Below are positions 1 to 55,929 of a stretch of DNA of 55,929 nt, piece by piece. How positions within the stretch are numbered: position 1 is the stretch's first letter; every line of letters begins with the position of its first letter. This stretch comes from Minisyncoccota bacterium. GTDB lineage: Bacteria; Patescibacteriota; Minisyncoccia; Phycocordibacterales; UBA9973. The DNA is taken from positions 1-55,929 of the forward strand of contig JAGOUX010000004.1 of NCBI GenBank assembly GCA_018061035.1, written 5' to 3'. Under the pieces are notes generated by a model that was not told where the DNA came from, did not search any database, and saw only the letters and a program-made list of their open reading frames with translations. The translations under genes were made by a program, and so were the position numbers.

Positions 1-236
1 TATGGCAAAGAATAAAAAACGGAATGCAACTTCAGGCAGATGCTGATAGAGAACCCTACGAACACAAAGGACTACCTGCTCTAACTAACGGTAATCCTGG
101 ACTTGAGGCTATTGATGCTGCGATGCATCAGAAATCTTCTTCATATTTATATTATCTTCACGACAAGCTCGGGGTGGCGCACTATGCTCGGACGCTATCT
201 GAGCATAATCAGAATATTAATAAGTATCTACGTTAG
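1..236 (+). CDS. mltG: C-terminal fragment of MltG/YceG-like endolytic transglycosylase (5' end lies outside the window)
   Basis: The frame is open from the window edge to TAG at 234-236. The tail GLPALTNGNPGLEAIDAAMHQ..YLYYLHD..HYARTLSEHNQNI resembles the conserved YceG C-terminus. Confidence 0.55.
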   Translation, partial: WQRIKNGMQLQADADREPYEHKGLPALTNGNPGLEAIDAAMHQKSSSYLYYLHDKLGVAHYARTLSEHNQNINKYLR

Positions 237-264
237 AGTAATTTTGAGCATGATATAATATATA

Positions 265-816
265 TTGTCGTTTTTTGTGTTCACATATATGAGAAAACAT
301 AACTTTGCATTTATTGATATTGAAACCACAGGACTCAGCTTGATCGAGCATGAGGTTATTGAGATTGGTTGCGTGATCACTGATCCACACTTAGAGGTAA
401 TCGAAGAATTCAGTGTGAAGATCAAGCCCGAACATATTGAAAATGCGCACCCAACAGCATTAAAAGTAAATCACTACAAAGAAGAAGATTGGAAAGATGC
501 TGGCACCCTCAAGGACGCGATGAAGCTTCTCGCCCAAAAAACCAAAGATTGTATTATGGTGGGGCACAATGTCGCCTTTGATGCTGGATTTATCGAGCAT
601 TCTTTTAATGCACTGGGTATAACAAATGCTATGCATTATCACAAGCTTGATACAGTATCTATCGCTTGGGCCAAACTTCATCGCGAACCTGACTTGGAAC
701 ATTTCTCTCTTCGGGAATTATGCGCCAGATTTGATATAAAAAATGAGCATGCACACACAGGGCTTTCTGATGCTCGAGCGACCCATCTGCTTTACAAAAA
801 GCTAATGGAATTGTAG
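265..816 (+). CDS. DEDDh 3'-5' exonuclease (DNA polymerase III epsilon-like)
   Basis: Exo motifs are FIDIETTGL, GHNVAFDAGF and HTGLSDA. The track start at 265 is TTG; an alternative ATG lies at 289. Confidence 0.85.
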   Translation: MSFFVFTYMRKHNFAFIDIETTGLSLIEHEVIEIGCVITDPHLEVIEEFSVKIKPEHIENAHPTALKVNHYKEEDWKDAGTLKDAMKLLAQKTKDCIMVGHNVAFDAGFIEHSFNALGITNAMHYHKLDTVSIAWAKLHREPDLEHFSLRELCARFDIKNEHAHTGLSDARATHLLYKKLMEL

Positions 817-837
817 TCTAAACAAAGTATATCTTTA

Positions 838-873
838 AAAACCTTACGAAGGCTGGCGAGCCTGAGTCCGAGC
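838..873 (-). repeat. 36-nt conserved intergenic element, copy 1 (inverted orientation)
   Basis: The reverse complement reads GCTCGGACTCAGGCTCGCCAGCCTTCGTAAGGTTTT. Confidence 0.8.
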
Positions 874-929
874 AAAAAATTTAGCAAAATTTTATTGTGT
901 GTTTTTTAAGTTATACTTTGTTTAATTTT

Positions 930-1982
930 ATGAAGAAAAAGACAGTATTTGTCGGTATGTCAGGAGGAGTGGACTCATCGGTGAGTGCTGCCATCTTGAT
1001 CGAACAAGGCTATGACGTAGTCGGGGTTTTTATCCGTACCTGGCATCCGGACTTTCTAGAATGCAACGAGGAGGAAGAGCGCAGAGATGCTATGCGAGTA
1101 GCAGCGCAGCTTGATATTCCATTCCTTACATTTGATCTTGAGGAGGTGTACAAGAAAGAAGTAGCAGACTACATGATATCTGAGTACAAAGCAGGCAGGA
1201 CACCGAACCCCGATGTCATGTGCAACAAAGAAGTGAAGTTCGGTGCTTTTCTCAAGAAGGCTCTATCTATGGGTGCAGACTATGTTGCGACAGGTCACTA
1301 TGCGCAAAATATTAAAAATTTGCTTGTAAAAGGTGTTGATCCTTCCAAAGATCAAAGTTATTTCTTGTGGACCCTCAGACAGGATCAACTATGTAAAATT
1401 TTATTTCCGGTTGGTGGTATGCCAAAGACAAAAGTGCGTACTCTCGCCAAGAAATTTAAATTGCCTGTAGCAGAGAAGAAAGATAGTCAGGGGATTTGCT
1501 TCCTGGGTGATATTGATCTCAAGGAATTTTTGAAGTATTACATTAAGTCTAAAAAGGGAAAGGTGCTTAATGAAAGTGGGGAAGTTATCGGACACCATGA
1601 TGGAGTAGTTTTCCATACATTAGGAGAGCGTCATGGATTTACTGTCACTCAAAAGACTCCCAATGATGGGGCGTATTATGTTATATCTAAAGATGTAAAA
1701 AAGAATACACTTACTGTATCTCAAGATAAAAAATCGCTTGATCGGAATGCTAAAAAAATATATCAAATTGAAAATACTAATTGGTCCGCTCTTGTGCCAG
1801 ATCAGGGCAAGACATACTATGCGCAGATCCGTTATCATGGAGAATTGCTCGAGTGCCAGGTCGCTTGCGAAGGACAGTCCTTCGCAGAAGTTATATTTGA
1901 AAAACCAATTCTGGTTGCGGGAGGGCAGTCTATCGTAGTCTATGATAAAGATGTGTGTTTAGGTGGAGGGGTTGTAAAGTAA
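930..1982 (+). CDS. mnmA: tRNA-specific 2-thiouridylase MnmA
   Basis: PP-loop VGMSGGVDSSV and a conserved MnmA core. ATG 930 (MKKKTVFVGMSGG) is preferred over the GTG at 897. Confidence 0.9.
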   Translation: MKKKTVFVGMSGGVDSSVSAAILIEQGYDVVGVFIRTWHPDFLECNEEEERRDAMRVAAQLDIPFLTFDLEEVYKKEVADYMISEYKAGRTPNPDVMCNKEVKFGAFLKKALSMGADYVATGHYAQNIKNLLVKGVDPSKDQSYFLWTLRQDQLCKILFPVGGMPKTKVRTLAKKFKLPVAEKKDSQGICFLGDIDLKEFLKYYIKSKKGKVLNESGEVIGHHDGVVFHTLGERHGFTVTQKTPNDGAYYVISKDVKKNTLTVSQDKKSLDRNAKKIYQIENTNWSALVPDQGKTYYAQIRYHGELLECQVACEGQSFAEVIFEKPILVAGGQSIVVYDKDVCLGGGVVK

Positions 1983-1987
1983 TTATT

Positions 1988-1996
1988 TGATATAAT
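1988..1996 (+). promoter_or_regulatory. extended -10 box, leaderless-type
   Basis: TGATATAAT, 6 nt, ATG 2003. Confidence 0.55.
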
Positions 1997-2002
1997 AACC
2001 AT

Positions 2003-2779
2003 ATGGAAAATTTAGAAAAATTTGTATTACCGATAGTTAGAAAGACAAGAGAAATAACCTTTCCTAGTTTTGGAACTGCAAAAATTTTAGAAAATAAAGG
2101 GAAATATGCATGCGATATAGTTACTGAACTTGATAGGGCGGTAGAAGTATATTTAAAGGAAGAACTAAATAAAATTTATCCAGATATAGAATTTGTGGGT
2201 GAAGAGTTTGGAGGTAATAGAGATGCGAAAAGATTTTGGCTTGTTGATCCTATCGATGGAACAGGTCTTTATTTAAGAGGCCTTGTAGGATGCACAACGA
2301 TGATTGCTCTTATTGAAGATGGGCAGGTTATTTTTTCAGCAATATATGATTTCGTAAATGATGTCATGTATCACGCAGAAAAAGACAAAGGTACATATAG
2401 AGATAATGAAAGAATTCACGTGAGCGATAGGCAATCAGGAGATTCATATATGGCTTGGGAAACCCACTGGGACAAATCTGAAAATATGGAAATTCTGTTA
2501 AGCCTTCATAAATACTCATCATTTATGAAGTTTCTAGCATCGGGATATGAATTCATTCTGATTGCAGAAGGTAAGCTCGAAGGTAAGGTAGTTTTTGATC
2601 CGTATGGAAAGGATTATGACTTTGCTCCTGGAACACTTATTGTTTCTGAGGCAGGAGGCGTGGTTACCAACTTGGGTTTGAGTACTTATGACTATAAAAA
2701 TTATTCTTTTCTTGCTGTAAATGTTCCTATGTACAAGAAGCTAACCGAGGGACCGGATGCCTTGTTTCCGATTAAGTAA
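2003..2779 (+). CDS. inositol monophosphatase family protein
   Basis: WLVDPIDGT motif and IMPase-like length. The start lies 6 nt after TGATATAAT. Confidence 0.8.
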   Translation: MENLEKFVLPIVRKTREITFPSFGTAKILENKGKYACDIVTELDRAVEVYLKEELNKIYPDIEFVGEEFGGNRDAKRFWLVDPIDGTGLYLRGLVGCTTMIALIEDGQVIFSAIYDFVNDVMYHAEKDKGTYRDNERIHVSDRQSGDSYMAWETHWDKSENMEILLSLHKYSSFMKFLASGYEFILIAEGKLEGKVVFDPYGKDYDFAPGTLIVSEAGGVVTNLGLSTYDYKNYSFLAVNVPMYKKLTEGPDALFPIK

Positions 2780-2823
2780 ATATCTTACTTTTCTTTTAGT
2801 TACCCAAGTTATATACTATATTC

Positions 2824-3294
2824 ATGTTTAACTTTTTTACACAAAATAGCGAGATGATTATCAGATTAGTGGTAGCAGTTGGGCTTGGATTGATAATCGG
2901 AGCCGAGAGAATTTATGTTCACAAAGAGGCGGGGATGAAGACTCATGCACTCGTAGCGATGGGCTCAGCACTTTTTATAATTATTTCAGAATTGATTTCT
3001 ATTAAGTATATAAATATCGGAGGATTCGATCCTACACGTATTGCTTCTCAGGTTATCGTCGGTATCGGTTTCCTCGGCGCAGGATCTATTATGCTTCAGG
3101 GTTCTCGACTCAAAGGCCTTACCACTGCAGGAGGATTGTGGGTTACTGCTGGCATAGGTATGGCTGCTGGTTTCGGTTTCTATGCCTTGTCAGCTATATC
3201 AACCGTTCTAATTTTATTTGTTTTTGTTGTAGTGAAATTCTTCGAAGATCCTATTCGCAAGATCTCAGACGAAATGGATGAAACAAAAATCTAA
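2824..3294 (+). CDS. MgtC/SapB family membrane protein
   Basis: GAERIYVHKEAGMKTHALVAMGSALF signature with several hydrophobic helices. Confidence 0.8.
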   Translation: MFNFFTQNSEMIIRLVVAVGLGLIIGAERIYVHKEAGMKTHALVAMGSALFIIISELISIKYINIGGFDPTRIASQVIVGIGFLGAGSIMLQGSRLKGLTTAGGLWVTAGIGMAAGFGFYALSAISTVLILFVFVVVKFFEDPIRKISDEMDETKI

Positions 3295-3302
3295 TATCTC
3301 GA

Positions 3303-3336
3303 TTGACAATTAATTGGAAAGTAGTAAGAATATATA
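3303..3336 (+). promoter_or_regulatory. cassette promoter A1
   Basis: TTGACA (3303-3308), 17 nt, AAGAAT. Shares the AAAGTAGTA spacer motif with promoter A2. Confidence 0.5.
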
Positions 3337-3378
3337 GGTTACATGTTCTTAGCAATTTAGCGAAATAGAGGAGGACAC

Positions 3379-3819
3379 ATGAACAATAAGATCGAAGGCG
3401 AGGATTTGTTTGGCGGTTTGGATCTTGCGCGCGCCGTGTACCCGAGCATGCAGTCCGCACGGACGGGCCTGACACTCGACAACCTGGAGAAGTGGCAACA
3501 CGACCTCCAGAAACAGGAGGGACTCGACGGCCATCTCCTGCTCGAAGCGTTCGATCGCAAGCGCGGCATCGAGAGCTCAGCGAGCTTCGCCGATGTGGAG
3601 GTGTTGTGCGCACGGCACAGCGTCGATGGATTGTTTGCGCGTCTGCGTATTGGCCCCGGGGACATCCTCGGTCTCCCTAAATCAGCGTTCGTGACCGATG
3701 ACGGCATCAAGATGCCGGCACTCGCTCGTCTCGAAGCGGGCGTTGTTCCCATCATCATCCCGCTCGACGCCAAGACCAAACTCGGCGCCAACGTGTCGTT
3801 CCTCCGCCTCAACAGCTAG
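3379..3819 (+). CDS. hypothetical protein, G+C-rich cassette ORF A1
   Basis: GAGGAGG lies 4 nt before the ATG. A TTGACA-type promoter is upstream and the 85-bp hairpin/terminator module is downstream. No family recognised. Confidence 0.6.
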   Translation: MNNKIEGEDLFGGLDLARAVYPSMQSARTGLTLDNLEKWQHDLQKQEGLDGHLLLEAFDRKRGIESSASFADVEVLCARHSVDGLFARLRIGPGDILGLPKSAFVTDDGIKMPALARLEAGVVPIIIPLDAKTKLGANVSFLRLNS

Positions 3820-3828
3820 CCGACGCCT

Positions 3829-3913
3829 CGCCAACCACTTGCATGTGGATGGCGCAGAAATAGCGTCATTCATATGCAAGTGGACCAAGATTTATTCTTG
3901 TCCACTTGTTTTT
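3829..3913 (+). repeat. 85-bp module, copy 1 (long imperfect hairpin plus terminator hairpin)
   Basis: By reading, identical to 4556..4640. Stem CCACTTGCAT/ATGCAAGTGG, then AAGTGGAC..GTCCACTT followed by a T-run. Confidence 0.9.
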
Positions 3914-3917
3914 TTTA

Positions 3918-3946
3918 TTGACAAAAATATTTAAAGTAGTATTAAT
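3918..3946 (+). promoter_or_regulatory. cassette promoter A2
   Basis: TTGACA (3918-3923), 17 nt, ATTAAT (3941-3946). Confidence 0.55.
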
Positions 3947-3974
3947 AATGTAATATTTGCCCTTTACATAAAGC

Positions 3975-4026
3975 GAGGGTCACAGCTAAAAGATTCTAGA
4001 TCCGGAGTTTTTTAGCTATGACCCTC
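3975..4026 (+). other. 17-bp-stem hairpin in the 5' UTR of cassette ORF A2
   Basis: GAGGGTCACAGCTAAAA pairs with TTTTAGCTATGACCCTC with one mismatch. The loop contains TCTAGA. Confidence 0.7.
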
Positions 4027-4057
4027 ATGTCGACGGTCTAGCCTTGTTGGAGGCACT

Positions 4058-4549
4058 ATGCGGAATATGGAAAAGTTGTTTTCCGTACGCGAAGTCGCTT
4101 TCCCCGCTTGGGCAGCGGGGCGCCAGTTGTTCGAGGTTGGCCCGTCCCGTCGAGGCATTTCCTTTTCGGAGGTCGCCAAGATCGAGTGGGTGCCGGTGGA
4201 AGATGATATCTTCCCTGGAGAAGTCGTCGTCGAATTCGTTCAAGGCCGGGATCCCAACAAATTCCTCGGCCTGGCGGAGATGTGCGCCATGAAGTCGCAC
4301 TGGTTGGCGCTGTGGTCGGCGCTCAATCTCGAAGATCACGATGTGCTCGCTTTCCCGCGTGACATCGTGAAAGACAAAGACTGCTTCCTCGTCACCCCGG
4401 CGCTTGTCCGTCGGATGGTGCCGACGAGTGAGAAAGACTCGAATAGCGCGACGATCTGTGTGCCGCAGGTCCAGCGGTTCTGGACGCGGTTGAACGGAAA
4501 CAATAAGTTTAACAAGCGGCTCAAGATCGCCATGTTCAAGACACGCTGA
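4058..4549 (+). CDS. hypothetical protein, G+C-rich cassette ORF A2
   Basis: GGAGG lies 4 nt before the ATG. The promoter resembles that of A1, and an identical 85-bp module follows the stop. No family recognised. Confidence 0.6.
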   Translation: MRNMEKLFSVREVAFPAWAAGRQLFEVGPSRRGISFSEVAKIEWVPVEDDIFPGEVVVEFVQGRDPNKFLGLAEMCAMKSHWLALWSALNLEDHDVLAFPRDIVKDKDCFLVTPALVRRMVPTSEKDSNSATICVPQVQRFWTRLNGNNKFNKRLKIAMFKTR

Positions 4550-4555
4550 AGCGTG

Positions 4556-4640
4556 CGCCAACCACTTGCATGTGGATGGCGCAGAAATAGCGTCATTCAT
4601 ATGCAAGTGGACCAAGATTTATTCTTGTCCACTTGTTTTT
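4556..4640 (+). repeat. 85-bp module, copy 2
   Basis: Same 85 nt as 3829..3913, located directly after the stop of ORF A2. Confidence 0.9.
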
Positions 4641-4668
4641 CGTTTATAATGATTTTTTAAGTATTTTT

Positions 4669-4677
4669 TGCTAGAAT
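4669..4677 (+). promoter_or_regulatory. extended -10 box, leaderless-type (alaS)
   Basis: TGCTAGAAT, 6 nt, ATG 4684. Confidence 0.6.
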
Positions 4678-4683
4678 GCTTTT

Positions 4684-6450
4684 ATGCAGTCAAATGAGAT
4701 AAGAAATAGATTTTTAAAGTTTTTTGAGAAGCGGGGACATAAAATAATTCCTTCTGCTTCGCTAGTGCCTGAGAATGATCCCTCAGTACTATTTAATACC
4801 GCAGGTATGCAGCCACTTGTGCCATATTTGCTCGGACAGGATCATCCTATGGGAAAGAGAATAGCCGATGTTCAAAAATGCGTACGTACTGGAGACCTAG
4901 AAGATATAGGTGATAATAGACATTTTTCATTCTTCGAAATGATGGGTAACTGGTCTTTCGGAGATTATTTCAAGGAGGACGCTATTAAGTGGAGCTATGA
5001 ATTTTTAACTAATGGTGATGATAAGCTAGAAGGAGATAAAGGTTTAGGGTTAGATATAAATCGCTTATACGTGACAGTTTTCGAAGGGGATGAAAACGCT
5101 CCGAGGGATACAGAGTCTGCAGAAATTTGGAAATCTTTGGGTGTACCAGAGAATAGAATATATTTCTTGGGCGCAGAAGATAATTGGTGGGCGGCGGGAG
5201 ACAATGGTCCATGTGGTCCTGACACTGAAATGTTTTACGACATGTCTGGTGCTGTAGGTGATCTATCCAAGGAGGAATTCCTTCAGGCAGTAAAAAATGA
5301 AGATGTGATTGAAATTTGGAACGATGTGTTTATGGAATATGAGAAGAAGGATGGAAAAGTAATTGGTAAATTAAAACAAAAGAATGTGGATACCGGTGCT
5401 GGATTAGAGCGCATTACTGCTGTAATGCAGGGCAAGAAAACGGCATATGAGACTGATTTGTTTTCGTCCGTTCTGGATTTAATCAAAAATGTTGCAGGAG
5501 ATAAATACAATGACAAGGCGGCCAGAATTATTTCTGACCATATTCGTGCATCTACATTTTTAATTGCTGATGGAGTAATACCATCTAATAAGGATCAAGG
5601 TTACGTATTACGTCGATTGCTTAGACGTGCTGTGCGTTATGCCGATCTTTTGAGTATTAATCCTGTGCATTTAAGCGAAATCATTTTTGCATTTATTGAT
5701 ACATATAAGCAAAATTACCCTGCATTGTTCGAAAAGGGAGAGTTCATAAAGGAAACAATTTTGGAGGAAGAAAATAAATTCAGAAAAACACTCGAGCATG
5801 GACTGAAAGAATTCGAAAAGGGGGTAGACCCGTTTATTTTGGCTACTACATACGGTTTCCCGATTGAGCTCACATTGGAATTAGCTAAAGAAAAAGGCCA
5901 GACTATAAATCTTGATGAATTTAATACCAAGATGGCCGAGCACCAAAAGCTTTCTCAGACAGCATCCGCAGGTATGTTCAAGGGCGGGCTTGCTAATCAC
6001 AATGAGAAAACTATCCGGCTTCATACCGCACACCATCTATTGCTCGCTGGGCTACAAACTCTAGTAGATAAGAGCATTAAACAGCGAGGAAGCAATATCA
6101 CCGAAGAGAGATTGCGCATAGACTTCATGTGTGACCACAAACTTACTGATGAAGAGAAGAAAAAGGTTGAGGATTGGGTGAATGAAAAGATCCAGGCAGG
6201 ATTAAATGTAATTCGAAGGGAGATGCCATTGTCTGAGGCAGAAAAGATAGGCGCAGAAATGGAATTTGGCGCGAAGTATCCCGAAGTTGTGTCTGTATAC
6301 TTCATCGAAGATGAGAATGGCACACCGATATCCAAAGAATTCTGTGGTGGTCCTCATGTAAACAACACAAAAGAACTCGGAATATTCAAGATTCAAAAAG
6401 AAGAAGCAGTTTCGGCAGGTGTGCGCAGAATAAAAGCAGTGCTTTCTTAG
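4684..6450 (+). CDS. alaS: alanine--tRNA ligase, compact form (588 aa)
   Basis: N-terminus RFLKFFEKRGH..PSASLVP..DPSVLFNTAGM. Editing-domain motifs HTAHHLL and CGGPHV are present. No C-Ala region follows. Confidence 0.9.
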   Translation: MQSNEIRNRFLKFFEKRGHKIIPSASLVPENDPSVLFNTAGMQPLVPYLLGQDHPMGKRIADVQKCVRTGDLEDIGDNRHFSFFEMMGNWSFGDYFKEDAIKWSYEFLTNGDDKLEGDKGLGLDINRLYVTVFEGDENAPRDTESAEIWKSLGVPENRIYFLGAEDNWWAAGDNGPCGPDTEMFYDMSGAVGDLSKEEFLQAVKNEDVIEIWNDVFMEYEKKDGKVIGKLKQKNVDTGAGLERITAVMQGKKTAYETDLFSSVLDLIKNVAGDKYNDKAARIISDHIRASTFLIADGVIPSNKDQGYVLRRLLRRAVRYADLLSINPVHLSEIIFAFIDTYKQNYPALFEKGEFIKETILEEENKFRKTLEHGLKEFEKGVDPFILATTYGFPIELTLELAKEKGQTINLDEFNTKMAEHQKLSQTASAGMFKGGLANHNEKTIRLHTAHHLLLAGLQTLVDKSIKQRGSNITEERLRIDFMCDHKLTDEEKKKVEDWVNEKIQAGLNVIRREMPLSEAEKIGAEMEFGAKYPEVVSVYFIEDENGTPISKEFCGGPHVNNTKELGIFKIQKEEAVSAGVRRIKAVLS

Positions 6451-6483
6451 CGGATTTTATTTTTTATAGTATACTTATAGTGT

Positions 6484-7665
6484 ATGGGTATATTTTCTTC
6501 CAAGAATGGCAAGGGTGAATTAATACTTGTCTTAGATATTGGGTCTTCTTCGGTGGGAGGAGCATTTTTCTTAATGCAAGAAAATAAAATCCCAAAAATT
6601 ATTTACTCTACACGGGAACAAATCACTACTACGACGCAAGTCGATTTCAATATGTTTATGTCTTTGGCAATGAAATCACTCAATACTTTACTTGCGAACA
6701 TGTTCAAAAAAAGATTGGGTACACCTAATAGAATTTTCTGTGTACTTTCTTCACCGTGGTATATATCTCAAACAAGAGTAATCCATCTAGAGAAAAATAC
6801 CCCATTTATTTTTACATCCAAATTGGCAGATAGTCTGATAGAAAAAGAAATGTCTATTTTTGAGGAGGAATACATGAAGAAATTAAATGGAGCTACTCAC
6901 AAATTTCGTCCGATTGAGATGAAAAACATCAAGACCATTTTAAATGGCTATGAGACTAGCGACCCAATCGATCAAAAGGCCAAAGAGCTAGAAATGACTA
7001 TTTTTATTTCTCTTGCTGGTGAAGAAATAATTTTACAGATAGAAGCAATCATATCAAAGTATTATCACGGACAAGAAGTTAAATTCAACTCCTTTACAAT
7101 GGCATCCTTCGCAGTAGTGAGAGATATGTATTTGCATCAAGACAATTTTTTACTAATCGATATCGGTGGTGAGGTCACAGATATTTCTATGGCCAAAAAG
7201 AATATTTTGAGAGAATCAGTATCTTACCCATTGGGTCGCAATTTTATTCTAAGGTCACTCGCCGAATCACAGAGATGTAGTATCAATGAAGCAGAGGCAA
7301 CATTGTCTTTGTACAAAGATGGACATGCCTCAAATGATTTTGGAGCCAAGTTGGCGCCTATAATGAAAAAAATAAGTGGAGAATGGTTATCCAAATTTCA
7401 AACATCATTGGCCAATCTCTCAAATGATATATCTATTCCAGCTACAATATTTTTGGCTGTCGACAAGGAGTATGCTGACTTTTTTTCTGAAATAATCAAA
7501 ACCGAACAATTCAATCAATATACCCTGACAGAGTCAAAGTTTCAGATAATACTTTTGGGTACCGAAAGCTTGCATGGAGCTGCATTGTTCGAAGAAAGCG
7601 TTGTGCGTGATCCATTTATGATTATCGAGTCTATTTACATTAATCGTTTTTTCTATAAAATATAA
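6484..7665 (+). CDS. actin-fold ATPase, FtsA/PilM-like (tentative)
   Basis: LVLDIGSSSVGG and LLIDIGGEVTDIS look like the phosphate-binding loops of the ASKHA fold. Confidence 0.4.
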   Translation: MGIFSSKNGKGELILVLDIGSSSVGGAFFLMQENKIPKIIYSTREQITTTTQVDFNMFMSLAMKSLNTLLANMFKKRLGTPNRIFCVLSSPWYISQTRVIHLEKNTPFIFTSKLADSLIEKEMSIFEEEYMKKLNGATHKFRPIEMKNIKTILNGYETSDPIDQKAKELEMTIFISLAGEEIILQIEAIISKYYHGQEVKFNSFTMASFAVVRDMYLHQDNFLLIDIGGEVTDISMAKKNILRESVSYPLGRNFILRSLAESQRCSINEAEATLSLYKDGHASNDFGAKLAPIMKKISGEWLSKFQTSLANLSNDISIPATIFLAVDKEYADFFSEIIKTEQFNQYTLTESKFQIILLGTESLHGAALFEESVVRDPFMIIESIYINRFFYKI

Positions 7666-7667
7666 TT

Positions 7668-9026
7668 ATGCCACGAAAACTCGAAGACATAGTCCAGAAA
7701 AAAACTACCAAACAAGGAATTCATATTGTTGAAAAGATTTCTCCTCGCCCAAAAGTATCGCCAGCAAAGATAACTCGCGAAGTTGAAAATGAAGAAATTT
7801 CTCCGCGTAATAAAAAAGTTTGGGAAGAAAGAGAGGAGCCTCGAATCGAAAGAAGGGAGCGCATAATACCACCAATAGGTAGCCAGATAACTACTAGTCA
7901 TCGATACCGTGTTTGGGTTGTGGCACTTATCTCAATACTTTTCTTATTGTTCGCTCTATCTTTTTTGTTTTCTAAAGCATATATAGGAGTCACACCAAAA
8001 ATTCAAGAGGTAACATTGTCTGAACATTTGTCAGCAACAAAAGATGCTACTACCGACAACCTCTCTTACGATTTAGTCGTGATTTCTGGCGAAGAGACCA
8101 AAAACGTAAAAGCTGGAGCCGAAAAGGATGTATCAGTGAAAGCGACTGGTGCAGTGATTTTATACAATAACTTCGGCACAGCAACTCAGGCACTTGATAT
8201 CGACACAAGACTCGAAGGATCTAATGGCAAAATGTACAAGACTGTCAAAAAGGTAATTATTCCAGGAATGTCTCAAGGCAAGCCAGGTAGTATTGAGGTA
8301 GGAATATACGCTATCGAGGCTGGAGCCGAGTACAATAGCTCACCACTTGATTTTAAAATATATGGATTTAAAGGTAGTGCCAAATATGACAAATTTTATG
8401 GTCGCGGTAAGGGATCGATTGCTGGAGGATTGAAAGGTAAGCTACCCGTAGTCACCGATGCTGATAAAATAGCTGTTACATCAGAATTGAAAAAAACGCT
8501 CGAAGCAAAACTTCTTAAAAAGGCAACTGAACAAATTCCAAAAGGATTCATTTTATTCAAAGACGCAGTTTTTCTAAGTACCAATGAGCCAGTCATTGAT
8601 TACAAAATAATCGAGGAAGGTTCTGTCCCGTTACTGCTTAAGGGAACATTGTACGGTTTTATTTTTGATGAAAACAAATTGACCAAACAACTCGCCAAGG
8701 ATTCTATAGATAAGTACGACAATAGTCCGGTATATATCAAAAATATCAAAGACTTGGATTTTGTGCTTTCTAATAAAGAAAATATTTCTTATGCTGATGT
8801 CAAAAATGTCGACTTCACCATCTCTGGAAAAACAGAAATTGTCTGGAAATTTGATGAGAATAAGTTTATGACAGAAATACTCGGTGTTTCGAAATCAGAT
8901 TTCAATTCTGTGTTATCCAAATACCCAAATATTAAATCCGCGGAGATGCATCTAAGACCATTTTGGAGAACTTCACTTCCAGGAGATGTAAATGACATAG
9001 TTCTGACAATTAACTATCCAAAATAA
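7668..9026 (+). CDS. hypothetical membrane-anchored protein
   Basis: Long ORF with a basic N-terminus followed by one hydrophobic helix (VWVVALISILFLLFALSFLF). Coupled to the upstream gene. Confidence 0.5.
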   Translation: MPRKLEDIVQKKTTKQGIHIVEKISPRPKVSPAKITREVENEEISPRNKKVWEEREEPRIERRERIIPPIGSQITTSHRYRVWVVALISILFLLFALSFLFSKAYIGVTPKIQEVTLSEHLSATKDATTDNLSYDLVVISGEETKNVKAGAEKDVSVKATGAVILYNNFGTATQALDIDTRLEGSNGKMYKTVKKVIIPGMSQGKPGSIEVGIYAIEAGAEYNSSPLDFKIYGFKGSAKYDKFYGRGKGSIAGGLKGKLPVVTDADKIAVTSELKKTLEAKLLKKATEQIPKGFILFKDAVFLSTNEPVIDYKIIEEGSVPLLLKGTLYGFIFDENKLTKQLAKDSIDKYDNSPVYIKNIKDLDFVLSNKENISYADVKNVDFTISGKTEIVWKFDENKFMTEILGVSKSDFNSVLSKYPNIKSAEMHLRPFWRTSLPGDVNDIVLTINYPK

Positions 9027-9079
9027 GGGTTTTTCGGATTGACACAATCACTAAAATTTGTTATATTTAGCTTACATAA

Positions 9080-9307
9080 ATGAGTAGCTCAAAAAATGAA
9101 AAAATAGAAAGAGGGGTGGTCACAGAAGCTCTTCCGTCAACTCTTTTTAGAGTTAAACTAGATAGTCAGGCAGACGACGATAAAGAAATCCTCGCTTATC
9201 TTTCAGGAAAAATGAGAATGCACAGAATCAAAGTTCTCATAGGGGACACAGTCGAAATTGTGATAGATCCGTACGGCGGAAAAGGTAGAATAGTCAAAAG
9301 ACTATAA
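9080..9307 (+). CDS. infA: translation initiation factor IF-1
   Basis: S1-like sequence GVVTEALPSTLFRVKLD...GKMRMHRIKVLIGDTVEI. Confidence 0.95.
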   Translation: MSSSKNEKIERGVVTEALPSTLFRVKLDSQADDDKEILAYLSGKMRMHRIKVLIGDTVEIVIDPYGGKGRIVKRL

Positions 9308-9449
9308 TAGTTTATATATCAACTTGTGTTTTTATAAAGAATGGTGTATTATAGTAATTACAGTTTTTAAAAGGATATAACGTTGAAAAATAAGGCTTTT
9401 TTCCTTGTTTTTCATTTGTGTTACCTGAGGCGAAAAATAATTAATTTTT

Positions 9450-9560
9450 ATGAAAATCAAATCATCAATCAAAAAAATATGCAGTAATTGCAAACTGGTC
9501 AAGCGAGCACGACATTTGAGAGTGATTTGTGTTAACCCTAAGCATAAGCAAAAACAATAA
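9450..9560 (+). CDS. rpmJ: 50S ribosomal protein L36
   Basis: Hand translation gives [36 protein letters not shown] (36 aa, below the track cutoff). It sits in the canonical position between infA and rpsM. Confidence 0.9.
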
Positions 9561-9564
9561 TTTT

Positions 9565-9948
9565 ATGATGAGAATTCTTGGTATCACAGTTCCAAACGAA
9601 AAAAGATTAGAAATTGGCCTTACCGTCCTCTACGGTATTGGCATTCCGAAGGCTCGCAAGATTCTCGACCAAGTCGGAATCGAGCACGGACGAAAAGCCA
9701 AGGATCTTTCAGAAGAAGAAGAAAACAAGATCCGAACTATCGTTGAAGGTATCACTATCGAAGGTAACCTCAAGCGAGAAGTAGCCGCAAACATCAAACG
9801 TCTCAAAGATATCAAAAGCTACCGAGGAGTCAGACACATGAAAAGACTACCAGTACGCGGACAGAGAACAAAGACCAACTCACGAACTATCCGAGGAAAC
9901 GTACGAAAGACAATGGCAAGCGGTAAGAGAAAGGAAAGTAAGACATAA
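9565..9948 (+). CDS. rpsM: 30S ribosomal protein S13
   Basis: MMRILGITVPNEKRLEIGLTVLYGIGIPKARKIL. The ATG at 9565 is preferred over the upstream track start. Confidence 0.95.
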   Translation: MMRILGITVPNEKRLEIGLTVLYGIGIPKARKILDQVGIEHGRKAKDLSEEEENKIRTIVEGITIEGNLKREVAANIKRLKDIKSYRGVRHMKRLPVRGQRTKTNSRTIRGNVRKTMASGKRKESKT

Positions 9949-9960
9949 AGTAAATAAAAA

Positions 9961-10389
9961 ATGGCAAAAACAAAAACAACAACTGAAGAAGAAAAAGTAG
10001 AAGCTCCAGTAGTGGCACCAGCTTCTAAGACTCCAAAGAAGAAGATTACTTCAGGTGTTTTGCATATCGAGGCTACATTTAACAATACAAAGGTTCTTTT
10101 CTCAGACAAGCTCGGTAATACATTGTTCTGGTCTAGCGCAGGATCTCTAGGATTCCGCGGTGCCAAGAAGGGAACTCCATTCGCTTCAGGTAAAGTTGGA
10201 GAAATTATTGGTTCTAAGGCTGCAGCATTAGGTGTAAAGGAGGCAGATGTAGTTGTTCTGGGAGTTGGATCAGGAAGAGAGCCTGCGATCCGAGCCTTCA
10301 TGGCTCATGGCATCGAAATCACTTCGATCAAAGACGCTACTCCAGTACCACACAATGGTCCAAAAGCTAAGAAGCCAAGACGAGTATAG
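9961..10389 (+). CDS. rpsK: 30S ribosomal protein S11
   Basis: GVLHIEATFNNT...SAGSLGFRGAKKGTPFA, in operon context. Confidence 0.95.
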   Translation: MAKTKTTTEEEKVEAPVVAPASKTPKKKITSGVLHIEATFNNTKVLFSDKLGNTLFWSSAGSLGFRGAKKGTPFASGKVGEIIGSKAAALGVKEADVVVLGVGSGREPAIRAFMAHGIEITSIKDATPVPHNGPKAKKPRRV

Positions 10390-10407
10390 TAGTTAATTTA
10401 AAATCAT

Positions 10408-11010
10408 ATGATAACCAAACCAAAATTCAAAATTTGCCGAAGACTAGGACCAGGAGTGTATGACAAATGTCAGACCACTAAGTTCGTTGCAGCTGCACCT
10501 ATGGGTGGCCCTGGAACCAAGCGTCCAAAGGCTCTTTCTGAATACGGTACACAGTTGATCGAAAAGCAGAAGATCCGATTCTCTTATGGTATCACCGAGA
10601 GACAACTCTCAAACTATGTTGCAAAGGCTATGCACATCAAGGGAGTAGGAACAGCGGACAAATTCTACGAGCAACTTGAATCTCGACTCGACAATGCTAT
10701 CTATCGTATGGGCTTAGCTCCATCACGACGCGGAGCTCGACAGATGGTATCTCATGGACACTTCATGGTGAATGGCCACAGAACTACTGTTCCTTCATAC
10801 GAACTGAAGATCGGTGATGTGATCAATATCCGAGAAGGTTCTAAGAGCAAGAAACTTTTTGATAATATGGCAGAAAAGCTGAAAGATTATAACGCTCCAA
10901 AATGGCTTACATTTGATATAAGCAAGCAGGAAGGAAAGATAGTTGAGAAGCCGAAAAATATCGAGACATTCCTAGACCTAAACGCTGTATTGGAATTTTA
11001 TAGTCGTTAA
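10408..11010 (+). CDS. rpsD: 30S ribosomal protein S4
   Basis: YGTQLIEKQKIRFSYGITERQ...LESRLDNAIYRMG (S4 domain). Confidence 0.95.
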   Translation: MITKPKFKICRRLGPGVYDKCQTTKFVAAAPMGGPGTKRPKALSEYGTQLIEKQKIRFSYGITERQLSNYVAKAMHIKGVGTADKFYEQLESRLDNAIYRMGLAPSRRGARQMVSHGHFMVNGHRTTVPSYELKIGDVINIREGSKSKKLFDNMAEKLKDYNAPKWLTFDISKQEGKIVEKPKNIETFLDLNAVLEFYSR

Positions 11011-11075
11011 AAAATAACGTTTCCCGCCATAGGCGGACAAGTATTATTAATTAAAATTAGCTTTTAAAAAAAAAT

Positions 11076-12035
11076 ATGCCTGAATATAAAATAATTATGC
11101 CTTCTAAGCCTCGAGTAGTCTTGGAAGAAGGAAATAAAGGAGTTTTTGAAATCGATGGCCTTTACCCAGGCTATGGTCATACTCTTGGCAACTCACTACG
11201 AAGAATAATCCTCTCATCTCTTCCTGGATCTAGTGTTACTTCTATAAAAATAGACGGAGTATCTCACGAGTTTTCTACTCTAGAAGGTGTAAAGGAGGAC
11301 GTAATTGTTCTTATTTTAAATCTAAAAAAGACACGTTTCAAAATGCTTTCTGACGAGCCTCAGACAGTTACTCTATCTGTAAAGGGTCCAAAGGAAGTTC
11401 TCGCATCTGACATCAAGACTGGTGGTCAGGTTGAGATCCTAAACGGCGACCTTCACATTGCTGAAGTTACAGGCAAGGTGAATTTGAATATTGAAATGAA
11501 GATCGAGAAAGGCCTCGGTTTCATCTCTAAGGAAATGGTTCAGAAGGACAAGGTAGATATCGGTACTATTGCTGTAGACGCTATCTTTACCCCTATCCGC
11601 CGTGTTGCTTACGAAGTTGAGAACATGCGTGTCGGTGACCGAACAAACCACAACCGTCTTCGAATCTCTATCGAGACAGATGGTACTCTTTCTCCACGTG
11701 AAGCTCTTTCACAGTCTATCGTTCTTATGATCAACCAGCTCAAAGCTATTGTTGATTTTAAAGAAGTAGAAGAGGAAGCAACTCCAGTTAAGTCTGAAGA
11801 AAAGGAAGAAGAGAAGAAGGGTGATGATTTCAGCGATGTTTTGAAGACCCGAACAGATACCCTCGACCTTTCTACCCGAACATTGAATGCTCTTACTGCT
11901 GCGAACATCCGCACACTTGGCGGCTTGGCTCGCAAGAAGCGAGAGGATCTTCTCGAAGTAGAAGGCATCGGCGAGAAGGGTATTACAGAAATCAAGAAAG
12001 TATTAGGTAAGTTCGGCCTTAATTTAAAGGAATAA
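11076..12035 (+). CDS. rpoA: DNA-directed RNA polymerase subunit alpha
   Basis: GYGHTLGNSLRRILLSSLPG in the N-terminal domain and LDLSTRTLNAL in the C-terminal domain. Confidence 0.95.
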   Translation: MPEYKIIMPSKPRVVLEEGNKGVFEIDGLYPGYGHTLGNSLRRIILSSLPGSSVTSIKIDGVSHEFSTLEGVKEDVIVLILNLKKTRFKMLSDEPQTVTLSVKGPKEVLASDIKTGGQVEILNGDLHIAEVTGKVNLNIEMKIEKGLGFISKEMVQKDKVDIGTIAVDAIFTPIRRVAYEVENMRVGDRTNHNRLRISIETDGTLSPREALSQSIVLMINQLKAIVDFKEVEEEATPVKSEEKEEEKKGDDFSDVLKTRTDTLDLSTRTLNALTAANIRTLGGLARKKREDLLEVEGIGEKGITEIKKVLGKFGLNLKE

Positions 12036-12110
12036 TGTTATACTTGTCCCGTTAGAAATCCAACATACGGGGCAATAAGATGAAATTTATTAATTAAAAT
12101 TTTTAATGGG

Positions 12111-12464
12111 ATGAGACACGGAAATAACAAAAGAAAATTCGGAAGAGAGAAAAATGAAAGAGCTGCGCTCTTGAAGTCTTTGGCGCTCAATTTGATCGTG
12201 CGCGAGAAGATCAAGACCACTCTTCCAAAAGCAAAGGAACTACGACCATTCATCGAGAAGCTTGTGACCCGTGCAAAGAAAGGCGATCTTGCAACACGAA
12301 GACAGATCATCGCCAAGCTTACAAACCGAAGCAAGGAGACCAAGAAGCTTTTTGAGGTCATTGCTCCGAAGTATAAAGGCATAAGTGGAGGATACACCAG
12401 AGTATTGAAATTAGGAGCCCGCAAGTCTGACGGCGCACCGATGGCTATAATAGAATTTGTATAA
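12111..12464 (+). CDS. rplQ: 50S ribosomal protein L17
   Basis: MRHGNNKRKFGRE...GGYTRVLKLGARKSDGAPMAIIEFV. Confidence 0.95.
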   Translation: MRHGNNKRKFGREKNERAALLKSLALNLIVREKIKTTLPKAKELRPFIEKLVTRAKKGDLATRRQIIAKLTNRSKETKKLFEVIAPKYKGISGGYTRVLKLGARKSDGAPMAIIEFV

Positions 12465-12581
12465 ATATAATTAGTACCTGTCCCGTAATAAATTTTAATT
12501 ACGATACACTGATACATTAGACAAAAACAGGAGAATAGTATAGATTAACAATAATAGAAAAAATAAAATTTTATTACCGGG

Positions 12582-12959
12582 ATGAAAACAATGAACAAGA
12601 AAGCAATAAATAGAGAAGTAAAGACTATCGACGCAAACGGCCGAACACTTGGACGCGTAGCGACAGAGGTGGCAATGAACCTAATGGGTAAGACCAAGGC
12701 TACTTTCGAGCGAAATGCGTACACTGGCTTTCCTGTAGTAGTTGTAAATGCTTCAAAGCTTCGCATCACTGCAAAGAAGCTTGCTGAGATCTTCCACACA
12801 CGATATTCAGGTATCCCAGGAGGTCTACGAGTAATCCACGGTAAGGAGACAGCAGAGAAAGAGGGTCTAAAGGAGTTGATCAAGTTGGCAACATACCAGA
12901 TGCTTCCAGACAACAAGATCCGCCGACAGATGATGAAGAATTTAACAGTTCAAGACTAA
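12582..12959 (+). CDS. rplM: 50S ribosomal protein L13
   Basis: IDANGRTLGRVATEVA...HTRYSGIPGG. Confidence 0.9.
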   Translation: MKTMNKKAINREVKTIDANGRTLGRVATEVAMNLMGKTKATFERNAYTGFPVVVVNASKLRITAKKLAEIFHTRYSGIPGGLRVIHGKETAEKEGLKELIKLATYQMLPDNKIRRQMMKNLTVQD

Positions 12960-12966
12960 ATATTAT

Positions 12967-13386
12967 ATGGAGAAAAAAGCAAAAGATAAATACATAGAGG
13001 CTGTAGGACGAAGAAAGACTTCGACTGCGCGCGTTCGAATCAATGAAGCAAGCAAAGCGAGCTTTACTGTGAACGACCAGGATGCGAAGGATTACTTCAA
13101 AACCGAAGGCGAGCGCCGACTTATCCAGGACCCTATAGCGAAGGGTGTGCTTGAGTCAAAGGCCGGAGTAAAGTGGAATATCGAAGTCCATGTTATGGGC
13201 GGAGGTACTCACTCTCAGGCTGAAGCAGTACGCCACGGACTATCCCGAGCACTCGTAGAAACTGACGCAGAATTCAGACCTAAATTAAAGACCCTTGGAT
13301 TCCTAAAAAGAGATCCTCGAGCCAAGGAGCGCCGAAAATTCGGACTCAAGAAAGCTCGAAAAGCCCCTCAATGGAGTAAACGTTAG
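12967..13386 (+). CDS. rpsI: 30S ribosomal protein S9
   Basis: GRRKTSTARVRI...GGGTHSQAEAVRHGLSRAL...KKARKAPQWSKR. Confidence 0.95.
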   Translation: MEKKAKDKYIEAVGRRKTSTARVRINEASKASFTVNDQDAKDYFKTEGERRLIQDPIAKGVLESKAGVKWNIEVHVMGGGTHSQAEAVRHGLSRALVETDAEFRPKLKTLGFLKRDPRAKERRKFGLKKARKAPQWSKR

Positions 13387-13390
13387 AAAC

Positions 13391-13412
13391 AAGCCCCTCA
13401 CGGGGCTTTTTC
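13391..13412 (+). terminator. rho-independent terminator after rpsI
   Basis: AAGCCCC-TCAC-GGGGCTT plus T-run. Confidence 0.8.
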
Positions 13413-13497
13413 TTTTGCATTCCTAATATTGACTTTATTACTAATTATGTTATGATTATAACAGATTTTTTCCGCGCTAATTGCGCAAGGAGACTAC

Positions 13498-13932
13498 ATG
13501 TTCGAATTGTACGTTGCAATACTGGGTAGCAGCACGATCTTGGCTGTCGTCATGGCCCTCGTGGTGATCTACCTCGAAATAACCAAGGGTCTGAGCGGCC
13601 TTGCCGTCGCAGTCAACAAGCTTGTGGGGAGCAAGAACCTCATCATGCTTGAGCTGTATGGCTACGCGACGTTATTCTCGTGGATCGCCTTGGCCATTCC
13701 GTGGATTGACCTCTTTACGATTTCGAAGTGGGCGCATTTCGAGAACCACAACCTGCGAACCTACTTCGGGCTGATCTCGAACAACGACGCGAACTTCTAT
13801 CTTTTCGCTGTGTTCTTCGGAGTTCTTGGCTCCAAGGCGGCGTTGGCGTTCATTGATCTGGCAAAGCTTCTGCGCAAGGGTCGGGTCAAGTGCACACCAC
13901 ATGGTCCGTTCGTGTCGTGGAGCCCAGAATAA
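13498..13932 (+). CDS. hypothetical membrane protein, G+C-rich cassette ORF B
   Basis: AAGGAG lies 5 nt before the ATG. The protein has about four hydrophobic segments. An AT-rich promoter region lies upstream and a hairpin plus T-run downstream. Confidence 0.55.
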   Translation: MFELYVAILGSSTILAVVMALVVIYLEITKGLSGLAVAVNKLVGSKNLIMLELYGYATLFSWIALAIPWIDLFTISKWAHFENHNLRTYFGLISNNDANFYLFAVFFGVLGSKAALAFIDLAKLLRKGRVKCTPHGPFVSWSPE

Positions 13933-14019
13933 ATTCTGCACACATGGCGGGTGAGACAAAAGTAAGTTGTTTCGCCCACCAGTAATAAAACGCCGCTCGG
14001 CGTATCTCCGAGCAATAGA

Positions 14020-14058
14020 AAGCCAGGACACCGAAAGGAAATATGTCACTGGCTTTTT
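14020..14058 (+). terminator. terminator of cassette B, related to the module-family terminator
   Basis: GAAAGCCAGGACACCGAAAGGAAATATGTCACTGGCTTTTT resembles GAAAGCCAGCAACACTCGAAAGGAGGAAATGTTGCTGGCTTTTT at 49961-50005. Confidence 0.7.
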
Positions 14059-14111
14059 AAATTTCTAATATTTTTTGGACCTGTCCGCCTCTAGCGGGAG
14101 GGGTCTTTTTA

Positions 14112-14120
14112 TGCTAAAAT
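14112..14120 (+). promoter_or_regulatory. extended -10 box, leaderless-type (grpE operon)
   Basis: TGCTAAAAT, 6 nt, ATG 14127. Confidence 0.6.
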
Positions 14121-14126
14121 ACCCTT

Positions 14127-14705
14127 ATGAATGAAGATGAAGAGATAAAAACTAGCACTCCCGAAGAAGCGGAAGATGACGTTGTAGAATTCGAATTTAA
14201 TGACGACGGGGAAGAGGACCTCAAGAAAACTCTCAAGAAGCTTCGTGCTGATTTAAAAGTTGCCAAGAAAGAAAAAGAAGAATACCTCACAGGCTGGCAG
14301 AAGGAGCGGGCGGACTTTGCTAACTACAAAAAACAAGAAGAGAATCAAAAATCTCTTTTCTCAGAAGCAGTGCGCGAGCGAATACTTGGACGGTTTTTGA
14401 GCGTTATGGATAGTTTCAATATGGCCTTTGCCAACAAAGAGGCGTGGGAGAAAGTAGATCCGAATTGGCGCAAAGGAGTGGAGTATATCTACAACCAGAT
14501 GAATACAGTATTCGAGGAATATGGTGTGAAGCCGATAGGAGAAATCGGAGAAAACTTCGATCCAAATATTCATGAATCTATAGATACAGTCCCAACGGAT
14601 AAAAAAGAAGACAATCATAAAGTCGCAGCAATTATCCAGAGAGGATACAAACTAGGAGATAGAGTGATGCGTCCAGCCCGAGTCAACGTATATGAATTCC
14701 GTTAG
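14127..14705 (+). CDS. grpE: nucleotide exchange factor GrpE
   Basis: Acidic N-terminus, coiled-coil region, then FDPNIHESI...GYKLGDRVMRPARV. The start lies 6 nt after TGCTAAAAT. Confidence 0.9.
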   Translation: MNEDEEIKTSTPEEAEDDVVEFEFNDDGEEDLKKTLKKLRADLKVAKKEKEEYLTGWQKERADFANYKKQEENQKSLFSEAVRERILGRFLSVMDSFNMAFANKEAWEKVDPNWRKGVEYIYNQMNTVFEEYGVKPIGEIGENFDPNIHESIDTVPTDKKEDNHKVAAIIQRGYKLGDRVMRPARVNVYEFR

Positions 14706-14718
14706 AGATTAAATAGTT

Positions 14719-14979
14719 ATGTACTACACTTATCTTTTACAAAGCACGAAAAATGGTAAATGGTATACTGGATGTACAAATGATTTAAGGAAACGTTTTA
14801 AGCAGCATAGCGAAAATCGGTCAACATATACAAAAAATAAAGGTCCATGGAAATTAATTTATTATGAAGCATGTTTAAGTAAAGAAGATGCGTTTGCTCG
14901 TGAGAAATGTTTAGCAACTGGTATGGGAATACGCTATCTGAAAAATCGCTTAAAATGTTTCCTATCTCTAACGGAATGA
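14719..14979 (+). CDS. GIY-YIG nuclease family protein (UPF0213-like)
   Basis: YYTYLLQS..GKWYTGCTNDLRKRFKQH. Starts 13 nt after the grpE stop. Confidence 0.8.
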   Translation: MYYTYLLQSTKNGKWYTGCTNDLRKRFKQHSENRSTYTKNKGPWKLIYYEACLSKEDAFAREKCLATGMGIRYLKNRLKCFLSLTE

Positions 14980-16697
14980 GTTCAAAAATTCCTCAAACTA
15001 AAGATTGCGTAAATTGTAAGAATAAATTTGAAATAACATCAGAGGATTTTTCCTTCTACGAAAAAATAAAAGTCCCTCCACCAACTTTCTGTTCTTGGTG
15101 TAGGTTCTTACGCAGACTAGTCTGGCGCAATGAGAGAACTTTGTACAAGCGAAACTGTAGTCTATGTAGTAAAAGCATGATCTCAATGTATTCTGAGAGT
15201 GCACCATTCCCAGTGTATTGTCATGAGTGTTGGTTTAGCGACAAATGGGAAGCAAGCTCATATGGGCGAGATTATGATTTTTCGAAGCCATTTTTCACTC
15301 AATTTAAGGAACTTCAAAACGCTGTTCCTCGATCAGCATTGTGGCAGAGGAATTGCACCAATTCAGAATACGCAAACATGGTGGCAGAGTCTAAAAATGT
15401 GTATCTCTCTGTGTCAGTCACAAATGGCAGCTCGGATGTTTTCTATTCCAAGGCGATTGATGCGTCGTTCAATATTATGGATAGCTATACCCTCAAGAGC
15501 TGTGACTCCTGCTATGAAAATCTTGAAGGTGAGAAGAATTATAATTCTCAAAATCTTGAAAATTGCCGAAACTGTATAGATTCATTTTTTCTAATTGATT
15601 GCACTAATTGCAGTAATTGCTTCATGTCATCAAATTTGCGCAACAAGCAGTATTGTCTTCGCAATCAACAGTACAGCAAAGAAGATTATTTTAAAGAATT
15701 GGAAAAGCTCAATCTCGGCAATAGAAACGAGCGTAAAATACTTATAACTGAATTTCAGGATTTGTGCGAAAGATCTATTCATCGATATGCGAATATAGTT
15801 CAAGCCCAGAATTCTACCGGAAATAATCTTTCCAATGTGAAAAATTGTCAAAATAGCTTTGATGTATATGATGCCGAAAATTATAATTATAGCTTTCGCA
15901 CATATACTTCCAAGGATTGCATGGATTACGATTACGGGCAGTCCTCTGAGCTTATGTATGAGTGTACAACAGGCGCGATGTATGATTCAAATGTAAAATT
16001 TGCATATTCTGCTACTGGCAATGTACGTGATTCGGAATATATCGATTCGTGTGTTAGTGCGACAAATCTCTTTGGTTGCATATGCATCAAGAAAGGAGAA
16101 AATATAATCTTAAACAAACCATACTCTAAGGAAGAATACGAAAAACTTCGGGAGAAAATAATTGCTCACATGAGCGAACTGCCATATATAGATCAAAAGG
16201 GAAGAAGCTATTCATATGGAGAATTTTTCCCAATGGAAGTATCCCCATTTTCATATAATGAAACAATGGCGCAAAACATGGAGCCAATAACAAAAAATGA
16301 GGCATTTGAAAGGGGTTATCCATGGAAGGATGCAGATGAAAAAAATCCCAATATAACAATTGAAACAAATAATATACCGGATAGCATAAACGAAGTAAGT
16401 GAAGAAATATTGTCTGAGGTGCTGGGTTGTGCCCACAAAGGAGAATGCAATCAACAATGCGCTGTGGGATTTCGTATTACTCAAGGAGAATTGCAATTTT
16501 ACAAGAAGTACAATATTCCACTTCCTGATCTTTGTCCAAATTGTAGATTTTATGAGCGATCCAAGAAGGTTTTGCAACCCAAACTCTATGATAGGACATG
16601 CATGAAGTGCAATGAGATAAAATTCAAGACCCCATATGCTCCTGGTAGACCAGAAATAATCTATTGTGAATCTTGCTATAATAAAGAAATATATTAA
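14976..16697 (+). CDS. Cys-rich zinc-ribbon-capped protein, paralogue 1 (unknown function)
   Basis: The ATG at 14976 overlaps the GIY-YIG stop (ATGA). CxxC modules sit at the N- and C-termini and the protein ends YCESCYNKEIY. Paralogous to 18522..20192 and 20192..21922. Confidence 0.75.
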   Translation: MSSKIPQTKDCVNCKNKFEITSEDFSFYEKIKVPPPTFCSWCRFLRRLVWRNERTLYKRNCSLCSKSMISMYSESAPFPVYCHECWFSDKWEASSYGRDYDFSKPFFTQFKELQNAVPRSALWQRNCTNSEYANMVAESKNVYLSVSVTNGSSDVFYSKAIDASFNIMDSYTLKSCDSCYENLEGEKNYNSQNLENCRNCIDSFFLIDCTNCSNCFMSSNLRNKQYCLRNQQYSKEDYFKELEKLNLGNRNERKILITEFQDLCERSIHRYANIVQAQNSTGNNLSNVKNCQNSFDVYDAENYNYSFRTYTSKDCMDYDYGQSSELMYECTTGAMYDSNVKFAYSATGNVRDSEYIDSCVSATNLFGCICIKKGENIILNKPYSKEEYEKLREKIIAHMSELPYIDQKGRSYSYGEFFPMEVSPFSYNETMAQNMEPITKNEAFERGYPWKDADEKNPNITIETNNIPDSINEVSEEILSEVLGCAHKGECNQQCAVGFRITQGELQFYKKYNIPLPDLCPNCRFYERSKKVLQPKLYDRTCMKCNEIKFKTPYAPGRPEIIYCESCYNKEIY

Positions 16698-16699
16698 TC

Positions 16700-18532
16700 A
16701 TGGTGACCGATATAAAACAAAAGAATACATACTTTTCTTGGCTGGATGTGTCTAAGTCCATTTGGTATTTCTTAGAAGAAGACAAAAAGAAATTTATTTT
16801 TGCATTTATTGTTCTTACTCTCGGTTTCTTCTATGATCTTGTTCCAATATATGTTGTTGGTAAAATAGTAGATTTTTTCTCTACCTATCAAGCTGGAGAT
16901 TCTCTGAGGACTTTTTATCTTCTTATTATATTTCTGAGCGTAAGCTGGACACTGGTCTTAATGACTCGAGACAGGATGCGAACAGTAATACAAATAATCG
17001 GAGAAAATGCTCGTACCAAGGCTCGTACATACGGTTTTCAGCGTTTAACAGAGTTTTCTCTTGAATGGCATCAAAAGGAGAATACAGGCAATAAGTTGCA
17101 GAGAATTTTTACAGGTTCTGACTCTATCACCAGATGGATGAGGATATTACGAAGTGATTTGATAAAAATCTTTGCAGATATTGTTGGTGCGGCAGTATTT
17201 TTTGCTTTCACCGATTATAAATTTATTCTTGTTGTTTTGTTCTATGCAATAATTTATCTATATGTGGAATTCTATTTTAGTAACAAGCTTATGGCTTTAA
17301 GTGATGAATTCAACACACATAACCAAAACGCCGGAGGAACATACATAGAATCTGCGAATAACATGCTTGCGATAAAGGCACTAGGAAGCGAAAAAGGTGC
17401 CATTGCTAGAGTGGCCGAAAGAGAAAAGTTGTCTAGAGATACAGCAGCGAAGAAAGTTCGAGTGCAGACTTCTCAGTGGAAACTTTTACATATTTTAATG
17501 GGTCTTTCTCTATTATTATTTTTGTATTTTATTGGACTATCTGTTTTGTCTGGTCAAATTACCATAGGGCTAGTTTTGGTTTTGTTTACTTATTTTTCTA
17601 AACTACAATCTTCTTTGGCGAATGTGTCGAGTAAGCATATGGAAATCATTGATCTTCGTTCCGACCTAGGTAACATGATGCCTATATTTAAGGAAACTGA
17701 ATTAATCAAGACTGGCAATAATTCTTTCCCAAAAAATTGGGATAAGATAGAGATCAAGAATGCAGTAATGGATTACGGGTCAGGGCAAATGGGGCTTAAA
17801 GACTTCAGTCTTACATTAGAGAGAGGCACCAAGACAGGAGTAGCTGGATTGTCGGGAAGCGGAAAGTCTACTTTGGCTAAAATAATTTTAGGACTATACG
17901 CCCTTAAGGAAGGTAAATTCAAGGTCGGGAATCAAAGTTATTACAATATTTCACACAACGAAACTCTAAATAATATCACTGTGGTTCTACAGGAAACAGA
18001 GCTCTTCAATCTGTCGCTTAAAGACAATATTACTATGATGCGAGGTGAAGACATTGAGCTTTTGAATCAGGCAATAGAAATTTCTCAGCTAAAAGAAGTT
18101 ATAAACAAATTACCTGATGGACTCAATTCTATGGTAGGCGAGAAGGGCTATATGCTCTCTGGTGGAGAGCGTCAGAGGCTTGGTATTGCTCGAGCAATAT
18201 ACAAGAATTCTCCTATCATCATTCTAGATGAAGCTACTTCTTCTTTGGATTCTGAAACAGAAGGCAAGGTTATGGAGAAGCTCCTTGGTGCCTATGGGAA
18301 AGGCAAGACTTTCCTAATAATTGCTCACCGTTTAGGTACGCTCAAATATACAGACAATATTGCAGTGATGGAAGATGGGAGGGTTTTAGAGGAGGGGAAT
18401 TATGATGAGCTAATGAACAACAAAGATTCTATATTTTGTAGAATGAATTCCGTTAGAATCCGTGAAGGCTTGGAACGTGCTTCTGCCTCTAATGGAATGA
18501 ACAAAGTACAGAAGAAAAAAGATGGAAACTAA
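16700..18532 (+). CDS. ABC transporter, fused permease/ATPase (type I exporter-like)
   Basis: N-terminal half has multiple TM helices. Walker A GLSGSGKST, signature LSGGERQR, Walker B IIILDEATS. Confidence 0.9.
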   Translation: MVTDIKQKNTYFSWLDVSKSIWYFLEEDKKKFIFAFIVLTLGFFYDLVPIYVVGKIVDFFSTYQAGDSLRTFYLLIIFLSVSWTLVLMTRDRMRTVIQIIGENARTKARTYGFQRLTEFSLEWHQKENTGNKLQRIFTGSDSITRWMRILRSDLIKIFADIVGAAVFFAFTDYKFILVVLFYAIIYLYVEFYFSNKLMALSDEFNTHNQNAGGTYIESANNMLAIKALGSEKGAIARVAEREKLSRDTAAKKVRVQTSQWKLLHILMGLSLLLFLYFIGLSVLSGQITIGLVLVLFTYFSKLQSSLANVSSKHMEIIDLRSDLGNMMPIFKETELIKTGNNSFPKNWDKIEIKNAVMDYGSGQMGLKDFSLTLERGTKTGVAGLSGSGKSTLAKIILGLYALKEGKFKVGNQSYYNISHNETLNNITVVLQETELFNLSLKDNITMMRGEDIELLNQAIEISQLKEVINKLPDGLNSMVGEKGYMLSGGERQRLGIARAIYKNSPIIILDEATSSLDSETEGKVMEKLLGAYGKGKTFLIIAHRLGTLKYTDNIAVMEDGRVLEEGNYDELMNNKDSIFCRMNSVRIREGLERASASNGMNKVQKKKDGN

Positions 18533-20192
18533 AAACTGCCAAAATTGCAAACAGGACTTTGAGATCACAAGCAGTGATAAGTCTTACTATCAAAAAATAG
18601 GAGTTTTAATCCCAAAGATTTGCCCAGATTGTCGAGCGCAGTTAAGACTTTCTTTTCGGAATGAAAGATTTCTGTATAAGCGGAAGTGTGATAATTGCCA
18701 GAAGGACACAATCTCTGTATACAGTCCAAATAAAACTTTTCCGGCTTGGTGTCACGATTGTTGGTGGAGTGATGACTTGAATGGTCAAAGCTTCGGAGTT
18801 GAGTATGATTTCAATAAACCGTTTTTCGACCAACTAAACGATTTATTTAAAAAGGTTCCTAAACCAGCAATTATTGGTAGTAATAATGTTAATTCTAACT
18901 ATGTAAATCTAGTAGCAGATAGTAAAAACTGTTATATGATTGTAGAAAGTTCCAATAATGAAAATTGCATTAATTGCTATTGGATACAGCTATCAAAGGA
19001 TCTAGTTGATTGCTCCTTCACCAACAAAGTCGAGCTATCATATGACGTTGATGACTGCTATGATTCAAGTAATTTAAAATTTTCGAAGGGTTGTTATAGT
19101 TGTCTCGATGGTTCATTTTTAATAGATTGCCGTGGTTGCACGAATTGTGTGGGGTGTATTAATTTACGTCAGCAAAGTTACTGTATTTTCAATAAGCAGT
19201 ATTCCAAGGAAGAATATTTTGAAAAACTTAAGTCATATAGGCTGGATACTCATTCTGGGATAGAAGCATTCAAGAAGGACTTCTCTCAGTTTACCAAAGA
19301 CAAACCTAGAAAGTTTGCAGAAATAACCAATGGGGTAAACTCAACAGGGAACTATATGACCAATGTTAAGAATAATAAGCAATGCTTCCACTCATACGAG
19401 GCAGAGGATAATTCATATTGTGTTCATGCTTGGCGTGGAGCAAAGGATTGTATGGACTCAAGTACTGTAGGAAGAGGAGCCGAACTCATATACAACAGTA
19501 TAAATATGGGTATGCAGGTGTCTAATGTAATTGCTGGCTATCATTGCTGGGGTTCTCAGTTTATGGAGTATTGTCTCAATTGTCCTAATTCAAATAATTG
19601 TTTTGGCTGCGTAGGTTTGAAGAAAAGTTCCTACTGTATTTTCAATAAACAATATACAAAGGAAGACTATTTTATATTGAAGGATAAGATAATTAGTGCA
19701 ATGAAGGAGTCTGGGATATATGGAGATTTCTTTCCGAAAAATATGTCGCCTCTCGGATATAATGAATCCTCTGCTCTAGATGAATTTCCATTAACGAAAG
19801 AGCAGGCAAGGGCTGATGGTTTCGCTTGGGAAGATATGGAAAGGGGAATATACGGCAAGGAAAATATTGACTGGAATACATTTCCTGACTCGACAAGGGA
19901 GCTGCCCGAAGACTTCAATGTTCATGAGTCGGTCTTTTGTTGCTTAAGCTGTAGTAAGAATTATCGGATCATTGATGATGAGTTTACCTTTTATAAAAGA
20001 ATGGAATTACCATTTCCTCGTACTTGTCCTGAGTGCCGGCACGTTGCTCGCTTTGTAGCCCGAGGACCAAATAAGCTGTGGCATCGTAACTGCATGAACG
20101 AAGGCTGTCAAAACGAATTTGAGACATCATACTCTCCAGAGAGGACTGAGATTGTTTATTGTGAAAGTTGTTACAACAAAGAAATCTACTAA
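18522..20192 (+). CDS. Cys-rich zinc-ribbon-capped protein, paralogue 2
   Basis: The start overlaps the ABC gene by 11 nt. Architecture matches paralogue 1. Confidence 0.8.
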   Translation: METKNCQNCKQDFEITSSDKSYYQKIGVLIPKICPDCRAQLRLSFRNERFLYKRKCDNCQKDTISVYSPNKTFPAWCHDCWWSDDLNGQSFGVEYDFNKPFFDQLNDLFKKVPKPAIIGSNNVNSNYVNLVADSKNCYMIVESSNNENCINCYWIQLSKDLVDCSFTNKVELSYDVDDCYDSSNLKFSKGCYSCLDGSFLIDCRGCTNCVGCINLRQQSYCIFNKQYSKEEYFEKLKSYRLDTHSGIEAFKKDFSQFTKDKPRKFAEITNGVNSTGNYMTNVKNNKQCFHSYEAEDNSYCVHAWRGAKDCMDSSTVGRGAELIYNSINMGMQVSNVIAGYHCWGSQFMEYCLNCPNSNNCFGCVGLKKSSYCIFNKQYTKEDYFILKDKIISAMKESGIYGDFFPKNMSPLGYNESSALDEFPLTKEQARADGFAWEDMERGIYGKENIDWNTFPDSTRELPEDFNVHESVFCCLSCSKNYRIIDDEFTFYKRMELPFPRTCPECRHVARFVARGPNKLWHRNCMNEGCQNEFETSYSPERTEIVYCESCYNKEIY

Positions 20193-21922
20193 TGGAAACA
20201 AAAAACTGCCAAAATTGTAAGAAAGATTTTGAGATTACACAGGATGACTTTTCTTTCTACGAGAGGATTAGTGTACCGCCGCCTACATTTTGTCCGCATT
20301 GCCGAAGCCAGCGCAGGATGGTTTGGAGGAATGAATATAAATTATTCAAGAAAAAGGACGCCCATACTGGTAAGGAGATATTTTCTCAATACCATTCGGA
20401 CTCACCGCTACAAATATATTCAAATGAATTTTGGATGAGTGATGGTTGGGATCCAATGGATTATGGTAGAGATTACGATTTTTCGAAGTCGTTCTTTCCT
20501 CAGTTTCGGGATTTACTTTACGCTGTTCCAGCAAAAGCTCGTAGTTTGAGCAATGAGATCAACTCAGAATATTGCAATAATGCTGACGATCTAAAAAATT
20601 GCTACCTCTGTTTTAATGCCATCATGTTACAGGATTGTGCATATACTATCCAGGTTGCACGCCTTCGTAATTGTTTTGATCTTACATGCTCTACAAGCTC
20701 TGAGAATTGTTATGATTCAATCAACATTACTGATAGTAGTTTAGTGCAGTCTTCTATTGATTGTGCCATGGGCCTTGATCTATTTTTTTGTGCAGATTGC
20801 CGTAACTGTAGTAATTGCGTGGGCTGTGTCGGTCTTCGGAGCAAGAGCTACTGTATTTTCAATGTCCAATATTCCAAGGAGGAATACCAGGAAAAATTTG
20901 CAAGCCTCAACCTTGATTCGCATCTCGGTCGGCAAGCTGTAAAGGCCAAGATGCTAGAGATATATTTTGCAAAACCACACAAATACATGCACACCATGAA
21001 AAGTGTTGATTCCTCGGGTGATTATATTTTTGGTTCTAAGAATACAAAGCAATCATGGGTCACGATGAAAGCTGAGAATGTAAAATATGCACAAGATACT
21101 AGATACACCAAAGATGCCTACGATACTCTGGTATCCTGGAAAGCAGAGGATGCTTATGAGGGCGCATGTATTGGCTTGGGTTCATCCACAATCAGGTTCG
21201 TATTCCAAAGCTTCCCAGGGATTTTTGATGTCAGCTATTCTGCATTTTGTTCAGATTGTTCACATTGCTTTGGTTGTGTAGGTTTACGATACAAAGAATA
21301 TTGTATTTTCAACAAGCAATACACCAAGGAGGAATACAATGCTTTGGTGCCAAAAATAATCGAGCAGATGAAGACTGTGGAGTATATCAACCCGCAAGGG
21401 CATCGTTATGCATACGGAGAATTTTTTCCACCGGAGTTTTCGCCACTAGCTTACAATGACACGATCGCAAGCGACCACTACCCACTAACTGAAGAGGAGA
21501 TAAAATCAGGAGGCTTTATAACTAGGCAAGGTAGCACTCGGGATTATGCACCCACACTCAGATCAGATGATATACCAGATAAGATTGAAAATGTTTCTGA
21601 ATCAATATTGAACCAGATAATTGAATGCGAGGATAAAGGTGTTTGTGTGCACGATTGCACCAAGGCTTTCCGCATTACTGCAGAAGAATTGGCATTTTAT
21701 AAGAAGATGAATATACCTCCGCCGCACAAGTGCCCTAATTGCCGCCTTAAAGCACGACTAGTATTTAGAGGGGGATTGCATTACTTCACGCGTGAGTGCA
21801 TGTGCGATAAAGCTGGCCACGACCACACCGATAAGTGTCAAAACAAATTCGAAACGAGCTACCACCCAGATGGGCTCGAGATTGTTTATTGTGAAAGTTG
21901 CTACAACAAAGAAGTATATTAA
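20192..21922 (+). CDS. Cys-rich zinc-ribbon-capped protein, paralogue 3 (second N-terminal knuckle degenerate)
   Basis: The ATG at 20192 shares one base with the TAA of paralogue 2. METKNCQNCKKDFEIT closely matches the paralogue 2 N-terminus. Confidence 0.8.
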   Translation: METKNCQNCKKDFEITQDDFSFYERISVPPPTFCPHCRSQRRMVWRNEYKLFKKKDAHTGKEIFSQYHSDSPLQIYSNEFWMSDGWDPMDYGRDYDFSKSFFPQFRDLLYAVPAKARSLSNEINSEYCNNADDLKNCYLCFNAIMLQDCAYTIQVARLRNCFDLTCSTSSENCYDSINITDSSLVQSSIDCAMGLDLFFCADCRNCSNCVGCVGLRSKSYCIFNVQYSKEEYQEKFASLNLDSHLGRQAVKAKMLEIYFAKPHKYMHTMKSVDSSGDYIFGSKNTKQSWVTMKAENVKYAQDTRYTKDAYDTLVSWKAEDAYEGACIGLGSSTIRFVFQSFPGIFDVSYSAFCSDCSHCFGCVGLRYKEYCIFNKQYTKEEYNALVPKIIEQMKTVEYINPQGHRYAYGEFFPPEFSPLAYNDTIASDHYPLTEEEIKSGGFITRQGSTRDYAPTLRSDDIPDKIENVSESILNQIIECEDKGVCVHDCTKAFRITAEELAFYKKMNIPPPHKCPNCRLKARLVFRGGLHYFTRECMCDKAGHDHTDKCQNKFETSYHPDGLEIVYCESCYNKEVY

Positions 21923-21930
21923 TCACTAGA

Positions 21931-21958
21931 CACATCAGCGTACTAGTATGCTGATGTG
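21931..21958. other. 28-bp near-palindrome/hairpin after Cys-rich paralogue 3
   Basis: CACATCAGC-GTACTAGTAT-GCTGATGTG. The core AGCGTACTAGTATG resembles AGCATACTAGTATG at 47709-47722. Confidence 0.6.
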
Positions 21959-22025
21959 GGGAATGGCAAATAGGTGTGAGAGGGGTAGGTTTGGACTTTG
22001 TGTTGCTGTGATATATAATTTCCCT

Positions 22026-23033
22026 ATGTCATTAGAAAATCAGATAGGTAATAGAGATAATATTCCCGCAAAAACGACCATTGAGCAGATGGCATCTGCA
22101 AATACTTATGAGCAGTTGCTAGATTGTTGGGCTGGTTTAGTTGGGACTTTAGACAAAGATCTAGTAGAAAACTGGGGAACTTTAGAATTTAACATTAAAA
22201 ACTTATATAGCACTTTTTCCAAACCCCCGTTTGCCTGTGATGGTATTGCCAAAAATATTTTTGAGAATGAAGATTTATTAAGTAAGGCAGCTGAAATGAA
22301 AATTCCGAAAGAGTTCCTTTTGCAGACAGTCAGAGTAGGTGCTGTAAAAGATTTGCAATCTAGGATCGAGAAGAGCTCCAAGGAGCCAGTGCGGCTTTAT
22401 CCTGATGGTACTGTGTCGCGTGTGTTTCGCGAAGAGGTTGAGTTGGGAAAATTGGAGAACCAAGATGAAGAGATAAAAAGGTTGCGCAATCTTTTGTCAA
22501 AAGTAATGGATACACCCAACATGGATGGTTTTACTTGGGCAAATAATGAAATTAAGGAAATTTCTGACACAAAAAGGAAAGAGCAAGCTGGTGCTGTCGA
22601 GGAAAGAAATATTCAAAATGAGAAGTCAAAGGAGGATGCAATTCGTAATATTGGAGAACAGATGCATACACCAGAATATCATTTATCAAAGGCGCAAGCA
22701 GATCTTTTAAGAGAGGATTTCGCTAATAAATTACACCTATGGAAGGGAATTTTAGAAAATTCTGAATCAGGTGAGTTGAGGGCATATTTAGACTCTTTTT
22801 TGGAAAAAGATGAAGACACAGAATTAACACCAGAGTTTTTTGAGAATTTCAAAAGATTTTATCAAGCATATTTAGATTCACACCCCAATATTTCAGGCAG
22901 GTCTACTTTGCCTTTGGAAATAATTGATCCAAGCTCTGGCTGGTTTTCAGCAGTTTTAATAAACAAACAAACAAATTTAAGAAATTTCGTAACCTCTATA
23001 TACGGAAATATGGGGCAGTGGTTTCAGTTATAA
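22026..23033 (+). CDS. hypothetical protein (acidic/Lys-rich)
   Basis: ATG 22026 lies 6 nt after TATAAT (22014-22019), which fits the leaderless pattern. No family recognised. Confidence 0.5.
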   Translation: MSLENQIGNRDNIPAKTTIEQMASANTYEQLLDCWAGLVGTLDKDLVENWGTLEFNIKNLYSTFSKPPFACDGIAKNIFENEDLLSKAAEMKIPKEFLLQTVRVGAVKDLQSRIEKSSKEPVRLYPDGTVSRVFREEVELGKLENQDEEIKRLRNLLSKVMDTPNMDGFTWANNEIKEISDTKRKEQAGAVEERNIQNEKSKEDAIRNIGEQMHTPEYHLSKAQADLLREDFANKLHLWKGILENSESGELRAYLDSFLEKDEDTELTPEFFENFKRFYQAYLDSHPNISGRSTLPLEIIDPSSGWFSAVLINKQTNLRNFVTSIYGNMGQWFQL

Positions 23034-23139
23034 TTATTTCCCAAAAGTTTCGAATAACACTTTCCTAGTTTCGTCGTCTATTGATTCGGTGACTAGGAAC
23101 ATCACCCGAACGAAAGATTACTTCGTACGGGGCAAGTTG

Positions 23140-23670
23140 CTACTTATTGAAACTTTGAAGGAATATATCCTTCGAAATCTCGTCCACATTATCTGTGGTT
23201 ATTATTATCATCTCTGTGGTGAGGCCGAGGTCTTTTTTGATGTTGGTGAAGAGGTGCTCGAAAGGGAACGGTGAGATCCATGCAGAATTCTTGAGGCAGA
23301 CGAAGCCTGCTTTTTTGAGAAGGTAGCGGAGGCTTTCGCGCTCGGCTTTACGAGCTTCCGGTAGGTCGAGGAGGATGATTCTCCATAGGCCGTCCCAGGA
23401 GGTGTTGACCATGGCTGTGTCGCTATCTAGGGCTAGGCTGTGGACCTTCTTTTTGCCTTCTTTGGTCAGGCGGGCGTATTGATTTTGAGGGGAGGCCACT
23501 TGCTCTATCAGACCAGCATCCCGAAGGCCTTTTAATGAGCGTGTAATGGCGTACTTGGGGTTCTTTTGGTCAGAATGAGTATTGACCTTATCAGCCAATT
23601 CAGGCAGGGAAATGGCCTGTTTTTGGCCCAGTACGCGTAATATTTTTTTTGAATAATCGTTGTTTTTCAT
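23140..23670 (-). CDS. winged-helix regulator with PaaX-C-like domain (tentative)
   Basis: N-terminal wHTH-like segment (ISLPELADKV...ITRSLKGLRDAGLIE). C-terminal WDGLWRIILLDLPE..R..LRYLLKKAGF..L..SAWISP resembles the PaaX family. Confidence 0.45.
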   Translation of the reverse strand: MKNNDYSKKILRVLGQKQAISLPELADKVNTHSDQKNPKYAITRSLKGLRDAGLIEQVASPQNQYARLTKEGKKKVHSLALDSDTAMVNTSWDGLWRIILLDLPEARKAERESLRYLLKKAGFVCLKNSAWISPFPFEHLFTNIKKDLGLTTEMIIITTDNVDEISKDIFLQSFNK

Positions 23671-23683
23671 CGTTCTTACTTGG

Positions 23684-23733
23684 TCCCGTTAGAGATAGAG
23701 GGTCGCTTCGAGCCCTCGTGATCTCTAACGGGA
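23684..23733. other. long hairpin/inverted repeat between the PaaX-like gene and dnaK
   Basis: TCCCGTTAGAGAT (23684-96) pairs with ATCTCTAACGGGA (23721-33). An inner GAGGG..CCCTC stem is also present. Confidence 0.7.
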
Positions 23734-23761
23734 TTGACACATCTACATATTATCGTATATA
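23734..23761 (+). promoter_or_regulatory. canonical promoter about 250 nt upstream of dnaK
   Basis: TTGACA (23734-39), 16 nt, TATATA. Confidence 0.45.
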
Positions 23762-23881
23762 TTGTCTTTTGACAAGTATTCCGCGACCACGAAATACTTG
23801 CGAAAAATAAAAGGTTCGTATATAATATCCATAAATCAGATCTTTTTGAAAAACACACAGTAATTTTCTGTTGAAAATTCT

Positions 23882-23917
23882 GCTCGGACTCCGGCTCGTC
23901 AGCCTCCGTAAGGTTTT
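23882..23917 (+). repeat. 36-nt conserved intergenic element, copy 2 (upstream of dnaK)
   Basis: GCTCGGACTCCGGCTCGTCAGCCTCCGTAAGGTTTT. Confidence 0.8.
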
Positions 23918-24007
23918 TCCAAAAGACTAATTTATTAAATTATTAATAACAAAATTGCGTCGGCCTTTTAATGGAACTTAGTCCGACGTGATTTAGCAAA
24001 ATCACAT

Positions 24008-25903
24008 ATGTCAAAAATCATAGGTATAGACTTGGGTACAACAAATTCTGCCGTCGCTGTCATCGAAGGTGGACAACCAAAAATTATAGAAAATATCGAA
24101 GGTGCGCGTACTACTCCGAGTATCGTATCTGTCGCTAAAAATGGAGATCGATTAGTCGGCCTCCTCGCAAAGCGTCAGGCTGTGACCAACCCAGAAAATA
24201 CTGTGTACGGTATCAAGCGCTTCATGGGCCACAACTTTGAAGATCCAGAAGTTCAGAAGGACCTCAAAAACGCGTCTTTCAAAATCCAGAAATCTGCAAA
24301 CGGCGGAGTGGAAGTAAAGATTGGCGACAAGTGGATGCGCCCAGAAGAAATCTCTGCGATGATCTTGGGTAAGATCAAGGCTGATGTGGAAGCAAAGCTC
24401 GGAGAGAAAATCACCGAAGCAGTCATCACTGTGCCTGCATACTTCAACGATGCACAGCGTAAAGCTACCAAGGATGCCGGCGCTATTGCAGGCCTTGATG
24501 TAAAAAGAATAATCAACGAGCCTACAGCTGCAGCTCTAGCGTACGGATTTAACAAAAAGAAAAATGAGAAGATTGTAGTGTACGACTTTGGAGGCGGTAC
24601 TTTCGATGTATCAGTTCTTGAAATAGGTGACGATGTTATTGAAGTAAAGTCTACAGATGGCGACAGCCACCTTGGAGGCCGCGATATAGACCACAAGATC
24701 ATTGCTTGGATCGCCGAAGAATTCAAAAAGATTTCTGGTGTAGATGTCCGCAACGACAAGCTCGCTCTTCAACGTCTAGATGAAGCTGCAGAAAAAGCAA
24801 AGATTGAACTTTCTACTTCAGTTGAAACAGAAATAAATATTCCATTCATCACTTCTACTGCAGAGGGTCCTCAACACCTTCTCCTCAAGATGAACCGCGC
24901 TCAGCTCGAAGGTATTGCAGACGAATATATTGCAAGGTCTATCGAGATCACCAAGCGCGCTATGGTTGCTTCCGGATTCAAGATGGAAGATATGAATGAG
25001 ATCATCATGGTGGGAGGTCAGACCAGAATGCCAAAGATCGTGGAAGAAGTGAAGAAAGTATTCGGCAAGACTCCAAACCTTTCTATCAATCCAGACGAAG
25101 TGGTAGCCCTCGGTGCTGCGGTGCAGGCCGGAGTGCTCCAGGGAGATGTGCGTGATGTGCTCCTTCTCGACGTCATCCCATTATCTCTCGGTATCGAGAC
25201 TTTGGGTGGCGTAGCTACCAAGCTCGTAGAGAGAAACACCACTATCCCTTCAAACAAATCCCAAGTGTTCTCAACTGCTGCGGACAATCAGACCAGTGTG
25301 GAAATTCACATCGTGCAGGGTGAGCGCCCAATGGCGAGCGACAACAAATCTCTCGGAAGATTTATCCTCGACGGCGTACCACCAGCACCTCGCGGAGTTC
25401 CGCAAGTCGAAGTGTCTTTCGATGTAGATGCCAACGGTATTCTAAATGTCACTGCCAAGGAAAAGAGCTCTGGTAAGACTCAGTCTATCCGCATCGAAGC
25501 AAGCTCTGGCCTCAAGGAAGAAGATATCAAGAAGATGCAGGCAGATGCAGAAGTTCATGCAGAAGAAGACAAGAAGAAGAAAGAAGTAGTAGATATGAAG
25601 AACAATGCCGAGATGATTCTCTACACCGCCGAAAAAGCTTTGAAAGACGGAGGTGACAAAGTCCCTGCAGATGTGAAGACCAATGTGGAAGCAAAGATCA
25701 CAGCTCTCAAGGGCGTGAAAGATGGCACCGATGGCGACGCGATCAAGAAGGCGACAGAAGAGCTATCTTCTGAAATGTCCAAGATTGGTGAGGCTATGAG
25801 CAAAGCCGCGCCAGCGGGCGAAGCCCCAGGCGCGGCACCAGAAGGTGCAGCCGAAGCGGAAGTAAAAGAAAAACCAGCCGAAGGCGAAGAACCAAAGGCT
25901 TAA
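24008..25903 (+). CDS. dnaK: molecular chaperone DnaK (Hsp70)
   Basis: [20 protein letters not shown], and full-length Hsp70. Confidence 0.97.
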
Positions 25904-25917
25904 ATTTATTCACAAAA

Positions 25918-25939
25918 AGCCCCTATTAAGGGGCTTTTT
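25918..25939 (+). terminator. rho-independent terminator after dnaK
   Basis: AGCCCC-TATTAA-GGGGCT plus TTTT. Confidence 0.8.
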
Positions 25940-25962
25940 GGTGTATAATAAAAAATAATTCT

Positions 25963-26997
25963 ATGAAAACTGCATTAAAATATTCAAAAAATGATATTGA
26001 TAAAGCTGGTAATGTCCTGGCAGGTATTCCTGATCAGAAAATAAATCAGGATCTGGCAATTGAAATACTAGAAAATTTTAGATCAATACACATCCACCCT
26101 CTTATAGTTTTTAGAATGTCTCTTGAGAGAAAAACAAAAATAGTTTCTAAAAATGTTTTGATTTCCCAGAGACTAAAAAGAGCTCCATCTATAGTAAACA
26201 AATTAAAGATTCAAAAAAATATGTCGTTGTCTCAGATGCAAGACATAGGTGGACTAAGAGCCGTAATGAATGACTTAAATGAAATGTATGAACTTAGGGA
26301 TCTAATACGCTCTGGAGAGAAGCAAACAGCTTTTAAGTCTACTTTTATTAGAGAGACAGACTATGTAAAATCTCCAAAAGAAAGTGGATACAGGAGCATA
26401 CATTTAGTTTATAAATATGATAAGAATGTTCCAATAAATAGCCAATGTAGAATTGAAATTCAACTCAGGACTAAGATTCATCACGCATGGGCTACAGCAG
26501 TAGAAGTAATTGGGACATATCTTAGACAACCATTGAAACAGAGTTTTGGTGATAAAGAATTATTAGATCTTTTTAAAGAAATTAGTAAAGTTTTTATTTT
26601 ACTAGAAAGTGGAGCTTTCGATCCTGTTTTATTTAAAAAAACATCTGCAAGAATAGAAGAATTGAAATTAAGAGAAAAATTAAAAGGTTTTACTGTTGCT
26701 ACTCAATCCGCACAAAGTAATACAAAAGAGAAGGGAAAGTACTTCCTGATTTCTTTAAACTTCAAAGATAGATTGTTGTCTTTGAGACGATTTGGAGAAT
26801 CTAAATTGGACCAAGCGAACAATGAATACTCAGAGTTGGAAAAGAAATATTTGAACGATAAAAATACTGAAGTTGTTTTAGTTTCAGTAGACGATATTAA
26901 TAATCTCAGTAAGCTATACCCAAACTACTTCCTAGATACGGAGGAATTTGTAAAGCTGTTAGACCTGATTGATACAAAAATTAAAGAAAATAAATAG
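25963..26997 (+). CDS. RelA/SpoT-domain nucleotide pyrophosphokinase (small alarmone synthetase-like) with about 140-aa C-terminal extension
   Basis: Synthetase-fold motifs: SQRLKRAPSIVNKL, MQDIGGLRAV, GYRSIHLVYKY, IEIQLRTKIHHAWATAVE. Confidence 0.75.
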   Translation: MKTALKYSKNDIDKAGNVLAGIPDQKINQDLAIEILENFRSIHIHPLIVFRMSLERKTKIVSKNVLISQRLKRAPSIVNKLKIQKNMSLSQMQDIGGLRAVMNDLNEMYELRDLIRSGEKQTAFKSTFIRETDYVKSPKESGYRSIHLVYKYDKNVPINSQCRIEIQLRTKIHHAWATAVEVIGTYLRQPLKQSFGDKELLDLFKEISKVFILLESGAFDPVLFKKTSARIEELKLREKLKGFTVATQSAQSNTKEKGKYFLISLNFKDRLLSLRRFGESKLDQANNEYSELEKKYLNDKNTEVVLVSVDDINNLSKLYPNYFLDTEEFVKLLDLIDTKIKENK

Positions 26998-27019
26998 TGT
27001 TTACTAAAAAATGAAGTAA

Positions 27020-27496
27020 TTAAATTTCCTTAAGTAAATCCTCAAGATCAAGAGGCTCTGTGACCATTTCTACTAGGCCATCGTTTGAGACTTTCCATGT
27101 TGACCTTGGGCGGTCGACGTAGAGCTCTACGCCTATGCCGTCTGGATCGTTTAGATAAATTGCTTCGGATACTCCGTGGTCGGCTGTTCCGGTGATCGGA
27201 TAGTTTGCTTCCATGAGGCGCTTTAGTATGAGCGCGAGTTCGCGGCGGGTTGGGAAGAGGATTGCGTGGTGGTAGATGCCGGTGTGGCCAGCTGGTGGCG
27301 GCGTTGCGCCTTTGCCTGCCCAAGTGTTGAGCCCGATGTGGTGATGATAGCCTCCGGCAGAGAGGAAGACGGCGGATGCGCCGTAGCGGGCGGTGACTTC
27401 AAATCCGAGAATGTCGCGGTAAAAAGCGAGCGAGCGATCAAGATCGCCGACTGTCAGGTGCACATGTCCTATCTGTACGTCTTTATGTATTGGCAT
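27020..27496 (-). CDS. VOC family protein (glyoxalase/extradiol dioxygenase fold), G+C-rich
   Basis: IGHVHLTVGDLDRSLAFYRDILGFEV...HHIGLNTW. ATG 27496 lies 2 nt after the stop of the upstream gene. Confidence 0.8.
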   Translation of the reverse strand: MPIHKDVQIGHVHLTVGDLDRSLAFYRDILGFEVTARYGASAVFLSAGGYHHHIGLNTWAGKGATPPPAGHTGIYHHAILFPTRRELALILKRLMEANYPITGTADHGVSEAIYLNDPDGIGVELYVDRPRSTWKVSNDGLVEMVTEPLDLEDLLKEI

Positions 27497-27498
27497 AT

Positions 27499-27738
27499 TT
27501 ATATTTTCTTTAGGAATTCGGTTCTGAGAACTAGACCTTTCATGCCTTCTGCATTGCATTCTACCAATTCCTCGTCACCTGTGAGGCGGATGTTTTTGAT
27601 TTTAGTTCCTTGTTTTAGGGTGCTAGAAGTCCCTTTGACTTTAAGATCTTTGATGATGATGACGCTGTCACCACTAGCGAGTATATTGCCATGTGCATCC
27701 TTGGTTATCACTTCTTCTTCCGTATCTTCATTTTCCAT
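27499..27738 (-). CDS. PhnA/YjdM C-terminal-domain protein
   Basis: GDSVIIIKDLKVKGTSSTLKQGTKIKNIRL...LRTEFLKKI matches the YjdM C-terminal domain. The N-terminal Zn ribbon is absent. Confidence 0.8.
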   Translation of the reverse strand: MENEDTEEEVITKDAHGNILASGDSVIIIKDLKVKGTSSTLKQGTKIKNIRLTGDEELVECNAEGMKGLVLRTEFLKKI

Positions 27739-27744
27739 AGCACT

Positions 27745-27753
27745 ATTCTACCA
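27745..27753 (-). promoter_or_regulatory. extended -10 box, leaderless-type (yjdM-like/VOC operon)
   Basis: On the minus strand: TGGTAGAAT, 6 nt, ATG 27738. Confidence 0.55.
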
Positions 27754-27785
27754 CAGCTCCATTTTTTTAATCACCCATCCTACTT

Positions 27786-27811
27786 AGCTACTTTAGTGCA
27801 CTAAAGTAGCT
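27786..27811. promoter_or_regulatory. perfect 26-bp palindrome (candidate operator) between divergent leaderless promoters
   Basis: AGCTACTTTAGTGCACTAAAGTAGCT equals its own reverse complement. Confidence 0.7.
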
Positions 27812-27832
27812 TGCCGGCCAGTTTTCAATTTA

Positions 27833-27841
27833 TGTTATTAT
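27833..27841 (+). promoter_or_regulatory. extended -10 box, leaderless-type (alkA-like)
   Basis: TGTTATTAT, 6 nt, ATG 27848. Confidence 0.5.
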
Positions 27842-27847
27842 AAATTT

Positions 27848-28399
27848 ATGAAACTCAGAATAGATAAAAAGAAATTACGGAAGATTGCGCCAACTACGAA
27901 TCCATTCCTCTCACTAGCGCGAGCGATGATATACCAACAGATTTCTACAAAAGCAGGGGATGCTATCTACAAAAAATTCTTGGCCCTCTTCGGCAAGAAA
28001 AAGCCGAGCGGAGAAGCTTTTCTGAATTTTAGTATTGCTCAATTAAAATCCGCAGGTATTTCGCCTCAGAAGGCAGGATATCTCAAAGACCTTTCAGATA
28101 AATTTGTAGATAAGACTATAAATCATAAAAACTTTCACAAGATGACGGACGTTGAGGTAAAAGAACATTTACTACAAGTCAAAGGGATAGGTCCATGGAC
28201 AGCAGACATGTTTTTAATCTTTGCACTCAATAGACCTGACATATTGCCAGTGGGAGACTTGGGCACAAGAAAAGGATTCCAGAAAGCTTTCAATTTGAAA
28301 AGTTTGCCGACAGAAAAACAAATGCTCAAGCTATCAGAGCCACACGCGGGCGAGCGTACCAACCTTACTCTGCATCTGTGGGGAATATTAGATAATTAA
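27848..28399 (+). CDS. HhH-GPD DNA glycosylase (AlkA-like 3-methyladenine glycosylase II)
   Basis: VKGIGPWTADMFLIFALNRPDILPVGDLGTRKG. Confidence 0.8.
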   Translation: MKLRIDKKKLRKIAPTTNPFLSLARAMIYQQISTKAGDAIYKKFLALFGKKKPSGEAFLNFSIAQLKSAGISPQKAGYLKDLSDKFVDKTINHKNFHKMTDVEVKEHLLQVKGIGPWTADMFLIFALNRPDILPVGDLGTRKGFQKAFNLKSLPTEKQMLKLSEPHAGERTNLTLHLWGILDN

Positions 28400-28402
28400 A
28401 AT

Positions 28403-28741
28403 ATGTCTACCCAAAAAGAAACCGTTGAGTTCATATTAGAAAAGCTAGATATGCCCAAGCATTTTGCTGTGCGGGCGATGTTTGGCGAATACGCACTCTA
28501 TGCGAATGGGAAGACAGTGGCTCTAGTTTGCGACGATCAGCTGTATGTAAAAATTTTACCTACTTCCGAAGAGCTAGAAGGCGTGTGCGACAAGGATCAG
28601 GCATATCCAGGATCAAAGCTCCATTATGTAGTAGAAGAATCCCAGCTTTCTCAAATACCAAATCTCGCAGAAATTCTTTTAAATATTTCAAAGTCTTTGC
28701 CAGATAAGAAGCCGAAGAAAAAGAAAACTAAGAAACTTTAG
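28403..28741 (+). CDS. TfoX N-terminal domain protein
   Basis: RAMFGEYALYANGKTVALVCDDQLYVK is a TfoX_N-like core. Confidence 0.65.
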   Translation: MSTQKETVEFILEKLDMPKHFAVRAMFGEYALYANGKTVALVCDDQLYVKILPTSEELEGVCDKDQAYPGSKLHYVVEESQLSQIPNLAEILLNISKSLPDKKPKKKKTKKL

Positions 28742-28851
28742 CGCGCTAAAGTAATTTATGAAATAACAAAACCCCGTCGCTTAGGGCTTCGGGGTTCATG
28801 CTTGTTGATTGTGGCGAACGGAGCGCGGGTGCTCCGTTCGCTTTTGGTGGC

Positions 28852-29136
28852 TTACTTCATGAAGAAGATGATTGACTTGAGTGCGGCGATGTCAATCTCC
28901 AGCTTGGTCTCCTTGGAAAAGGTTGAGACTCCGAGATGGGGGCAGGGATCCACCTTGCCTTCACACTCGGGACAGTCGCCCGCTGTCTTGAATATTTCGA
29001 TCTTTGCCAGCTCGATCTCATCACAGTTCTCAACGAGTTCGAGGAGCTTTTCCCACACAGCGCTTATGTCAGCAGAAGTGTGGACCGTTTTCTTGGTCGT
29101 GACGACTACCTCAAACCTTGCAACGCTTCCTGCCAT
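28852..29136 (-). CDS. hypothetical small protein, G+C-enriched cassette ORF D1
   Basis: GGAGGAGG lies 5 nt before the ATG on the minus strand. Contains CPECEGKVDPCPH. Two hairpins and a T-run lie downstream. Confidence 0.5.
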   Translation of the reverse strand: MAGSVARFEVVVTTKKTVHTSADISAVWEKLLELVENCDEIELAKIEIFKTAGDCPECEGKVDPCPHLGVSTFSKETKLEIDIAALKSIIFFMK

Positions 29137-29221
29137 GGCTTCCTCCTCCCAGGATGTCTGGGGTACATAGTCACATACAAATTACCACGTTTTGTGGAAA
29201 AGTAAATACCTATAGTGGCTC

Positions 29222-29249
29222 TTGCAGTTAATTTAAAATATTGTATAAC
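29222..29249 (+). promoter_or_regulatory. cassette promoter for the DUF397 ORF
   Basis: TTGCAG, 16 nt, TG-TATAAC. Confidence 0.45.
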
Positions 29250-29309
29250 TTAAGTGTAAGCTCATCCGCTCGGGTAGCCAACCCCGGGAGAAAGGAGACC
29301 AAAAAGTAG

Positions 29310-29543
29310 ATGGCAAACGGCGCGCGTAAACCCTTTACGTTCCCTGTCACTGACGGGGACTTCGTAAAGTCGAGTTACAGCAACCCGGGCGGCCTGATCT
29401 CGACGTGTGTCGAGGTCGCGGTCAAACCTGAAGGCGTCGCGGTGCGTGACAGCAAGGCAACCAACGGTCCTGTGCTGTACTTCACCCACGACGAGTTCGT
29501 GGCGTTCAAGAAGGGCGTCGCGGCCGGCGAGTTCGGCGGCTGA
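29310..29543 (+). CDS. DUF397 domain protein, G+C-rich cassette ORF D2
   Basis: VKSSYSNPGGLISTCVEVAV..GVAVRDSKATNGPVLYFTHDEFVAFKKGVAAGEF matches the DUF397 pattern (SSYS..G.CVEVA...V.VRDSK...GP.L.F....W..F). Confidence 0.75.
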   Translation: MANGARKPFTFPVTDGDFVKSSYSNPGGLISTCVEVAVKPEGVAVRDSKATNGPVLYFTHDEFVAFKKGVAAGEFGG

Positions 29544-29614
29544 TAGCCATCCGAACTGATCCCTCCCGTCAACACGGGCGCATGTTCAAGCGATATTGAA
29601 TGATTTTTCCCTTA

Positions 29615-29650
29615 ACGGGCCGACTAGCAACATGCTGGTCGGCCCGTTTT
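29615..29650 (+). terminator. terminator after the DUF397 ORF
   Basis: ACGGGCCGAC..GTCGGCCCGT plus TTTT. Confidence 0.8.
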
Positions 29651-29660
29651 ACATTTAATT

Positions 29661-29669
29661 TGCTATAAT
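29661..29669 (+). promoter_or_regulatory. extended -10 box, leaderless-type
   Basis: TGCTATAAT, 6 nt, ATG 29676. Confidence 0.6.
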
Positions 29670-29675
29670 TATTTC

Positions 29676-30125
29676 ATGAATATAATTTCTCTTTTTATTT
29701 TATTGGCAGGGTTTGTGGTTGGCCTAGGCGCGGTGACGGTAATAGACCTGCACGGCTTTCTGGGGAGAAAATCAAAATATTGGACAGAGGCTACTACTCG
29801 CACCCACAAGGTCACCAAGCCCCTGATCTGGCTCGGTATGATTTTGGTCATAATTGGTGGAGCTATGTTTTATAAAAATACAGAGTTTACTGGATTGCTG
29901 ATGTTTCATCTAATCTCTGTACCCATCATGATACTCAATGGAATATTTTTATCTTTTTCTGTCAGCCCATTTTTATTGCAAAGAGAAAAAGAGGGTAGAG
30001 AAGGTGAACTGTTGCCTAAAAATTGGCAGACCAAAATCACCTTGAGTTTCATCCTTTCATTTGTTTCTTGGTGGGGTAATTTATTTATATTGGTTTGGTA
30101 TATCACTACACATTTAGTAAGGTAG
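29676..30125 (+). CDS. hypothetical membrane protein (A+T-rich, backbone-like)
   Basis: About four hydrophobic helices. The start lies 6 nt after TGCTATAAT. Confidence 0.55.
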   Translation: MNIISLFILLAGFVVGLGAVTVIDLHGFLGRKSKYWTEATTRTHKVTKPLIWLGMILVIIGGAMFYKNTEFTGLLMFHLISVPIMILNGIFLSFSVSPFLLQREKEGREGELLPKNWQTKITLSFILSFVSWWGNLFILVWYITTHLVR

Positions 30126-30144
30126 AAATATTTTTATAAGTATT

Positions 30145-30172
30145 TTGATTTTTATCTATAAAACTGCATAAT
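30145..30172 (+). promoter_or_regulatory. cassette promoter for ORF E
   Basis: TTGATT, 16 nt, TG-CATAAT. Confidence 0.45.
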
Positions 30173-30189
30173 ACGAAACGGAGGCTCCT

Positions 30190-30585
30190 ATGAACCAACG
30201 CGACAAGCATCTTGCGGACTGTATTCGCAAGGGCTTTGCCCACAACGATGTATATACGAAAAACGGGCGCTGGTCCATCACCAATGGACACGTCTGGGAA
30301 AGCACTTCTGCTGCCGGCCTTGCCTTGGTCGACTTGCTCGGAGTCGAGGCTGCTGTCCGGCTTCTGTGGTCGGTATCCCTCGAAAAGGACAAGCCCAAGG
30401 GGAAGACGGAAGAGGCGAGTCAGTTGCTCGGGCTCACCGTCTCGGAGTATTTGGCTCTCGAAGAGCACTCAGAAGTGCTCTCGCCGGCCCAGATCGCCGA
30501 CTTGCTCGAATCGGGCTGGTTCCCGTTTGAGCCGGACGCCATCGAGTACGTCGCAGGTTTGAGATACGACGATTGGTCGTTCTGA
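30190..30585 (+). CDS. hypothetical protein, G+C-rich cassette ORF E
   Basis: ACGGAGG lies 5 nt before the ATG. Promoter is TTGATT-N16-CATAAT, and a strong terminator sits at 30603..30638. Confidence 0.55.
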   Translation: MNQRDKHLADCIRKGFAHNDVYTKNGRWSITNGHVWESTSAAGLALVDLLGVEAAVRLLWSVSLEKDKPKGKTEEASQLLGLTVSEYLALEEHSEVLSPAQIADLLESGWFPFEPDAIEYVAGLRYDDWSF

Positions 30586-30602
30586 TCTTGCAATCATTCA
30601 TC

Positions 30603-30638
30603 AACAGGCCGGCGAGCAAATGCTCTCCGGCCTGTTTT
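30603..30638 (+). terminator. terminator after cassette ORF E
   Basis: AACAGGCCGG..CCGGCCTGTT plus TT. Confidence 0.8.
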
Positions 30639-30645
30639 AAATTTA

Positions 30646-30654
30646 TGATATTAT
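30646..30654 (+). promoter_or_regulatory. extended -10 box, leaderless-type (rhodanese)
   Basis: TGATATTAT, 6 nt, ATG 30661. Confidence 0.5.
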
Positions 30655-30660
30655 GGGCAT

Positions 30661-30903
30661 ATGATAATAATAGATGTCAGAACTAAAGAGGAATACGATG
30701 CAGGGCATATAGAAGGGGCAATGCTTCACGATATTATGGATATGATGCAGGGAAAATTTCCCAGTGTCGGGAAGGATGAGGAAATAACTTTGTATTGTGA
30801 ATCAGGAAATAGATCTATGATGGCAAAGAACTTTATGGAGCAAGCAGGGTTCACGAAAGTTTTTGATGGTGGAGCAATGGAAGATTTGCGAAATAAGCTC
30901 TAG
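30661..30903 (+). CDS. rhodanese-like domain protein
   Basis: IIDVRTKEEYDAGHIEGA...LYCESGNRS (active-site Cys loop). Confidence 0.8.
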   Translation: MIIIDVRTKEEYDAGHIEGAMLHDIMDMMQGKFPSVGKDEEITLYCESGNRSMMAKNFMEQAGFTKVFDGGAMEDLRNKL

Positions 30904-30944
30904 GAAAAACATACCATTTGGATAATTAGGTATATAATAAATGT

Positions 30945-31340
30945 ATGAATACATTAAAAGTTTTATATGTGTTTTGTTTGATCGGGGTTTTAGATACTTT
31001 GTATCTCATTTATCATAAATTAAAAGGTACAGATGTTGCGTGTGTTTTCTTCCCGAGAAAATGGTGTCACAAGGTTCAGCATTCTTCGTATAGTAAAACA
31101 TTCGGCATCCCGAATTCTGTTGCAGGATTCTTTATGTATGTGATTATCCTTGCTCTAGTGTATTTGTATTCTGCGGGTTTAGTGGCATTTTGGCCAATTC
31201 AGGCAATCATCACCTTTGGTTTCTTGTTCTCATTATATTTTATGTTTGTGCAAGCTTTCGTATTGCGTGCATTTTGTACATGGTGCGTGGTTTCGTTTAT
31301 AAATTTCTCGGTAATGTTTTTCGGTGTTTGGTTGAGCTAG
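30945..31340 (+). CDS. vitamin K epoxide reductase (VKOR) family protein
   Basis: Four-TM protein with a loop Cys pair (C..C in GTDVACVFFPRKWC) and CTWC in the last helix. Confidence 0.7.
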   Translation: MNTLKVLYVFCLIGVLDTLYLIYHKLKGTDVACVFFPRKWCHKVQHSSYSKTFGIPNSVAGFFMYVIILALVYLYSAGLVAFWPIQAIITFGFLFSLYFMFVQAFVLRAFCTWCVVSFINFSVMFFGVWLS

Positions 31341-31413
31341 TTGAGACTAGTCCCGTGTGAATAATGATACGCTAAGCCAAAACTCGGCTTCATTTTGTGC
31401 TACTATAAAAATA

Positions 31414-32652
31414 ATGAAAATTTGGGATGTGATCATAATAGGCGGAGGGGCAGCAGGCATGATGGCTTCGGGGCGCGCTGGCGAGCGGGGAAAGAGCGTG
31501 CTCGTCTTGGAGAAGAATCCGGGCTTGGGCAAGAAGCTCTTAATCACTGGTGGAGGCAGATGCAATGTCACCAACAACAAACAAGAAGTCCGTACCATGC
31601 TCGCCAAGTACAAAGGCAACGATCAATTTCTTTTCTCCACATTTTCTCAATTTAGCGTCAAGGACGCTCTTCATTTTTATAATTCCCGCGGTATGGCGAC
31701 CAAAGAGGAGAATGAGAATAGAATTTTCCCGGTTTCTAATAGCTCTAAATCGGTGTGGGATGTACTAGTAAACTATATGAAAGAAGGCGGAGTGAAGGTA
31801 GAGACTGGCGCGGAAGTATCTGGCATTTCTACGGATAAAGAAACTCAAAATATAATTGTGAAAGTGAAAGGAGGCAAAGAATTTGTCGGCAAGACTTGCA
31901 TCGTAGCAACAGGAGGCACATCCAGACCAGAAACAGGCTCGACGGGGGATGGATACAAATTTTTGAAGAAGCTCGGACATACGATTATCGAAAACGATTT
32001 CGCTCTTGTGCCAGTGAAGCTATCGGATGAATGGGTGAAGGTGCTTGGCGGGGTAAGTTTGCAGGATATAAAGCTTACCAGCTTTCAGAACGGGCAGAAA
32101 CAGGAGAGCATGAAAGGGAAAATCCTATTCACTCACTTCGGTATCAGCGGGCCGACAGTGCTCAATATGAGCAAGGATATTGGTGAGCTCCTCAAGTATG
32201 GAGAAGTCGTGCTTGAGCTAGATTTATTCCCCAAGAAGGACATAGGTACTCTCCGTACAGATCTGCACAAACTTCTGCTCGACGAAAGTAATAAGAAGAT
32301 CAAAAATACACTCAACAAACTGGCTCCGTCTGCATTCGTATCGGCACTTCTCGACCTTGCAGGTGTGGATGGGGATACAGTCAATAATATTTTAAGCAGT
32401 GAGAATAGGAAGAAATTGGTGAATCTGATGAAGGCAGTACCGTTAAATGTATCTGGACTACTCGGCTCTGATAAAGCGATCATAAGCTCGGGTGGAGTGA
32501 AGCTTGAGGAAGTTGATTTTAAAACTATGCAGTCAAGATTGATTCCCAATCTATATCTTGTGGGAGACGTGCTCAACATAGACAGACCGACAGGTGGATA
32601 TAGCCTTCAGCTCTGCTGGAGTACTGGATATGTGGCCGGTAGTAGTGTGTAA
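31414..32652 (+). CDS. NAD(P)/FAD-dependent oxidoreductase, HI0933/BaiN family
   Basis: DVIIIGGGAAGMMA and ITGGGRCNVTN. ATG 31414 is preferred over the track start. Confidence 0.85.
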   Translation: MKIWDVIIIGGGAAGMMASGRAGERGKSVLVLEKNPGLGKKLLITGGGRCNVTNNKQEVRTMLAKYKGNDQFLFSTFSQFSVKDALHFYNSRGMATKEENENRIFPVSNSSKSVWDVLVNYMKEGGVKVETGAEVSGISTDKETQNIIVKVKGGKEFVGKTCIVATGGTSRPETGSTGDGYKFLKKLGHTIIENDFALVPVKLSDEWVKVLGGVSLQDIKLTSFQNGQKQESMKGKILFTHFGISGPTVLNMSKDIGELLKYGEVVLELDLFPKKDIGTLRTDLHKLLLDESNKKIKNTLNKLAPSAFVSALLDLAGVDGDTVNNILSSENRKKLVNLMKAVPLNVSGLLGSDKAIISSGGVKLEEVDFKTMQSRLIPNLYLVGDVLNIDRPTGGYSLQLCWSTGYVAGSSV

Positions 32653-32808
32653 ATAGTTTTATTTTTGTTATACTTATTGATATATGTTTCCTGTTAGAAG
32701 CCGCGGTCACGGTTTAGAAAAATAAAATTATGAATATACCAAGAGGTCGTAAACAATTTAATAAAGTAGAGTTGCAGTCATTGTCGACGGCGACCTGCTT
32801 CTAACGGG

Positions 32809-35034
32809 ATGGAACTTCCTGATCTTCCAGTAAATAGAGATCTTACATATCTCGGTATAACAACATACCGAGACAAAAACCAACTTTTTGGTATTAAGAG
32901 AAAAGATAGAAGACAGCACGTCTATGTGCTTGGTAAATCTGGTACGGGTAAATCTGTGCTCATGTTCAACATGATCATTCAGAACATCAACAATGGCGAA
33001 GGTGTTTGTGTGGTAGATCCGCACGGTGAGCTAGTCGAAGGAGTACTCTCTGCTATTCCTCCACATCGTCTCAAGGATGTAATATATTTCAATCCTGCTG
33101 ATACTGACTATCACATCGGGTTCAACGTGCTTGAACTCATGGATCCGCAGTACAAGCACCTTGTCGCCTCTGGTCTGATGGGTATATTCACCAAGATTTG
33201 GGCGAATGCATGGTCTGCTCGAATGGAATACATTTTGAACAACACCATTCTGGCACTACTAGATACTCCGGGTACAACACTTCTCGGTATTCCTCGAATG
33301 CTCGTAGACAAGGATTACCGTCAGAAAATAATTGGCAATCTAAAAGATCCGGTGATCAAGGCATTCTGGGTGCACGAATACGAAGCCTGGCAGGATAAAT
33401 TCCGAAACGAAGCCATTGCGCCGATTCAGAACAAGGTGGGACAATTCCTCTCGACCTCTATCATTCGTAATGTCGTGGGCCAGGAGAAGAGTACTATTAA
33501 TATTTTCGACATCATGAACGAAGGAAAAATATTCCTGGTGAACGTGTCGAAGGGACGTATCGGTGAAGACAACTCTTCGCTTCTCGGAGGTATGATCATT
33601 ACCAAGGTTCAGCTTGCAGCCATGGAGCGCGTGCGAATACCCGAGGAGAATCGAAAAGACTTCTACCTATACGTGGACGAGTTCCAAAACTTCGTGACCG
33701 ATGCATTTGCGAGCATTCTTTCTGAAGCCCGCAAATACCGTCTCAACCTAACTGTGGCGCACCAGTATACTGCTCAGCTTATTTCAGACAAGAGCTCTGC
33801 TGTTCGTGACGCAGTCTTCGGCAACGTGGGAACTATGATTATTTTCCGTGTAGGCTCTGATGATGCAGACTTCCTAGAAAAGGAATTTGATCCTGAATTT
33901 ACTCCCGGCGACATTGTGAATTTGCCGAACTATAAAATATATTTGAAACTCATGATCGATGGTGTGACGTCTCGACCATTTTCTGCGAAAACTTTACCAC
34001 CGCTTGCAAAGAGTGGTAATAAAGAAATTGAGAATGAAGTTATAAATTCATCACGCAAATTGTATTGTAAACCCAAAGAATGGGTAGAAGACCAAATTAA
34101 TCGCTGGAGTGGAATGTCTCTCGGAGATATTGATAATAGTGGCGGATCACAGGGTGGATCGAGTGGGTATGCATCTGGAAGTAGCAGTAGTGGAAATGGA
34201 GCATTCGAGAAATTCCCAGCTATATGCTCACTATGCAAAAAAGAAACTACTGTGCCGTTCAAGCCTGAGCCAGGCCGAGCAGTGTATTGTAAGGAATGCG
34301 TAGCGAAAATTAAATCAGGAGAGGTGAAGGTGGAAAAGGGTGCAGAGAACCAAGTGCGCTATGATGATTCGAAATTCTACAAACCTCTCGCTGATCTCGG
34401 TATTGAATTCGCTCCCAAAAATTCACAGGAAAATTCTAGCAACATAGAAGAGAACAGGCATCCTGAGAGATCAAATAAATCTGGTCCACATCCAGAGCAT
34501 CCTGAAGCTCGAAAGGGTGGATTACTCTCTGCAATAAAAAAGGCAGTTGTCGGACCTAGTCCCATGAAGGCCAAAGAGAACCCTGCTCTTAAGGAAATAA
34601 TTTCTAAAACTATGAGTGGTGAGATTGCTCCTGCTGTGTCTCGGGTTCCAAGAACCGAATTTACTAATTCGACCCCACCTGCAATATCTTTGAGCGCTCT
34701 TAAGGATAAGCCAAAGGAAGTGGTGGTGAATTCCAAGGACAGAGCTGCAAGCGCAGATGATATGAATAAATTGAAGGATCTGATACAAAAGGCAGAGAAA
34801 GCTCCTGTGACCCCGGAACCGAAAAAGGAAGAAGTTAAACCTATTCCAGTAGTTGCTCCACAACCAAAAGTAGAAGTAACATTGCCTCCGAAGCCTCCAG
34901 TCGTATCAGCTCCGAAAGTCGAAATACCTCTACCTCCCAAGCCGCCTATCAGCTCCACAACACCTCCGTCTCCACAAAATCTACCAATCAAAGAGGTGCC
35001 TGAAGAAGTGCTTAAGAAAATATTGGAACAGTAA
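32809..35034 (+). CDS. TraD/VirD4/TrwB-like P-loop ATPase with low-complexity tail and CxxC-x17-CxxC zinc ribbon
   Basis: Walker A GKSGTGKS, Walker B FYLYVDEFQNF, ARKYRLNLTVAHQ. The tail has CSLCKKETTVPFKPEPGRAVYCKEC followed by a Pro/Lys-rich region. Confidence 0.7.
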   Translation: MELPDLPVNRDLTYLGITTYRDKNQLFGIKRKDRRQHVYVLGKSGTGKSVLMFNMIIQNINNGEGVCVVDPHGELVEGVLSAIPPHRLKDVIYFNPADTDYHIGFNVLELMDPQYKHLVASGLMGIFTKIWANAWSARMEYILNNTILALLDTPGTTLLGIPRMLVDKDYRQKIIGNLKDPVIKAFWVHEYEAWQDKFRNEAIAPIQNKVGQFLSTSIIRNVVGQEKSTINIFDIMNEGKIFLVNVSKGRIGEDNSSLLGGMIITKVQLAAMERVRIPEENRKDFYLYVDEFQNFVTDAFASILSEARKYRLNLTVAHQYTAQLISDKSSAVRDAVFGNVGTMIIFRVGSDDADFLEKEFDPEFTPGDIVNLPNYKIYLKLMIDGVTSRPFSAKTLPPLAKSGNKEIENEVINSSRKLYCKPKEWVEDQINRWSGMSLGDIDNSGGSQGGSSGYASGSSSSGNGAFEKFPAICSLCKKETTVPFKPEPGRAVYCKECVAKIKSGEVKVEKGAENQVRYDDSKFYKPLADLGIEFAPKNSQENSSNIEENRHPERSNKSGPHPEHPEARKGGLLSAIKKAVVGPSPMKAKENPALKEIISKTMSGEIAPAVSRVPRTEFTNSTPPAISLSALKDKPKEVVVNSKDRAASADDMNKLKDLIQKAEKAPVTPEPKKEEVKPIPVVAPQPKVEVTLPPKPPVVSAPKVEIPLPPKPPISSTTPPSPQNLPIKEVPEEVLKKILEQ

Positions 35035-35035
35035 T

Positions 35036-35731
35036 TTAGATTCCTGATACGGCTCTATAGGTAGCAATAATAGCAGCAGTTTCTCCGCGGAAGGTAAGCG
35101 GTCCTAGAGATGCGGGTGTGTAGCCAACTTCTTTTGCTCTTATTACTTCAGCATCTGTGAATCCGCCTTCTGGGCCGATGAGGATGCTTGCAGTCGAAGC
35201 TTTTTTATCGGGAGCGTATGCCTGTTCCGATAAATGGAAAATTATCTTTTCATCTGCCTCAGACCCATCGCGGACCGCATCTTCAAATTCTAGAATAGGG
35301 AAGAGAGTAGGCACGATACTTCTACCGCACTGCTCACTCGCTTCACGAATGATTTTTTCAAGTCTCTCGGTATTGAGTCCGGTCTTTACTGTGCGCTCGG
35401 TAATCACTGGGATAATATTTTTTACTCCCGCTTCGACTGCCTTTTGGACTGCGAGCTCGAAGTTTTCTTTTTTTAGTATTGCTAGATACAAATTAACCTT
35501 CCGTCCGGATTCTTTGCTCTCGGAGACATTGCTAATAGCCCCAGTAACTTTGTCATTGGAAACTAATTCTAGAATTACTTCTGCCTCTCTACCTTTGCCA
35601 TCAGAAAGTATCACCGTGTCGCCAGCAGAAAGCCTCAAAACAGCGCGTATTTGTTTGATTATTTGGAAGTCAGTGATTTCTACAGTTTTTTGTGAGAGAT
35701 TGAAATCCCCGATGAATCTATGAAGTTTCAT
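35036..35731 (-). CDS. rsmE: 16S rRNA (uracil1498-N3)-methyltransferase RsmE
   Basis: MKLHRFIGDFNL...ILIGPEGGFTDAEV. ATG 35731 is preferred. Confidence 0.85.
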   Translation of the reverse strand: MKLHRFIGDFNLSQKTVEITDFQIIKQIRAVLRLSAGDTVILSDGKGREAEVILELVSNDKVTGAISNVSESKESGRKVNLYLAILKKENFELAVQKAVEAGVKNIIPVITERTVKTGLNTERLEKIIREASEQCGRSIVPTLFPILEFEDAVRDGSEADEKIIFHLSEQAYAPDKKASTASILIGPEGGFTDAEVIRAKEVGYTPASLGPLTFRGETAAIIATYRAVSGI

Positions 35732-35834
35732 ATATGAAGATAATACACTGGAACAATTGAACAATCAACAAATAAGTGTTAAAATTATTAAGCTTCGCGC
35801 CAAAAGGACTTACGCGACGTGATTCGCAAAATCA

Positions 35835-37286
35835 ATGCCGAAACCTAATCGAGTTCAAATAATAAAATATGGTCCGCCACCGCCAGAACTTCCTGTCTTC
35901 GGAAAAGTAAAACCAGAAGACGTGTCTTTCATCGGGCGTACTAACTACGTGGCATCTCTCGAAGAAAAGAAATTTATTTTCGGTATTAAGCGCGTGGACC
36001 GTCGTCGTCATCTATACATCATCGGTAAATCTGGAGTTGGTAAGACCAAGCTCCTCGAGCTCTTCCTAAGACAGGACGTGTCCTATGGTCATGGTCTCTG
36101 TCTTATCGACCCGCACGGAGATGTCATCGACGCCATGCTCGACTATATTCCGAGAGAGCGTATCGAAGATGTGTGTATCATTGATCCGGCAGACATAGAC
36201 TTCCCGGCATCTTTCAATCCTCTTGCAAATGTGGATCCGATGTTTAAATTTCAGCTCACTCAAGGACTGATCGAAGTCTTCCAGAAGCAGTTCGGTGCGA
36301 ACTGGACGCCTCGTCTCGAGCACGTTTTTCGATTTACTTGTTTGGCACTGCTCGACTATCCACACGCGACAATGCGTGGAATGATCTCAATGCTCACAGA
36401 CAGAAACTATCGTCAAAAAGTGGTGGAATATATCACTGATGACATGGTCAAAAGATTCTTCGCTATCGAATTCGCCGACTGGTCAGAAAAATTCGATACT
36501 GATGCGATCATTCCGCTTGTGAACAAGCTCGGACAATTCCTTTCTGATCCACTTCTTCGCAATATCTTCGGACAAAAGGAGAACAAGATTGATATTTCGA
36601 AACTAATGAATAGCCAGAAGATAATATTCATCAATCTCTCGAAGGGTCGCCTCGGTGAAGAGAACTCTTCTTTCCTGGGGTCTATGTTCTTGACTAAGAT
36701 CAAGCAGGCAGGAATGGAACGCGCATCTATGCCCGAGAGCGCTCGTAAAGATTTCTACATATATGTGGACGAGTTCCAAAATGTGGTCACCCAGACATTC
36801 GAAAATATTCTCTCTGAAGCGCGCAAGTACGGACTCAATCTAACAATGGCGCACCAATACGTGGGGCAGATCATACCGAAGGTCTATCAAGCAGTGCTCG
36901 GAAATGTGGGATCGGTAATATCCTTCCGTATAGGAGGCGAGGACGCAGTTAGACTTAAGCCAGAATTCTCACCACTATTCGATGTGAAAGATATGATCAA
37001 CCTCGCGGTCACAGAATTCTATGTGAAGATGACTATCGATGGTGAATCCTATGATCCGTTCTCTGCAGAAACTCTCCGAGTTCTGCCACCAACCCATCCA
37101 TCGTACAGAGAGGAGATTATCGAAGCTTCACGCAGAAAATATTCTATTCCAAAAGACGCTGCTCAGAGACTGATTGCAGAAGAAGAGTCGACTATTATTC
37201 GTAGCGCGGAGGAAAAAGCTATTATCGAAGGTAAAGGCCGAGGCGAGGACAAACCAAAGGTTCAGGAAGCTGAGCCGATGATATAA
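35835..37286 (+). CDS. TraD/VirD4/TrwB-like P-loop ATPase, paralogue 2 (no tail)
   Basis: GKSGVGKT, FYIYVDEFQNV, ARKYGLNLTMAHQ. Collinear with 32809..35034. Confidence 0.7.
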   Translation: MPKPNRVQIIKYGPPPPELPVFGKVKPEDVSFIGRTNYVASLEEKKFIFGIKRVDRRRHLYIIGKSGVGKTKLLELFLRQDVSYGHGLCLIDPHGDVIDAMLDYIPRERIEDVCIIDPADIDFPASFNPLANVDPMFKFQLTQGLIEVFQKQFGANWTPRLEHVFRFTCLALLDYPHATMRGMISMLTDRNYRQKVVEYITDDMVKRFFAIEFADWSEKFDTDAIIPLVNKLGQFLSDPLLRNIFGQKENKIDISKLMNSQKIIFINLSKGRLGEENSSFLGSMFLTKIKQAGMERASMPESARKDFYIYVDEFQNVVTQTFENILSEARKYGLNLTMAHQYVGQIIPKVYQAVLGNVGSVISFRIGGEDAVRLKPEFSPLFDVKDMINLAVTEFYVKMTIDGESYDPFSAETLRVLPPTHPSYREEIIEASRRKYSIPKDAAQRLIAEEESTIIRSAEEKAIIEGKGRGEDKPKVQEAEPMI

Positions 37287-37341
37287 TAGGAAATAAAAGT
37301 AATTTTTATAAAACACACGATAATATTCTACTGAATTTTTC

Positions 37342-37377
37342 GCTCGGACTACGGCTCGTCGGCCTACGTATGGTTTT
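37342..37377 (+). repeat. 36-nt conserved intergenic element, copy 3 (upstream of dnaJ)
   Basis: GCTCGGACTACGGCTCGTCGGCCTACGTATGGTTTT. Confidence 0.8.
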
Positions 37378-37419
37378 CTAAAATTTACTTTTATTTTTGA
37401 TTGAATTTTGATTAAAATC

Positions 37420-37428
37420 TGCTAGTAT
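37420..37428 (+). promoter_or_regulatory. extended -10 box, leaderless-type (dnaJ)
   Basis: TGCTAGTAT, 6 nt, ATG 37435. Confidence 0.55.
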
Positions 37429-37434
37429 TTAGGC

Positions 37435-38520
37435 ATGGCAAAGGATTATTACGAAATACTCGGTGTAAATAAGGGCGCGACAAAGGAGGAAATTAAAAAA
37501 GCCTTCTATAGGCTCGCGCACAAGCATCATCCAGATAAAAAAGAGGGAAATGAGGCTAAATTTAAAGAAGTAAACGAAGCTTATCAAGTGCTCTCAGATG
37601 AGGCAAAACGTTCAAAATACGATCAATTTGGGGCCGGATTTGAAAATATGTCTGGTGGATACGGAGGCGGGGCTCAGGGCGGATTCGAAGGCTTCGACTT
37701 CTCAGGATTCCAAAATGGCGGAGCTGATTTTGATTTCGGTAATCTCAACGATATTTTTAGTGACTTTTTCGGAGGTGGTGGAGGTAGAGCTCAGACACGT
37801 AGGGGACGAGATATTTCTACAGAAATTCAGATATCTTTTTCTGAATCAGTATTTGGTATCGAGCGAAAGATTTTAATAACAAAAATGTCGTCATGTTTGA
37901 TCTGTAAGGGCTCAGGCGCGAAGACTGGCAGTAAGATGGAGACATGTAAAACCTGTAATGGCCAAGGCAAGATCCATGAAGCCAAGAGAACAATATTCGG
38001 AACTATCTCAAATACAAAAGTTTGTGATCATTGCCATGGTTCAGGCGAAGTACCAAAAGAGCCATGCGATACATGTAAGGGCAAAGGAGTACTAAGACGT
38101 GAAGAAGAGATTGCTCTCAATATTCCCGCAGGTATTCGTGATGGTGAAATGGTGCGCATGACCGGGCATGGTGAAGCGGTATCAAGGGGAACCACTGGAG
38201 ATCTATATATCAAGATCAATGTTGCCCCACATCCAGTATTCAAGCGAGATGGCCATGATCTAGTAATGAACCTCAATATCAAGCTCTCTGATGCACTTTT
38301 GGGTACAAAGTATCCAATCGAAACTCTTGATGGGGAAATAGAAGTTACTATTCCTGAAGGCGTAACTATTAATGAAATATTGCGAGTAAAAGGCAAGGGT
38401 GTGCCAGTCTCAAAAGGCAAAAGAGGCGACCTGTTGATCAAACTAAATATCAAACTACCGACAAAGATCTCAAAGAAATCTAAAGAGCTGATCGAAAAGC
38501 TAAAGGAGGAGGGAATATAA
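37435..38520 (+). CDS. dnaJ: molecular chaperone DnaJ
   Basis: J domain (KDYYEILGV...HPDK), G/F region, and four CxxCxGxG repeats. Confidence 0.95.
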   Translation: MAKDYYEILGVNKGATKEEIKKAFYRLAHKHHPDKKEGNEAKFKEVNEAYQVLSDEAKRSKYDQFGAGFENMSGGYGGGAQGGFEGFDFSGFQNGGADFDFGNLNDIFSDFFGGGGGRAQTRRGRDISTEIQISFSESVFGIERKILITKMSSCLICKGSGAKTGSKMETCKTCNGQGKIHEAKRTIFGTISNTKVCDHCHGSGEVPKEPCDTCKGKGVLRREEEIALNIPAGIRDGEMVRMTGHGEAVSRGTTGDLYIKINVAPHPVFKRDGHDLVMNLNIKLSDALLGTKYPIETLDGEIEVTIPEGVTINEILRVKGKGVPVSKGKRGDLLIKLNIKLPTKISKKSKELIEKLKEEGI

Positions 38521-38521
38521 T

Positions 38522-39094
38522 ATGATTTCAGAAAAATTTATATTTTTCGGTTTACTAATCCAAATTTTTGGTAGTTTATATTATTTTAAAGACATACTTC
38601 GGGGCACCACAAGACCTAACTTAGTGTCTTGGCTCGTATGGACTTTGTCACCATTTGTGGGAGCTTTCTTCCAATACAAAGCTGGGGCCGGAATTTTGGC
38701 GTTGCCTATATTTATGGGTGGCCTTATATCTTTGTCTGTTATTGCGCTATCTTCTTTCAAGAAAAATGCATTTTGGAAGTTAAACAACCTAGATTTAGTG
38801 TGTGGCGTATTTTCTATTATTGCACTAGGTTTGTATCTAGCCACTCATCATCTAGGAATATCAATTGTTTTTGCTATTGCTAGCGACAGTTTGGCTTATT
38901 TACCAATTTTTAGAAAATTATGGAATTTCCCTAACACGGAAACATCCATTGTGTACTTTACGGGAATTTTATCTAATGTATTAGTGCTTTTGACACTAAA
39001 GGAAGCTGTAGCTTCAATCTACTCTTTCAACCTGGCTGTTATAATCTTAAACCTGGTTGTGGTGTTTTGCATTTATCGTAAGAAGATTATTTAA
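38522..39094 (+). CDS. hypothetical polytopic membrane protein
   Basis: Starts 1 nt after the dnaJ stop. About six hydrophobic helices. Confidence 0.5.
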   Translation: MISEKFIFFGLLIQIFGSLYYFKDILRGTTRPNLVSWLVWTLSPFVGAFFQYKAGAGILALPIFMGGLISLSVIALSSFKKNAFWKLNNLDLVCGVFSIIALGLYLATHHLGISIVFAIASDSLAYLPIFRKLWNFPNTETSIVYFTGILSNVLVLLTLKEAVASIYSFNLAVIILNLVVVFCIYRKKII

Positions 39095-39977
39095 ATCTCT
39101 TCTGGAATTTGTGAGCAATCATGGTGTACATGAGCTGAGCAGATCCATACTCTGTGAGAAATGTTTCTTTTTGAGGAGATACTTCTACAATATCCGCGCC
39201 CACGAGTTCCTTTTTGGTGATGAGCTGTTCGAGTAGATCTACGCCATACCACCACTCTAATCCTCCTTGTACTGCTGTACCAGTGCCAGGCATGTGGGCT
39301 GGGTCAAAGCCATCTACATCGATAGTTATATACAGGTATTTTGTCTTAACACTTTTTAGGATATCTGCGACTGTTGGAACTTTCTTACCATTACCCCATT
39401 CGAAGACGGTGATGTTGTTCTTCTTGTCGGTGAAGTAATTGTATTCTTCATGAGAGTATGTGCGGATACCAACCTGAACTATAGGGAAGCCCATTTCACT
39501 GGCTCGGCGCATGACTGCTGAGTGAGCAAACTGCGAAGGTGTGTCACTATAATCTCCATCATTATTGCGGAGATCACAGTGCGCATCTATTTGAACTATG
39601 GTCACATCTTTTGGATTGTATTTTTTGCTGAGGGCTTCGAAGTTGCCAATGCAGACAGAATGCTCTCCACCTAAAAGAAATATGAATTTATTTTTTGAAA
39701 GTATTCTAGAAGAGGTTTCCTTTATCTTTTCGTAAGCTTGCTTCGGTGAAAGTTTTTCGATCATACTCAAATTCAAGTGTGCAGTCTTAACAAAATCAGT
39801 AACATCGGTCTTGAATTTACGGTCAAAAAATTCAATTTGGGTGTTTAAAAATTCTACAACTTTCTTTGGGCCTAAGGCTGTGCCTTTGTGGCTGGAGGCT
39901 GTTTTTTCATATGGAGCAGAAAGTATGACTACATCTGCTTCCTCTATCTTTTTTGTGTTTACTATTGTTTTTATCAT
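39087..39977 (-). CDS. arginase-family hydrolase (agmatinase-like)
   Basis: GGEHSV, DAHCDL and IDVDGFDP metal-binding motifs. Confidence 0.8.
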   Translation of the reverse strand: MIKTIVNTKKIEEADVVILSAPYEKTASSHKGTALGPKKVVEFLNTQIEFFDRKFKTDVTDFVKTAHLNLSMIEKLSPKQAYEKIKETSSRILSKNKFIFLLGGEHSVCIGNFEALSKKYNPKDVTIVQIDAHCDLRNNDGDYSDTPSQFAHSAVMRRASEMGFPIVQVGIRTYSHEEYNYFTDKKNNITVFEWGNGKKVPTVADILKSVKTKYLYITIDVDGFDPAHMPGTGTAVQGGLEWWYGVDLLEQLITKKELVGADIVEVSPQKETFLTEYGSAQLMYTMIAHKFQKRFK

Positions 39978-40041
39978 CCCGGTAGTAAATTTAAATTAAT
40001 AATCTTTAACCTCGTGCGCCGTAATCAAAAATTTACTACGG
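39978..40041. other. 14-bp-stem inverted repeat in the divergent arginase-family/metK intergenic region
   Basis: CCCGGTAGTAAATTT pairs with AAATTTACTACGGG with one bulge. It starts directly upstream of the minus-strand ATG. Confidence 0.6.
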
Positions 40042-40111
40042 GACAAGTATGTCTAAAGACTAGCATGTATACTTTTATATGCAAATATAGTGTGCTAGAA
40101 TTCCCTTATAT

Positions 40112-41056
40112 ATGAACATCAGAACAGCAGAATTCGTCAGCCCGGGGCATCCTGATAAAATTTGTGATTTTATTGCCGACTCTTTATTAGATGCGTATCT
40201 AGAACTCGACAAGGATAGTCGAGTCGCTGTTGAGGTCATGGGTGGGCACAATCTCATCACTATAAATGGAGAAGTTACCAGTCAGGCAGAACCTGATCTC
40301 GAAAAGCTCGTGAAGTCTATTGTCGGAGAAACATACAAAGTAATAATAAATTTATCCAAACAAAGTCCGAGTATTGCTCAAGGTGTAGATACCGGTGGGG
40401 CGGGTGATCAGGGTATCATGAAAGGCTATGCAGTGGAAGGATTGGAGAATCTCATGCCTCTTGAATACGAGCTCGCGCGTGATCTGTGCCAGAAAGTGTA
40501 TGAAAAATATCCTTATGACGGTAAAGTGCAGGTAACCGTAGAAGGAGATGTTATAAAGACAGTGATAGTTAGCTTTCAGAATTCTAAAAATGAAGATCTA
40601 CTTCCGCTCGTACAAGGATTAATAAAATCAGAAGAATATATCATAAACAGAGCAGGCGAATGGACCTTGGGAGGATTCGATGCAGACACAGGACTCTCAG
40701 GCAGAAAATTGATTATCGATAACTATGGTCCAGAGATACCAATAGGTGGCGGATCATTTTCAGGTAAGGATTATACCAAGGTGGACCGAAGCGCTGCATA
40801 TATGGCTCGCAAAATTGCCATTGATTTTATCAAGGCGAAAAAGGCAAAAGAAGCATTCGTAAAATTAGCGTATGCGATAGGGAAGCCCGAGCCGGTGATG
40901 GCGGTGGCTATGCTAGATGGCAGAGAGGTGGAAATCGAAGGTTACGATCTCTCTCCTTTAGGAATTCGCAAGGCGCTTAAATTAGATACTGTAAAATTCA
41001 GAGAAACATCTCAATGGGGACATTTTGGAAGAAAAGATTTTCCTTGGGAGAATTAA
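40112..41056 (+). CDS. metK: S-adenosylmethionine synthetase, compact (314 aa)
   Basis: SPGHPDKICD, GAGDQGIMKGYA, GGGSFSGKDYTKVDRSAAY. Confidence 0.85.
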   Translation: MNIRTAEFVSPGHPDKICDFIADSLLDAYLELDKDSRVAVEVMGGHNLITINGEVTSQAEPDLEKLVKSIVGETYKVIINLSKQSPSIAQGVDTGGAGDQGIMKGYAVEGLENLMPLEYELARDLCQKVYEKYPYDGKVQVTVEGDVIKTVIVSFQNSKNEDLLPLVQGLIKSEEYIINRAGEWTLGGFDADTGLSGRKLIIDNYGPEIPIGGGSFSGKDYTKVDRSAAYMARKIAIDFIKAKKAKEAFVKLAYAIGKPEPVMAVAMLDGREVEIEGYDLSPLGIRKALKLDTVKFRETSQWGHFGRKDFPWEN

Positions 41057-42429
41057 ATCTTTGAAACCCTTTGTCCCTCCGCACCATCTTTGACCTCATA
41101 GCCGAGATTATTTATCTGAGCTCGAATTTCGTCAGACTTTTTAAAATCTTTTTCTTGTCGAGCAGTTTCTCTTTCAGTTACCAATTTCTGTACTTCATCG
41201 GGAATGACATCAGCTTTCACATTTTCAAAACCGAGTCCTAGGACTTTGTCGAAATCTAAAATGGTGGCCTTTTTGTCAGCAGGAGACATGTTCTCGTCCT
41301 TCATTACATCCCAAAGAAGTGATATCGCTCTCGGAGTGTTGAGGTCGTCGTTTATGAATTCAGTGAACTTAGTTTGGTATTCTTCGTGTACATTTCCAGT
41401 CTCATTACCAAGGTCTACATAGAGGGCAAAAAGGCGTTTTAAGGCTGTTTCTGAGGCTTCTAAGGCCTCCCAGACAAAGTTCACGCGGGTGGTGTAATTA
41501 GCCATGAGAAGCCAGAAACGATAAGCCACAGGCTGGATACCTCGTTCAATTACTTCTCGTAGGGTGTAGAAGTTATTTGCGGATTTAGACATTTTTTTCT
41601 GATCCACAAGTACCCATTCGTTATGCATCCAATATTTAGAAAATTGCTTACCGGTCACACCTTCTGATTGGGCAATCTCATTTTCATGGTGGGGAAATAT
41701 ATTATCAACTCCACCAGTATGAATATCTATCTGCTCTCCGAGGTTTGCCATCGACATCGCAGAACATTCAATATGCCAGCCTGGTCGGCCCTTACCTAAT
41801 TCTGTTTCCCAGTACACTTCGCCATCCTGCTCATCCCAGGCTTTCCATAATGCAAAGTCTTGAACGTTGTCCTTGTCGTATTCATCTGTCTGTATTCTGC
41901 CTGAAGCATTTTCTTTTTGTTCAGATAGATCGAGGTGAGAAAGCTTGCCGTACTCGGGAAATTTTTTAATATTGAAGTAAACGCTACCGTCAGCGCTTTT
42001 GTAGGCGATACCTTTGGCTTCTAGTTTCTTGATGATTTCCACCATTTCATCTATATAATCAGTGGCCTTTGTGAATTTAGTTGGCGGTAGGATATGCAAG
42101 GATTCTATATCTTTAAAAAATTCAGTACTATAAAATTCGGTGAACTCTTTTAAGCTTTTACGCTCGCGTTGTGATTCGCGGATGGTTTTGTCATCAATGT
42201 CGGTGAGGTTCATTATGTGCTTTACATTGTAGCCATTGTAGCTGAGGACTCGTTTTAGAGTGTCGGCGAAAACATAGGCTCGGTAGTTGCCAATATGTGG
42301 ATAGTTGTAGACGGTCGGCCCACAGGAGTAGAACAAAACTTTGTCTTCGTTTAAGGGTACGAATTCCTCTTTTTCTCTAGAGAAAGTATTACGGAGAAAT
42401 ATTTTGTTATGCAATTTGTTTGAATTCAT
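41053..42429 (-). CDS. cysS: cysteine--tRNA ligase
   Basis: YSCGPTVYNYPHIGNYR (HIGH) and KMSKS. Confidence 0.95.
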   Translation of the reverse strand: MNSNKLHNKIFLRNTFSREKEEFVPLNEDKVLFYSCGPTVYNYPHIGNYRAYVFADTLKRVLSYNGYNVKHIMNLTDIDDKTIRESQRERKSLKEFTEFYSTEFFKDIESLHILPPTKFTKATDYIDEMVEIIKKLEAKGIAYKSADGSVYFNIKKFPEYGKLSHLDLSEQKENASGRIQTDEYDKDNVQDFALWKAWDEQDGEVYWETELGKGRPGWHIECSAMSMANLGEQIDIHTGGVDNIFPHHENEIAQSEGVTGKQFSKYWMHNEWVLVDQKKMSKSANNFYTLREVIERGIQPVAYRFWLLMANYTTRVNFVWEALEASETALKRLFALYVDLGNETGNVHEEYQTKFTEFINDDLNTPRAISLLWDVMKDENMSPADKKATILDFDKVLGLGFENVKADVIPDEVQKLVTERETARQEKDFKKSDEIRAQINNLGYEVKDGAEGQRVSKI

Positions 42430-43420
42430 TTCGGTATATAGAGATTAGGGTATAGAGCAGGCTGACAGTAAGTGGACCAACGATGATTCCCACCGGGCCG
42501 AGAAGTGAAATTCCACCAAGCACGGCGAATAGTATAAGAAGAGGTGGAATATTGATACTTCCGCCGACAATATAAGGACTTAGGAAATTGTCGATCATGC
42601 CCACGCCGAGGGCTGACCACAAGACAAGACCGATGGCGTTGCCACTATCACCTGTAGCAAGAAGGAAAATTATTGCTGGAATTGAAACCAAAGCAGTACC
42701 TATCGTAGGTAAAAGTGAGGCCACTGCTGCTACCATTCCCCAAAGTGCGGGATTGGGAACATGAAAGAGCCATAAGCCGAAGCCCATCAGGATACCCTGA
42801 ATTAATCCGATAAAAAGAGAACCCTTGATTACACCGTTGACCGCTAGGGTAAGCCTTTTGATTATTTTCTCGTCATTCTCGTCGCCAAGAGGAGAGAGTA
42901 CAATAAGCGATTGTCTCCAATGTGCTCCGTCTTTGAGGAAGTAAAACATAATCAGGAGCATAAGAATAAATGAGAAGAACGCAGAAAGGGTGGTAGTGAA
43001 AATATTTGCAATATTGCTCGAAGTGTAGGCGATGAAATCAGAAACCCGAGCTTTTACATCAAAGACCACGCCATTTGGTAGGGCATTGTTTACAGCCAAA
43101 TCTATACGATCTAGAAAAGGCTGACTCGCGCCACTCTTGGTAATGCTGTGGAACATATCCTGACTCTGATTGAATACAATAGCTCCAATGCCGAGTATTG
43201 GTCCACAGAGGATAATAGTGAATAGTACAACTGTCAGGAGAGATGCAAGCCAATTTGGTGTTTTTAGATTGAACCACTTATAGACAGGATATAAGACTAT
43301 AGAGAAACATATGCCCAAAACCAGCACTATCCAAAAAGGGCGGAATATCAAAAAGGTGAATATAAGGGTAGTTAGTAATAAACCGAAGAAAAAGTACTTT
43401 TCAGCTATTTTTGTTTGCAT
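42407..43420 (-). CDS. AI-2E family transporter (PerM-like)
   Basis: Polytopic membrane protein with a typical AI-2E layout. ATG 43420 lies 8 nt after TGTTACAAT. Confidence 0.75.
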   Translation of the reverse strand: MQTKIAEKYFFFGLLLTTLIFTFLIFRPFWIVLVLGICFSIVLYPVYKWFNLKTPNWLASLLTVVLFTIILCGPILGIGAIVFNQSQDMFHSITKSGASQPFLDRIDLAVNNALPNGVVFDVKARVSDFIAYTSSNIANIFTTTLSAFFSFILMLLIMFYFLKDGAHWRQSLIVLSPLGDENDEKIIKRLTLAVNGVIKGSLFIGLIQGILMGFGLWLFHVPNPALWGMVAAVASLLPTIGTALVSIPAIIFLLATGDSGNAIGLVLWSALGVGMIDNFLSPYIVGGSINIPPLLILFAVLGGISLLGPVGIIVGPLTVSLLYTLISIYRNEFKQIA

Positions 43421-43480
43421 ATATGGATATTGTAACATACGCTTGCTTTTTCGTTAAATATCTTATAATATAGGACCAGT

Positions 43481-43807
43481 ATGAAAACAGCTGAATTTGC
43501 AGTAATAAAAACAGGCGGAAAGCAATACAAAGTCTCTGAAGGAGGCCTTGTTTCTATTGAGAAAATGAAGGGCGAATATGCTAAAGGCGACAAGATCACT
43601 TTCACAGAGGTCCTATTGGTAGACAACGGCAAGGACACAACAATTGGTACACCATTTATAGACGGAGCAAAGGTAGAGGCTGAAATCGTAGAGATCGGCC
43701 GAGCCCGAAAAGTCCTAGTACTCAAATACAAGCAAAAGTCACGATACTTGAAGAGAAACGGTCACCGACAGCCATTCTTTAAAGTAAAAATTACTTCTAT
43801 AAAATAA
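43481..43807 (+). CDS. rplU: 50S ribosomal protein L21
   Basis: FAVIKTGGKQYKVSEG...LKYKQKSRYLKRNGHRQ. Confidence 0.95.
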   Translation: MKTAEFAVIKTGGKQYKVSEGGLVSIEKMKGEYAKGDKITFTEVLLVDNGKDTTIGTPFIDGAKVEAEIVEIGRARKVLVLKYKQKSRYLKRNGHRQPFFKVKITSIK

Positions 43808-43818
43808 ATAAAAACAAA

Positions 43819-43845
43819 AACCACCTAATCGGTGGTTTTTGTTTT
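43819..43845 (+). terminator. rho-independent terminator after rplU
   Basis: CCACC-TAATC-GGTGG plus TTTTTGTTTT. Confidence 0.75.
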
Positions 43846-43846
43846 G

Positions 43847-43855
43847 TGGTAATAT
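43847..43855 (+). promoter_or_regulatory. extended -10 box, leaderless-type
   Basis: TGGTAATAT, 6 nt, ATG 43862. Confidence 0.5.
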
Positions 43856-43861
43856 ATCAAT

Positions 43862-44071
43862 ATGCTCAAGATACTTACAAAGCTGTTTTGGTTTATATTC
43901 TCAGCGGGAATAGGAATGGTTATATTTCTTGTTTTGGTTAAAATTACTGATGAAAATATTTCTGAAAATTACGCTTTGGCTGGAGGTGCTTTTGTGTTGA
44001 TTTATCTAATTTTAGCTCTAGGTGTTACCTTGTATTTTTATAAGTTTTTTACAAAACTTTTTGTTAAGTAG
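43862..44071 (+). CDS. hypothetical small two-helix membrane protein
   Basis: The start lies 6 nt after TGGTAATAT. Two hydrophobic segments. Confidence 0.45.
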   Translation: MLKILTKLFWFIFSAGIGMVIFLVLVKITDENISENYALAGGAFVLIYLILALGVTLYFYKFFTKLFVK

Positions 44072-44683
44072 CTATTGTCTATTTCTTAGAGCATTCTTGA
44101 GGGTCTCGTTATCTGAATACTCGAGCTCCGTACCTGTCGAGAGTCCTCGGCCAAGGGATGAAATTTTTATATTTTTTGTATCGCAGATATCTTTGATTTG
44201 CTCACGTACATACTGATCTGTATGCTCTCCCTGTGGATTAAGAGAGAAGGCGAGTATGACCTCTTGTAGGTCTTTTTGATTAGAAATTTTCTGTTTGAGT
44301 TCCTCTATTCGTACTCGGCTCTTTGTAGTCTTTTCAACTATTGGCACGAGACCGCCCAAGATGAAATATTTGCCACCATAAACTTTGCTTTTCCTTACAC
44401 TCTCAAGATCAGAGTCTTTTTCGATAACCATAAGCATTGTAGGGTCCGTGTTTGGATTACCGCAAATATCACATAGGGTGGATTTATTTTCTTTTCCTAG
44501 GAAAAATTGATAGCATTCCTTGCACTGAGATACTTCTTTTTTAAGTTCCAGTATCATCCGAGATAGATTGTTTGCATATTCGCCATTTCGGAACATTAGA
44601 AAATACACAAAGCGGCGAGCTTGCCTTTCGCCGATACCGGGAAATTCCTTAAATATTTCTGTGAGTTTGTCTATAGAATCCAT
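44072..44683 (-). CDS. recR: recombination protein RecR
   Basis: FPGIGERQARRFVYFL (HhH), CxxC..CxxC zinc finger, and Toprim region. Confidence 0.9.
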   Translation of the reverse strand: MDSIDKLTEIFKEFPGIGERQARRFVYFLMFRNGEYANNLSRMILELKKEVSQCKECYQFFLGKENKSTLCDICGNPNTDPTMLMVIEKDSDLESVRKSKVYGGKYFILGGLVPIVEKTTKSRVRIEELKQKISNQKDLQEVILAFSLNPQGEHTDQYVREQIKDICDTKNIKISSLGRGLSTGTELEYSDNETLKNALRNRQ

Positions 44684-44813
44684 CCCGTTAGAGGCAGGAA
44701 ATGTTTACCATTTCCGTAGTTATGCTACTTTTAATAAAAAATTTAAACACAGAGATATAGTAACACATTATTTATTTTATAGACCATATGACCTCTGGTG
44801 GGATCCATATCCC

Positions 44814-46241
44814 TTAAAAGTCATCAAGTCCGCCACTAACCTTAGAAGGGGCGAAGTCAGAAAGAGAGCTCTTTTCTAGATTGAGGAATGTAGTGGTTTT
44901 CTCATCGAAGTATAGGTCTACCTTTCCGACAGGTCCGTTTCGGTGCTTCTCGATCAATATTTCGGCGATGTTTGTCTTCTCGGATTCATCCTTGCCTTTG
45001 TCTTCTCGGTGAATGAACATAACCACGTCGGCGTCCTGCTCGATAGATCCAGAGTCACGAAGGTCGGATAGGCGAGGCTTGCCACCACGGGATTCCACGG
45101 CACGAGAAAGCTGAGAAAGAGCGAGCACTGGCACATCGAGCTCCTTTGCGAGGGACTTGAGGGAGCGGGAGATTTCGGTAACTTGGTTCACCATAGAATC
45201 GTGGTTCTTGGTCGTAGTCATGAGCTGTAGGTAGTCGACTACGATAAGGTCGAGTCCCTTCTCGGCTTTGATACGTCGAGAAAGAGCCTTCATACGAACA
45301 ATAGAGTTGCCGGCCTGATCGTCGATATATATTTTTGCCTTAGCGAGTCGGTCCAACGAATCTCGGATAAGAGAAAAATCTTTATCAGAAGAAACATGTC
45401 CCGTGCGTAGATTCCAGGCATTGACTCGTGATTCAGCAGAGAGCATTCGGTCCACGAGCTGTTGAGAGGACATTTCAAGTGAAAAAATAAGAATTGATTT
45501 TTCGTGAACAGTTCCTGCCATGCGAGCCATGTCTAGAGCCAGCGTAGTTTTACCCATAGATGGACGAGCGGCAAGAATGATTAGGTCTGAATTTTGAAGT
45601 CCCGAGAGCATATTGTCGAGTTCTTTGAATCCAGTAGGAAGTCCACGAAGCATGCCTTTGTTCTCGTGAAGCTTTTCCATTCGCTCATATGCTTCTGGGA
45701 GAGCATCTTTTAGATTGACGAATTTTTGGTTCTTTGGACTTGAAACAACGCTAAACATTTTCTTTTCTGCGAGATCGAGAATGTCATCCATGTGATCATC
45801 GCCCTCCTCAAAAGCAAGCTCTGAAACATAATCTGCAGCTTCGATAAGACTTCGAAGGACATATTTTTTCTGAACAATGTCAGCGTAATGTTTGACATTG
45901 GTGCTCGATGGAACGACATTTACAATTTCGGCAAGATATTGGTTGCCACCGACGCGATCGAGGTTTTTCTGCTCGGCTAATTTGGTAGATAGGGAGAGCA
46001 TGTCGATGGGTTCATTCTTGGCATCGAGGTCCTGCATAGCAGAAAAAATTATCTTATGCTTTTCTGCATAAAAAGAATCTGGGGTAACCATGTCTTCCAC
46101 TTCATGCATCGCGTCCTTGCGAAGCATGATAGATCCAAGTACTGCTTGCTCCGAAGGAATGCTTTGGGGAGGGATGCGGAGATTGGTATTTTTGATATTA
46201 TTATGTCGTCCGTTGTTGTCCTTGTTTGTCATTCCATCCAT
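44814..46241 (-). CDS. dnaB: replicative DNA helicase DnaB
   Basis: PPQSIPSEQAVLGSIM, Walker A ARPSMGKTT, and a RecA-like C-terminal domain. The true start may be the ATG at 46232, 7 nt after TGCTAGAAT. Confidence 0.9.
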   Translation of the reverse strand: MDGMTNKDNNGRHNNIKNTNLRIPPQSIPSEQAVLGSIMLRKDAMHEVEDMVTPDSFYAEKHKIIFSAMQDLDAKNEPIDMLSLSTKLAEQKNLDRVGGNQYLAEIVNVVPSSTNVKHYADIVQKKYVLRSLIEAADYVSELAFEEGDDHMDDILDLAEKKMFSVVSSPKNQKFVNLKDALPEAYERMEKLHENKGMLRGLPTGFKELDNMLSGLQNSDLIILAARPSMGKTTLALDMARMAGTVHEKSILIFSLEMSSQQLVDRMLSAESRVNAWNLRTGHVSSDKDFSLIRDSLDRLAKAKIYIDDQAGNSIVRMKALSRRIKAEKGLDLIVVDYLQLMTTTKNHDSMVNQVTEISRSLKSLAKELDVPVLALSQLSRAVESRGGKPRLSDLRDSGSIEQDADVVMFIHREDKGKDESEKTNIAEILIEKHRNGPVGKVDLYFDEKTTTFLNLEKSSLSDFAPSKVSGGLDDF

Positions 46242-46309
46242 TCTAGCATTTCATATAGAATGTCAAAGAGGGAAAGTTGGCAAAGGTGTTACTAAAATGT
46301 GGACAAATA

Positions 46310-46318
46310 TGATAATAT
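46310..46318 (+). promoter_or_regulatory. extended -10 box, leaderless-type (trpS)
   Basis: TGATAATAT, 6 nt, ATG 46325. Confidence 0.55.
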
Positions 46319-46324
46319 ATTCGT

Positions 46325-47338
46325 ATGGAAAATAAAGAGAAAATAGTGCTTACAGGCGACCGTCCGACAGGAAGACTTCATTTGGGACATTACGTAGGCT
46401 CAATAAAAAATCGTGTAGCTTTACAGAATGAAGCAAGTAAGGCTTACTATATGGTGGCTGATATTCAAGCGCTCACAGATAATGCTGATAATCCAGAAAA
46501 AGTTCGCAGTAATGTGATGGAGGTAGTGCTCGACAATTTGGCTTGTGGAGTAGATCCAAAGAAAACCACTTTTTTCATACAATCGATGATTCCAGAGATT
46601 GCAGAGCTTACCGTATTATTTATGAATTTGGTCACAGTCCAACAGCTATCTCACAATCCTACTATCAAAACAGAGCTCAAAGAAAAAGGTTTGGCCGAGG
46701 GTACTCCGCTCGGATTTATGGCATACCCAGTGTCTCAGGCGGCAGATATACTTTTTTGCAAAGCTAATACTGTGCCTGTCGGGGTTGATCAGATGCCTGT
46801 ACTTGAGCAAGCGAATGATATTGTCAAAAAATTCAATGCGATATATGGAGTCGATTTATTTCCCAAGATTACCGGAGTGACGAGCTCTATCCCACGACTT
46901 GTAGGGATTGATGGCAATGCAAAAATGTCCAAATCTCTCGGTAATTGCATATTCCTTTCAGATTCCGACAAAGAAATAGAGGAAAAAGTCATGCAAGCTT
47001 TTACTGATCCTGATCATGTGCGGGTAGAAGACAAAGGTAAGGTAGAAGGCAATGTTGTTTTCACATACCTCGATGCATTCGATGAGGATAAAGCCGGCGT
47101 AGCAGAATTGAAAGAAAAATATCAACAAGGGGGATTAGGAGATGTGGTGCTTAAGAAAAGACTTACGAAAGTACTTGTAGATATCATCTCTCCAATACGA
47201 GCAAAACGTGAGGAATATGCCAAAGATCCTCAATATGTAATGAGCATTCTAGAAAAAGGAATTGCTGTTGCTCGTGAGGACGCAAAAAAAACCATGGAAG
47301 AAGTTCGCAAAGCTATCAAAATAGACTATTTTAGCTAA
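46325..47338 (+). CDS. trpS: tryptophan--tRNA ligase
   Basis: TGDRPTGRLHLGHYVG (HIGH) and KMSKS. Confidence 0.95.
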   Translation: MENKEKIVLTGDRPTGRLHLGHYVGSIKNRVALQNEASKAYYMVADIQALTDNADNPEKVRSNVMEVVLDNLACGVDPKKTTFFIQSMIPEIAELTVLFMNLVTVQQLSHNPTIKTELKEKGLAEGTPLGFMAYPVSQAADILFCKANTVPVGVDQMPVLEQANDIVKKFNAIYGVDLFPKITGVTSSIPRLVGIDGNAKMSKSLGNCIFLSDSDKEIEEKVMQAFTDPDHVRVEDKGKVEGNVVFTYLDAFDEDKAGVAELKEKYQQGGLGDVVLKKRLTKVLVDIISPIRAKREEYAKDPQYVMSILEKGIAVAREDAKKTMEEVRKAIKIDYFS

Positions 47339-47622
47339 TGAAAAATAATATCGAACAGTACAAACAAGAAGCAGTGGAAGTAATCCACAAAATTGGTAAG
47401 GATAAGAACCTGCTCGCACTTTTCTTGCGAGATATCCTAACCCCACGCGAATTCGAAAATATCGGCGTGCGCTGGCAGATAGTGAAGCGCTTGGCGAAAG
47501 GGGAGCATCATGCTGCCATAGCTGAGAGTCTTCATCTAGGTGTGGCGACTGTCACTAGGGGGTCCCGAGAAATGCGCAAAAAAGATGGCGGACTCCAAAA
47601 AGCATTGAAGGCTTTGAAATAA
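47338..47622 (+). CDS. TrpR-family (YerC/YecD-like) DNA-binding protein
   Basis: LTPREFENIGVRWQIVKRL...IAESLHLGVATVTRGSREM. The ATG overlaps the trpS stop (TAATG). Confidence 0.8.
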   Translation: MKNNIEQYKQEAVEVIHKIGKDKNLLALFLRDILTPREFENIGVRWQIVKRLAKGEHHAAIAESLHLGVATVTRGSREMRKKDGGLQKALKALK

Positions 47623-47868
47623 AAGCTAATTTTTACTTTATATATTGGTAATTTGAGTTTTCCACAGTAAGGCAATTTATTTACTTGCTTTATTTTTTTA
47701 TATATACTAGCATACTAGTATGATGATATTAAGAAATTTACAAATAAACACAAAGTATTGGCGCAGTTTTAGCAGCCAAGCTTTTGCGTCGATTTGTTAG
47801 TTTCTTTCTCTAGATAAGGAATTCACACACCGGCGTAAAAAGCGTCGTTTGTTCTTTATGGAGGCAGT

Positions 47869-48078
47869 ATGCCGTTGGATAAGCAAGTGTCTACTGAAGC
47901 AGTATCGCAGGTAAGTGGTTCTTACGAAACGGTTGGTGTGGGTGCCCATACTTTCATTCGCACGAGCCGTGAAGATAGTTCTGTTCTCGAGTGTCTGACT
48001 TGCGAGAAAAAAGGCACTGTAGAGCAGCTCGAAATCGAGCCATGTGAGTCGAAAGGTTCTCGGCGCGCTGGCTGGTAA
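47869..48078 (+). CDS. hypothetical small protein, cassette region F ORF1
   Basis: GGAGG lies 4 nt before the ATG. G+C-enriched. Contains CLTCEKK. Confidence 0.45.
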   Translation: MPLDKQVSTEAVSQVSGSYETVGVGAHTFIRTSREDSSVLECLTCEKKGTVEQLEIEPCESKGSRRAGW

Positions 48079-48107
48079 CAACTTCATCTTGAAAGGAGGT
48101 GATAATC

Positions 48108-48218
48108 ATGGTTCGTAACTGGATTGCTGCGGATGGGGACGGAAGTTCAACTCTAGCGCCTTGGCCTTACAAACATCGGCCAGGCAAGGTTCTCAAGTCG
48201 AAGGAGCCCAAGAAGTAA
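48108..48218 (+). CDS. hypothetical 36-aa peptide, cassette region F ORF2
   Basis: Hand translation gives MVRNWIAADGDGSSTLAPWPYKHRPGKVLKSKEPKK. AAAGGAGGTG lies 7 nt before the ATG, and a GC-rich hairpin follows at 48245..48272. Confidence 0.4.
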   Translation: MVRNWIAADGDGSSTLAPWPYKHRPGKVLKSKEPKK

Positions 48219-48244
48219 TACGGGCTTTATGCAAATCGTTTGGG

Positions 48245-48272
48245 GCGTCGCGTGTGGGATATCACGCGGCGC
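48245..48272 (+). terminator. GC-rich hairpin after region-F ORF2
   Basis: GCGTCGCGTG-loop-CACGCGGCGC. The T-run is weak. Confidence 0.5.
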
Positions 48273-48291
48273 TTCCCAAATTTCTTTACAC

Positions 48292-48319
48292 TTGCATTAT
48301 TTTATATTTACGCTATATT
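48292..48319 (+). promoter_or_regulatory. promoter upstream of leader copy L1
   Basis: TTGCAT (48292-97), 16 nt, TATATT (48314-19). Confidence 0.45.
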
Positions 48320-48394
48320 AAAAATGTGAACAGATTACAAGCAAACATTATCGTCGTCGACCTGAAGGGCTTCTTTTTTAAGAAGTACTCTTTC

Positions 48395-48510
48395 ATTTAG
48401 AAGACTGATGCTTGCGCTGTAACAACTCTCAAACAAACTACAACCCAAACACCAGCCTTCTAAAGTAAGACTGGTTTTTACTTTATCGGGTGTGGGTGTT
48501 CTTTCATCAA
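48395..48510 (+). ncRNA. structured 5' leader, copy L1 (candidate attenuator/riboswitch-like element)
   Basis: About 115 nt alignable to 49004..49125. Terminator hairpin CCAGCCTTC..GACTGG plus T-run (48452-48479). Upstream TTAGAAGACTG can pair with CAGCCTTCTAA. Confidence 0.55.
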
Positions 48511-48523
48511 CGGAGGCAAGCAT

Positions 48524-48844
48524 ATGCGAGGAAATACGGGCAAGGATCACGGTTCCAGCAATCCCGGATTTTTTGGTGGCTCTGATCATGGAGACACCGA
48601 GGGTTATGCCGAGATTGCTCGGCGAATCCGCGAAGCGGGGTCTGCGCAACCAGTGCAGACATCGGTCGAGAGCCCCAGGCTCGCGATGGTTCATGATCCC
48701 TTCGAGCTGCCGGAGACGGGGTCGCATCAGGCGTATACCAATCCGTGCTCGGAAAATTACGTTGCCACGGCCGCCAAGCCGCCACAGCGTGTCGTCGAGC
48801 GAGTGCCCTTTCGTATGAGTTCCAATCTCTCACGCAGAGACTAG
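48524..48844 (+). CDS. hypothetical protein, cassette region F ORF3
   Basis: ACGGAGG lies 7 nt before ATG 48524, so this frame is preferred over the overlapping 48492..48818 and antisense frames. A 13-bp-stem hairpin follows the stop. Confidence 0.5.
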   Translation: MRGNTGKDHGSSNPGFFGGSDHGDTEGYAEIARRIREAGSAQPVQTSVESPRLAMVHDPFELPETGSHQAYTNPCSENYVATAAKPPQRVVERVPFRMSSNLSRRD

Positions 48845-48857
48845 GGCTCAATCGGTC

Positions 48858-48889
48858 AGCGCCGCGTGTCCATCATGACACGCGGCGCT
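48858..48889 (+). terminator. GC-rich hairpin after region-F ORF3, sequence-related to 48245..48272
   Basis: AGCGCCGCGTGTC-loop-GACACGCGGCGCT (13-bp stem). Confidence 0.55.
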
Positions 48890-49003
48890 ACCAAAACTTA
48901 ATTTCGAAATAATTAATACATTACAAATAATTTATATATGTCATTATATGAAAGTGAATAAAAACCGACAGGAAATTAATAATGTTTTCTTTTTCAGCCC
49001 TCA

Positions 49004-49125
49004 ATTTAGAAGGCTGATCTTTGTGCTGTAAAAATAAACTCTCAAAAACGAACTACAACCCAAACACCAGCCCTCTAAAGGGGCTTTTCCTTTTTTAGGC
49101 GGTGTGGGGTTCTTTTTGTTCGTCG
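49004..49125 (+). ncRNA. structured 5' leader, copy L2
   Basis: Shares ATTTAGAAGnCTGAT...CTCAAA..ACTACAACCCAAACACCAGCC with L1. Terminator AGCCCTCTAAAGGGGCT plus T-run (49069-49096). Confidence 0.55.
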
Positions 49126-49152
49126 AAAACCAAATAGAGAGGATGTGAGGAA

Positions 49153-49521
49153 ATGAGACTTCCAGTGTTTCAAAAGTTGTTCTTTGTCGTGGATCATTCC
49201 GGAAGCTGTGGTGGAACTAGTGATGGCGGACGCAATCCAAGAAAAAGAAACAAGAAAGAGGTTGCTGAGAGAAATGCCGAAAAAGCAGCCGACGCCTTTT
49301 TCAATGCTCAGAATGACGTCGTTCGCGTGCAGAAAGAATTGGAAAACGCGAACGAGCACTACTGGAACACATTTTGGAGCATGAAGAAGTTTTGGGGAGG
49401 TAATCTCGTTGAGGCGGCTATGATGGTCGATGAGATGGAGAATAATTTGGTCACTGCTAGGGAGGTTTTGGCATCAGCCAGAGTCGCCGCTATCGCCGCC
49501 GCCAAAGTCGCGAAGGTGTGA
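49153..49521 (+). CDS. hypothetical coiled-coil-like protein, cassette region F ORF4
   Basis: Preceded by the second copy of the structured leader. TGAGGAA lies directly before the ATG. The C-terminal half is Ala/Glu-rich. Confidence 0.5.
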   Translation: MRLPVFQKLFFVVDHSGSCGGTSDGGRNPRKRNKKEVAERNAEKAADAFFNAQNDVVRVQKELENANEHYWNTFWSMKKFWGGNLVEAAMMVDEMENNLVTAREVLASARVAAIAAAKVAKV

Positions 49522-49664
49522 AAGATTCCATTGATTAGGTTTTGAGCTAAGAGATTGGTGGGATTGAGAGTTTGTGAAAACTCTACAAAAATTCACAGGT
49601 GATGGGGTCTACCTATCAAGTGGCTCTTAATGAAGTTCTTTGGAGGACGAAAGGAGGTGATGAA

Positions 49665-49928
49665 ATGATTCCTCAGAGTAGCTACTGGTTTGGTCCTGAC
49701 GACGAGCCACAAGGTGAACCACAACCCAAAAGTGACGCTCCGAAACTCGAGAATTTCTTCGATTTTCTCGACGAAGTTCTGCGGGGGCTGGTGCGGATGC
49801 CTGAAGGGGTGTTGGTGCACAACTCACACGAGTACTCACTGGAGCGACGACGGTGCAATACCTGCGATGCCGACGGCGAAAACCTCCAACAGCATTGCGT
49901 CGGCATTTGGCCGACCTTCGGCAACTAA
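49665..49928 (+). CDS. hypothetical small protein, cassette region F ORF5
   Basis: AAAGGAGGTG lies 6 nt before ATG 49665, the same SD context as ORF2. Followed by the 3' module 49936..50005. Confidence 0.5.
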   Translation: MIPQSSYWFGPDDEPQGEPQPKSDAPKLENFFDFLDEVLRGLVRMPEGVLVHNSHEYSLERRRCNTCDADGENLQQHCVGIWPTFGN

Positions 49929-49935
49929 TAGCAAC

Positions 49936-50005
49936 AGGTGTAGATCCTGATCACTCTACAGAAAGCCAGCAACACTCGAAAGGAGGAAATGTTGCTGGCT
50001 TTTTA
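49936..50005 (+). repeat. 3' module family, copy F (small hairpin plus terminator)
   Basis: AGGTGTAGATCCTGATCACTCTACAGAAAGCCAGCAACACTC...TGTTGCTGGCTTTTT. Confidence 0.8.
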
Positions 50006-50025
50006 TATTGTGTTAATATGTATTT

Positions 50026-50252
50026 AGAGCCGTTGAGCCAGCTGACACTGGGGAGGTAAAGGAAGACCCTTCGACTTTGCTCAGGGCAAGATCGAAGATG
50101 TAGAACCTTTCGGGTAAGCCCGTTAAAGCTGTAATGAAGTATCCTCCTTCGCTAAAGCTATGGAGGACAAGAAGTAGGGTGGCACCGCGAAATATCGCCC
50201 CTGCAAATTTATCAGATTAAAAGATAAGTTTGGAGAGGCGATTTTTTGTTTT
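50026..50252 (+). promoter_or_regulatory. T-box leader upstream of aspS
   Basis: AAGTAGGGTGGCACCGCG (50172-50189) matches the T-box consensus AANNNGGGTGGNACCGCG. AGAG..GTTGA near the 5' end is GA-motif-like. A terminator helix ATCGCC(50194-99)/GGCGAT(50237-42) is followed by a T-run. A GAC (Asp) candidate specifier lies at 50065-50067. Confidence 0.8.
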
Positions 50253-50266
50253 CTCCACAGTAAATT

Positions 50267-51652
50267 ATGAAAAACAGAATATATATAAAAGATCTTAAGG
50301 GAAGTATTGGGCAAGAAGTAATTATTGCCGGATGGGTGGATGTGCGTCGAGACCAAGGCAAAATGGTCTTCTTTGATATGCGAGATATGACTGGCAAGGT
50401 GCAATGCGTGACCCTACCAATTCATCCCGAAGCAATAGCTAGTGCAAAGGAAATCAGGCCAGAGTGGGTGCTGATCGTAAAAGGCATAGTGAAGGCTCGC
50501 ACTGATAAAAACGCAGAAGCTGGTGGTGGTGTCGAGATTGAGGTTACAGGTATAGAAGTACTAAATAAAGCAGAGACCACTCCTTTTCAGATCACCGAAT
50601 CTACATCAGGCATCAACGAGGATTTGAGAATGAAATATAAGTATCTTGATCTCCGCACAGAGCGAATGCAGAAGAATATTCGTATGCGAGACAAGATTAT
50701 CACCTTTTTCCGCAAATACATGCACGACAATGATTTTATCGAAATTGAAACACCAATATTAATGAAGGGAACTCCGGAAGGTTCTCGTGAGTATGTAGTA
50801 CCTTCTCGAATTTTCAACGGACAGTTTTATGTGTTGCCTCAATCTCCTCAGCAGTTCAAACAGCTTTCTATGGTGGCTGGTTTTGAAAAGTATTTCCAAA
50901 TCGCTCGCTGTATGCGTGACGAAGACACACGAGGTGATAGACAGCCGGAATTCACCCAGCTCGACTTCGAGATGTCATTCGTAACTCAAGAAGAAGTTCT
51001 TGAATATACAGAAGCGATGTTCATTGAACTCGTAAAGACCGTGTACCCAGAGAAAAAGATAACTCAGATTCCTTTTCCAAGAATTTCATACGCTGAATCT
51101 ATGGAGAAGTATGGATCAGACAAGCCGGACATGCGAGTGAATAAGGAAGATCCGAATGAGCTTGCTTTTGCATGGGTTCTAGATTTCCCAATGTTTGAAA
51201 AGACAGATGATGGCGAGCTTCAGGCAGTGCATCATCCATTTTGCTCTATCAAAGAGGAGGACAAGGCCAAGTTTATGAGTGGGGAGGATATGTTTTCAAT
51301 TCGTGCCAATGCTTATGATCTAGTATTAAACGGCTACGAACTTTCTTCAGGATCTATTCGTATCCACGAGCGAGAAGTACAAAAGAGAGTATTCGAATTA
51401 TTGAAAATCAGCGAGGAAGTACAGCAGGCAAAATTTGGCCACATGCTCGAAGCATTTACTTTTGGCGCACCTCCACACGGAGGCTTCGCTCCCGGTATTG
51501 ATCGTATTGTTATGATCCTCCAAAACGAGCCAAACATTCGTGAAGTCATAGCCTTCCCAAAGACAGGTGAAGGTAGAGACCTTATGATGGGTGCTCCAGC
51601 TCCAATCACTGACAAACAGCTTAAAGAGCTCGGAATTAAACTCGGCAAATAA
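50267..51652 (+). CDS. aspS: aspartate--tRNA ligase, compact (461 aa)
   Basis: OB-fold N-terminus, QSPQQFKQL, class II motifs (FQIARCMRDED, GGFAPGIDR). Confidence 0.93.
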   Translation: MKNRIYIKDLKGSIGQEVIIAGWVDVRRDQGKMVFFDMRDMTGKVQCVTLPIHPEAIASAKEIRPEWVLIVKGIVKARTDKNAEAGGGVEIEVTGIEVLNKAETTPFQITESTSGINEDLRMKYKYLDLRTERMQKNIRMRDKIITFFRKYMHDNDFIEIETPILMKGTPEGSREYVVPSRIFNGQFYVLPQSPQQFKQLSMVAGFEKYFQIARCMRDEDTRGDRQPEFTQLDFEMSFVTQEEVLEYTEAMFIELVKTVYPEKKITQIPFPRISYAESMEKYGSDKPDMRVNKEDPNELAFAWVLDFPMFEKTDDGELQAVHHPFCSIKEEDKAKFMSGEDMFSIRANAYDLVLNGYELSSGSIRIHEREVQKRVFELLKISEEVQQAKFGHMLEAFTFGAPPHGGFAPGIDRIVMILQNEPNIREVIAFPKTGEGRDLMMGAPAPITDKQLKELGIKLGK

Positions 51653-51982
51653 ATGAATTCTGTAATCTCAGGCATTGTGGTGCGGGGGGATGGATACGGT
51701 AGGAAGCTTGGATTTCCAACGGTAAATTTAGAGACCAATATTACTGAATTTCCTCCTAAGGGAGTATATGCTGGAACTGCAGAGCTAGAAGGTGTGGAAT
51801 ATAGAGCAGGTATAATCATCGGCCCCCACAACAAGACTGAAGCCCATCTCATAGGGTACAACGGAGATGCATATGGCAAAGAAGTGATACTAACTTTGAA
51901 AAAATTCTTGCGAGAATATAAAAACTTCGATACAGAAGAGCAACTTATAAATCAAATTAAAGAGGATATAAAATTATGTTAA
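51653..51982 (+). CDS. riboflavin kinase domain protein
   Basis: GIVVRGDGYGRKLGFPTVNL...GVYAG...EAHLIGYNGDAYGKEV. Confidence 0.7.
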   Translation: MNSVISGIVVRGDGYGRKLGFPTVNLETNITEFPPKGVYAGTAELEGVEYRAGIIIGPHNKTEAHLIGYNGDAYGKEVILTLKKFLREYKNFDTEEQLINQIKEDIKLC

Positions 51983-52884
51983 GAAAATTATCATTTTCTG
52001 GTCCACTACTTATTATTGTTGCTGCGCTCTTGTGGGCTTTTGATGGGCTTATCCGTCAGCACTTATATTCTCTGCCTCCAATTACGATTATTTTCTTTGA
52101 GCATTTGATCGGACTTTTCATTCTTCTCCCTTTTGCATTGCCATATGTATTTAAGGCTAAGATCGAAAAGAAGGAATGGTGGCTCATTGTACTTTTGTCT
52201 GTATTGAGTGGAGTTTTGGGAACTCTGTGGTTCACTACCGCACTCGGCAAGGTAAATTATATTTCCCTATCGGTAGTGTTCTTGCTTCAAAAGCTTCAAC
52301 CATTGTTCGCTATTAGTACCGCTATATTTTTCTTAAAAGAAAAATTCGAGAAAAAATATTTAATCTGGGCTCCGGTAGCTATCATCGCGGCATTTCTTGT
52401 TACATTCAAAAATGGAATTGTGGATCTTTCGACTGGTGAGGGTACAGCTATCGCAGCATTGTATGCTCTTGGTGCAGCATTTGCTTGGGGATCATCTACG
52501 ACATTTTCTAAAATGCTTCTCACTAAAGTGCGTTCGGAAGTAAGCATGTTTTATAGATTTGTCTTCACTTTGGTATTGTCATTTATTCTTCTCGTGACCT
52601 TTGGTCATAGCGCTAGTCTATTTGAGCCTACATTGTCTCAACTTGGATTCTTTGCACTAATAGGTATATCTACAGGTATGGTGGCATTGCTTATCTATTA
52701 CAAAGGTCTGGCCAAGACATCCGTGCATATCTCTACCATCCTAGAGCTAACATTCCCATTCATTGCGATATTTATTGATATGAAAGTAAATCACACAACG
52801 CTATCATTGACCCAATGGCTAGCGGCATTTGTGTTGGTGTTTAGTATTTACCAGATTGCTCGATTGCGAGAAAGTCAGGCATAA
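51976..52884 (+). CDS. DMT-superfamily (EamA-like) transporter
   Basis: About ten hydrophobic helices in two similar halves. Confidence 0.7.
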   Translation: MLRKLSFSGPLLIIVAALLWAFDGLIRQHLYSLPPITIIFFEHLIGLFILLPFALPYVFKAKIEKKEWWLIVLLSVLSGVLGTLWFTTALGKVNYISLSVVFLLQKLQPLFAISTAIFFLKEKFEKKYLIWAPVAIIAAFLVTFKNGIVDLSTGEGTAIAALYALGAAFAWGSSTTFSKMLLTKVRSEVSMFYRFVFTLVLSFILLVTFGHSASLFEPTLSQLGFFALIGISTGMVALLIYYKGLAKTSVHISTILELTFPFIAIFIDMKVNHTTLSLTQWLAAFVLVFSIYQIARLRESQA

Positions 52885-52887
52885 ACG

Positions 52888-52957
52888 AAAAATACCAGCG
52901 AAAGGGACTCTGTGAGAGTGTTGCTGGTATTTTGGAGAGTGATTAGGATCTCCACCT
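52888..52957 (-). repeat. 3' module family, copy G1 (after the AstE-like gene)
   Basis: The minus strand reads AGGTGGAGATCCTAATCACTCTCCAAAATACCAGCAACACTC...CGCTGGTATTTTT. Confidence 0.8.
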
Positions 52958-52971
52958 AGTACTTTCGGCCG

Positions 52972-53802
52972 CTAGCAATAGCAACCGAAATAAAATGCTT
53001 CTTTCCCGACTCCATCACAGTCGTCTGCGAAGAGGATGAGCCCATCCTTCTTCGCGGTGACTTCAACATCGCCGTCGTGGCCGATGATTTCACCCTTGTT
53101 TACGGGCTCGAAATCTTTCCACTCCCGTGCGCGTTTGAACCCGCTCGCGGTTGTGTGGTAGATTTCTTCGATCTGAACTCGCTCCTTGGAGATGATATCC
53201 ATCTCATCTTCCACAAGAGTGATGTGTCCTCGAGCATGAAGGAAGCCGAAAATTGCAAGGGAGGCCTTTGACACTACGCTTGGGTCCTCGTGATGTCCGC
53301 ACTCGACACAGACACCGATTCTGCCTGCCCGATTCATGTACTCGTCGGTTCCACCAGGACAGACCTGGTCAAAACCCGAGACGATAATTTCGACAGGAAG
53401 TTTCTCGGCGATGAATATGCCGTTCTGTTCGCAGATTGCGAATGGCTTGCTTTCAGGCGTGTCGCTCGAGTGGATATCGAGTAGTGCACCGGCCTCGTCG
53501 AGATAAGACTTCAAGTACCCAGCGCGGTGGTACTCGTAGGTGTGTTTGTGCCACTCATAGTATGCGCTCGGCGCCATGAACGCGCGGTTCAGGTCGAATT
53601 CTGTAAAGCGCATGTTTTTGGCGACGGCGTTGGGGTTGCCCACGACGAGAAAAACCGTGCCCCATTCAATCTTGAGCCCATCTTGCACAAAGAGCTCCTC
53701 AAACGCTTGAAGCCCACAAGGTTCATTGCCGTGGACTCCAGCCAGGATTACGCTTGTTGGGCCCGGCATGGACCCTGTAATCCTTATGACTTCTTCTCTC
53801 AT
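52972..53802 (-). CDS. succinylglutamate desuccinylase/aspartoacylase (AstE/AspA, M14-like) family protein, G+C-rich
   Basis: ILAGVHGNEPCG, DLNRAF, LLDIHS, VECGHH motifs. Own promoter TTGTCT-N17-TATATT on the minus strand, with the 3' module downstream. Confidence 0.75.
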   Translation of the reverse strand: MREEVIRITGSMPGPTSVILAGVHGNEPCGLQAFEELFVQDGLKIEWGTVFLVVGNPNAVAKNMRFTEFDLNRAFMAPSAYYEWHKHTYEYHRAGYLKSYLDEAGALLDIHSSDTPESKPFAICEQNGIFIAEKLPVEIIVSGFDQVCPGGTDEYMNRAGRIGVCVECGHHEDPSVVSKASLAIFGFLHARGHITLVEDEMDIISKERVQIEEIYHTTASGFKRAREWKDFEPVNKGEIIGHDGDVEVTAKKDGLILFADDCDGVGKEAFYFGCYC

Positions 53803-53882
53803 CGGTCACTACCTTTCTCAAATAACAGAATATTAGCTTTAATATAGATTATTTAGTGCCTAAAGACAAGTTTATTTATAAG

Positions 53883-53891
53883 TGGTATAAT
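53883..53891 (+). promoter_or_regulatory. extended -10 box, leaderless-type (PCD)
   Basis: TGGTATAAT, 8 nt, ATG 53900. Confidence 0.5.
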
Positions 53892-53899
53892 ATAGAAAT

Positions 53900-54232
53900 A
53901 TGAATAATGATTTATTGCAGAAAAAATGTGTGCCGTGCGAAGGGGGAGTAGCCCCACTCGTGCAGATAGAGGCCGAGGCTTTTATGAAATGGGTAGATGG
54001 TTGGACGCTAAGTGTAGACAATAAAAAGATCAGCAAAGAGTATAAATTTAATGATTTTAAAGATGCGATGGTGTTTGTGAACAAAGTAGCCGATGTCGCC
54101 AATGCCGAAGACCACCATCCAGATATTTATATCTACTACAACAAAGTAAAACTCGAGCTCACCACACATGCGATAAATGGCCTGTCTCAAAATGACTTCA
54201 TCGTGGCTGCAAAGGTGGACGCTGTAAATTAA
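53900..54232 (+). CDS. 4a-hydroxytetrahydrobiopterin dehydratase (PCD/DCoH)
   Basis: CVPCEGG...W....FKDAMVFVNKVADVANAEDHHPDI...V.LELTTH. Confidence 0.85.
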   Translation: MNNDLLQKKCVPCEGGVAPLVQIEAEAFMKWVDGWTLSVDNKKISKEYKFNDFKDAMVFVNKVADVANAEDHHPDIYIYYNKVKLELTTHAINGLSQNDFIVAAKVDAVN

Positions 54233-54298
54233 AAAACCGGTCAACATATCTCCTTTGAGTGTTGCCGGTTTTCTGGAGAGCGATCAGGATCTCCACCT
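54233..54298 (-). repeat. 3' module family, copy G2 (after the 80-aa ORF; also terminates the PCD gene on the plus strand)
   Basis: The minus strand reads AGGTGGAGATCCTGATCGCTCTCCAGAAAACCGGCAACACTC...GACCGGTTTTTT. Confidence 0.8.
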
Positions 54299-54323
54299 GT
54301 TGCGTTACTTGTGCGCCTTTGCA

Positions 54324-54566
54324 CTAATGAATCGAGTCCGTTCTGTTAGAGATGTAATTTGGGTTTTTCTTTTTATATTCTTCCAAAAACTTCCACTCTT
54401 GCGCGATTCTCTTGTCTCGAGTAATCTTGGAAGTTTTGTTGCACCACTTACACCATGAGACTGGACCTTTTCTTTCGTTTTTCTTTGGATATATCCATTC
54501 GTGTGTCCCTCTGATGGACTTCAAGCATTTCCATCTCTCAACGATTTTCTCTTTATTGGCCATCAT
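54324..54566 (-). CDS. hypothetical Lys-rich small protein (weak call)
   Basis: An 80-aa ORF with WCKWC and no clear SD. Its stop is followed by the same 3' module as the AstE-like gene. Confidence 0.35.
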   Translation of the reverse strand: MMANKEKIVERWKCLKSIRGTHEWIYPKKNERKGPVSWCKWCNKTSKITRDKRIAQEWKFLEEYKKKNPNYISNRTDSIH

Positions 54567-54653
54567 TCTTCAAAGAACAATGAGTTCTGCACAACGCAAA
54601 ACCCCTTCCGAAGTTTTCAACTTGGGAAGGGGTTATTTTCGAAAATAAATATA

Positions 54654-55025
54654 TTATGTATTCAAAGACAATCCTTTCCTAAGTTTGGAATGGTTGCTGT
54701 GATGATTTGATAAGCGCGACAATACAAGTCGGTACCCGCCAAGGGAACCTTTTAGCCATTTGGATATGCGTGCGATGGTTGCCGATGAGAGGCCAGTGCT
54801 TTCTATAATCGAGTTATACTGAACATCTCGAGATAACAGGGAAGCAGCCTCGAGTCTGTTTGCAAATTCTGAAATTTCGGCCATTGTCATGAGGTCACGA
54901 AAAAAGTTCTCTACCTCTATGGGGTTCTCTAGTTTTAGAATTGCATTTATGAGCTGGGAATTCTTCTTTGTTGTCCAGTCCACTTCAGTACCAATGTTTT
55001 CAGTTTTAATAATTTTTTCTTGCAT
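54654..55025 (-). CDS. TrpR-family (YerC/YecD-like) DNA-binding protein, second copy
   Basis: FFRDLMTMAEISEFANRLEAASLL...STGLSSATIARISKWLKG. Confidence 0.75.
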   Translation of the reverse strand: MQEKIIKTENIGTEVDWTTKKNSQLINAILKLENPIEVENFFRDLMTMAEISEFANRLEAASLLSRDVQYNSIIESTGLSSATIARISKWLKGSLGGYRLVLSRLSNHHSNHSKLRKGLSLNT

Positions 55026-55028
55026 GAC

Positions 55029-55070
55029 TATACTTTATCAAACTAAAGTACTTTAGTCAACTAAAGTAAC
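55029..55070. promoter_or_regulatory. tandem overlapping inverted repeats with the same half-site (candidate operator array)
   Basis: TACTTTATCAAACTAAAGTACTTTAGTCAACTAAAGTA. Half-site TACTTTAG/CTAAAGTA, as at 27786..27811. Overlaps the -10 of the divergent TrpR-like gene. Confidence 0.65.
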
Positions 55071-55129
55071 ATATAGCTGTGGAAAACTCCAGTTGATATA
55101 GTAAATATATTGTTAAATTTAATAATTAG

Positions 55130-55138
55130 TGGTATATT
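55130..55138 (+). promoter_or_regulatory. extended -10 box, leaderless-type (response regulator)
   Basis: TGGTATATT, 7 nt, ATG 55146. Confidence 0.5.
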
Positions 55139-55145
55139 ATTTCGT

Positions 55146-55814
55146 ATGACAATACTTGTTGTGGAGGATGAGAAAAAATTAGCAGACTTATTAAAGCGTG
55201 CACTAGTCGGCGAACATTATACAGTAGAAGTAGCAAATGACGGAGAGGAAGGCTTGCAAAAAGCGTTAAAGAATAATTACAGTCTAATTGTACTCGACCT
55301 CATGCTTCCTAAAAAAGATGGCATGGAAATTTGTCGCGAATTAAGAGCTCGACATGTCCACACACCAATAATAATTTTGACTGCTAGAGGAATCCTCGAA
55401 GATCGCGTCAAAGGTCTTGATCTCGGTGCTGATGATTATTTGACTAAGCCATTTGAAATGAGTGAGCTTTTTGCTCGTGTTAGAGCATTATTACGTCGCC
55501 GAAAGACAACTGACTCGCTCATACTAAAAGCTGCAGATTTGATCATGGATACAAAAGCTCATGAGGTGACTCGAGCAGGAAAGAAGATTTCTCTAACACT
55601 AAAAGAATATAAAATACTTGATACGCTTCTACGAAAAAATGGTGAGGCCATCACTCGTGCTCAGCTCATCAATGAGGCATGGGGCCACGATTTCAAAGAA
55701 GATAACCATGAATTAAACGTCCACATTAGATATTTGAGAAGTAAAATTGACGAAGGCCATTCAAAATCTCTGATTCAGACAGTAAGGGGAGTGGGTTATA
55801 TCTTGAAAGAATAA
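55146..55814 (+). CDS. OmpR-family response regulator
   Basis: Receiver domain (ILVVEDE...LDLMLP..DG) plus winged-helix output (IQTVRGVGY). The start lies 7 nt after TGGTATATT. Confidence 0.9.
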   Translation: MTILVVEDEKKLADLLKRALVGEHYTVEVANDGEEGLQKALKNNYSLIVLDLMLPKKDGMEICRELRARHVHTPIIILTARGILEDRVKGLDLGADDYLTKPFEMSELFARVRALLRRRKTTDSLILKAADLIMDTKAHEVTRAGKKISLTLKEYKILDTLLRKNGEAITRAQLINEAWGHDFKEDNHELNVHIRYLRSKIDEGHSKSLIQTVRGVGYILKE

Positions 55815-55929
55815 TTTACAATAGAGGAAAGAACACATTAAATGTGCTGCCTTTTTCTAGGGTGCTTTTTACCTTTATCTGTCATCTATGAGAATCTACA
55901 ACCCATTTCACTATTGCTAATCCTAATCC

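Follow-up and report, generated by a model that had tools for sequence, protein, structure and literature searches.

Leader-peptide attenuators are known from Enterobacteria (trpL, pheL/pheA, pheM/pheST, leuL, ilvL and hisL), and T-box leaders from Gram-positive-type bacteria, in which a specifier codon and the T-box bulge read the uncharged tRNA directly. For mycobacteria, polycysteine leaderless uORFs acting as short-ORF attenuators are presented in the abstract of one study (bioRxiv 10.1101/834739), and an ilvBNC attenuator is presented, again at the level of the abstract, for the actinobacterium Corynebacterium glutamicum (PMC11857589).

The window, that is, the whole stretch of 55,929 nucleotides analysed here, carries two elements, L1 and L2, which very probably belong, as Phe-class members, to a family of ribosome-mediated (leader-peptide) transcription attenuators spread across the Patescibacteria. 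As in the Enterobacteria, these elements combine a predicted short leader ORF bearing a codon run of the regulated amino acid with four-segment pairings (1:2 in L2 and most homologues, the 2:3 antiterminator, and the 3:4 terminator followed by a U-run), the leader stop being placed where a terminating ribosome would block segment 2, and among their predicted targets in homologues there are likewise biosynthesis genes (pheA, leuA) and a gene for an aminoacyl-tRNA synthetase (pheS). In contrast to the Enterobacteria, however, (i) similarity is absent both in sequence and at the level of covariance models, the region giving no score with any Rfam leader family; (ii) the leader ORF has no Shine-Dalgarno (SD) sequence and starts at the predicted transcription start; (iii) one near-identical scaffold serves at least six amino acids, the codon run alone being exchanged; (iv) stops are conserved in all three frames; and (v) most copies precede orphan small ORFs. 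With T-box leaders (RF00230) the elements share amino-acid-specific transcription attenuation upstream of aminoacyl-tRNA synthetase and biosynthesis genes, but L1 and L2 contain neither a specifier codon nor a T-box bulge and have a predicted translated ORF instead. No T-box score was obtained for L1/L2 with Rfam at E up to 10, the sole T-box of the region being the one listed below upstream of aspS. The mycobacterial uORFs, as their abstract describes them, resemble our elements in having a regulatory short ORF with AUG or GUG at the 5' end of the transcript and homopolymeric runs (poly-Cys) that signal to downstream genes how much of one amino acid is available (bioRxiv 10.1101/834739). Judged from the abstracts, the Actinobacteria attenuators belong to another phylum and use another RNA scaffold, the Patescibacteria elements having a canonical intrinsic terminator, a covarying antiterminator and family-wide conserved sequence.

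Organisation of the two copies in the window

L1 and L2 represent the same element in duplicate. The 21-mer ACTACAACCCAAACACCAGCC is present at exactly two places (48437-48457 and 49052-49072) and gave no match in any of 100 shuffles, in agreement with the duplicated leader proposed by the first-pass annotation. The copies share a 40-nt block with 90% identity and a 31-nt block with 84% identity, and an nhmmer search of the window with the family profile returned L1 and L2 (76 and 90 bits) as the only copies. The parts of both units and the neighbouring T-box are as follows.

48291..48319, plus strand: predicted L1 promoter, with -35-like CTTGCAT at 48291-48297 and -10 TATATT at 48314-48319, from alignment to the promoter of 31 homologues
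48326..48400, plus strand: predicted L1 leader ORF, with GTG at 48326, peptide VNRLQANIIVVDLKGFFFKKYSFI and stop TAG at 48398-48400
48397..48422, plus strand: L1 antiterminator 5' strand (segment 2), TTAGAAGACTGATGCTTGCGCTGTAA, partner 48438-48463
48438..48463, plus strand: L1 shared strand (segment 3), CTACAACCCAAACACCAGCCTTCTAA, partner either segment 2 or the 3' half of the terminator
48451..48486, plus strand: L1 intrinsic terminator, stem 48451-48459 with 48467-48475, one C.A mismatch, then TTTTTACTTTAT
48489..48496, plus strand: 3' side of the L1 outer pairing, GGTGTGGG, able to pair with CCCAAACACC at 48444-48453
48512..48844, plus strand: gene 3' of L1, with SD GGAGG at 48512-48516 and an orphan ORF at 48524-48844 (106 aa, GC 0.59)
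48920..48947, plus strand: predicted L2 promoter, with -35-like ATTACA at 48920-48925 and extended -10 TGt-CATTAT at 48939-48947, aligned to the family promoter
48954..49031, plus strand: predicted L2 leader ORF, with GTG at 48954, peptide VNKNRQEINNVFFFSPQFRRLIFVL and stop TAA at 49029-49031
48995..49000, plus strand: L2 segment 1, CAGCCC, able to pair with GGCTG of segment 2 in the minimum-free-energy fold
49006..49031, plus strand: L2 antiterminator 5' strand (segment 2), TTAGAAGGCTGATCTTTGTGCTGTAA, holding all three conserved stops TAG, TGA and TAA, one per frame
49053..49078, plus strand: L2 shared strand (segment 3), CTACAACCCAAACACCAGCCCTCTAA
49069..49096, plus strand: L2 inner intrinsic terminator, AGCCCT-CTAAA-GGGGCT (stem 49069-49085), then TTTCCTTTTTT
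49101..49119, plus strand: 3' half of the L2 outer stem in the minimum-free-energy fold, GGTGTGGGGTT, partner AACCCAAACACC at 49058-49069, then a second U-rich run CTTTTTGT
49137..49521, plus strand: gene 3' of L2, with SD-like GAGAGGA/GAGG and an orphan ORF at 49153-49521 (122 aa, GC 0.49)
50024-50205, upstream of aspS: T-box leader (RF00230)

The 11-nt pairings reported by the first-pass annotation are present in both copies and correctly placed: TTAGAAGACTG (48397-48407) pairs at 10 of 11 positions with CAGCCTTCTAA (48453-48463), leaving one A.C mismatch, and TTAGAAGGCTG (49006-49016) pairs at 10 of 11 with CAGCCCTCTAA (49068-49078). In both copies, however, this pairing is the mere base of a hairpin of about 26 positions, formed by 48397-48422 with 48438-48463 in L1 and by 49006-49031 with 49053-49078 in L2. 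The terminator hairpins and T-runs it had located are likewise found in both copies; the L1 stem (48451-48475), which precedes TTTTT, was, like the L2 terminator, also picked up by a consensus scan. A third pairing thought to bracket the terminator, CCCAAACACC with GGTGTGGG, exists in both window copies but does not extend to the family, since a GGTGTGG-like motif 3' of the terminator was found in 21 of 135 homologues. This outer pairing is thus a subtype feature and not a family-wide one. The 5' limits given to the leaders were too short: a predicted promoter and leader ORF extend each unit upstream by about 70 nt.

By the codons of these predicted leader ORFs, L1 and L2 are both assigned to the Phe class. 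The L1 leader contains Phe codons TTC TTT TTT at 48371-48379 and Ile/Val codons at 48347-48358; it would start 6 nt past the -10 box, its frame is open as far as the conserved TAG within the 5' arm, and it is probably leaderless. In the L2 leader, the Phe codons TTC TTT TTC lie at 48987-48995, and its NVFFFSPQF core was also found in three other elements (L049, L106 and L130). An in-frame ATG is present at 48948, 5' of the L2 leader GTG. Folding of 48985-49120 gives, as minimum-free-energy structure, the segment 1:2 hairpin together with the terminator. When L2 RNA is folded to 49098 the antiterminator is obtained, and when it is folded to 49120, segment 1:2 and the terminator. L1 is atypical in lacking the CAGCC segment 1 and in using the rare TAG frame, and its terminator is weaker and contains a mismatch; without a ribosome, the fold of L1 favours the antiterminator.

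Homologues and alternative structures

L1 and L2 belong to a widespread Patescibacteria family of probable amino-acid-sensing transcription attenuators that was not catalogued before. An exact 18-mer scan of GTDB genomes gave 57 stretches, among which 29 loci with 30 elements share the context, nearly all from Patescibacteria MAGs. Approximately 26 matches in genomes from outside the Patescibacteria were due to chance or lay inside coding sequence, and matches on viral contigs (L176 and L177) lacked the surrounding context and were likewise attributed to chance. A 5'-arm pattern scan of metagenomes added 117 further loci, and the pooled set comprises 140 unique elements from Patescibacteria genomes and metagenomes. 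The view that the sequence matches no known class was borne out: over the whole window, Rfam 15 gave nothing at gathering score for any amino-acid leader (Phe, Leu, Thr, His, Trp) or other family, and at E up to 10 the L1/L2 region gave chance hairpin-type matches alone (miRNA precursors, weak sRNA), mostly on the minus strand. Six related loci gave nothing at E <= 0.001, and no T-box leader was found at this threshold in the aspS-linked relatives among them. The element is not described in the literature consulted on leader peptides or attenuation in Patescibacteria, Parcubacteria, CPR or Saccharibacteria, a coverage that is incomplete and does not prove novelty.

The terminator and the antiterminator are mutually exclusive, having one strand in common (alignment columns 82-90), and both covary. 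About 140 homologues were found and both helices are conserved and covarying in about 136 of them. In the terminator helix, both sides are changed in 8 of 9 pairs, the compensatory cells number 50 where shuffles give 9.7 (none of 500 reaching 50), and 86% of the cells are paired compared with 31–57% when the partner is slid. For the antiterminator, both sides are changed in 7 pairs, 51 cells are compensatory compared with a shuffled value of 29.7 (none of 500 reaching 51), and 81% of the cells are paired compared with 30–46%, all of these values being drawn from a family in which many sequences are interrelated and not independent. The segment 1:2 duplex has a family mean of -9.1 kcal/mol, compared with -5.9 kcal/mol for shuffled upstream sequence; it is clearly better than its own shuffles in 101 of the 140 elements and is present in L2 and absent in L1.

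Hardly any variation exists in the upper 15 positions of the antiterminator hairpin, which include four conserved mismatches and thus yield no covariation evidence; because homologues were collected by exact patterns placed in either arm, the apparent invariance is inflated. Such strict conservation falls outside what the attenuation model explains. It could be accounted for by factor-dependent antitermination, the upper hairpin (CTGATATTTGCGCTGTAA with TTACAACCCAAACACC, with conserved A.C and C.C mismatches) being a binding site for a conserved protein or RNA that would stabilise or disrupt the antiterminator, replacing the ribosome or adding to it. Simple pairing would not need such sequence conservation, and across Saccharibacteria, Paceibacterota and Minisyncoccia the near-invariant upper hairpin shows four conserved non-pairs and zero compensatory change. 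The search patterns nevertheless account for part of this invariance, no candidate for such a factor emerged, and a factor would leave the conserved start codon, the open frame, the three-frame stops and the match between codon run and gene unexplained. We consider this possibility unlikely and keep the leader-peptide attenuator as the preferred reading.

Leader ORFs, codon runs and downstream genes

Alignment of 31 homologues gives a sigma-70-type family promoter (TTGCA/TTTACA, about 16–17 nt, (TGn)TATAAT), and 117 of 137 elements have a -10 hexamer with a score of at least 6. The -10 box is followed, 6 nt on, by an invariant TG with A or G in front of it, providing GTG (n = 86) or ATG (n = 31) as start; given this distance, the mRNA is probably leaderless. 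The predicted leader ORFs comprise 19–30 codons. From this start, the frame is open to the arm stops in 30 of 31 elements of the first set and in 108 of 117 of the larger one, compared with 2/31 and 8/31, then 9/117 and 13/117, for the other two frames. The antiterminator 5' strand contains three conserved stops, one per frame, at -7, +1 and +15 relative to CTGAT, and 107 of the 108 open frames end on them (TAA 81, TGA 21 and TAG 5).

A few codons upstream of the arm, in-frame homopolymeric codon runs are found (FFF(F), LLL(L), III, VVVV, CC(C), YYY and aromatic mixes), and the part of the leader that varies between copies is this run for one amino acid. Among 118 classified leaders, the classes are FFF (31), FF (12), LLL (16), III (8), VVV (5), CC/CCC (6), YYY (1) and mixed ILV (5), while 24 have no run and 8 are too short for assignment to a class. 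Among the leaders examined, polar amino acids (His, Thr, Arg) never formed a run. The leader peptide has a conserved N-terminus, (M)NKNIQxN, a hydrophobic middle and, frequently, the C-terminus RRLIFAL, as might be expected if the product of the short ORF were a small hydrophobic peptide with a function of its own, for instance a type I toxin or a bacteriocin-like molecule, and the hairpins just terminated its transcript. Such a peptide is very improbable: depending on which frame is used, the C-terminus reads RRLIFAL, NLEG or ..I; the hydrophobic stretch is not long enough to form a membrane helix; and all that is conserved in the middle is the presence of a homopolymeric run, the amino acid of which follows the downstream gene.

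An SD-bearing ORF follows 121 of the 140 elements. In 7 homologues, the codon run matches the first recognisable downstream gene. A VVVV leader precedes valS (850 bits), a CCC leader cysE (244 bits) and an LLL leader leuA (690 bits), all above cut-off; an FFF leader precedes the prephenate dehydratase gene (pheA), an FFFF leader pheS and an FWKLYF leader a DAHP synthase gene. The YFFF leader precedes the pheA/tyrA cluster, where a class IV aminotransferase and a fusion of prephenate dehydrogenase and dehydratase were recognised along with a prephenate-dehydratase match that is weak and lies below cut-off.

These data also bear on the earlier proposal of a riboswitch or attenuator. The exclusive terminator and antiterminator stand, as an attenuator; a ligand-binding riboswitch does not, the probable sensor being the predicted leader ORF that had been overlooked. 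If the leader RNA bound a small molecule that chose between terminator and antiterminator, mutually exclusive, conserved structures matching no known class would be in order. However, the switching hairpin is the sole conserved RNA, with no further multi-helix core, the region that differs between copies is the predicted ORF with its codon runs, and a single ligand cannot explain the same scaffold before valS, cysE, leuA, pheA and pheS. A metabolite-binding riboswitch is thus scarcely credible here, and the attenuator remains the reading that we follow.

Most copies, including both copies of the window, precede orphan small ORFs instead of biosynthesis genes, and the orphans behind the window copies are GC-richer. 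The ORF downstream of L1 has no homologue but itself among 5.8 billion proteins, a homologue search with the ORF downstream of L2 was without result, and Pfam gave no match in any of the five small ORFs of the region; in the ORFs flanking the region, Pfam matched trpS, a TrpR-like protein and aspS alone. Neither Pfam nor the homologue searches linked the genes behind L1 and L2 to phenylalanine. The downstream orphan ORFs are not depleted in the sensed amino acid (F 0.046 versus 0.037, with L and C if anything higher, on small numbers).

At aspS loci, 21 of the 24 classified elements are of the Phe class, and this retention of leader class at orthologous loci points to vertical inheritance. It also argues against mobility, part of a very unlikely reading in which the minus strand would be the functional one, as an antisense sRNA, a recombination or transposition site (attC, IS200/IS605 ends) or a mobile repeat. 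The element is indeed multi-copy and often found in tandem cassettes, and it is the minus strand that gives the better fold (z = -2.4 and -2.2, versus -1.2 for the plus strand). This better fold arises because A.C mismatches of the plus strand become G.U, A.C being the commonest transitional mismatch in general, and the promoter, start codon, open frame, SD-led genes and U-runs all lie on the plus strand. Integron attC sites and IS200-IS605 ends were considered for the tandem cassettes with imperfect hairpins and rejected, cores and recombinase genes being absent: no attC R'/R'' cores (GTTRRRY/RYYYAAC) were read at the hairpin ends, and no integrase or transposase was seen in the ORFs immediately flanking L1/L2.

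Proposed mechanism and its meaning for the Patescibacteria

The preferred reading, ribosome-mediated attenuation, is classical trp/phe/leu-type attenuation on one conserved, re-codable scaffold. The transcription start site, leaderless GUG initiation, translation of the leader, premature 3' ends and the amino-acid response are predicted from sequence comparison. Each unit would have its own promoter, with transcription beginning at or beside the GTG/ATG and giving a probably leaderless RNA, from which the ribosome would translate the leader ORF of about 25 codons containing the short Phe codon run. When Phe-tRNA is plentiful, the ribosome would reach the stop within the antiterminator 5' strand and, owing to this position of the stop, the terminating ribosome would mask that strand; the shared strand (..CAAACACCAGCC..) could then pair downstream, so that the terminator and its U-run would form and transcription would stop. 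A ribosome stalled at the Phe codons would in contrast cover segment 1 and leave the antiterminator 5' strand free, the long hairpin would form in place of the terminator, and RNA polymerase would enter the SD-led downstream ORF. Without a ribosome, segment 1 would pair with segment 2, resulting again in termination, in L2 and most homologues.

The genomes of Patescibacteria (CPR) are tiny and encode few recognisable regulators and hardly any amino-acid biosynthesis, and to our knowledge the way in which these bacteria sense the nutrient supply from their hosts is largely uncharted. The family would equip them with amino-acid-specific sensors for Phe/Tyr, Leu, Ile, Val and Cys on a single portable RNA scaffold. 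The element offers a direct, testable handle on starvation sensing in these uncultivated bacteria. It also points to dozens of orphan small proteins whose induction on shortage of a given amino acid is probable, and it would fill an annotation gap, Rfam being without a model for it and leader ORFs of 19–30 codons being missed by gene callers. The family is moreover a natural case of modular attenuator re-coding, which may serve as a design principle.

A wider reading, which we put forward tentatively and hold to be rather doubtful, is that Patescibacteria use one sequence-conserved leaderless chassis, with a run of 3–6 codons swapped, as a general amino-acid-starvation switch that also controls lineage-specific, GC-richer orphan small proteins, the invariance of the chassis reflecting a second function. 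If this were true, the second function could be a trans role of the attenuated transcript of about 130 nt or a dedicated binding partner. There would then be a large, fast-turning-over set of orphans in tandem promoter-attenuator-ORF cassettes beside housekeeping genes, and these obligate episymbionts would possess a starvation regulon of orphan effectors, together with a few cognate aminoacyl-tRNA synthetase and biosynthesis genes.

Two copies of one element between trpS and aspS

L1 and L2, the two copies of the attenuator element in the window, lie between trpS and a TrpR-like gene on one side and aspS on the other. This region (window 47623-50266) carries five small plus-strand ORFs, mostly of higher GC than their surroundings, with strong SDs and without a match in Pfam. 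The first-pass annotation had described a duplicated leader, and the duplication of one element as L1 and L2 is confirmed: the window has exactly two occurrences of the 21-mer ACTACAACCCAAACACCAGCC (0 expected), the copies are 90% identical across a 40-nt block and 84% across a 31-nt block, and a search of the window with the family profile recovered only these two. All the pairings it had described were found in place, its 11-bp "anti-terminator" being the base of a longer hairpin of ~26 positions, and the Rfam search it had suggested gave no family match for L1 or L2, whether at the gathering score or with E relaxed to 10.

Features of the L1/L2 region (window coordinates)
46325-47338, trpS
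47338-47622, TrpR-like gene
48314-48319 (+), L1 -10 box
48326 (+), L1 leader start GTG; peptide VNRLQANIIVVDLKGFFFKKYSFI, stop TAG at 48398
48397-48422 and 48438-48463 (+), L1 arms
48451-48475 (+), L1 terminator, then TTTTT
48524 (+), start ATG of the ORF downstream of L1
48920-48947 (+), L2 promoter
48954 (+), L2 leader start GTG; peptide VNKNRQEINNVFFFSPQFRRLIFVL
48987-48995 (+), L2 Phe codons
48995-49000 (+), L2 segment 1, in the leader ORF
49006-49031 (+), L2 segment 2, 5' strand of the antiterminator; holds the TAA stop at 49029
49053-49078 (+), L2 segment 3, common to antiterminator and terminator
49069-49085 (+), L2 terminator; U-run to 49096
to 49111 (+), L2 outer stem; second U-rich run
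49153 (+), ATG of the ORF downstream of L2, preceded by an SD
50267-51652, aspS

Two GC-rich paralogous hairpins without a good U-run (GCGYCGCGTG...CACGCGGCGC; window 48247-48276 and 48858-48889) are located at the 3' ends of the ORFs preceding the two promoters; together with the leaders, they indicate that whole intergenic regions of ~305 nt are paralogous and form a repeated cassette. L001, a metagenome contig of 1013 nt, is identical to the window across ~950 nt and ends at L2, where its positions 1-70 show clustered differences from window 48990-49055 in the 5' arm and loop. Probably the repeat marks a break in the contig or a chimeric junction, and the differences hint at further copies of the element in the same population.

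A scan of one genome per GTDB species with the 18-mer ACAACCCAAACACCAGCC gave 57 stretches, with the whole context common to 29 loci with 30 elements; the sources were mostly Paceibacterota, Nomurabacteria, Zambryskibacteria, Minisyncoccia and Saccharibacteria MAGs, a few being labelled only "bacterium". Metagenome contigs scanned with the 5' arm alone, the 3' arm being free to vary, added 117 loci. After removal of duplicates, both scans yielded 140 elements, which were collected by exact patterns in one or other arm and are phylogenetically related to each other. The window AspS shares ~81% identity with its counterparts on contigs L116, L121 and L126, and 75% with the one in L033, a "Patescibacteria group bacterium" MAG, which suggests a Patescibacterium as the source of the window.

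Promoter, leader ORF and codon runs

The first-pass annotation had overlooked a promoter and a putative leaderless leader ORF. In an alignment of 31 homologues from -150, the conserved promoter comprises a -35 box (TTGCA/TTTACA), a spacer of ~16-17 nt and a (TGn)TATAAT -10 box, with an invariant TG, preceded by A or G, 6 nt past the latter. Transcription is expected to start at the purine 7 nt past the -10 box; with this start and no space for an SD, the leader ATG or GTG would stand at the RNA 5' end and the ORF would be leaderless. The frame is open for 19-30 codons, and there are three conserved stops, one per frame, all in the long hairpin's 5' strand (TAG in TTTAGAAG, TGA in GGCTGAT and TAA in CTGTAAA). 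It is open to these stops in 30 of the 31 leaders, the single exception having a stop 5 nt earlier, whereas 2 and 8 leaders are open as far as the arm in the other two frames; in a larger set with automatic detection of the -10 box, the values are 108 of 117 versus 9 and 13. Such an open frame in AT-rich sequence is a strong coding signal, and these ORFs would escape gene callers.

After a conserved N-terminus, (M)NKNIQxN, each peptide carries a short homopolymeric run, in frame and a few codons ahead of the arm (SYFFFSF, FFFFFF, LLLLSPK, AIIISPQ, SVVVVS, CCCS, YYY), or a mixed ILV or aromatic one such as FWKLYF. A functional role of the small peptide itself is unlikely, as its C-terminus varies with the frame used. 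Among 118 classified leaders, FFF was found in 31, FF in 12, LLL in 16, III in 8, VVV in 5, CC/CCC in 6 and mixed ILV in 5; 24 have no run and 8 are too short for classification. The DNA under the runs is triplet-periodic (ATTATTATC, GTCGTCGTC, CTCCTACTC), indicating selection on the codons and not on an RNA motif. Most genes downstream could not be recognised; in every case in which the first recognisable gene is one for an amino acid, it agrees with the run.

Codon runs and downstream genes at family loci
L135, VVVV: valS (NCBIfam 850 bits, above cut-off)
L031, CCC: cysE (244 bits, above cut-off)
L067, LLL: leuA (690 bits; Pfam HMGL-like and LeuA_dimer)
L088, FFF: prephenate dehydratase
L016, YFFF: class IV aminotransferase; weak below-cutoff prephenate-dehydratase match; prephenate dehydrogenase/dehydratase fusion
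L046, FFFF: pheS
L154, FWKLYF: a 74-aa ORF, then DAHP synthase

Two leaders of the Cys class have ProS genes downstream, with a small ORF in between, and these do not clearly belong to the leader's transcription unit. A metabolite riboswitch, the other option of the first-pass annotation, is very unlikely, since genes for at least four different amino acids stand behind one scaffold and the variable part is coding.

In L067, L078, L122, L123 (copy at 5068), L057, L100 and L159, a second tandem Leu-rich leader ORF, e.g. MKHQISKFNTTLTLLLLTQKYLRLLNVFVES, directly follows the first terminator, with a diverged scaffold TTTGAGGTTGCTGAATG...CCACCAGCCTCGAA...TTCGAGGC after it; in L067, the tandem Leu attenuators precede leuA.

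Alternative structures and predicted mechanism

For the pair counts, 136 elements were aligned with MAFFT, without fitting to a structure. The terminator helix has 86% of its cells paired, versus 31-57% with the partner slid; both sides change in 8 of 9 pairs (CACCAG/CTGGTG to AATGAG/CTCATT, TACCAG/CTGGTA or CACCGG/CCGGTG), and its 50 compensatory cells, versus 9.7 in shuffles, were reached by none of 500 shuffles. For the antiterminator, 81% are paired versus 30-46%, seven pairs are altered on both sides (TTAGAAGG/CCTTCTAA to CTCGAAGG/CCTTCGAG, TTGGAAGG/CCTCCAA or CCGGAGGT/..CCCTTCGG) and 51 compensatory cells were counted versus 29.7 (0/500). Since the strand ..AAACACCAGCC.. is common to both helices, they cannot coexist, in agreement with the mutual exclusion first proposed.

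Segment 1, usually YAGCC and located within the leader ORF, can pair with GGCTG of segment 2; this duplex has a mean energy of -9.1 kcal/mol, and shuffling the upstream sequence gives -5.9. Of 135 elements, 110 have ACACCAGCC/GGCTGGTGT as their terminator, and 25, L2 among them, use a shorter inner stem, AGCCCT/GGGGCT. The "third pairing" suggested around the terminator is present in L1 and L2 but in few others: a downstream GGTGTGG-like motif able to pair with CCCAAACACC occurs in only 21 of 135 elements (12 of the 25 with a short inner stem and 9 of the 110 of standard type, including L1). Across the family, two more motifs are conserved shortly after the terminator, TTGTTCTTT and GTTCGTYGAAAAC or TTTGACAAC (window 48497-48505 and 49110-49128).

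The predicted fold of the L2 RNA as far as 49098 is the antiterminator; with the 3' end extended to 49120, the segment 1:2 pairing and the terminator take its place. Stalling at the Phe codons would place a ribosome over segment 1, with segment 2 accessible, and so allow read-through; a ribosome that has reached the stop codon would instead mask segment 2 and bring about termination. L1 is the same kind of element, although atypical in having no segment 1, the rare TAG frame and a mismatch in the terminator stem; possibly it is a leakier or a decaying copy.

We propose that the mechanism is ribosome-mediated attenuation of the textbook kind on a conserved scaffold, in line with the "attenuator" option. 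The trp, pheA, pheST, leu and ilv attenuators are the textbook cases, and the same mechanism is predicted here for a family of Patescibacteria. Codon runs and a (predicted) leaderless start also recall the leaderless regulatory short ORFs, likewise with codon runs, known in Actinobacteria (bioRxiv 10.1101/834739). Function on the minus strand is suggested solely by its better folding, A.C becoming G.U, and is contradicted by every directional signal. The most serious point for a ribosome-only model is the upper hairpin, near-invariant and with four conserved mismatches: a further factor may bind, or the short transcript may act in trans.

Downstream genes and an apparently hypervariable cassette site

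An SD-led ORF stands behind 121 of 140 elements (median 73 aa; median GC 0.50, versus ~0.35-0.43 in neighbouring housekeeping genes). The 319 such ORFs, up to four per element, form 215 clusters, an extreme diversity, and those behind L1 and L2 have no homologue except themselves among 5.8 billion proteins. Some families are kept between contigs (L024/L058; L014/L035/L149; a Cys-rich family of 8), so at least some of the ORFs look like real genes. The GC of genes behind the attenuators is 0.50-0.59 family-wide, versus 0.33-0.45 in neighbouring housekeeping genes (L016, L067, L059, L096, L123), and is raised in recognisable genes (leuA, aminotransferase) and not in orphans alone.

Tandem cassettes spaced by ~500-610 bp are frequent (L041, L068, L080, L083, L101, L125 and the window). 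The locations of the units are conserved: upstream of aspS stand 35 elements, Phe-class in 21 of the 24 classified, and upstream of gyrB 22, mainly of mixed or other classes. A separate terminator lies between cassette and aspS in L111 and in the window, which probably places aspS outside the cassette unit. The window hairpin (49952-50012, plus strand; AAGCCAGCAACA...TGTTGCTGGCTT, then TTTAT; loop CGAAAGGAGGAAA) probably ends the small-ORF unit, and its homologue in L111 has the same position ahead of aspS. In the window, aspS is also preceded by a T-box leader of its own (50024-50205, plus strand); its 45 bits (E = 6e-9) fall short of the 93 that Rfam sets as gathering score, and its Stem I is very short, but the canonical T-box sequence AGUAGGGUGGCACCGCG is there, as is a terminator.

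A third, diverged attenuator, L0, is possible upstream of ORF 47869-48078.

Features of the candidate element L0
47703-47860 (+), putative element; ~5740-5990 in L116 (oriented coordinates)
47723, leader ATG; peptide MILRNLQINTKYWRSFSSQAFASIC with one Trp codon, stop TAG at 47798
47831-47847, terminator CGGCG/CGTCG, then TTTGTTCTTT

Upstream, GCTTTTGCGTCG can compete for the 5' half of this terminator; the fold has z = -3.7, and L0 is kept, with compensating changes GCGCC/GGCGC, in L116, besides the canonical attenuator of that locus. Directly downstream of the TrpR-like gene, overlapping the L0 promoter, lies ATACTAGCATACTAGTAT (window 47704-47721, plus strand), with two ACTAG motifs 8 nt apart and identical in L116; it resembles the E. 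coli trp operator (ACTAGTTAACTAG) and is a candidate operator for the TrpR-like repressor, next to trpS.

Relatives with ~81% identical AspS have other small ORFs and just one canonical attenuator at the same locus, and window 47623-50266 looks like a hypervariable cassette site. In a literature search of incomplete coverage, the element was not found described. The transcription start, translation and starvation response of the family are those predicted by comparison of its sequences. What is new here is the phylum and a family without an Rfam model, the apparent re-coding, for no fewer than five or six amino acids, of a single conserved chassis that has a stop in every frame, and the association mainly with hypervariable orphan ORFs.

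Follow-up and report, generated by a model that had tools for sequence, protein, structure and literature searches.

Three copies of a structured module of about 80 nt, which we call F, G1, and G2, lie in the window (the whole 55,929-nt stretch of Minisyncoccota DNA analyzed here), each 3′ of a different, unrelated ORF, where the chance expectation is 0. Together with its relatives across the Nomurabacteria, the module forms a family, not described before, that caps variable accessory genes; its members share conserved helices and lie after ORFs, on the strand of the ORF, in a context of gene insertion or replacement. In the reading that we favor, with about even confidence, the transcript of the upstream gene ends in the module, which works in cis as a structured RNA, a family-specific '3′ cap' of accessory or recently placed Nomurabacteria genes. 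The sequences suggest roles in termination, stabilization, or factor binding, and a route of spread, for this element.

A consensus 29-mer with up to 3 mismatches matches the window only at 49936–49964 (plus strand), 52929–52957 (minus strand), and 54270–54298 (minus strand), and 100 shuffles gave 0 matches. These are the three copies and strands that a sequence-only reading of this DNA had proposed. The copies, their parts, and their upstream ORFs are as follows, with scores from covariance models R1 and R2.

49599/49602–49928, plus strand: ORF upstream of F, 109/108 aa, GC3 0.56
49908–49920, plus strand: H0-like hairpin GCCGA-CCT-TCGGC, read from the sequence, overlapping the last codons of ORF 49602–49928
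49929–50011, plus strand: module copy F (R1, 101.7 bits)
49935–49938 and 49946–49949, plus strand: F helix S1, S1a CAGG and S1b CCTG
49939–49944 and 49955–49960, plus strand: F helix S2, S2a TGTAGA and S2b TCTACA
49950–49954 and 49961–49964, plus strand: F loop ATCAC and A-rich linker
49965–49999, plus strand: F long hairpin H2, apex CTC-GAAAG-GAG, with U-run 50000–50004
52972–53802, minus strand: ORF upstream of G1, AstE/AspA-family deacylase (Pfam PF24827), GC3 0.62
52882–52964, minus strand: module copy G1 (R1, 91.5 bits)
52958–52955 and 52947–52944, minus strand: G1 helix S1, S1a TAGG and S1b CCTA
52954–52949 and 52938–52933, minus strand: G1 helix S2, S2a TGGAGA and S2b TCTCCA
52928–52894, minus strand: G1 hairpin H2, with U-run 52893–52888
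54324–54566, minus strand: ORF upstream of G2, orphan, 80 aa
54224–54305, minus strand: module copy G2 (R1, 87.9 bits)
54299–54296 and 54288–54285, minus strand: G2 helix S1, S1a CAGG and S1b CCTG
54295–54290 and 54279–54274, minus strand: G2 helix S2, S2a TGGAGA and S2b TCTCCA
54269–54236, minus strand: G2 hairpin H2, with U-run 54235–54230
13993–14065, plus strand: copy B, diverged partial relative (R1, 20.3 bits; R2, 26.8 bits)

F, G1, and G2 start 0–18 nt past the stop codons of their own ORFs. These ORFs are indeed three different ones, as had been claimed, but the 87-aa protein assigned to F began at an internal ATG (49666) of the 109/108-aa ORF. The window copies are 68–80% identical overall in pairwise comparison, so they are not recent duplicates. 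The terminator of 'cassette B', previously called a diverged relative, is true kin at 20–27 bits, but only a partial one: its H0, GCTCGG/CCGAGC (13995–14013), is joined straight to an H2-type terminator with the apex CC-GAAA-GG (about 14019–14058), and the middle, pseudoknot part is missing. The window thus holds 3 full copies and 1 partial copy in 56 kb. The H0 consensus of copy B is also seen in other genomes, where GCTCGG...CCGAGC precedes AACAGG. The H0-like hairpin before F is probably its counterpart, because it occupies the position before ...GCAAC...AGG.

Read 5′ to 3′, the module consists of the stop codon, usually H0, AACAGG, the interleaved S1 and S2, an A-rich linker, H2, and usually a U-run. 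The 'first hairpin' of the sequence-only reading is S2 (GGAGA/UCUCC), which is interleaved with S1 (CAGG/CCUG), a helix overlooked there, in an H-type pseudoknot topology. The G-C to U-A double change described for F (TGTAGA/TCTACA vs TGGAGA/TCTCCA) holds, and the G1 differences CTAGG and CCTAATC, taken for loop or flank, are a compensatory S1 pair, UAGG/CCUA (C-G to U-A). A near-invariant loop, AUCA(A)C, separates S1 and S2. The proposed covariation of the terminator stems also stood, with three double changes, including A-U to G-C in G2; the four-copy comparison gives 4 double changes in 4 sequences (3 in the terminator stem), a result reached by 2 of 500 shuffles. S1 alone is 97% paired with 2 double changes (5 of 500 shuffles), the independent ones being UAGG/CCUA in G1 and CAAG/CUUG in L124, with one U·G in addition. 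S2 shows double changes in 7 of 7 pairs, in an alignment registered by hand to the helix, which favors the structure. Over 18 sequences, 97% of the S1 and S2 cells pair, with double changes in 9 of 11 pairs, and 0 of 500 shuffles reach this, which bears out the claim of covariation.

The segments run in the H-type order S1a-S2a-S1b-S2b with covariation in each helix (S2 in the hand-set register). S1 and S2 may form an H-type pseudoknot or two alternative hairpins. Judging only by the loop lengths (L1 0–2, L2 0–2, and L3 3–7 nt), simultaneous formation of both helices looks sterically compatible. The minimum-free-energy fold of F uses S1 alone, and S2 is weak in L178 and L192. The alignment of S1 and S2 contains 6 G·U cells vs 1 A·C on the ORF-sense strand, and these wobbles indicate that the structure acts at the RNA level.

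H2, the long hairpin, has CC-GAAA-GG at its apex and, on the 3′ side, an A-rich bulge. F, G1, and G2 have folds of −23 to −29 kcal/mol with z of −2.9 to −4.7 (F, −29 kcal/mol, z = −4.7), followed by T5–T6. Each thus has the stable G+C-rich hairpin and immediate U-tract of an intrinsic terminator; a simple terminator scanner misses them because its loop limit is 8 nt. G1 sits between the convergent EamA (end 52884) and AstE-like (end 52972) genes, and the pairing of its A-run and U-run is predicted to permit termination both ways. G2 likewise sits between convergent genes, Pterin-4a dehydratase (end 54232) and the orphan ORF 54324–54566.

The covariance models recover F, G1, and G2 together with homologues beyond the window, in L013 (another metagenome) and L099 (the orthologous site), and a diverged form occurs in about 20 other Nomurabacteria loci. 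The diverged copies found by covariance models are in L021, L027, L100, L103 (two), L105, L109, L112, L124, L130, L140, and L142, and a pattern scan adds L169, L173, L178, and L192; all of these are Nomurabacteria. The 1.76 Mb of related DNA contains about 25 copies, which nearly always follow ORFs; 25 of 25 lie no more than 60 nt past the end of an ORF and on the same strand as it. The occurrence of more copies in several genomes in this search of related sequence argues against the view that the resemblance is a local duplication confined to the window. In the same 1.76 Mb, about 14 terminator-like contexts show the H2 apex CYGAAAGG with a T-run behind it, always in such units. L109 and L130 keep H2 but have no U-run, so termination cannot be the sole role. 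Downstream, 7 cases have the next unit's leader at +121 to +190, G1, G2, and L169 meet a convergent gene end, and the remaining type has a gene at +23 to +45. For two of these, L105 and L124, an extended −10 motif, TGnTAAAAT, lies between the module and the start codon of that gene (AspRS). So varied a context indicates that the module belongs to gene 3′ ends and is not a 5′ regulator. The earlier suggestion of a 3′-UTR RNA fits these data, given the constant ORF strand, the G·U pairs on that strand, and an end that is mostly a hairpin plus U-run. Rfam 15 gave no gathering-score match in the window, no match at E ≤ 0.05 in five loci with full modules and leaders, and nothing beyond chance-level terminator-like matches at E ≤ 10. 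Pattern scans of IMG/VR gave chance matches only, and INPHARED phages and PLSDB plasmids gave no module match.

Compared with related genomes, the genes that carry the module have the character of lineage-specific placements, by insertion or by replacement. AstE and G1 form an insertion between EamA and Pterin-4a, two genes that adjoin or overlap in relatives (they abut in L020 and L022). The orphan ORF 54324–54566, which has no homologue among 5.8 billion proteins, occupies with G2 the native AstE place of relatives, directly behind the conserved AstE promoter/5′ UTR; 54564–54610 can be aligned to the sequence that precedes AstE in L096/L098. The label 'cassette' is only partly apt: AstE belongs to the neighborhood in relatives, and some cargo at other loci consists of ordinary metabolic genes, including trpE-trpG and prephenate dehydratase. 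The sole homologue of ORF 49602–49928 is P0123 on L099, 92% identical, with substitutions by codon position of 6/4/8. The orthologue of F lies at 1532–1614 of L099, the orthologous site in a related strain. Nucleotide identity between the window and L099 is 91% for the leader, 94% for the ORF, and 96% for the module, vs 63% (protein) for flavokinase and 66% (nucleotide) for EamA in the flanks. The unit ending in F may thus either move or be unusually conserved. The tract of similarity continues beyond the module into the T-box and the 5′ end of AspRS, which fits ordinary homologous recombination; this separate T-box already serves AspRS in the window and L099.

Units with the module often also have a conserved, attenuator-like leader at the 5′ side, although most loci searched were picked for carrying the leader or AspRS, so that this association and that with 'accessory' genes are biased by sampling. 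Two leader copies lie in the window.

49005–49150, plus strand: leader of the unit ending in F, a long imperfect hairpin TTAGAAGGCTGAT...ACACCAGCCCTCTAA
48400–48520, plus strand: second leader copy, preceding ORF 48524–48844

The 3′ arm of the first can alternatively join a hairpin plus U-run (49069–49095). The unit of ORF 48524–48844 closes with an unrelated terminator. The leader was found in 50 GTDB loci, all Nomurabacteria/Paceibacterota.

In the proposed 3′ cap mechanism, H2 and the U-run would end transcription, and the flanking A-run and U-run would give two-way termination between convergent genes. Termination would insulate both the tightly packed neighboring core genes and the promoter that often comes next. 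The pseudoknot and H0 may form a compact barrier to 3′-to-5′ decay or a docking site for a lineage-specific factor, either of which would explain why loop and junction bases are near-invariant while the stems co-vary. The module would travel with its cargo when lineages swap units by recombination.

It is possible, though unlikely, that the module is instead a regulated attenuator, with the pseudoknot as sensor and H2 as expression platform, exerting riboswitch-like or protein- or ribosome-dependent control of read-through into the next gene (AspRS, PRPP synthase, or the next unit). Small pseudoknot aptamers typically combine co-varying stems with loop and junction bases that do not vary, directly before a terminator, and this pattern would also fit a ligand- or protein-controlled switch. 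The likeness to aptamers such as those of the preQ1-I, SAM-II, and guanidine-III riboswitches extends to the size (about 30 nt), to two short, co-varying, interleaved helices with near-invariant loops, and to an adjacent terminator reached via an A-rich linker. A same-strand gene follows within 5–62 nt in L021, L105, L109, L124, L178, and copy B, the stop codon 0–60 nt upstream could let a terminating ribosome remodel H0 or S1, and amino-acid-related cargo and neighbors occur (trpE/G, prephenate dehydratase, a ThrRS editing domain, AspRS, TrpRS, and TrpR). However, those aptamers lie in 5′ UTRs, whereas the module lies at ORF 3′ ends, and G1, G2, and L169 have nothing downstream to regulate. 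Furthermore, no switching helix, that is, no anti-terminator pairing overlapping H2, was found, the promoter-like TGnTAAAAT intervenes before AspRS in L105 and L124, AspRS in the window and L099 is already under its own T-box, and no Rfam family matches even at E = 10. We consider it improbable that the module is a stable, 3′-UTR-derived sRNA of about 80–110 nt, released from the mRNA by cleavage or transcribed from an internal promoter, with the conserved single-stranded CCUGAUCAAC as a seed or kissing-loop site. The terminator common to the mRNA, the 12-nt near-invariant core, and the several paralogous copies per genome are as this proposal would have them, but sites complementary to the core (GTTGATCAGGAT, ≤2 mismatches) show no enrichment over expectation in the window (6 vs 5.6), S1 pairs part of the 'seed', and there is no known chaperone or target. 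UGAUCA within the proposed site is self-complementary.

It is very improbable that the module is a site at which a gene-cassette system recombines DNA, whether attC-like or used by another hairpin-recognizing recombinase, to insert ORF and module between core genes, and this part of the sequence-only reading found no support. The module resembles integron attC in being a structured imperfect palindrome right after the stop codon of unrelated, often orphan, compositionally deviant ORFs, here with cargo GC above host GC, inserted or replaced relative to relatives, and the unit shared with L099 is far more alike than the flanking genes. In contrast to attC, its 5′ ends ACGCAAC and GAGCAAC depart from R″ (RYYYAAC) at the third or the second and third positions, which are not Y, and its 3′ arm GTTGCTG fails the RRR of R′ (GTTRRRY). 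Pfam scans of about 50 window ORFs showed no integrase, transposase, or other recombinase; the copies are dispersed on both strands with core genes between them rather than in a one-orientation array, and the other cassette boundary bears no partial site. In addition, primary sequence is conserved across genera, the wobbles point to RNA, and the tract shared with L099 runs past the module. Hardly probable at all is a passive repeat that serves termination only, whether a terminator that was duplicated locally or spread by gene conversion, or a MITE/REP-like selfish element. The three window copies do lie within 4.4 kb, and G1 and G2 are direct repeats flanking AstE-Pterin, which tandem duplication of [Pterin-module-AstE] and losses could yield. 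Yet at 68–80% identity, compensatory changes preserve the pseudoknot core, G2 is nearest (84% identical) to the copy at a different locus of the other metagenome, L013, and the family is conserved across many genomes. We regard this reading as largely refuted by cross-genome conservation and covariation. REP/BIME, ERIC, and Correia elements are likewise repeated palindromes at gene 3′ ends, able to stabilize or terminate mRNAs, but the module is low-copy, has no flanking repeats, terminal inverted repeats, or target-site duplications, is kept at orthologous positions, and is paired with the leader in many units.

As a 3′ cap, the module shares with intrinsic bidirectional terminators a G+C-rich hairpin with an A-run before and a U-run after it, past stop codons and between convergent genes. 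It differs from them in sequence conservation across unrelated genes and genera, in the conserved apex and A-rich 3′ bulge of H2, in the covariation-supported pseudoknot-type element that precedes H2, and in the L109 and L130 copies without a U-run. Phage morons and T4-type PeSL (promoter/stem-loop) cassettes are self-contained units with their own promoter and terminator and deviating GC, between genes adjacent in relatives; conserved non-coding modules flank their variable ORFs and can serve as recombination homology. Set against this literature knowledge, the units here are similarly self-contained insertions with conserved non-coding flanks around variable ORFs, but they lie in the chromosome of a CPR bacterium, show no phage or plasmid match, and have as their 3′ module a structured RNA that is complex, not a simple stem-loop. 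By a bolder extension, which we think doubtful, leader and module would delimit a previously unrecognized exchangeable gene-unit system of CPR bacteria, with foreign or relocated ORFs captured between standard structured ends. These ends would supply regulated expression and insulation, and might be portable homology, or sites for an unknown enzyme, moving units between lineages or loci. Such a system would be functionally integron-like but mechanistically different.

CPR/Patescibacteria genomes are tiny and densely packed, and to our knowledge almost nothing is known of their RNA-level regulation or of the ways in which genes are acquired and domesticated in them. The analysis defines two non-coding motifs that are undescribed and supported by covariation, the pseudoknot-plus-terminator module on the 3′ side and the attenuator-like leader on the 5′ side; between them lies cargo that varies and is atypical in composition. 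The module is a new RNA family for Rfam-type curation and metatranscriptome analysis, and should it prove to be a standard 3′ cap by which newly placed genes are insulated and stabilized, it would offer a concrete way to study how reduced genomes gain genes.

A 29-mer consensus of the module that the sequence-only reading had placed at the 3′ ends of three ORFs was searched against the window, allowing up to three mismatches. The only matches were 49936–49964 (+), 52929–52957 (−), and 54270–54298 (−), the positions and strands originally assigned, and shuffled sequence gave 0 matches in any shuffle. Each copy follows the stop codon of a separate ORF at a distance of 0–18 nt:

49599/49602–49928 (+), ORF of 108/109 aa, upstream of copy F (49929–50011)
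52972–53802 (−), AstE/AspA-family gene, PF24827, upstream of copy G1 (52882–52964)
54324–54566 (−), ORF of 80 aa, upstream of copy G2 (54224–54305)

The compensatory change proposed for the first hairpin, TGTAGA/TCTACA in F vs TGGAGA/TCTCCA in the other copies, was found, and the terminator stem has three more double changes. Copy B (13993–14065, +), suspected of being a diverged relative, is indeed related, though partial; it keeps the small upstream hairpin (H0) and the long terminator hairpin (H2), and the middle part is absent. An independent NCBI contig (L003) shows the same arrangement over the stretch holding G1 and G2. Rfam and tRNA scans of the window gave no matches. Separately, the terminator at 30577–30639 (+), CAACAGGCCGG...CCGGCCTGTTTT, which follows the high-GC ORF 30190–30585, reuses an AACAGG...CCUG motif as its stem base and gives a weak covariance-model match of 14 bits; it may be a degenerate relative of the module.

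In other genomes the module is more complete, with these parts in order:

Start: stop codon, 2–6 nt, H0 hairpin ACGC-GCUCGG-CGyuAUC-CCGAGC, AACAGG
Middle: 1–2 nt plus GAGA, (A)UCCUGAUCA(A)C, UCUC, A-rich linker
End: H2, GCCAGC...CC-GAAA-GG-AG(N)AAA...GCUGGC, usually then a U-run

H0 is reduced in the window copies, and F retains a GCCGA/UCGGC hairpin within the end of its ORF. The hairpin recognized first (S2, GGAGA/UCUCC) is predicted to interleave with another helix, S1 (CAGG/CCUG); the segments run S1a-S2a-S1b-loop-S2b, an H-type pseudoknot topology. What look like two differences in G1, CUAGG and CCUAAUC, together make up a compensatory change of C-G to U-A in S1; other variants of this helix are CAAG/CUUG in locus L124 and a U·G pair in L021. 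For S1, a plain MAFFT alignment gives 97% pairing and two double changes, a result reached in 5 of 500 shuffles. The pairing of S2 is kept despite wide variation (UGUAGA/UCUACA, GAGAA/UUCUC, UGAGAG/CUCUCA, UGAAA/UUUUG, GAGGG/CUCUC, and GGAGAGC/GCUCUUC). Since MAFFT misaligned the helices of full modules, covariance-model-based and hand-registered alignments were used instead. The hand-registered alignment, which is biased towards structure by its registration to the helices, has 97% of cells paired and double changes in 9 of 11 pairs, values that no shuffle matches. On the ORF-sense strand there are six G·U cells vs one A·C, which favors RNA structure on that strand. In 1.76 Mb there are about 14 instances of the H2 apex, CYGAAAGG, followed by a T-run in a terminator-like setting, all of them in module-bearing units, to which the apex is specific. 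The module terminators escaped a simple terminator scanner, whose loop-length limit excludes them, and a loose 12-mer regular expression for the conserved loop was too noisy for use.

The module represents a family rather than a local duplication. Copies in the window are only 68–80% identical to one another, and homologues occur in other genomes. The nearest relative of G2 is a copy at a different locus on a JGI metagenome contig (L013, 84%), the one true copy in an exact-pattern scan of JGI metagenomes. Similar scans for near-identical copies gave only glycoside-hydrolase coding matches in GTDB genomes and chance matches in IMG/VR. The 108-aa ORF has a single homologue, on L099, a related strain's contig from another assembly, where it is part of an orthologous unit with the order leader, two ORFs, module, and T-box; its module is 96% identical and retains the TGTAGA/TCTACA variant. 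A four-copy covariance model found diverged members also in the related genomes L021 and L027. With the leader of the F unit as a probe, a GTDB scan gave 50 loci, all Nomurabacteria/Paceibacterota, which contain a dozen further modules, and a pattern based on the module added L169, L173, L178, and L192. Module-pattern matches outside the phylum, roughly 30, equal the chance expectation, and module searches in phage, plasmid, and IMG/VR sequences were negative. Rfam models did not match the module or leader, even at permissive thresholds, and a literature search on the module family found nothing. Structured RNAs associated with terminators at the 3′ ends of genes are known as a kind of element; Rfam 15 does not describe this family, which has a pseudoknot core, is confined to Nomurabacteria, and is paired with a conserved 5′ leader around variable cargo.

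The leader is a highly conserved 5′ element, about 75–110 nt long, and forms a long imperfect hairpin, TTAGAAGGCTGATnTTTGYGCTGTAA...TTACAACCCAAACACCAGCCYTCTAA. It is found at 48400–48520 and 49005–49150 (+) in the window, at 6995–7075 and 7560–7640 of L021, at 680–800 of L099, and also in L020, L025, L027, L034, and L100–L149, with several per genome. Its 3′ arm, ACACCAGCC, could pair alternatively with GGCTGGTGT farther downstream, which a T-run follows, and this alternative pairing looks like an attenuator. The leader mismatches are A·C on the plus strand and would be G·U on the minus strand, so that either strand may be the transcribed one.

At all 25 tabulated modules, a same-strand ORF of 48–278 aa ends at most 60 nt upstream. 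Downstream there is the leader of the next unit at +121 to +190 (seven cases), a convergent gene end (G1, G2, and L169), a T-box (F and L099), or a gene located +5 to +62 away. Between the module and the aspartyl-tRNA synthetase gene (AspRS), L105 and L124 have an extended −10 motif, TGnTAAAAT. The cargo includes orphans, a 196/209-aa protein under clear purifying selection (substitutions by codon position 17/13/65), trpE-trpG, chorismate mutase with prephenate dehydratase, a free ThrRS editing domain, and AstE. Pfam searches of 17 unit or high-GC ORFs assigned a family to almost none. Many units are housed in the TrpRS/TrpR-AspRS interval. In L173 (1159–3246) and L178 (1935–4008) this interval is occupied by trpE-trpG (anthranilate synthase), whose GC exceeds the genome average and which end in the module, and the chorismate mutase and prephenate dehydratase are the cargo of a leader unit in L103. 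Aromatic amino-acid genes are unusual cargo in CPR genomes.

Judged by the relatives of its AspRS, the window is chromosomal DNA of Candidatus Nomurabacteria (Patescibacteria). By Pfam annotation, its ORFs are mostly housekeeping genes (aaRSs, ribosomal proteins, DnaK/J/GrpE, DnaB, RecR, and others), and no integrase or transposase was found among the ORFs scanned. Interspersed are high-GC ORFs with GC3 of 0.52–0.78 vs about 0.35–0.40 for the genome. These lie among low-GC core genes at 3357–4615, 13498–13932, 23140–23670, 27020–27559, 28802–29543, 30190–30585, 47869–49928, and 52972–53802, and include a DUF397 protein (29310–29543, GC 0.62), a glyoxalase, and a PaaX-like regulator. Most of these ORFs lack a Pfam family, and their distribution suggests that genes were widely acquired from higher-GC donors.

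The description of the host genes as cassettes holds in part. AstE with G1 (52885–53899) is inserted between EamA and Pterin-4a dehydratase, which abut or overlap in L020 and L022, and an orphan ORF with G2 occupies the AstE slot. However, AstE is native to this neighborhood, since the upstream region of the low-GC AstE that follows Pterin-4a in L096 and L098, behind a promoter and 5′ UTR, is matched in the window by the region preceding the orphan 80-aa ORF and G2. The window AstE is a high-GC, 54%-identical version in a new position. A foreign, for example actinobacterial, origin of AstE was rejected, as its homologues are Patescibacteria proteins, and in L096 and L098 the gene itself is part of this neighborhood. 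A universal insertion hotspot between EamA and Pterin-4a was also rejected; the AspRS synteny in 80 related genomes shows no cassettes in the gaps, where unremarkable low-GC genes (riboflavin and lumazine synthase, PRPP synthase) are found. When the window is compared with L099, nucleotide identity in the F unit is 91% for the leader, 94% for the ORF, and 96% for the module, while the flanks are at 63% (flavokinase, protein), 66% (EamA, nucleotide), and 39% (AspRS, protein). Substitutions in the 108-aa ORF fall 6/4/8 by codon position, and this absence of a third-position excess fits recent exchange rather than long purifying selection.

Several other elements were observed nearby. A T-box leader (RF00230) upstream of AspRS, at 50024–50205 (+), scores 45 bits, below the gathering score of 93; the T-box sequence GGGUGGCACCGCG is present, and the element is conserved in L099. 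Comparison of AspRS from the window (50267–51652), L099 (2004–3344), L105, L114, and L124 shows two forms in the clade, only about 39% identical overall, with a near-identical N-terminal stretch of about 80 residues (MKNRIYIKDLK...GKMVFFDMRDMTG) and 78% identity in the first 245 nt. Such a pattern points to a mosaic gene or to repeated recombination at the AspRS 5′ end. The 32-nt hairpin CAAGTGGACAAGAATAAATCTTGGTCCACTTG occurs in two identical copies, 3877–3908 and 4604–4635 (−), at the 5′ ends of the adjacent high-GC ORFs 3357–3812 (GC3 0.72) and 4025–4615 (GC3 0.58), and is a separate repeated 5′ module family. A conserved palindrome (ACTTTATCAAACTAAAGTnCTTTAGT...), at 55031–55068 in the window, 244–281 in L013, and 3552–3588 in L096, is probably an operator; it lies upstream of a Trp-repressor-family gene (54654–55025) in the window and directly after the module on L013. 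Extended −10-like promoters (TGnTAtAAT or TGnTAAAAT), at 53863–53891 (+) and just upstream of AspRS in L105 and L124, are only 10–25 nt ahead of start codons, implying very short 5′ UTRs for core genes.

What is the function of the module? A regulated attenuator is possible but unlikely; the varied downstream context is more in keeping with a 3′-end element than with 5′ regulation of the next gene. That the module gives rise to a 3′-UTR-derived sRNA is a still more doubtful proposal, and the conserved loop shows no enrichment of antisense targets in the window. A recombination site seems improbable. The similarity tract shared with L099 does not stop at the module; it goes on across the T-box and reaches the AspRS 5′ end, as would be expected of homologous recombination more than of site-specific insertion at the module. 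A passive repeat is the reading to which we give the least credence. The idea that a conserved mini-ORF begins within the terminator loop, with an SD-like GGAG and an AUG, was rejected because the AUG is missing from about half of the copies. By our own reading of the sequences, pairing with the 16S 3′ end, a T-box-like UGGN bulge, and an anti-terminator formed by the repeated GCAAC are not conserved across copies.

The best-supported reading, to which we give about an even chance, is that the module is a cis-acting structured 3′ UTR with a terminator. H2 would terminate transcription, bidirectionally between convergent genes, and so would insulate tightly packed neighbors and downstream promoters. 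Termination is not the whole story, since the L109 and L130 modules have no U-run. The pseudoknot and H0 may form a decay barrier or factor-binding site, which would account for the invariant loops with co-varying stems, and the module would travel along with its cargo.
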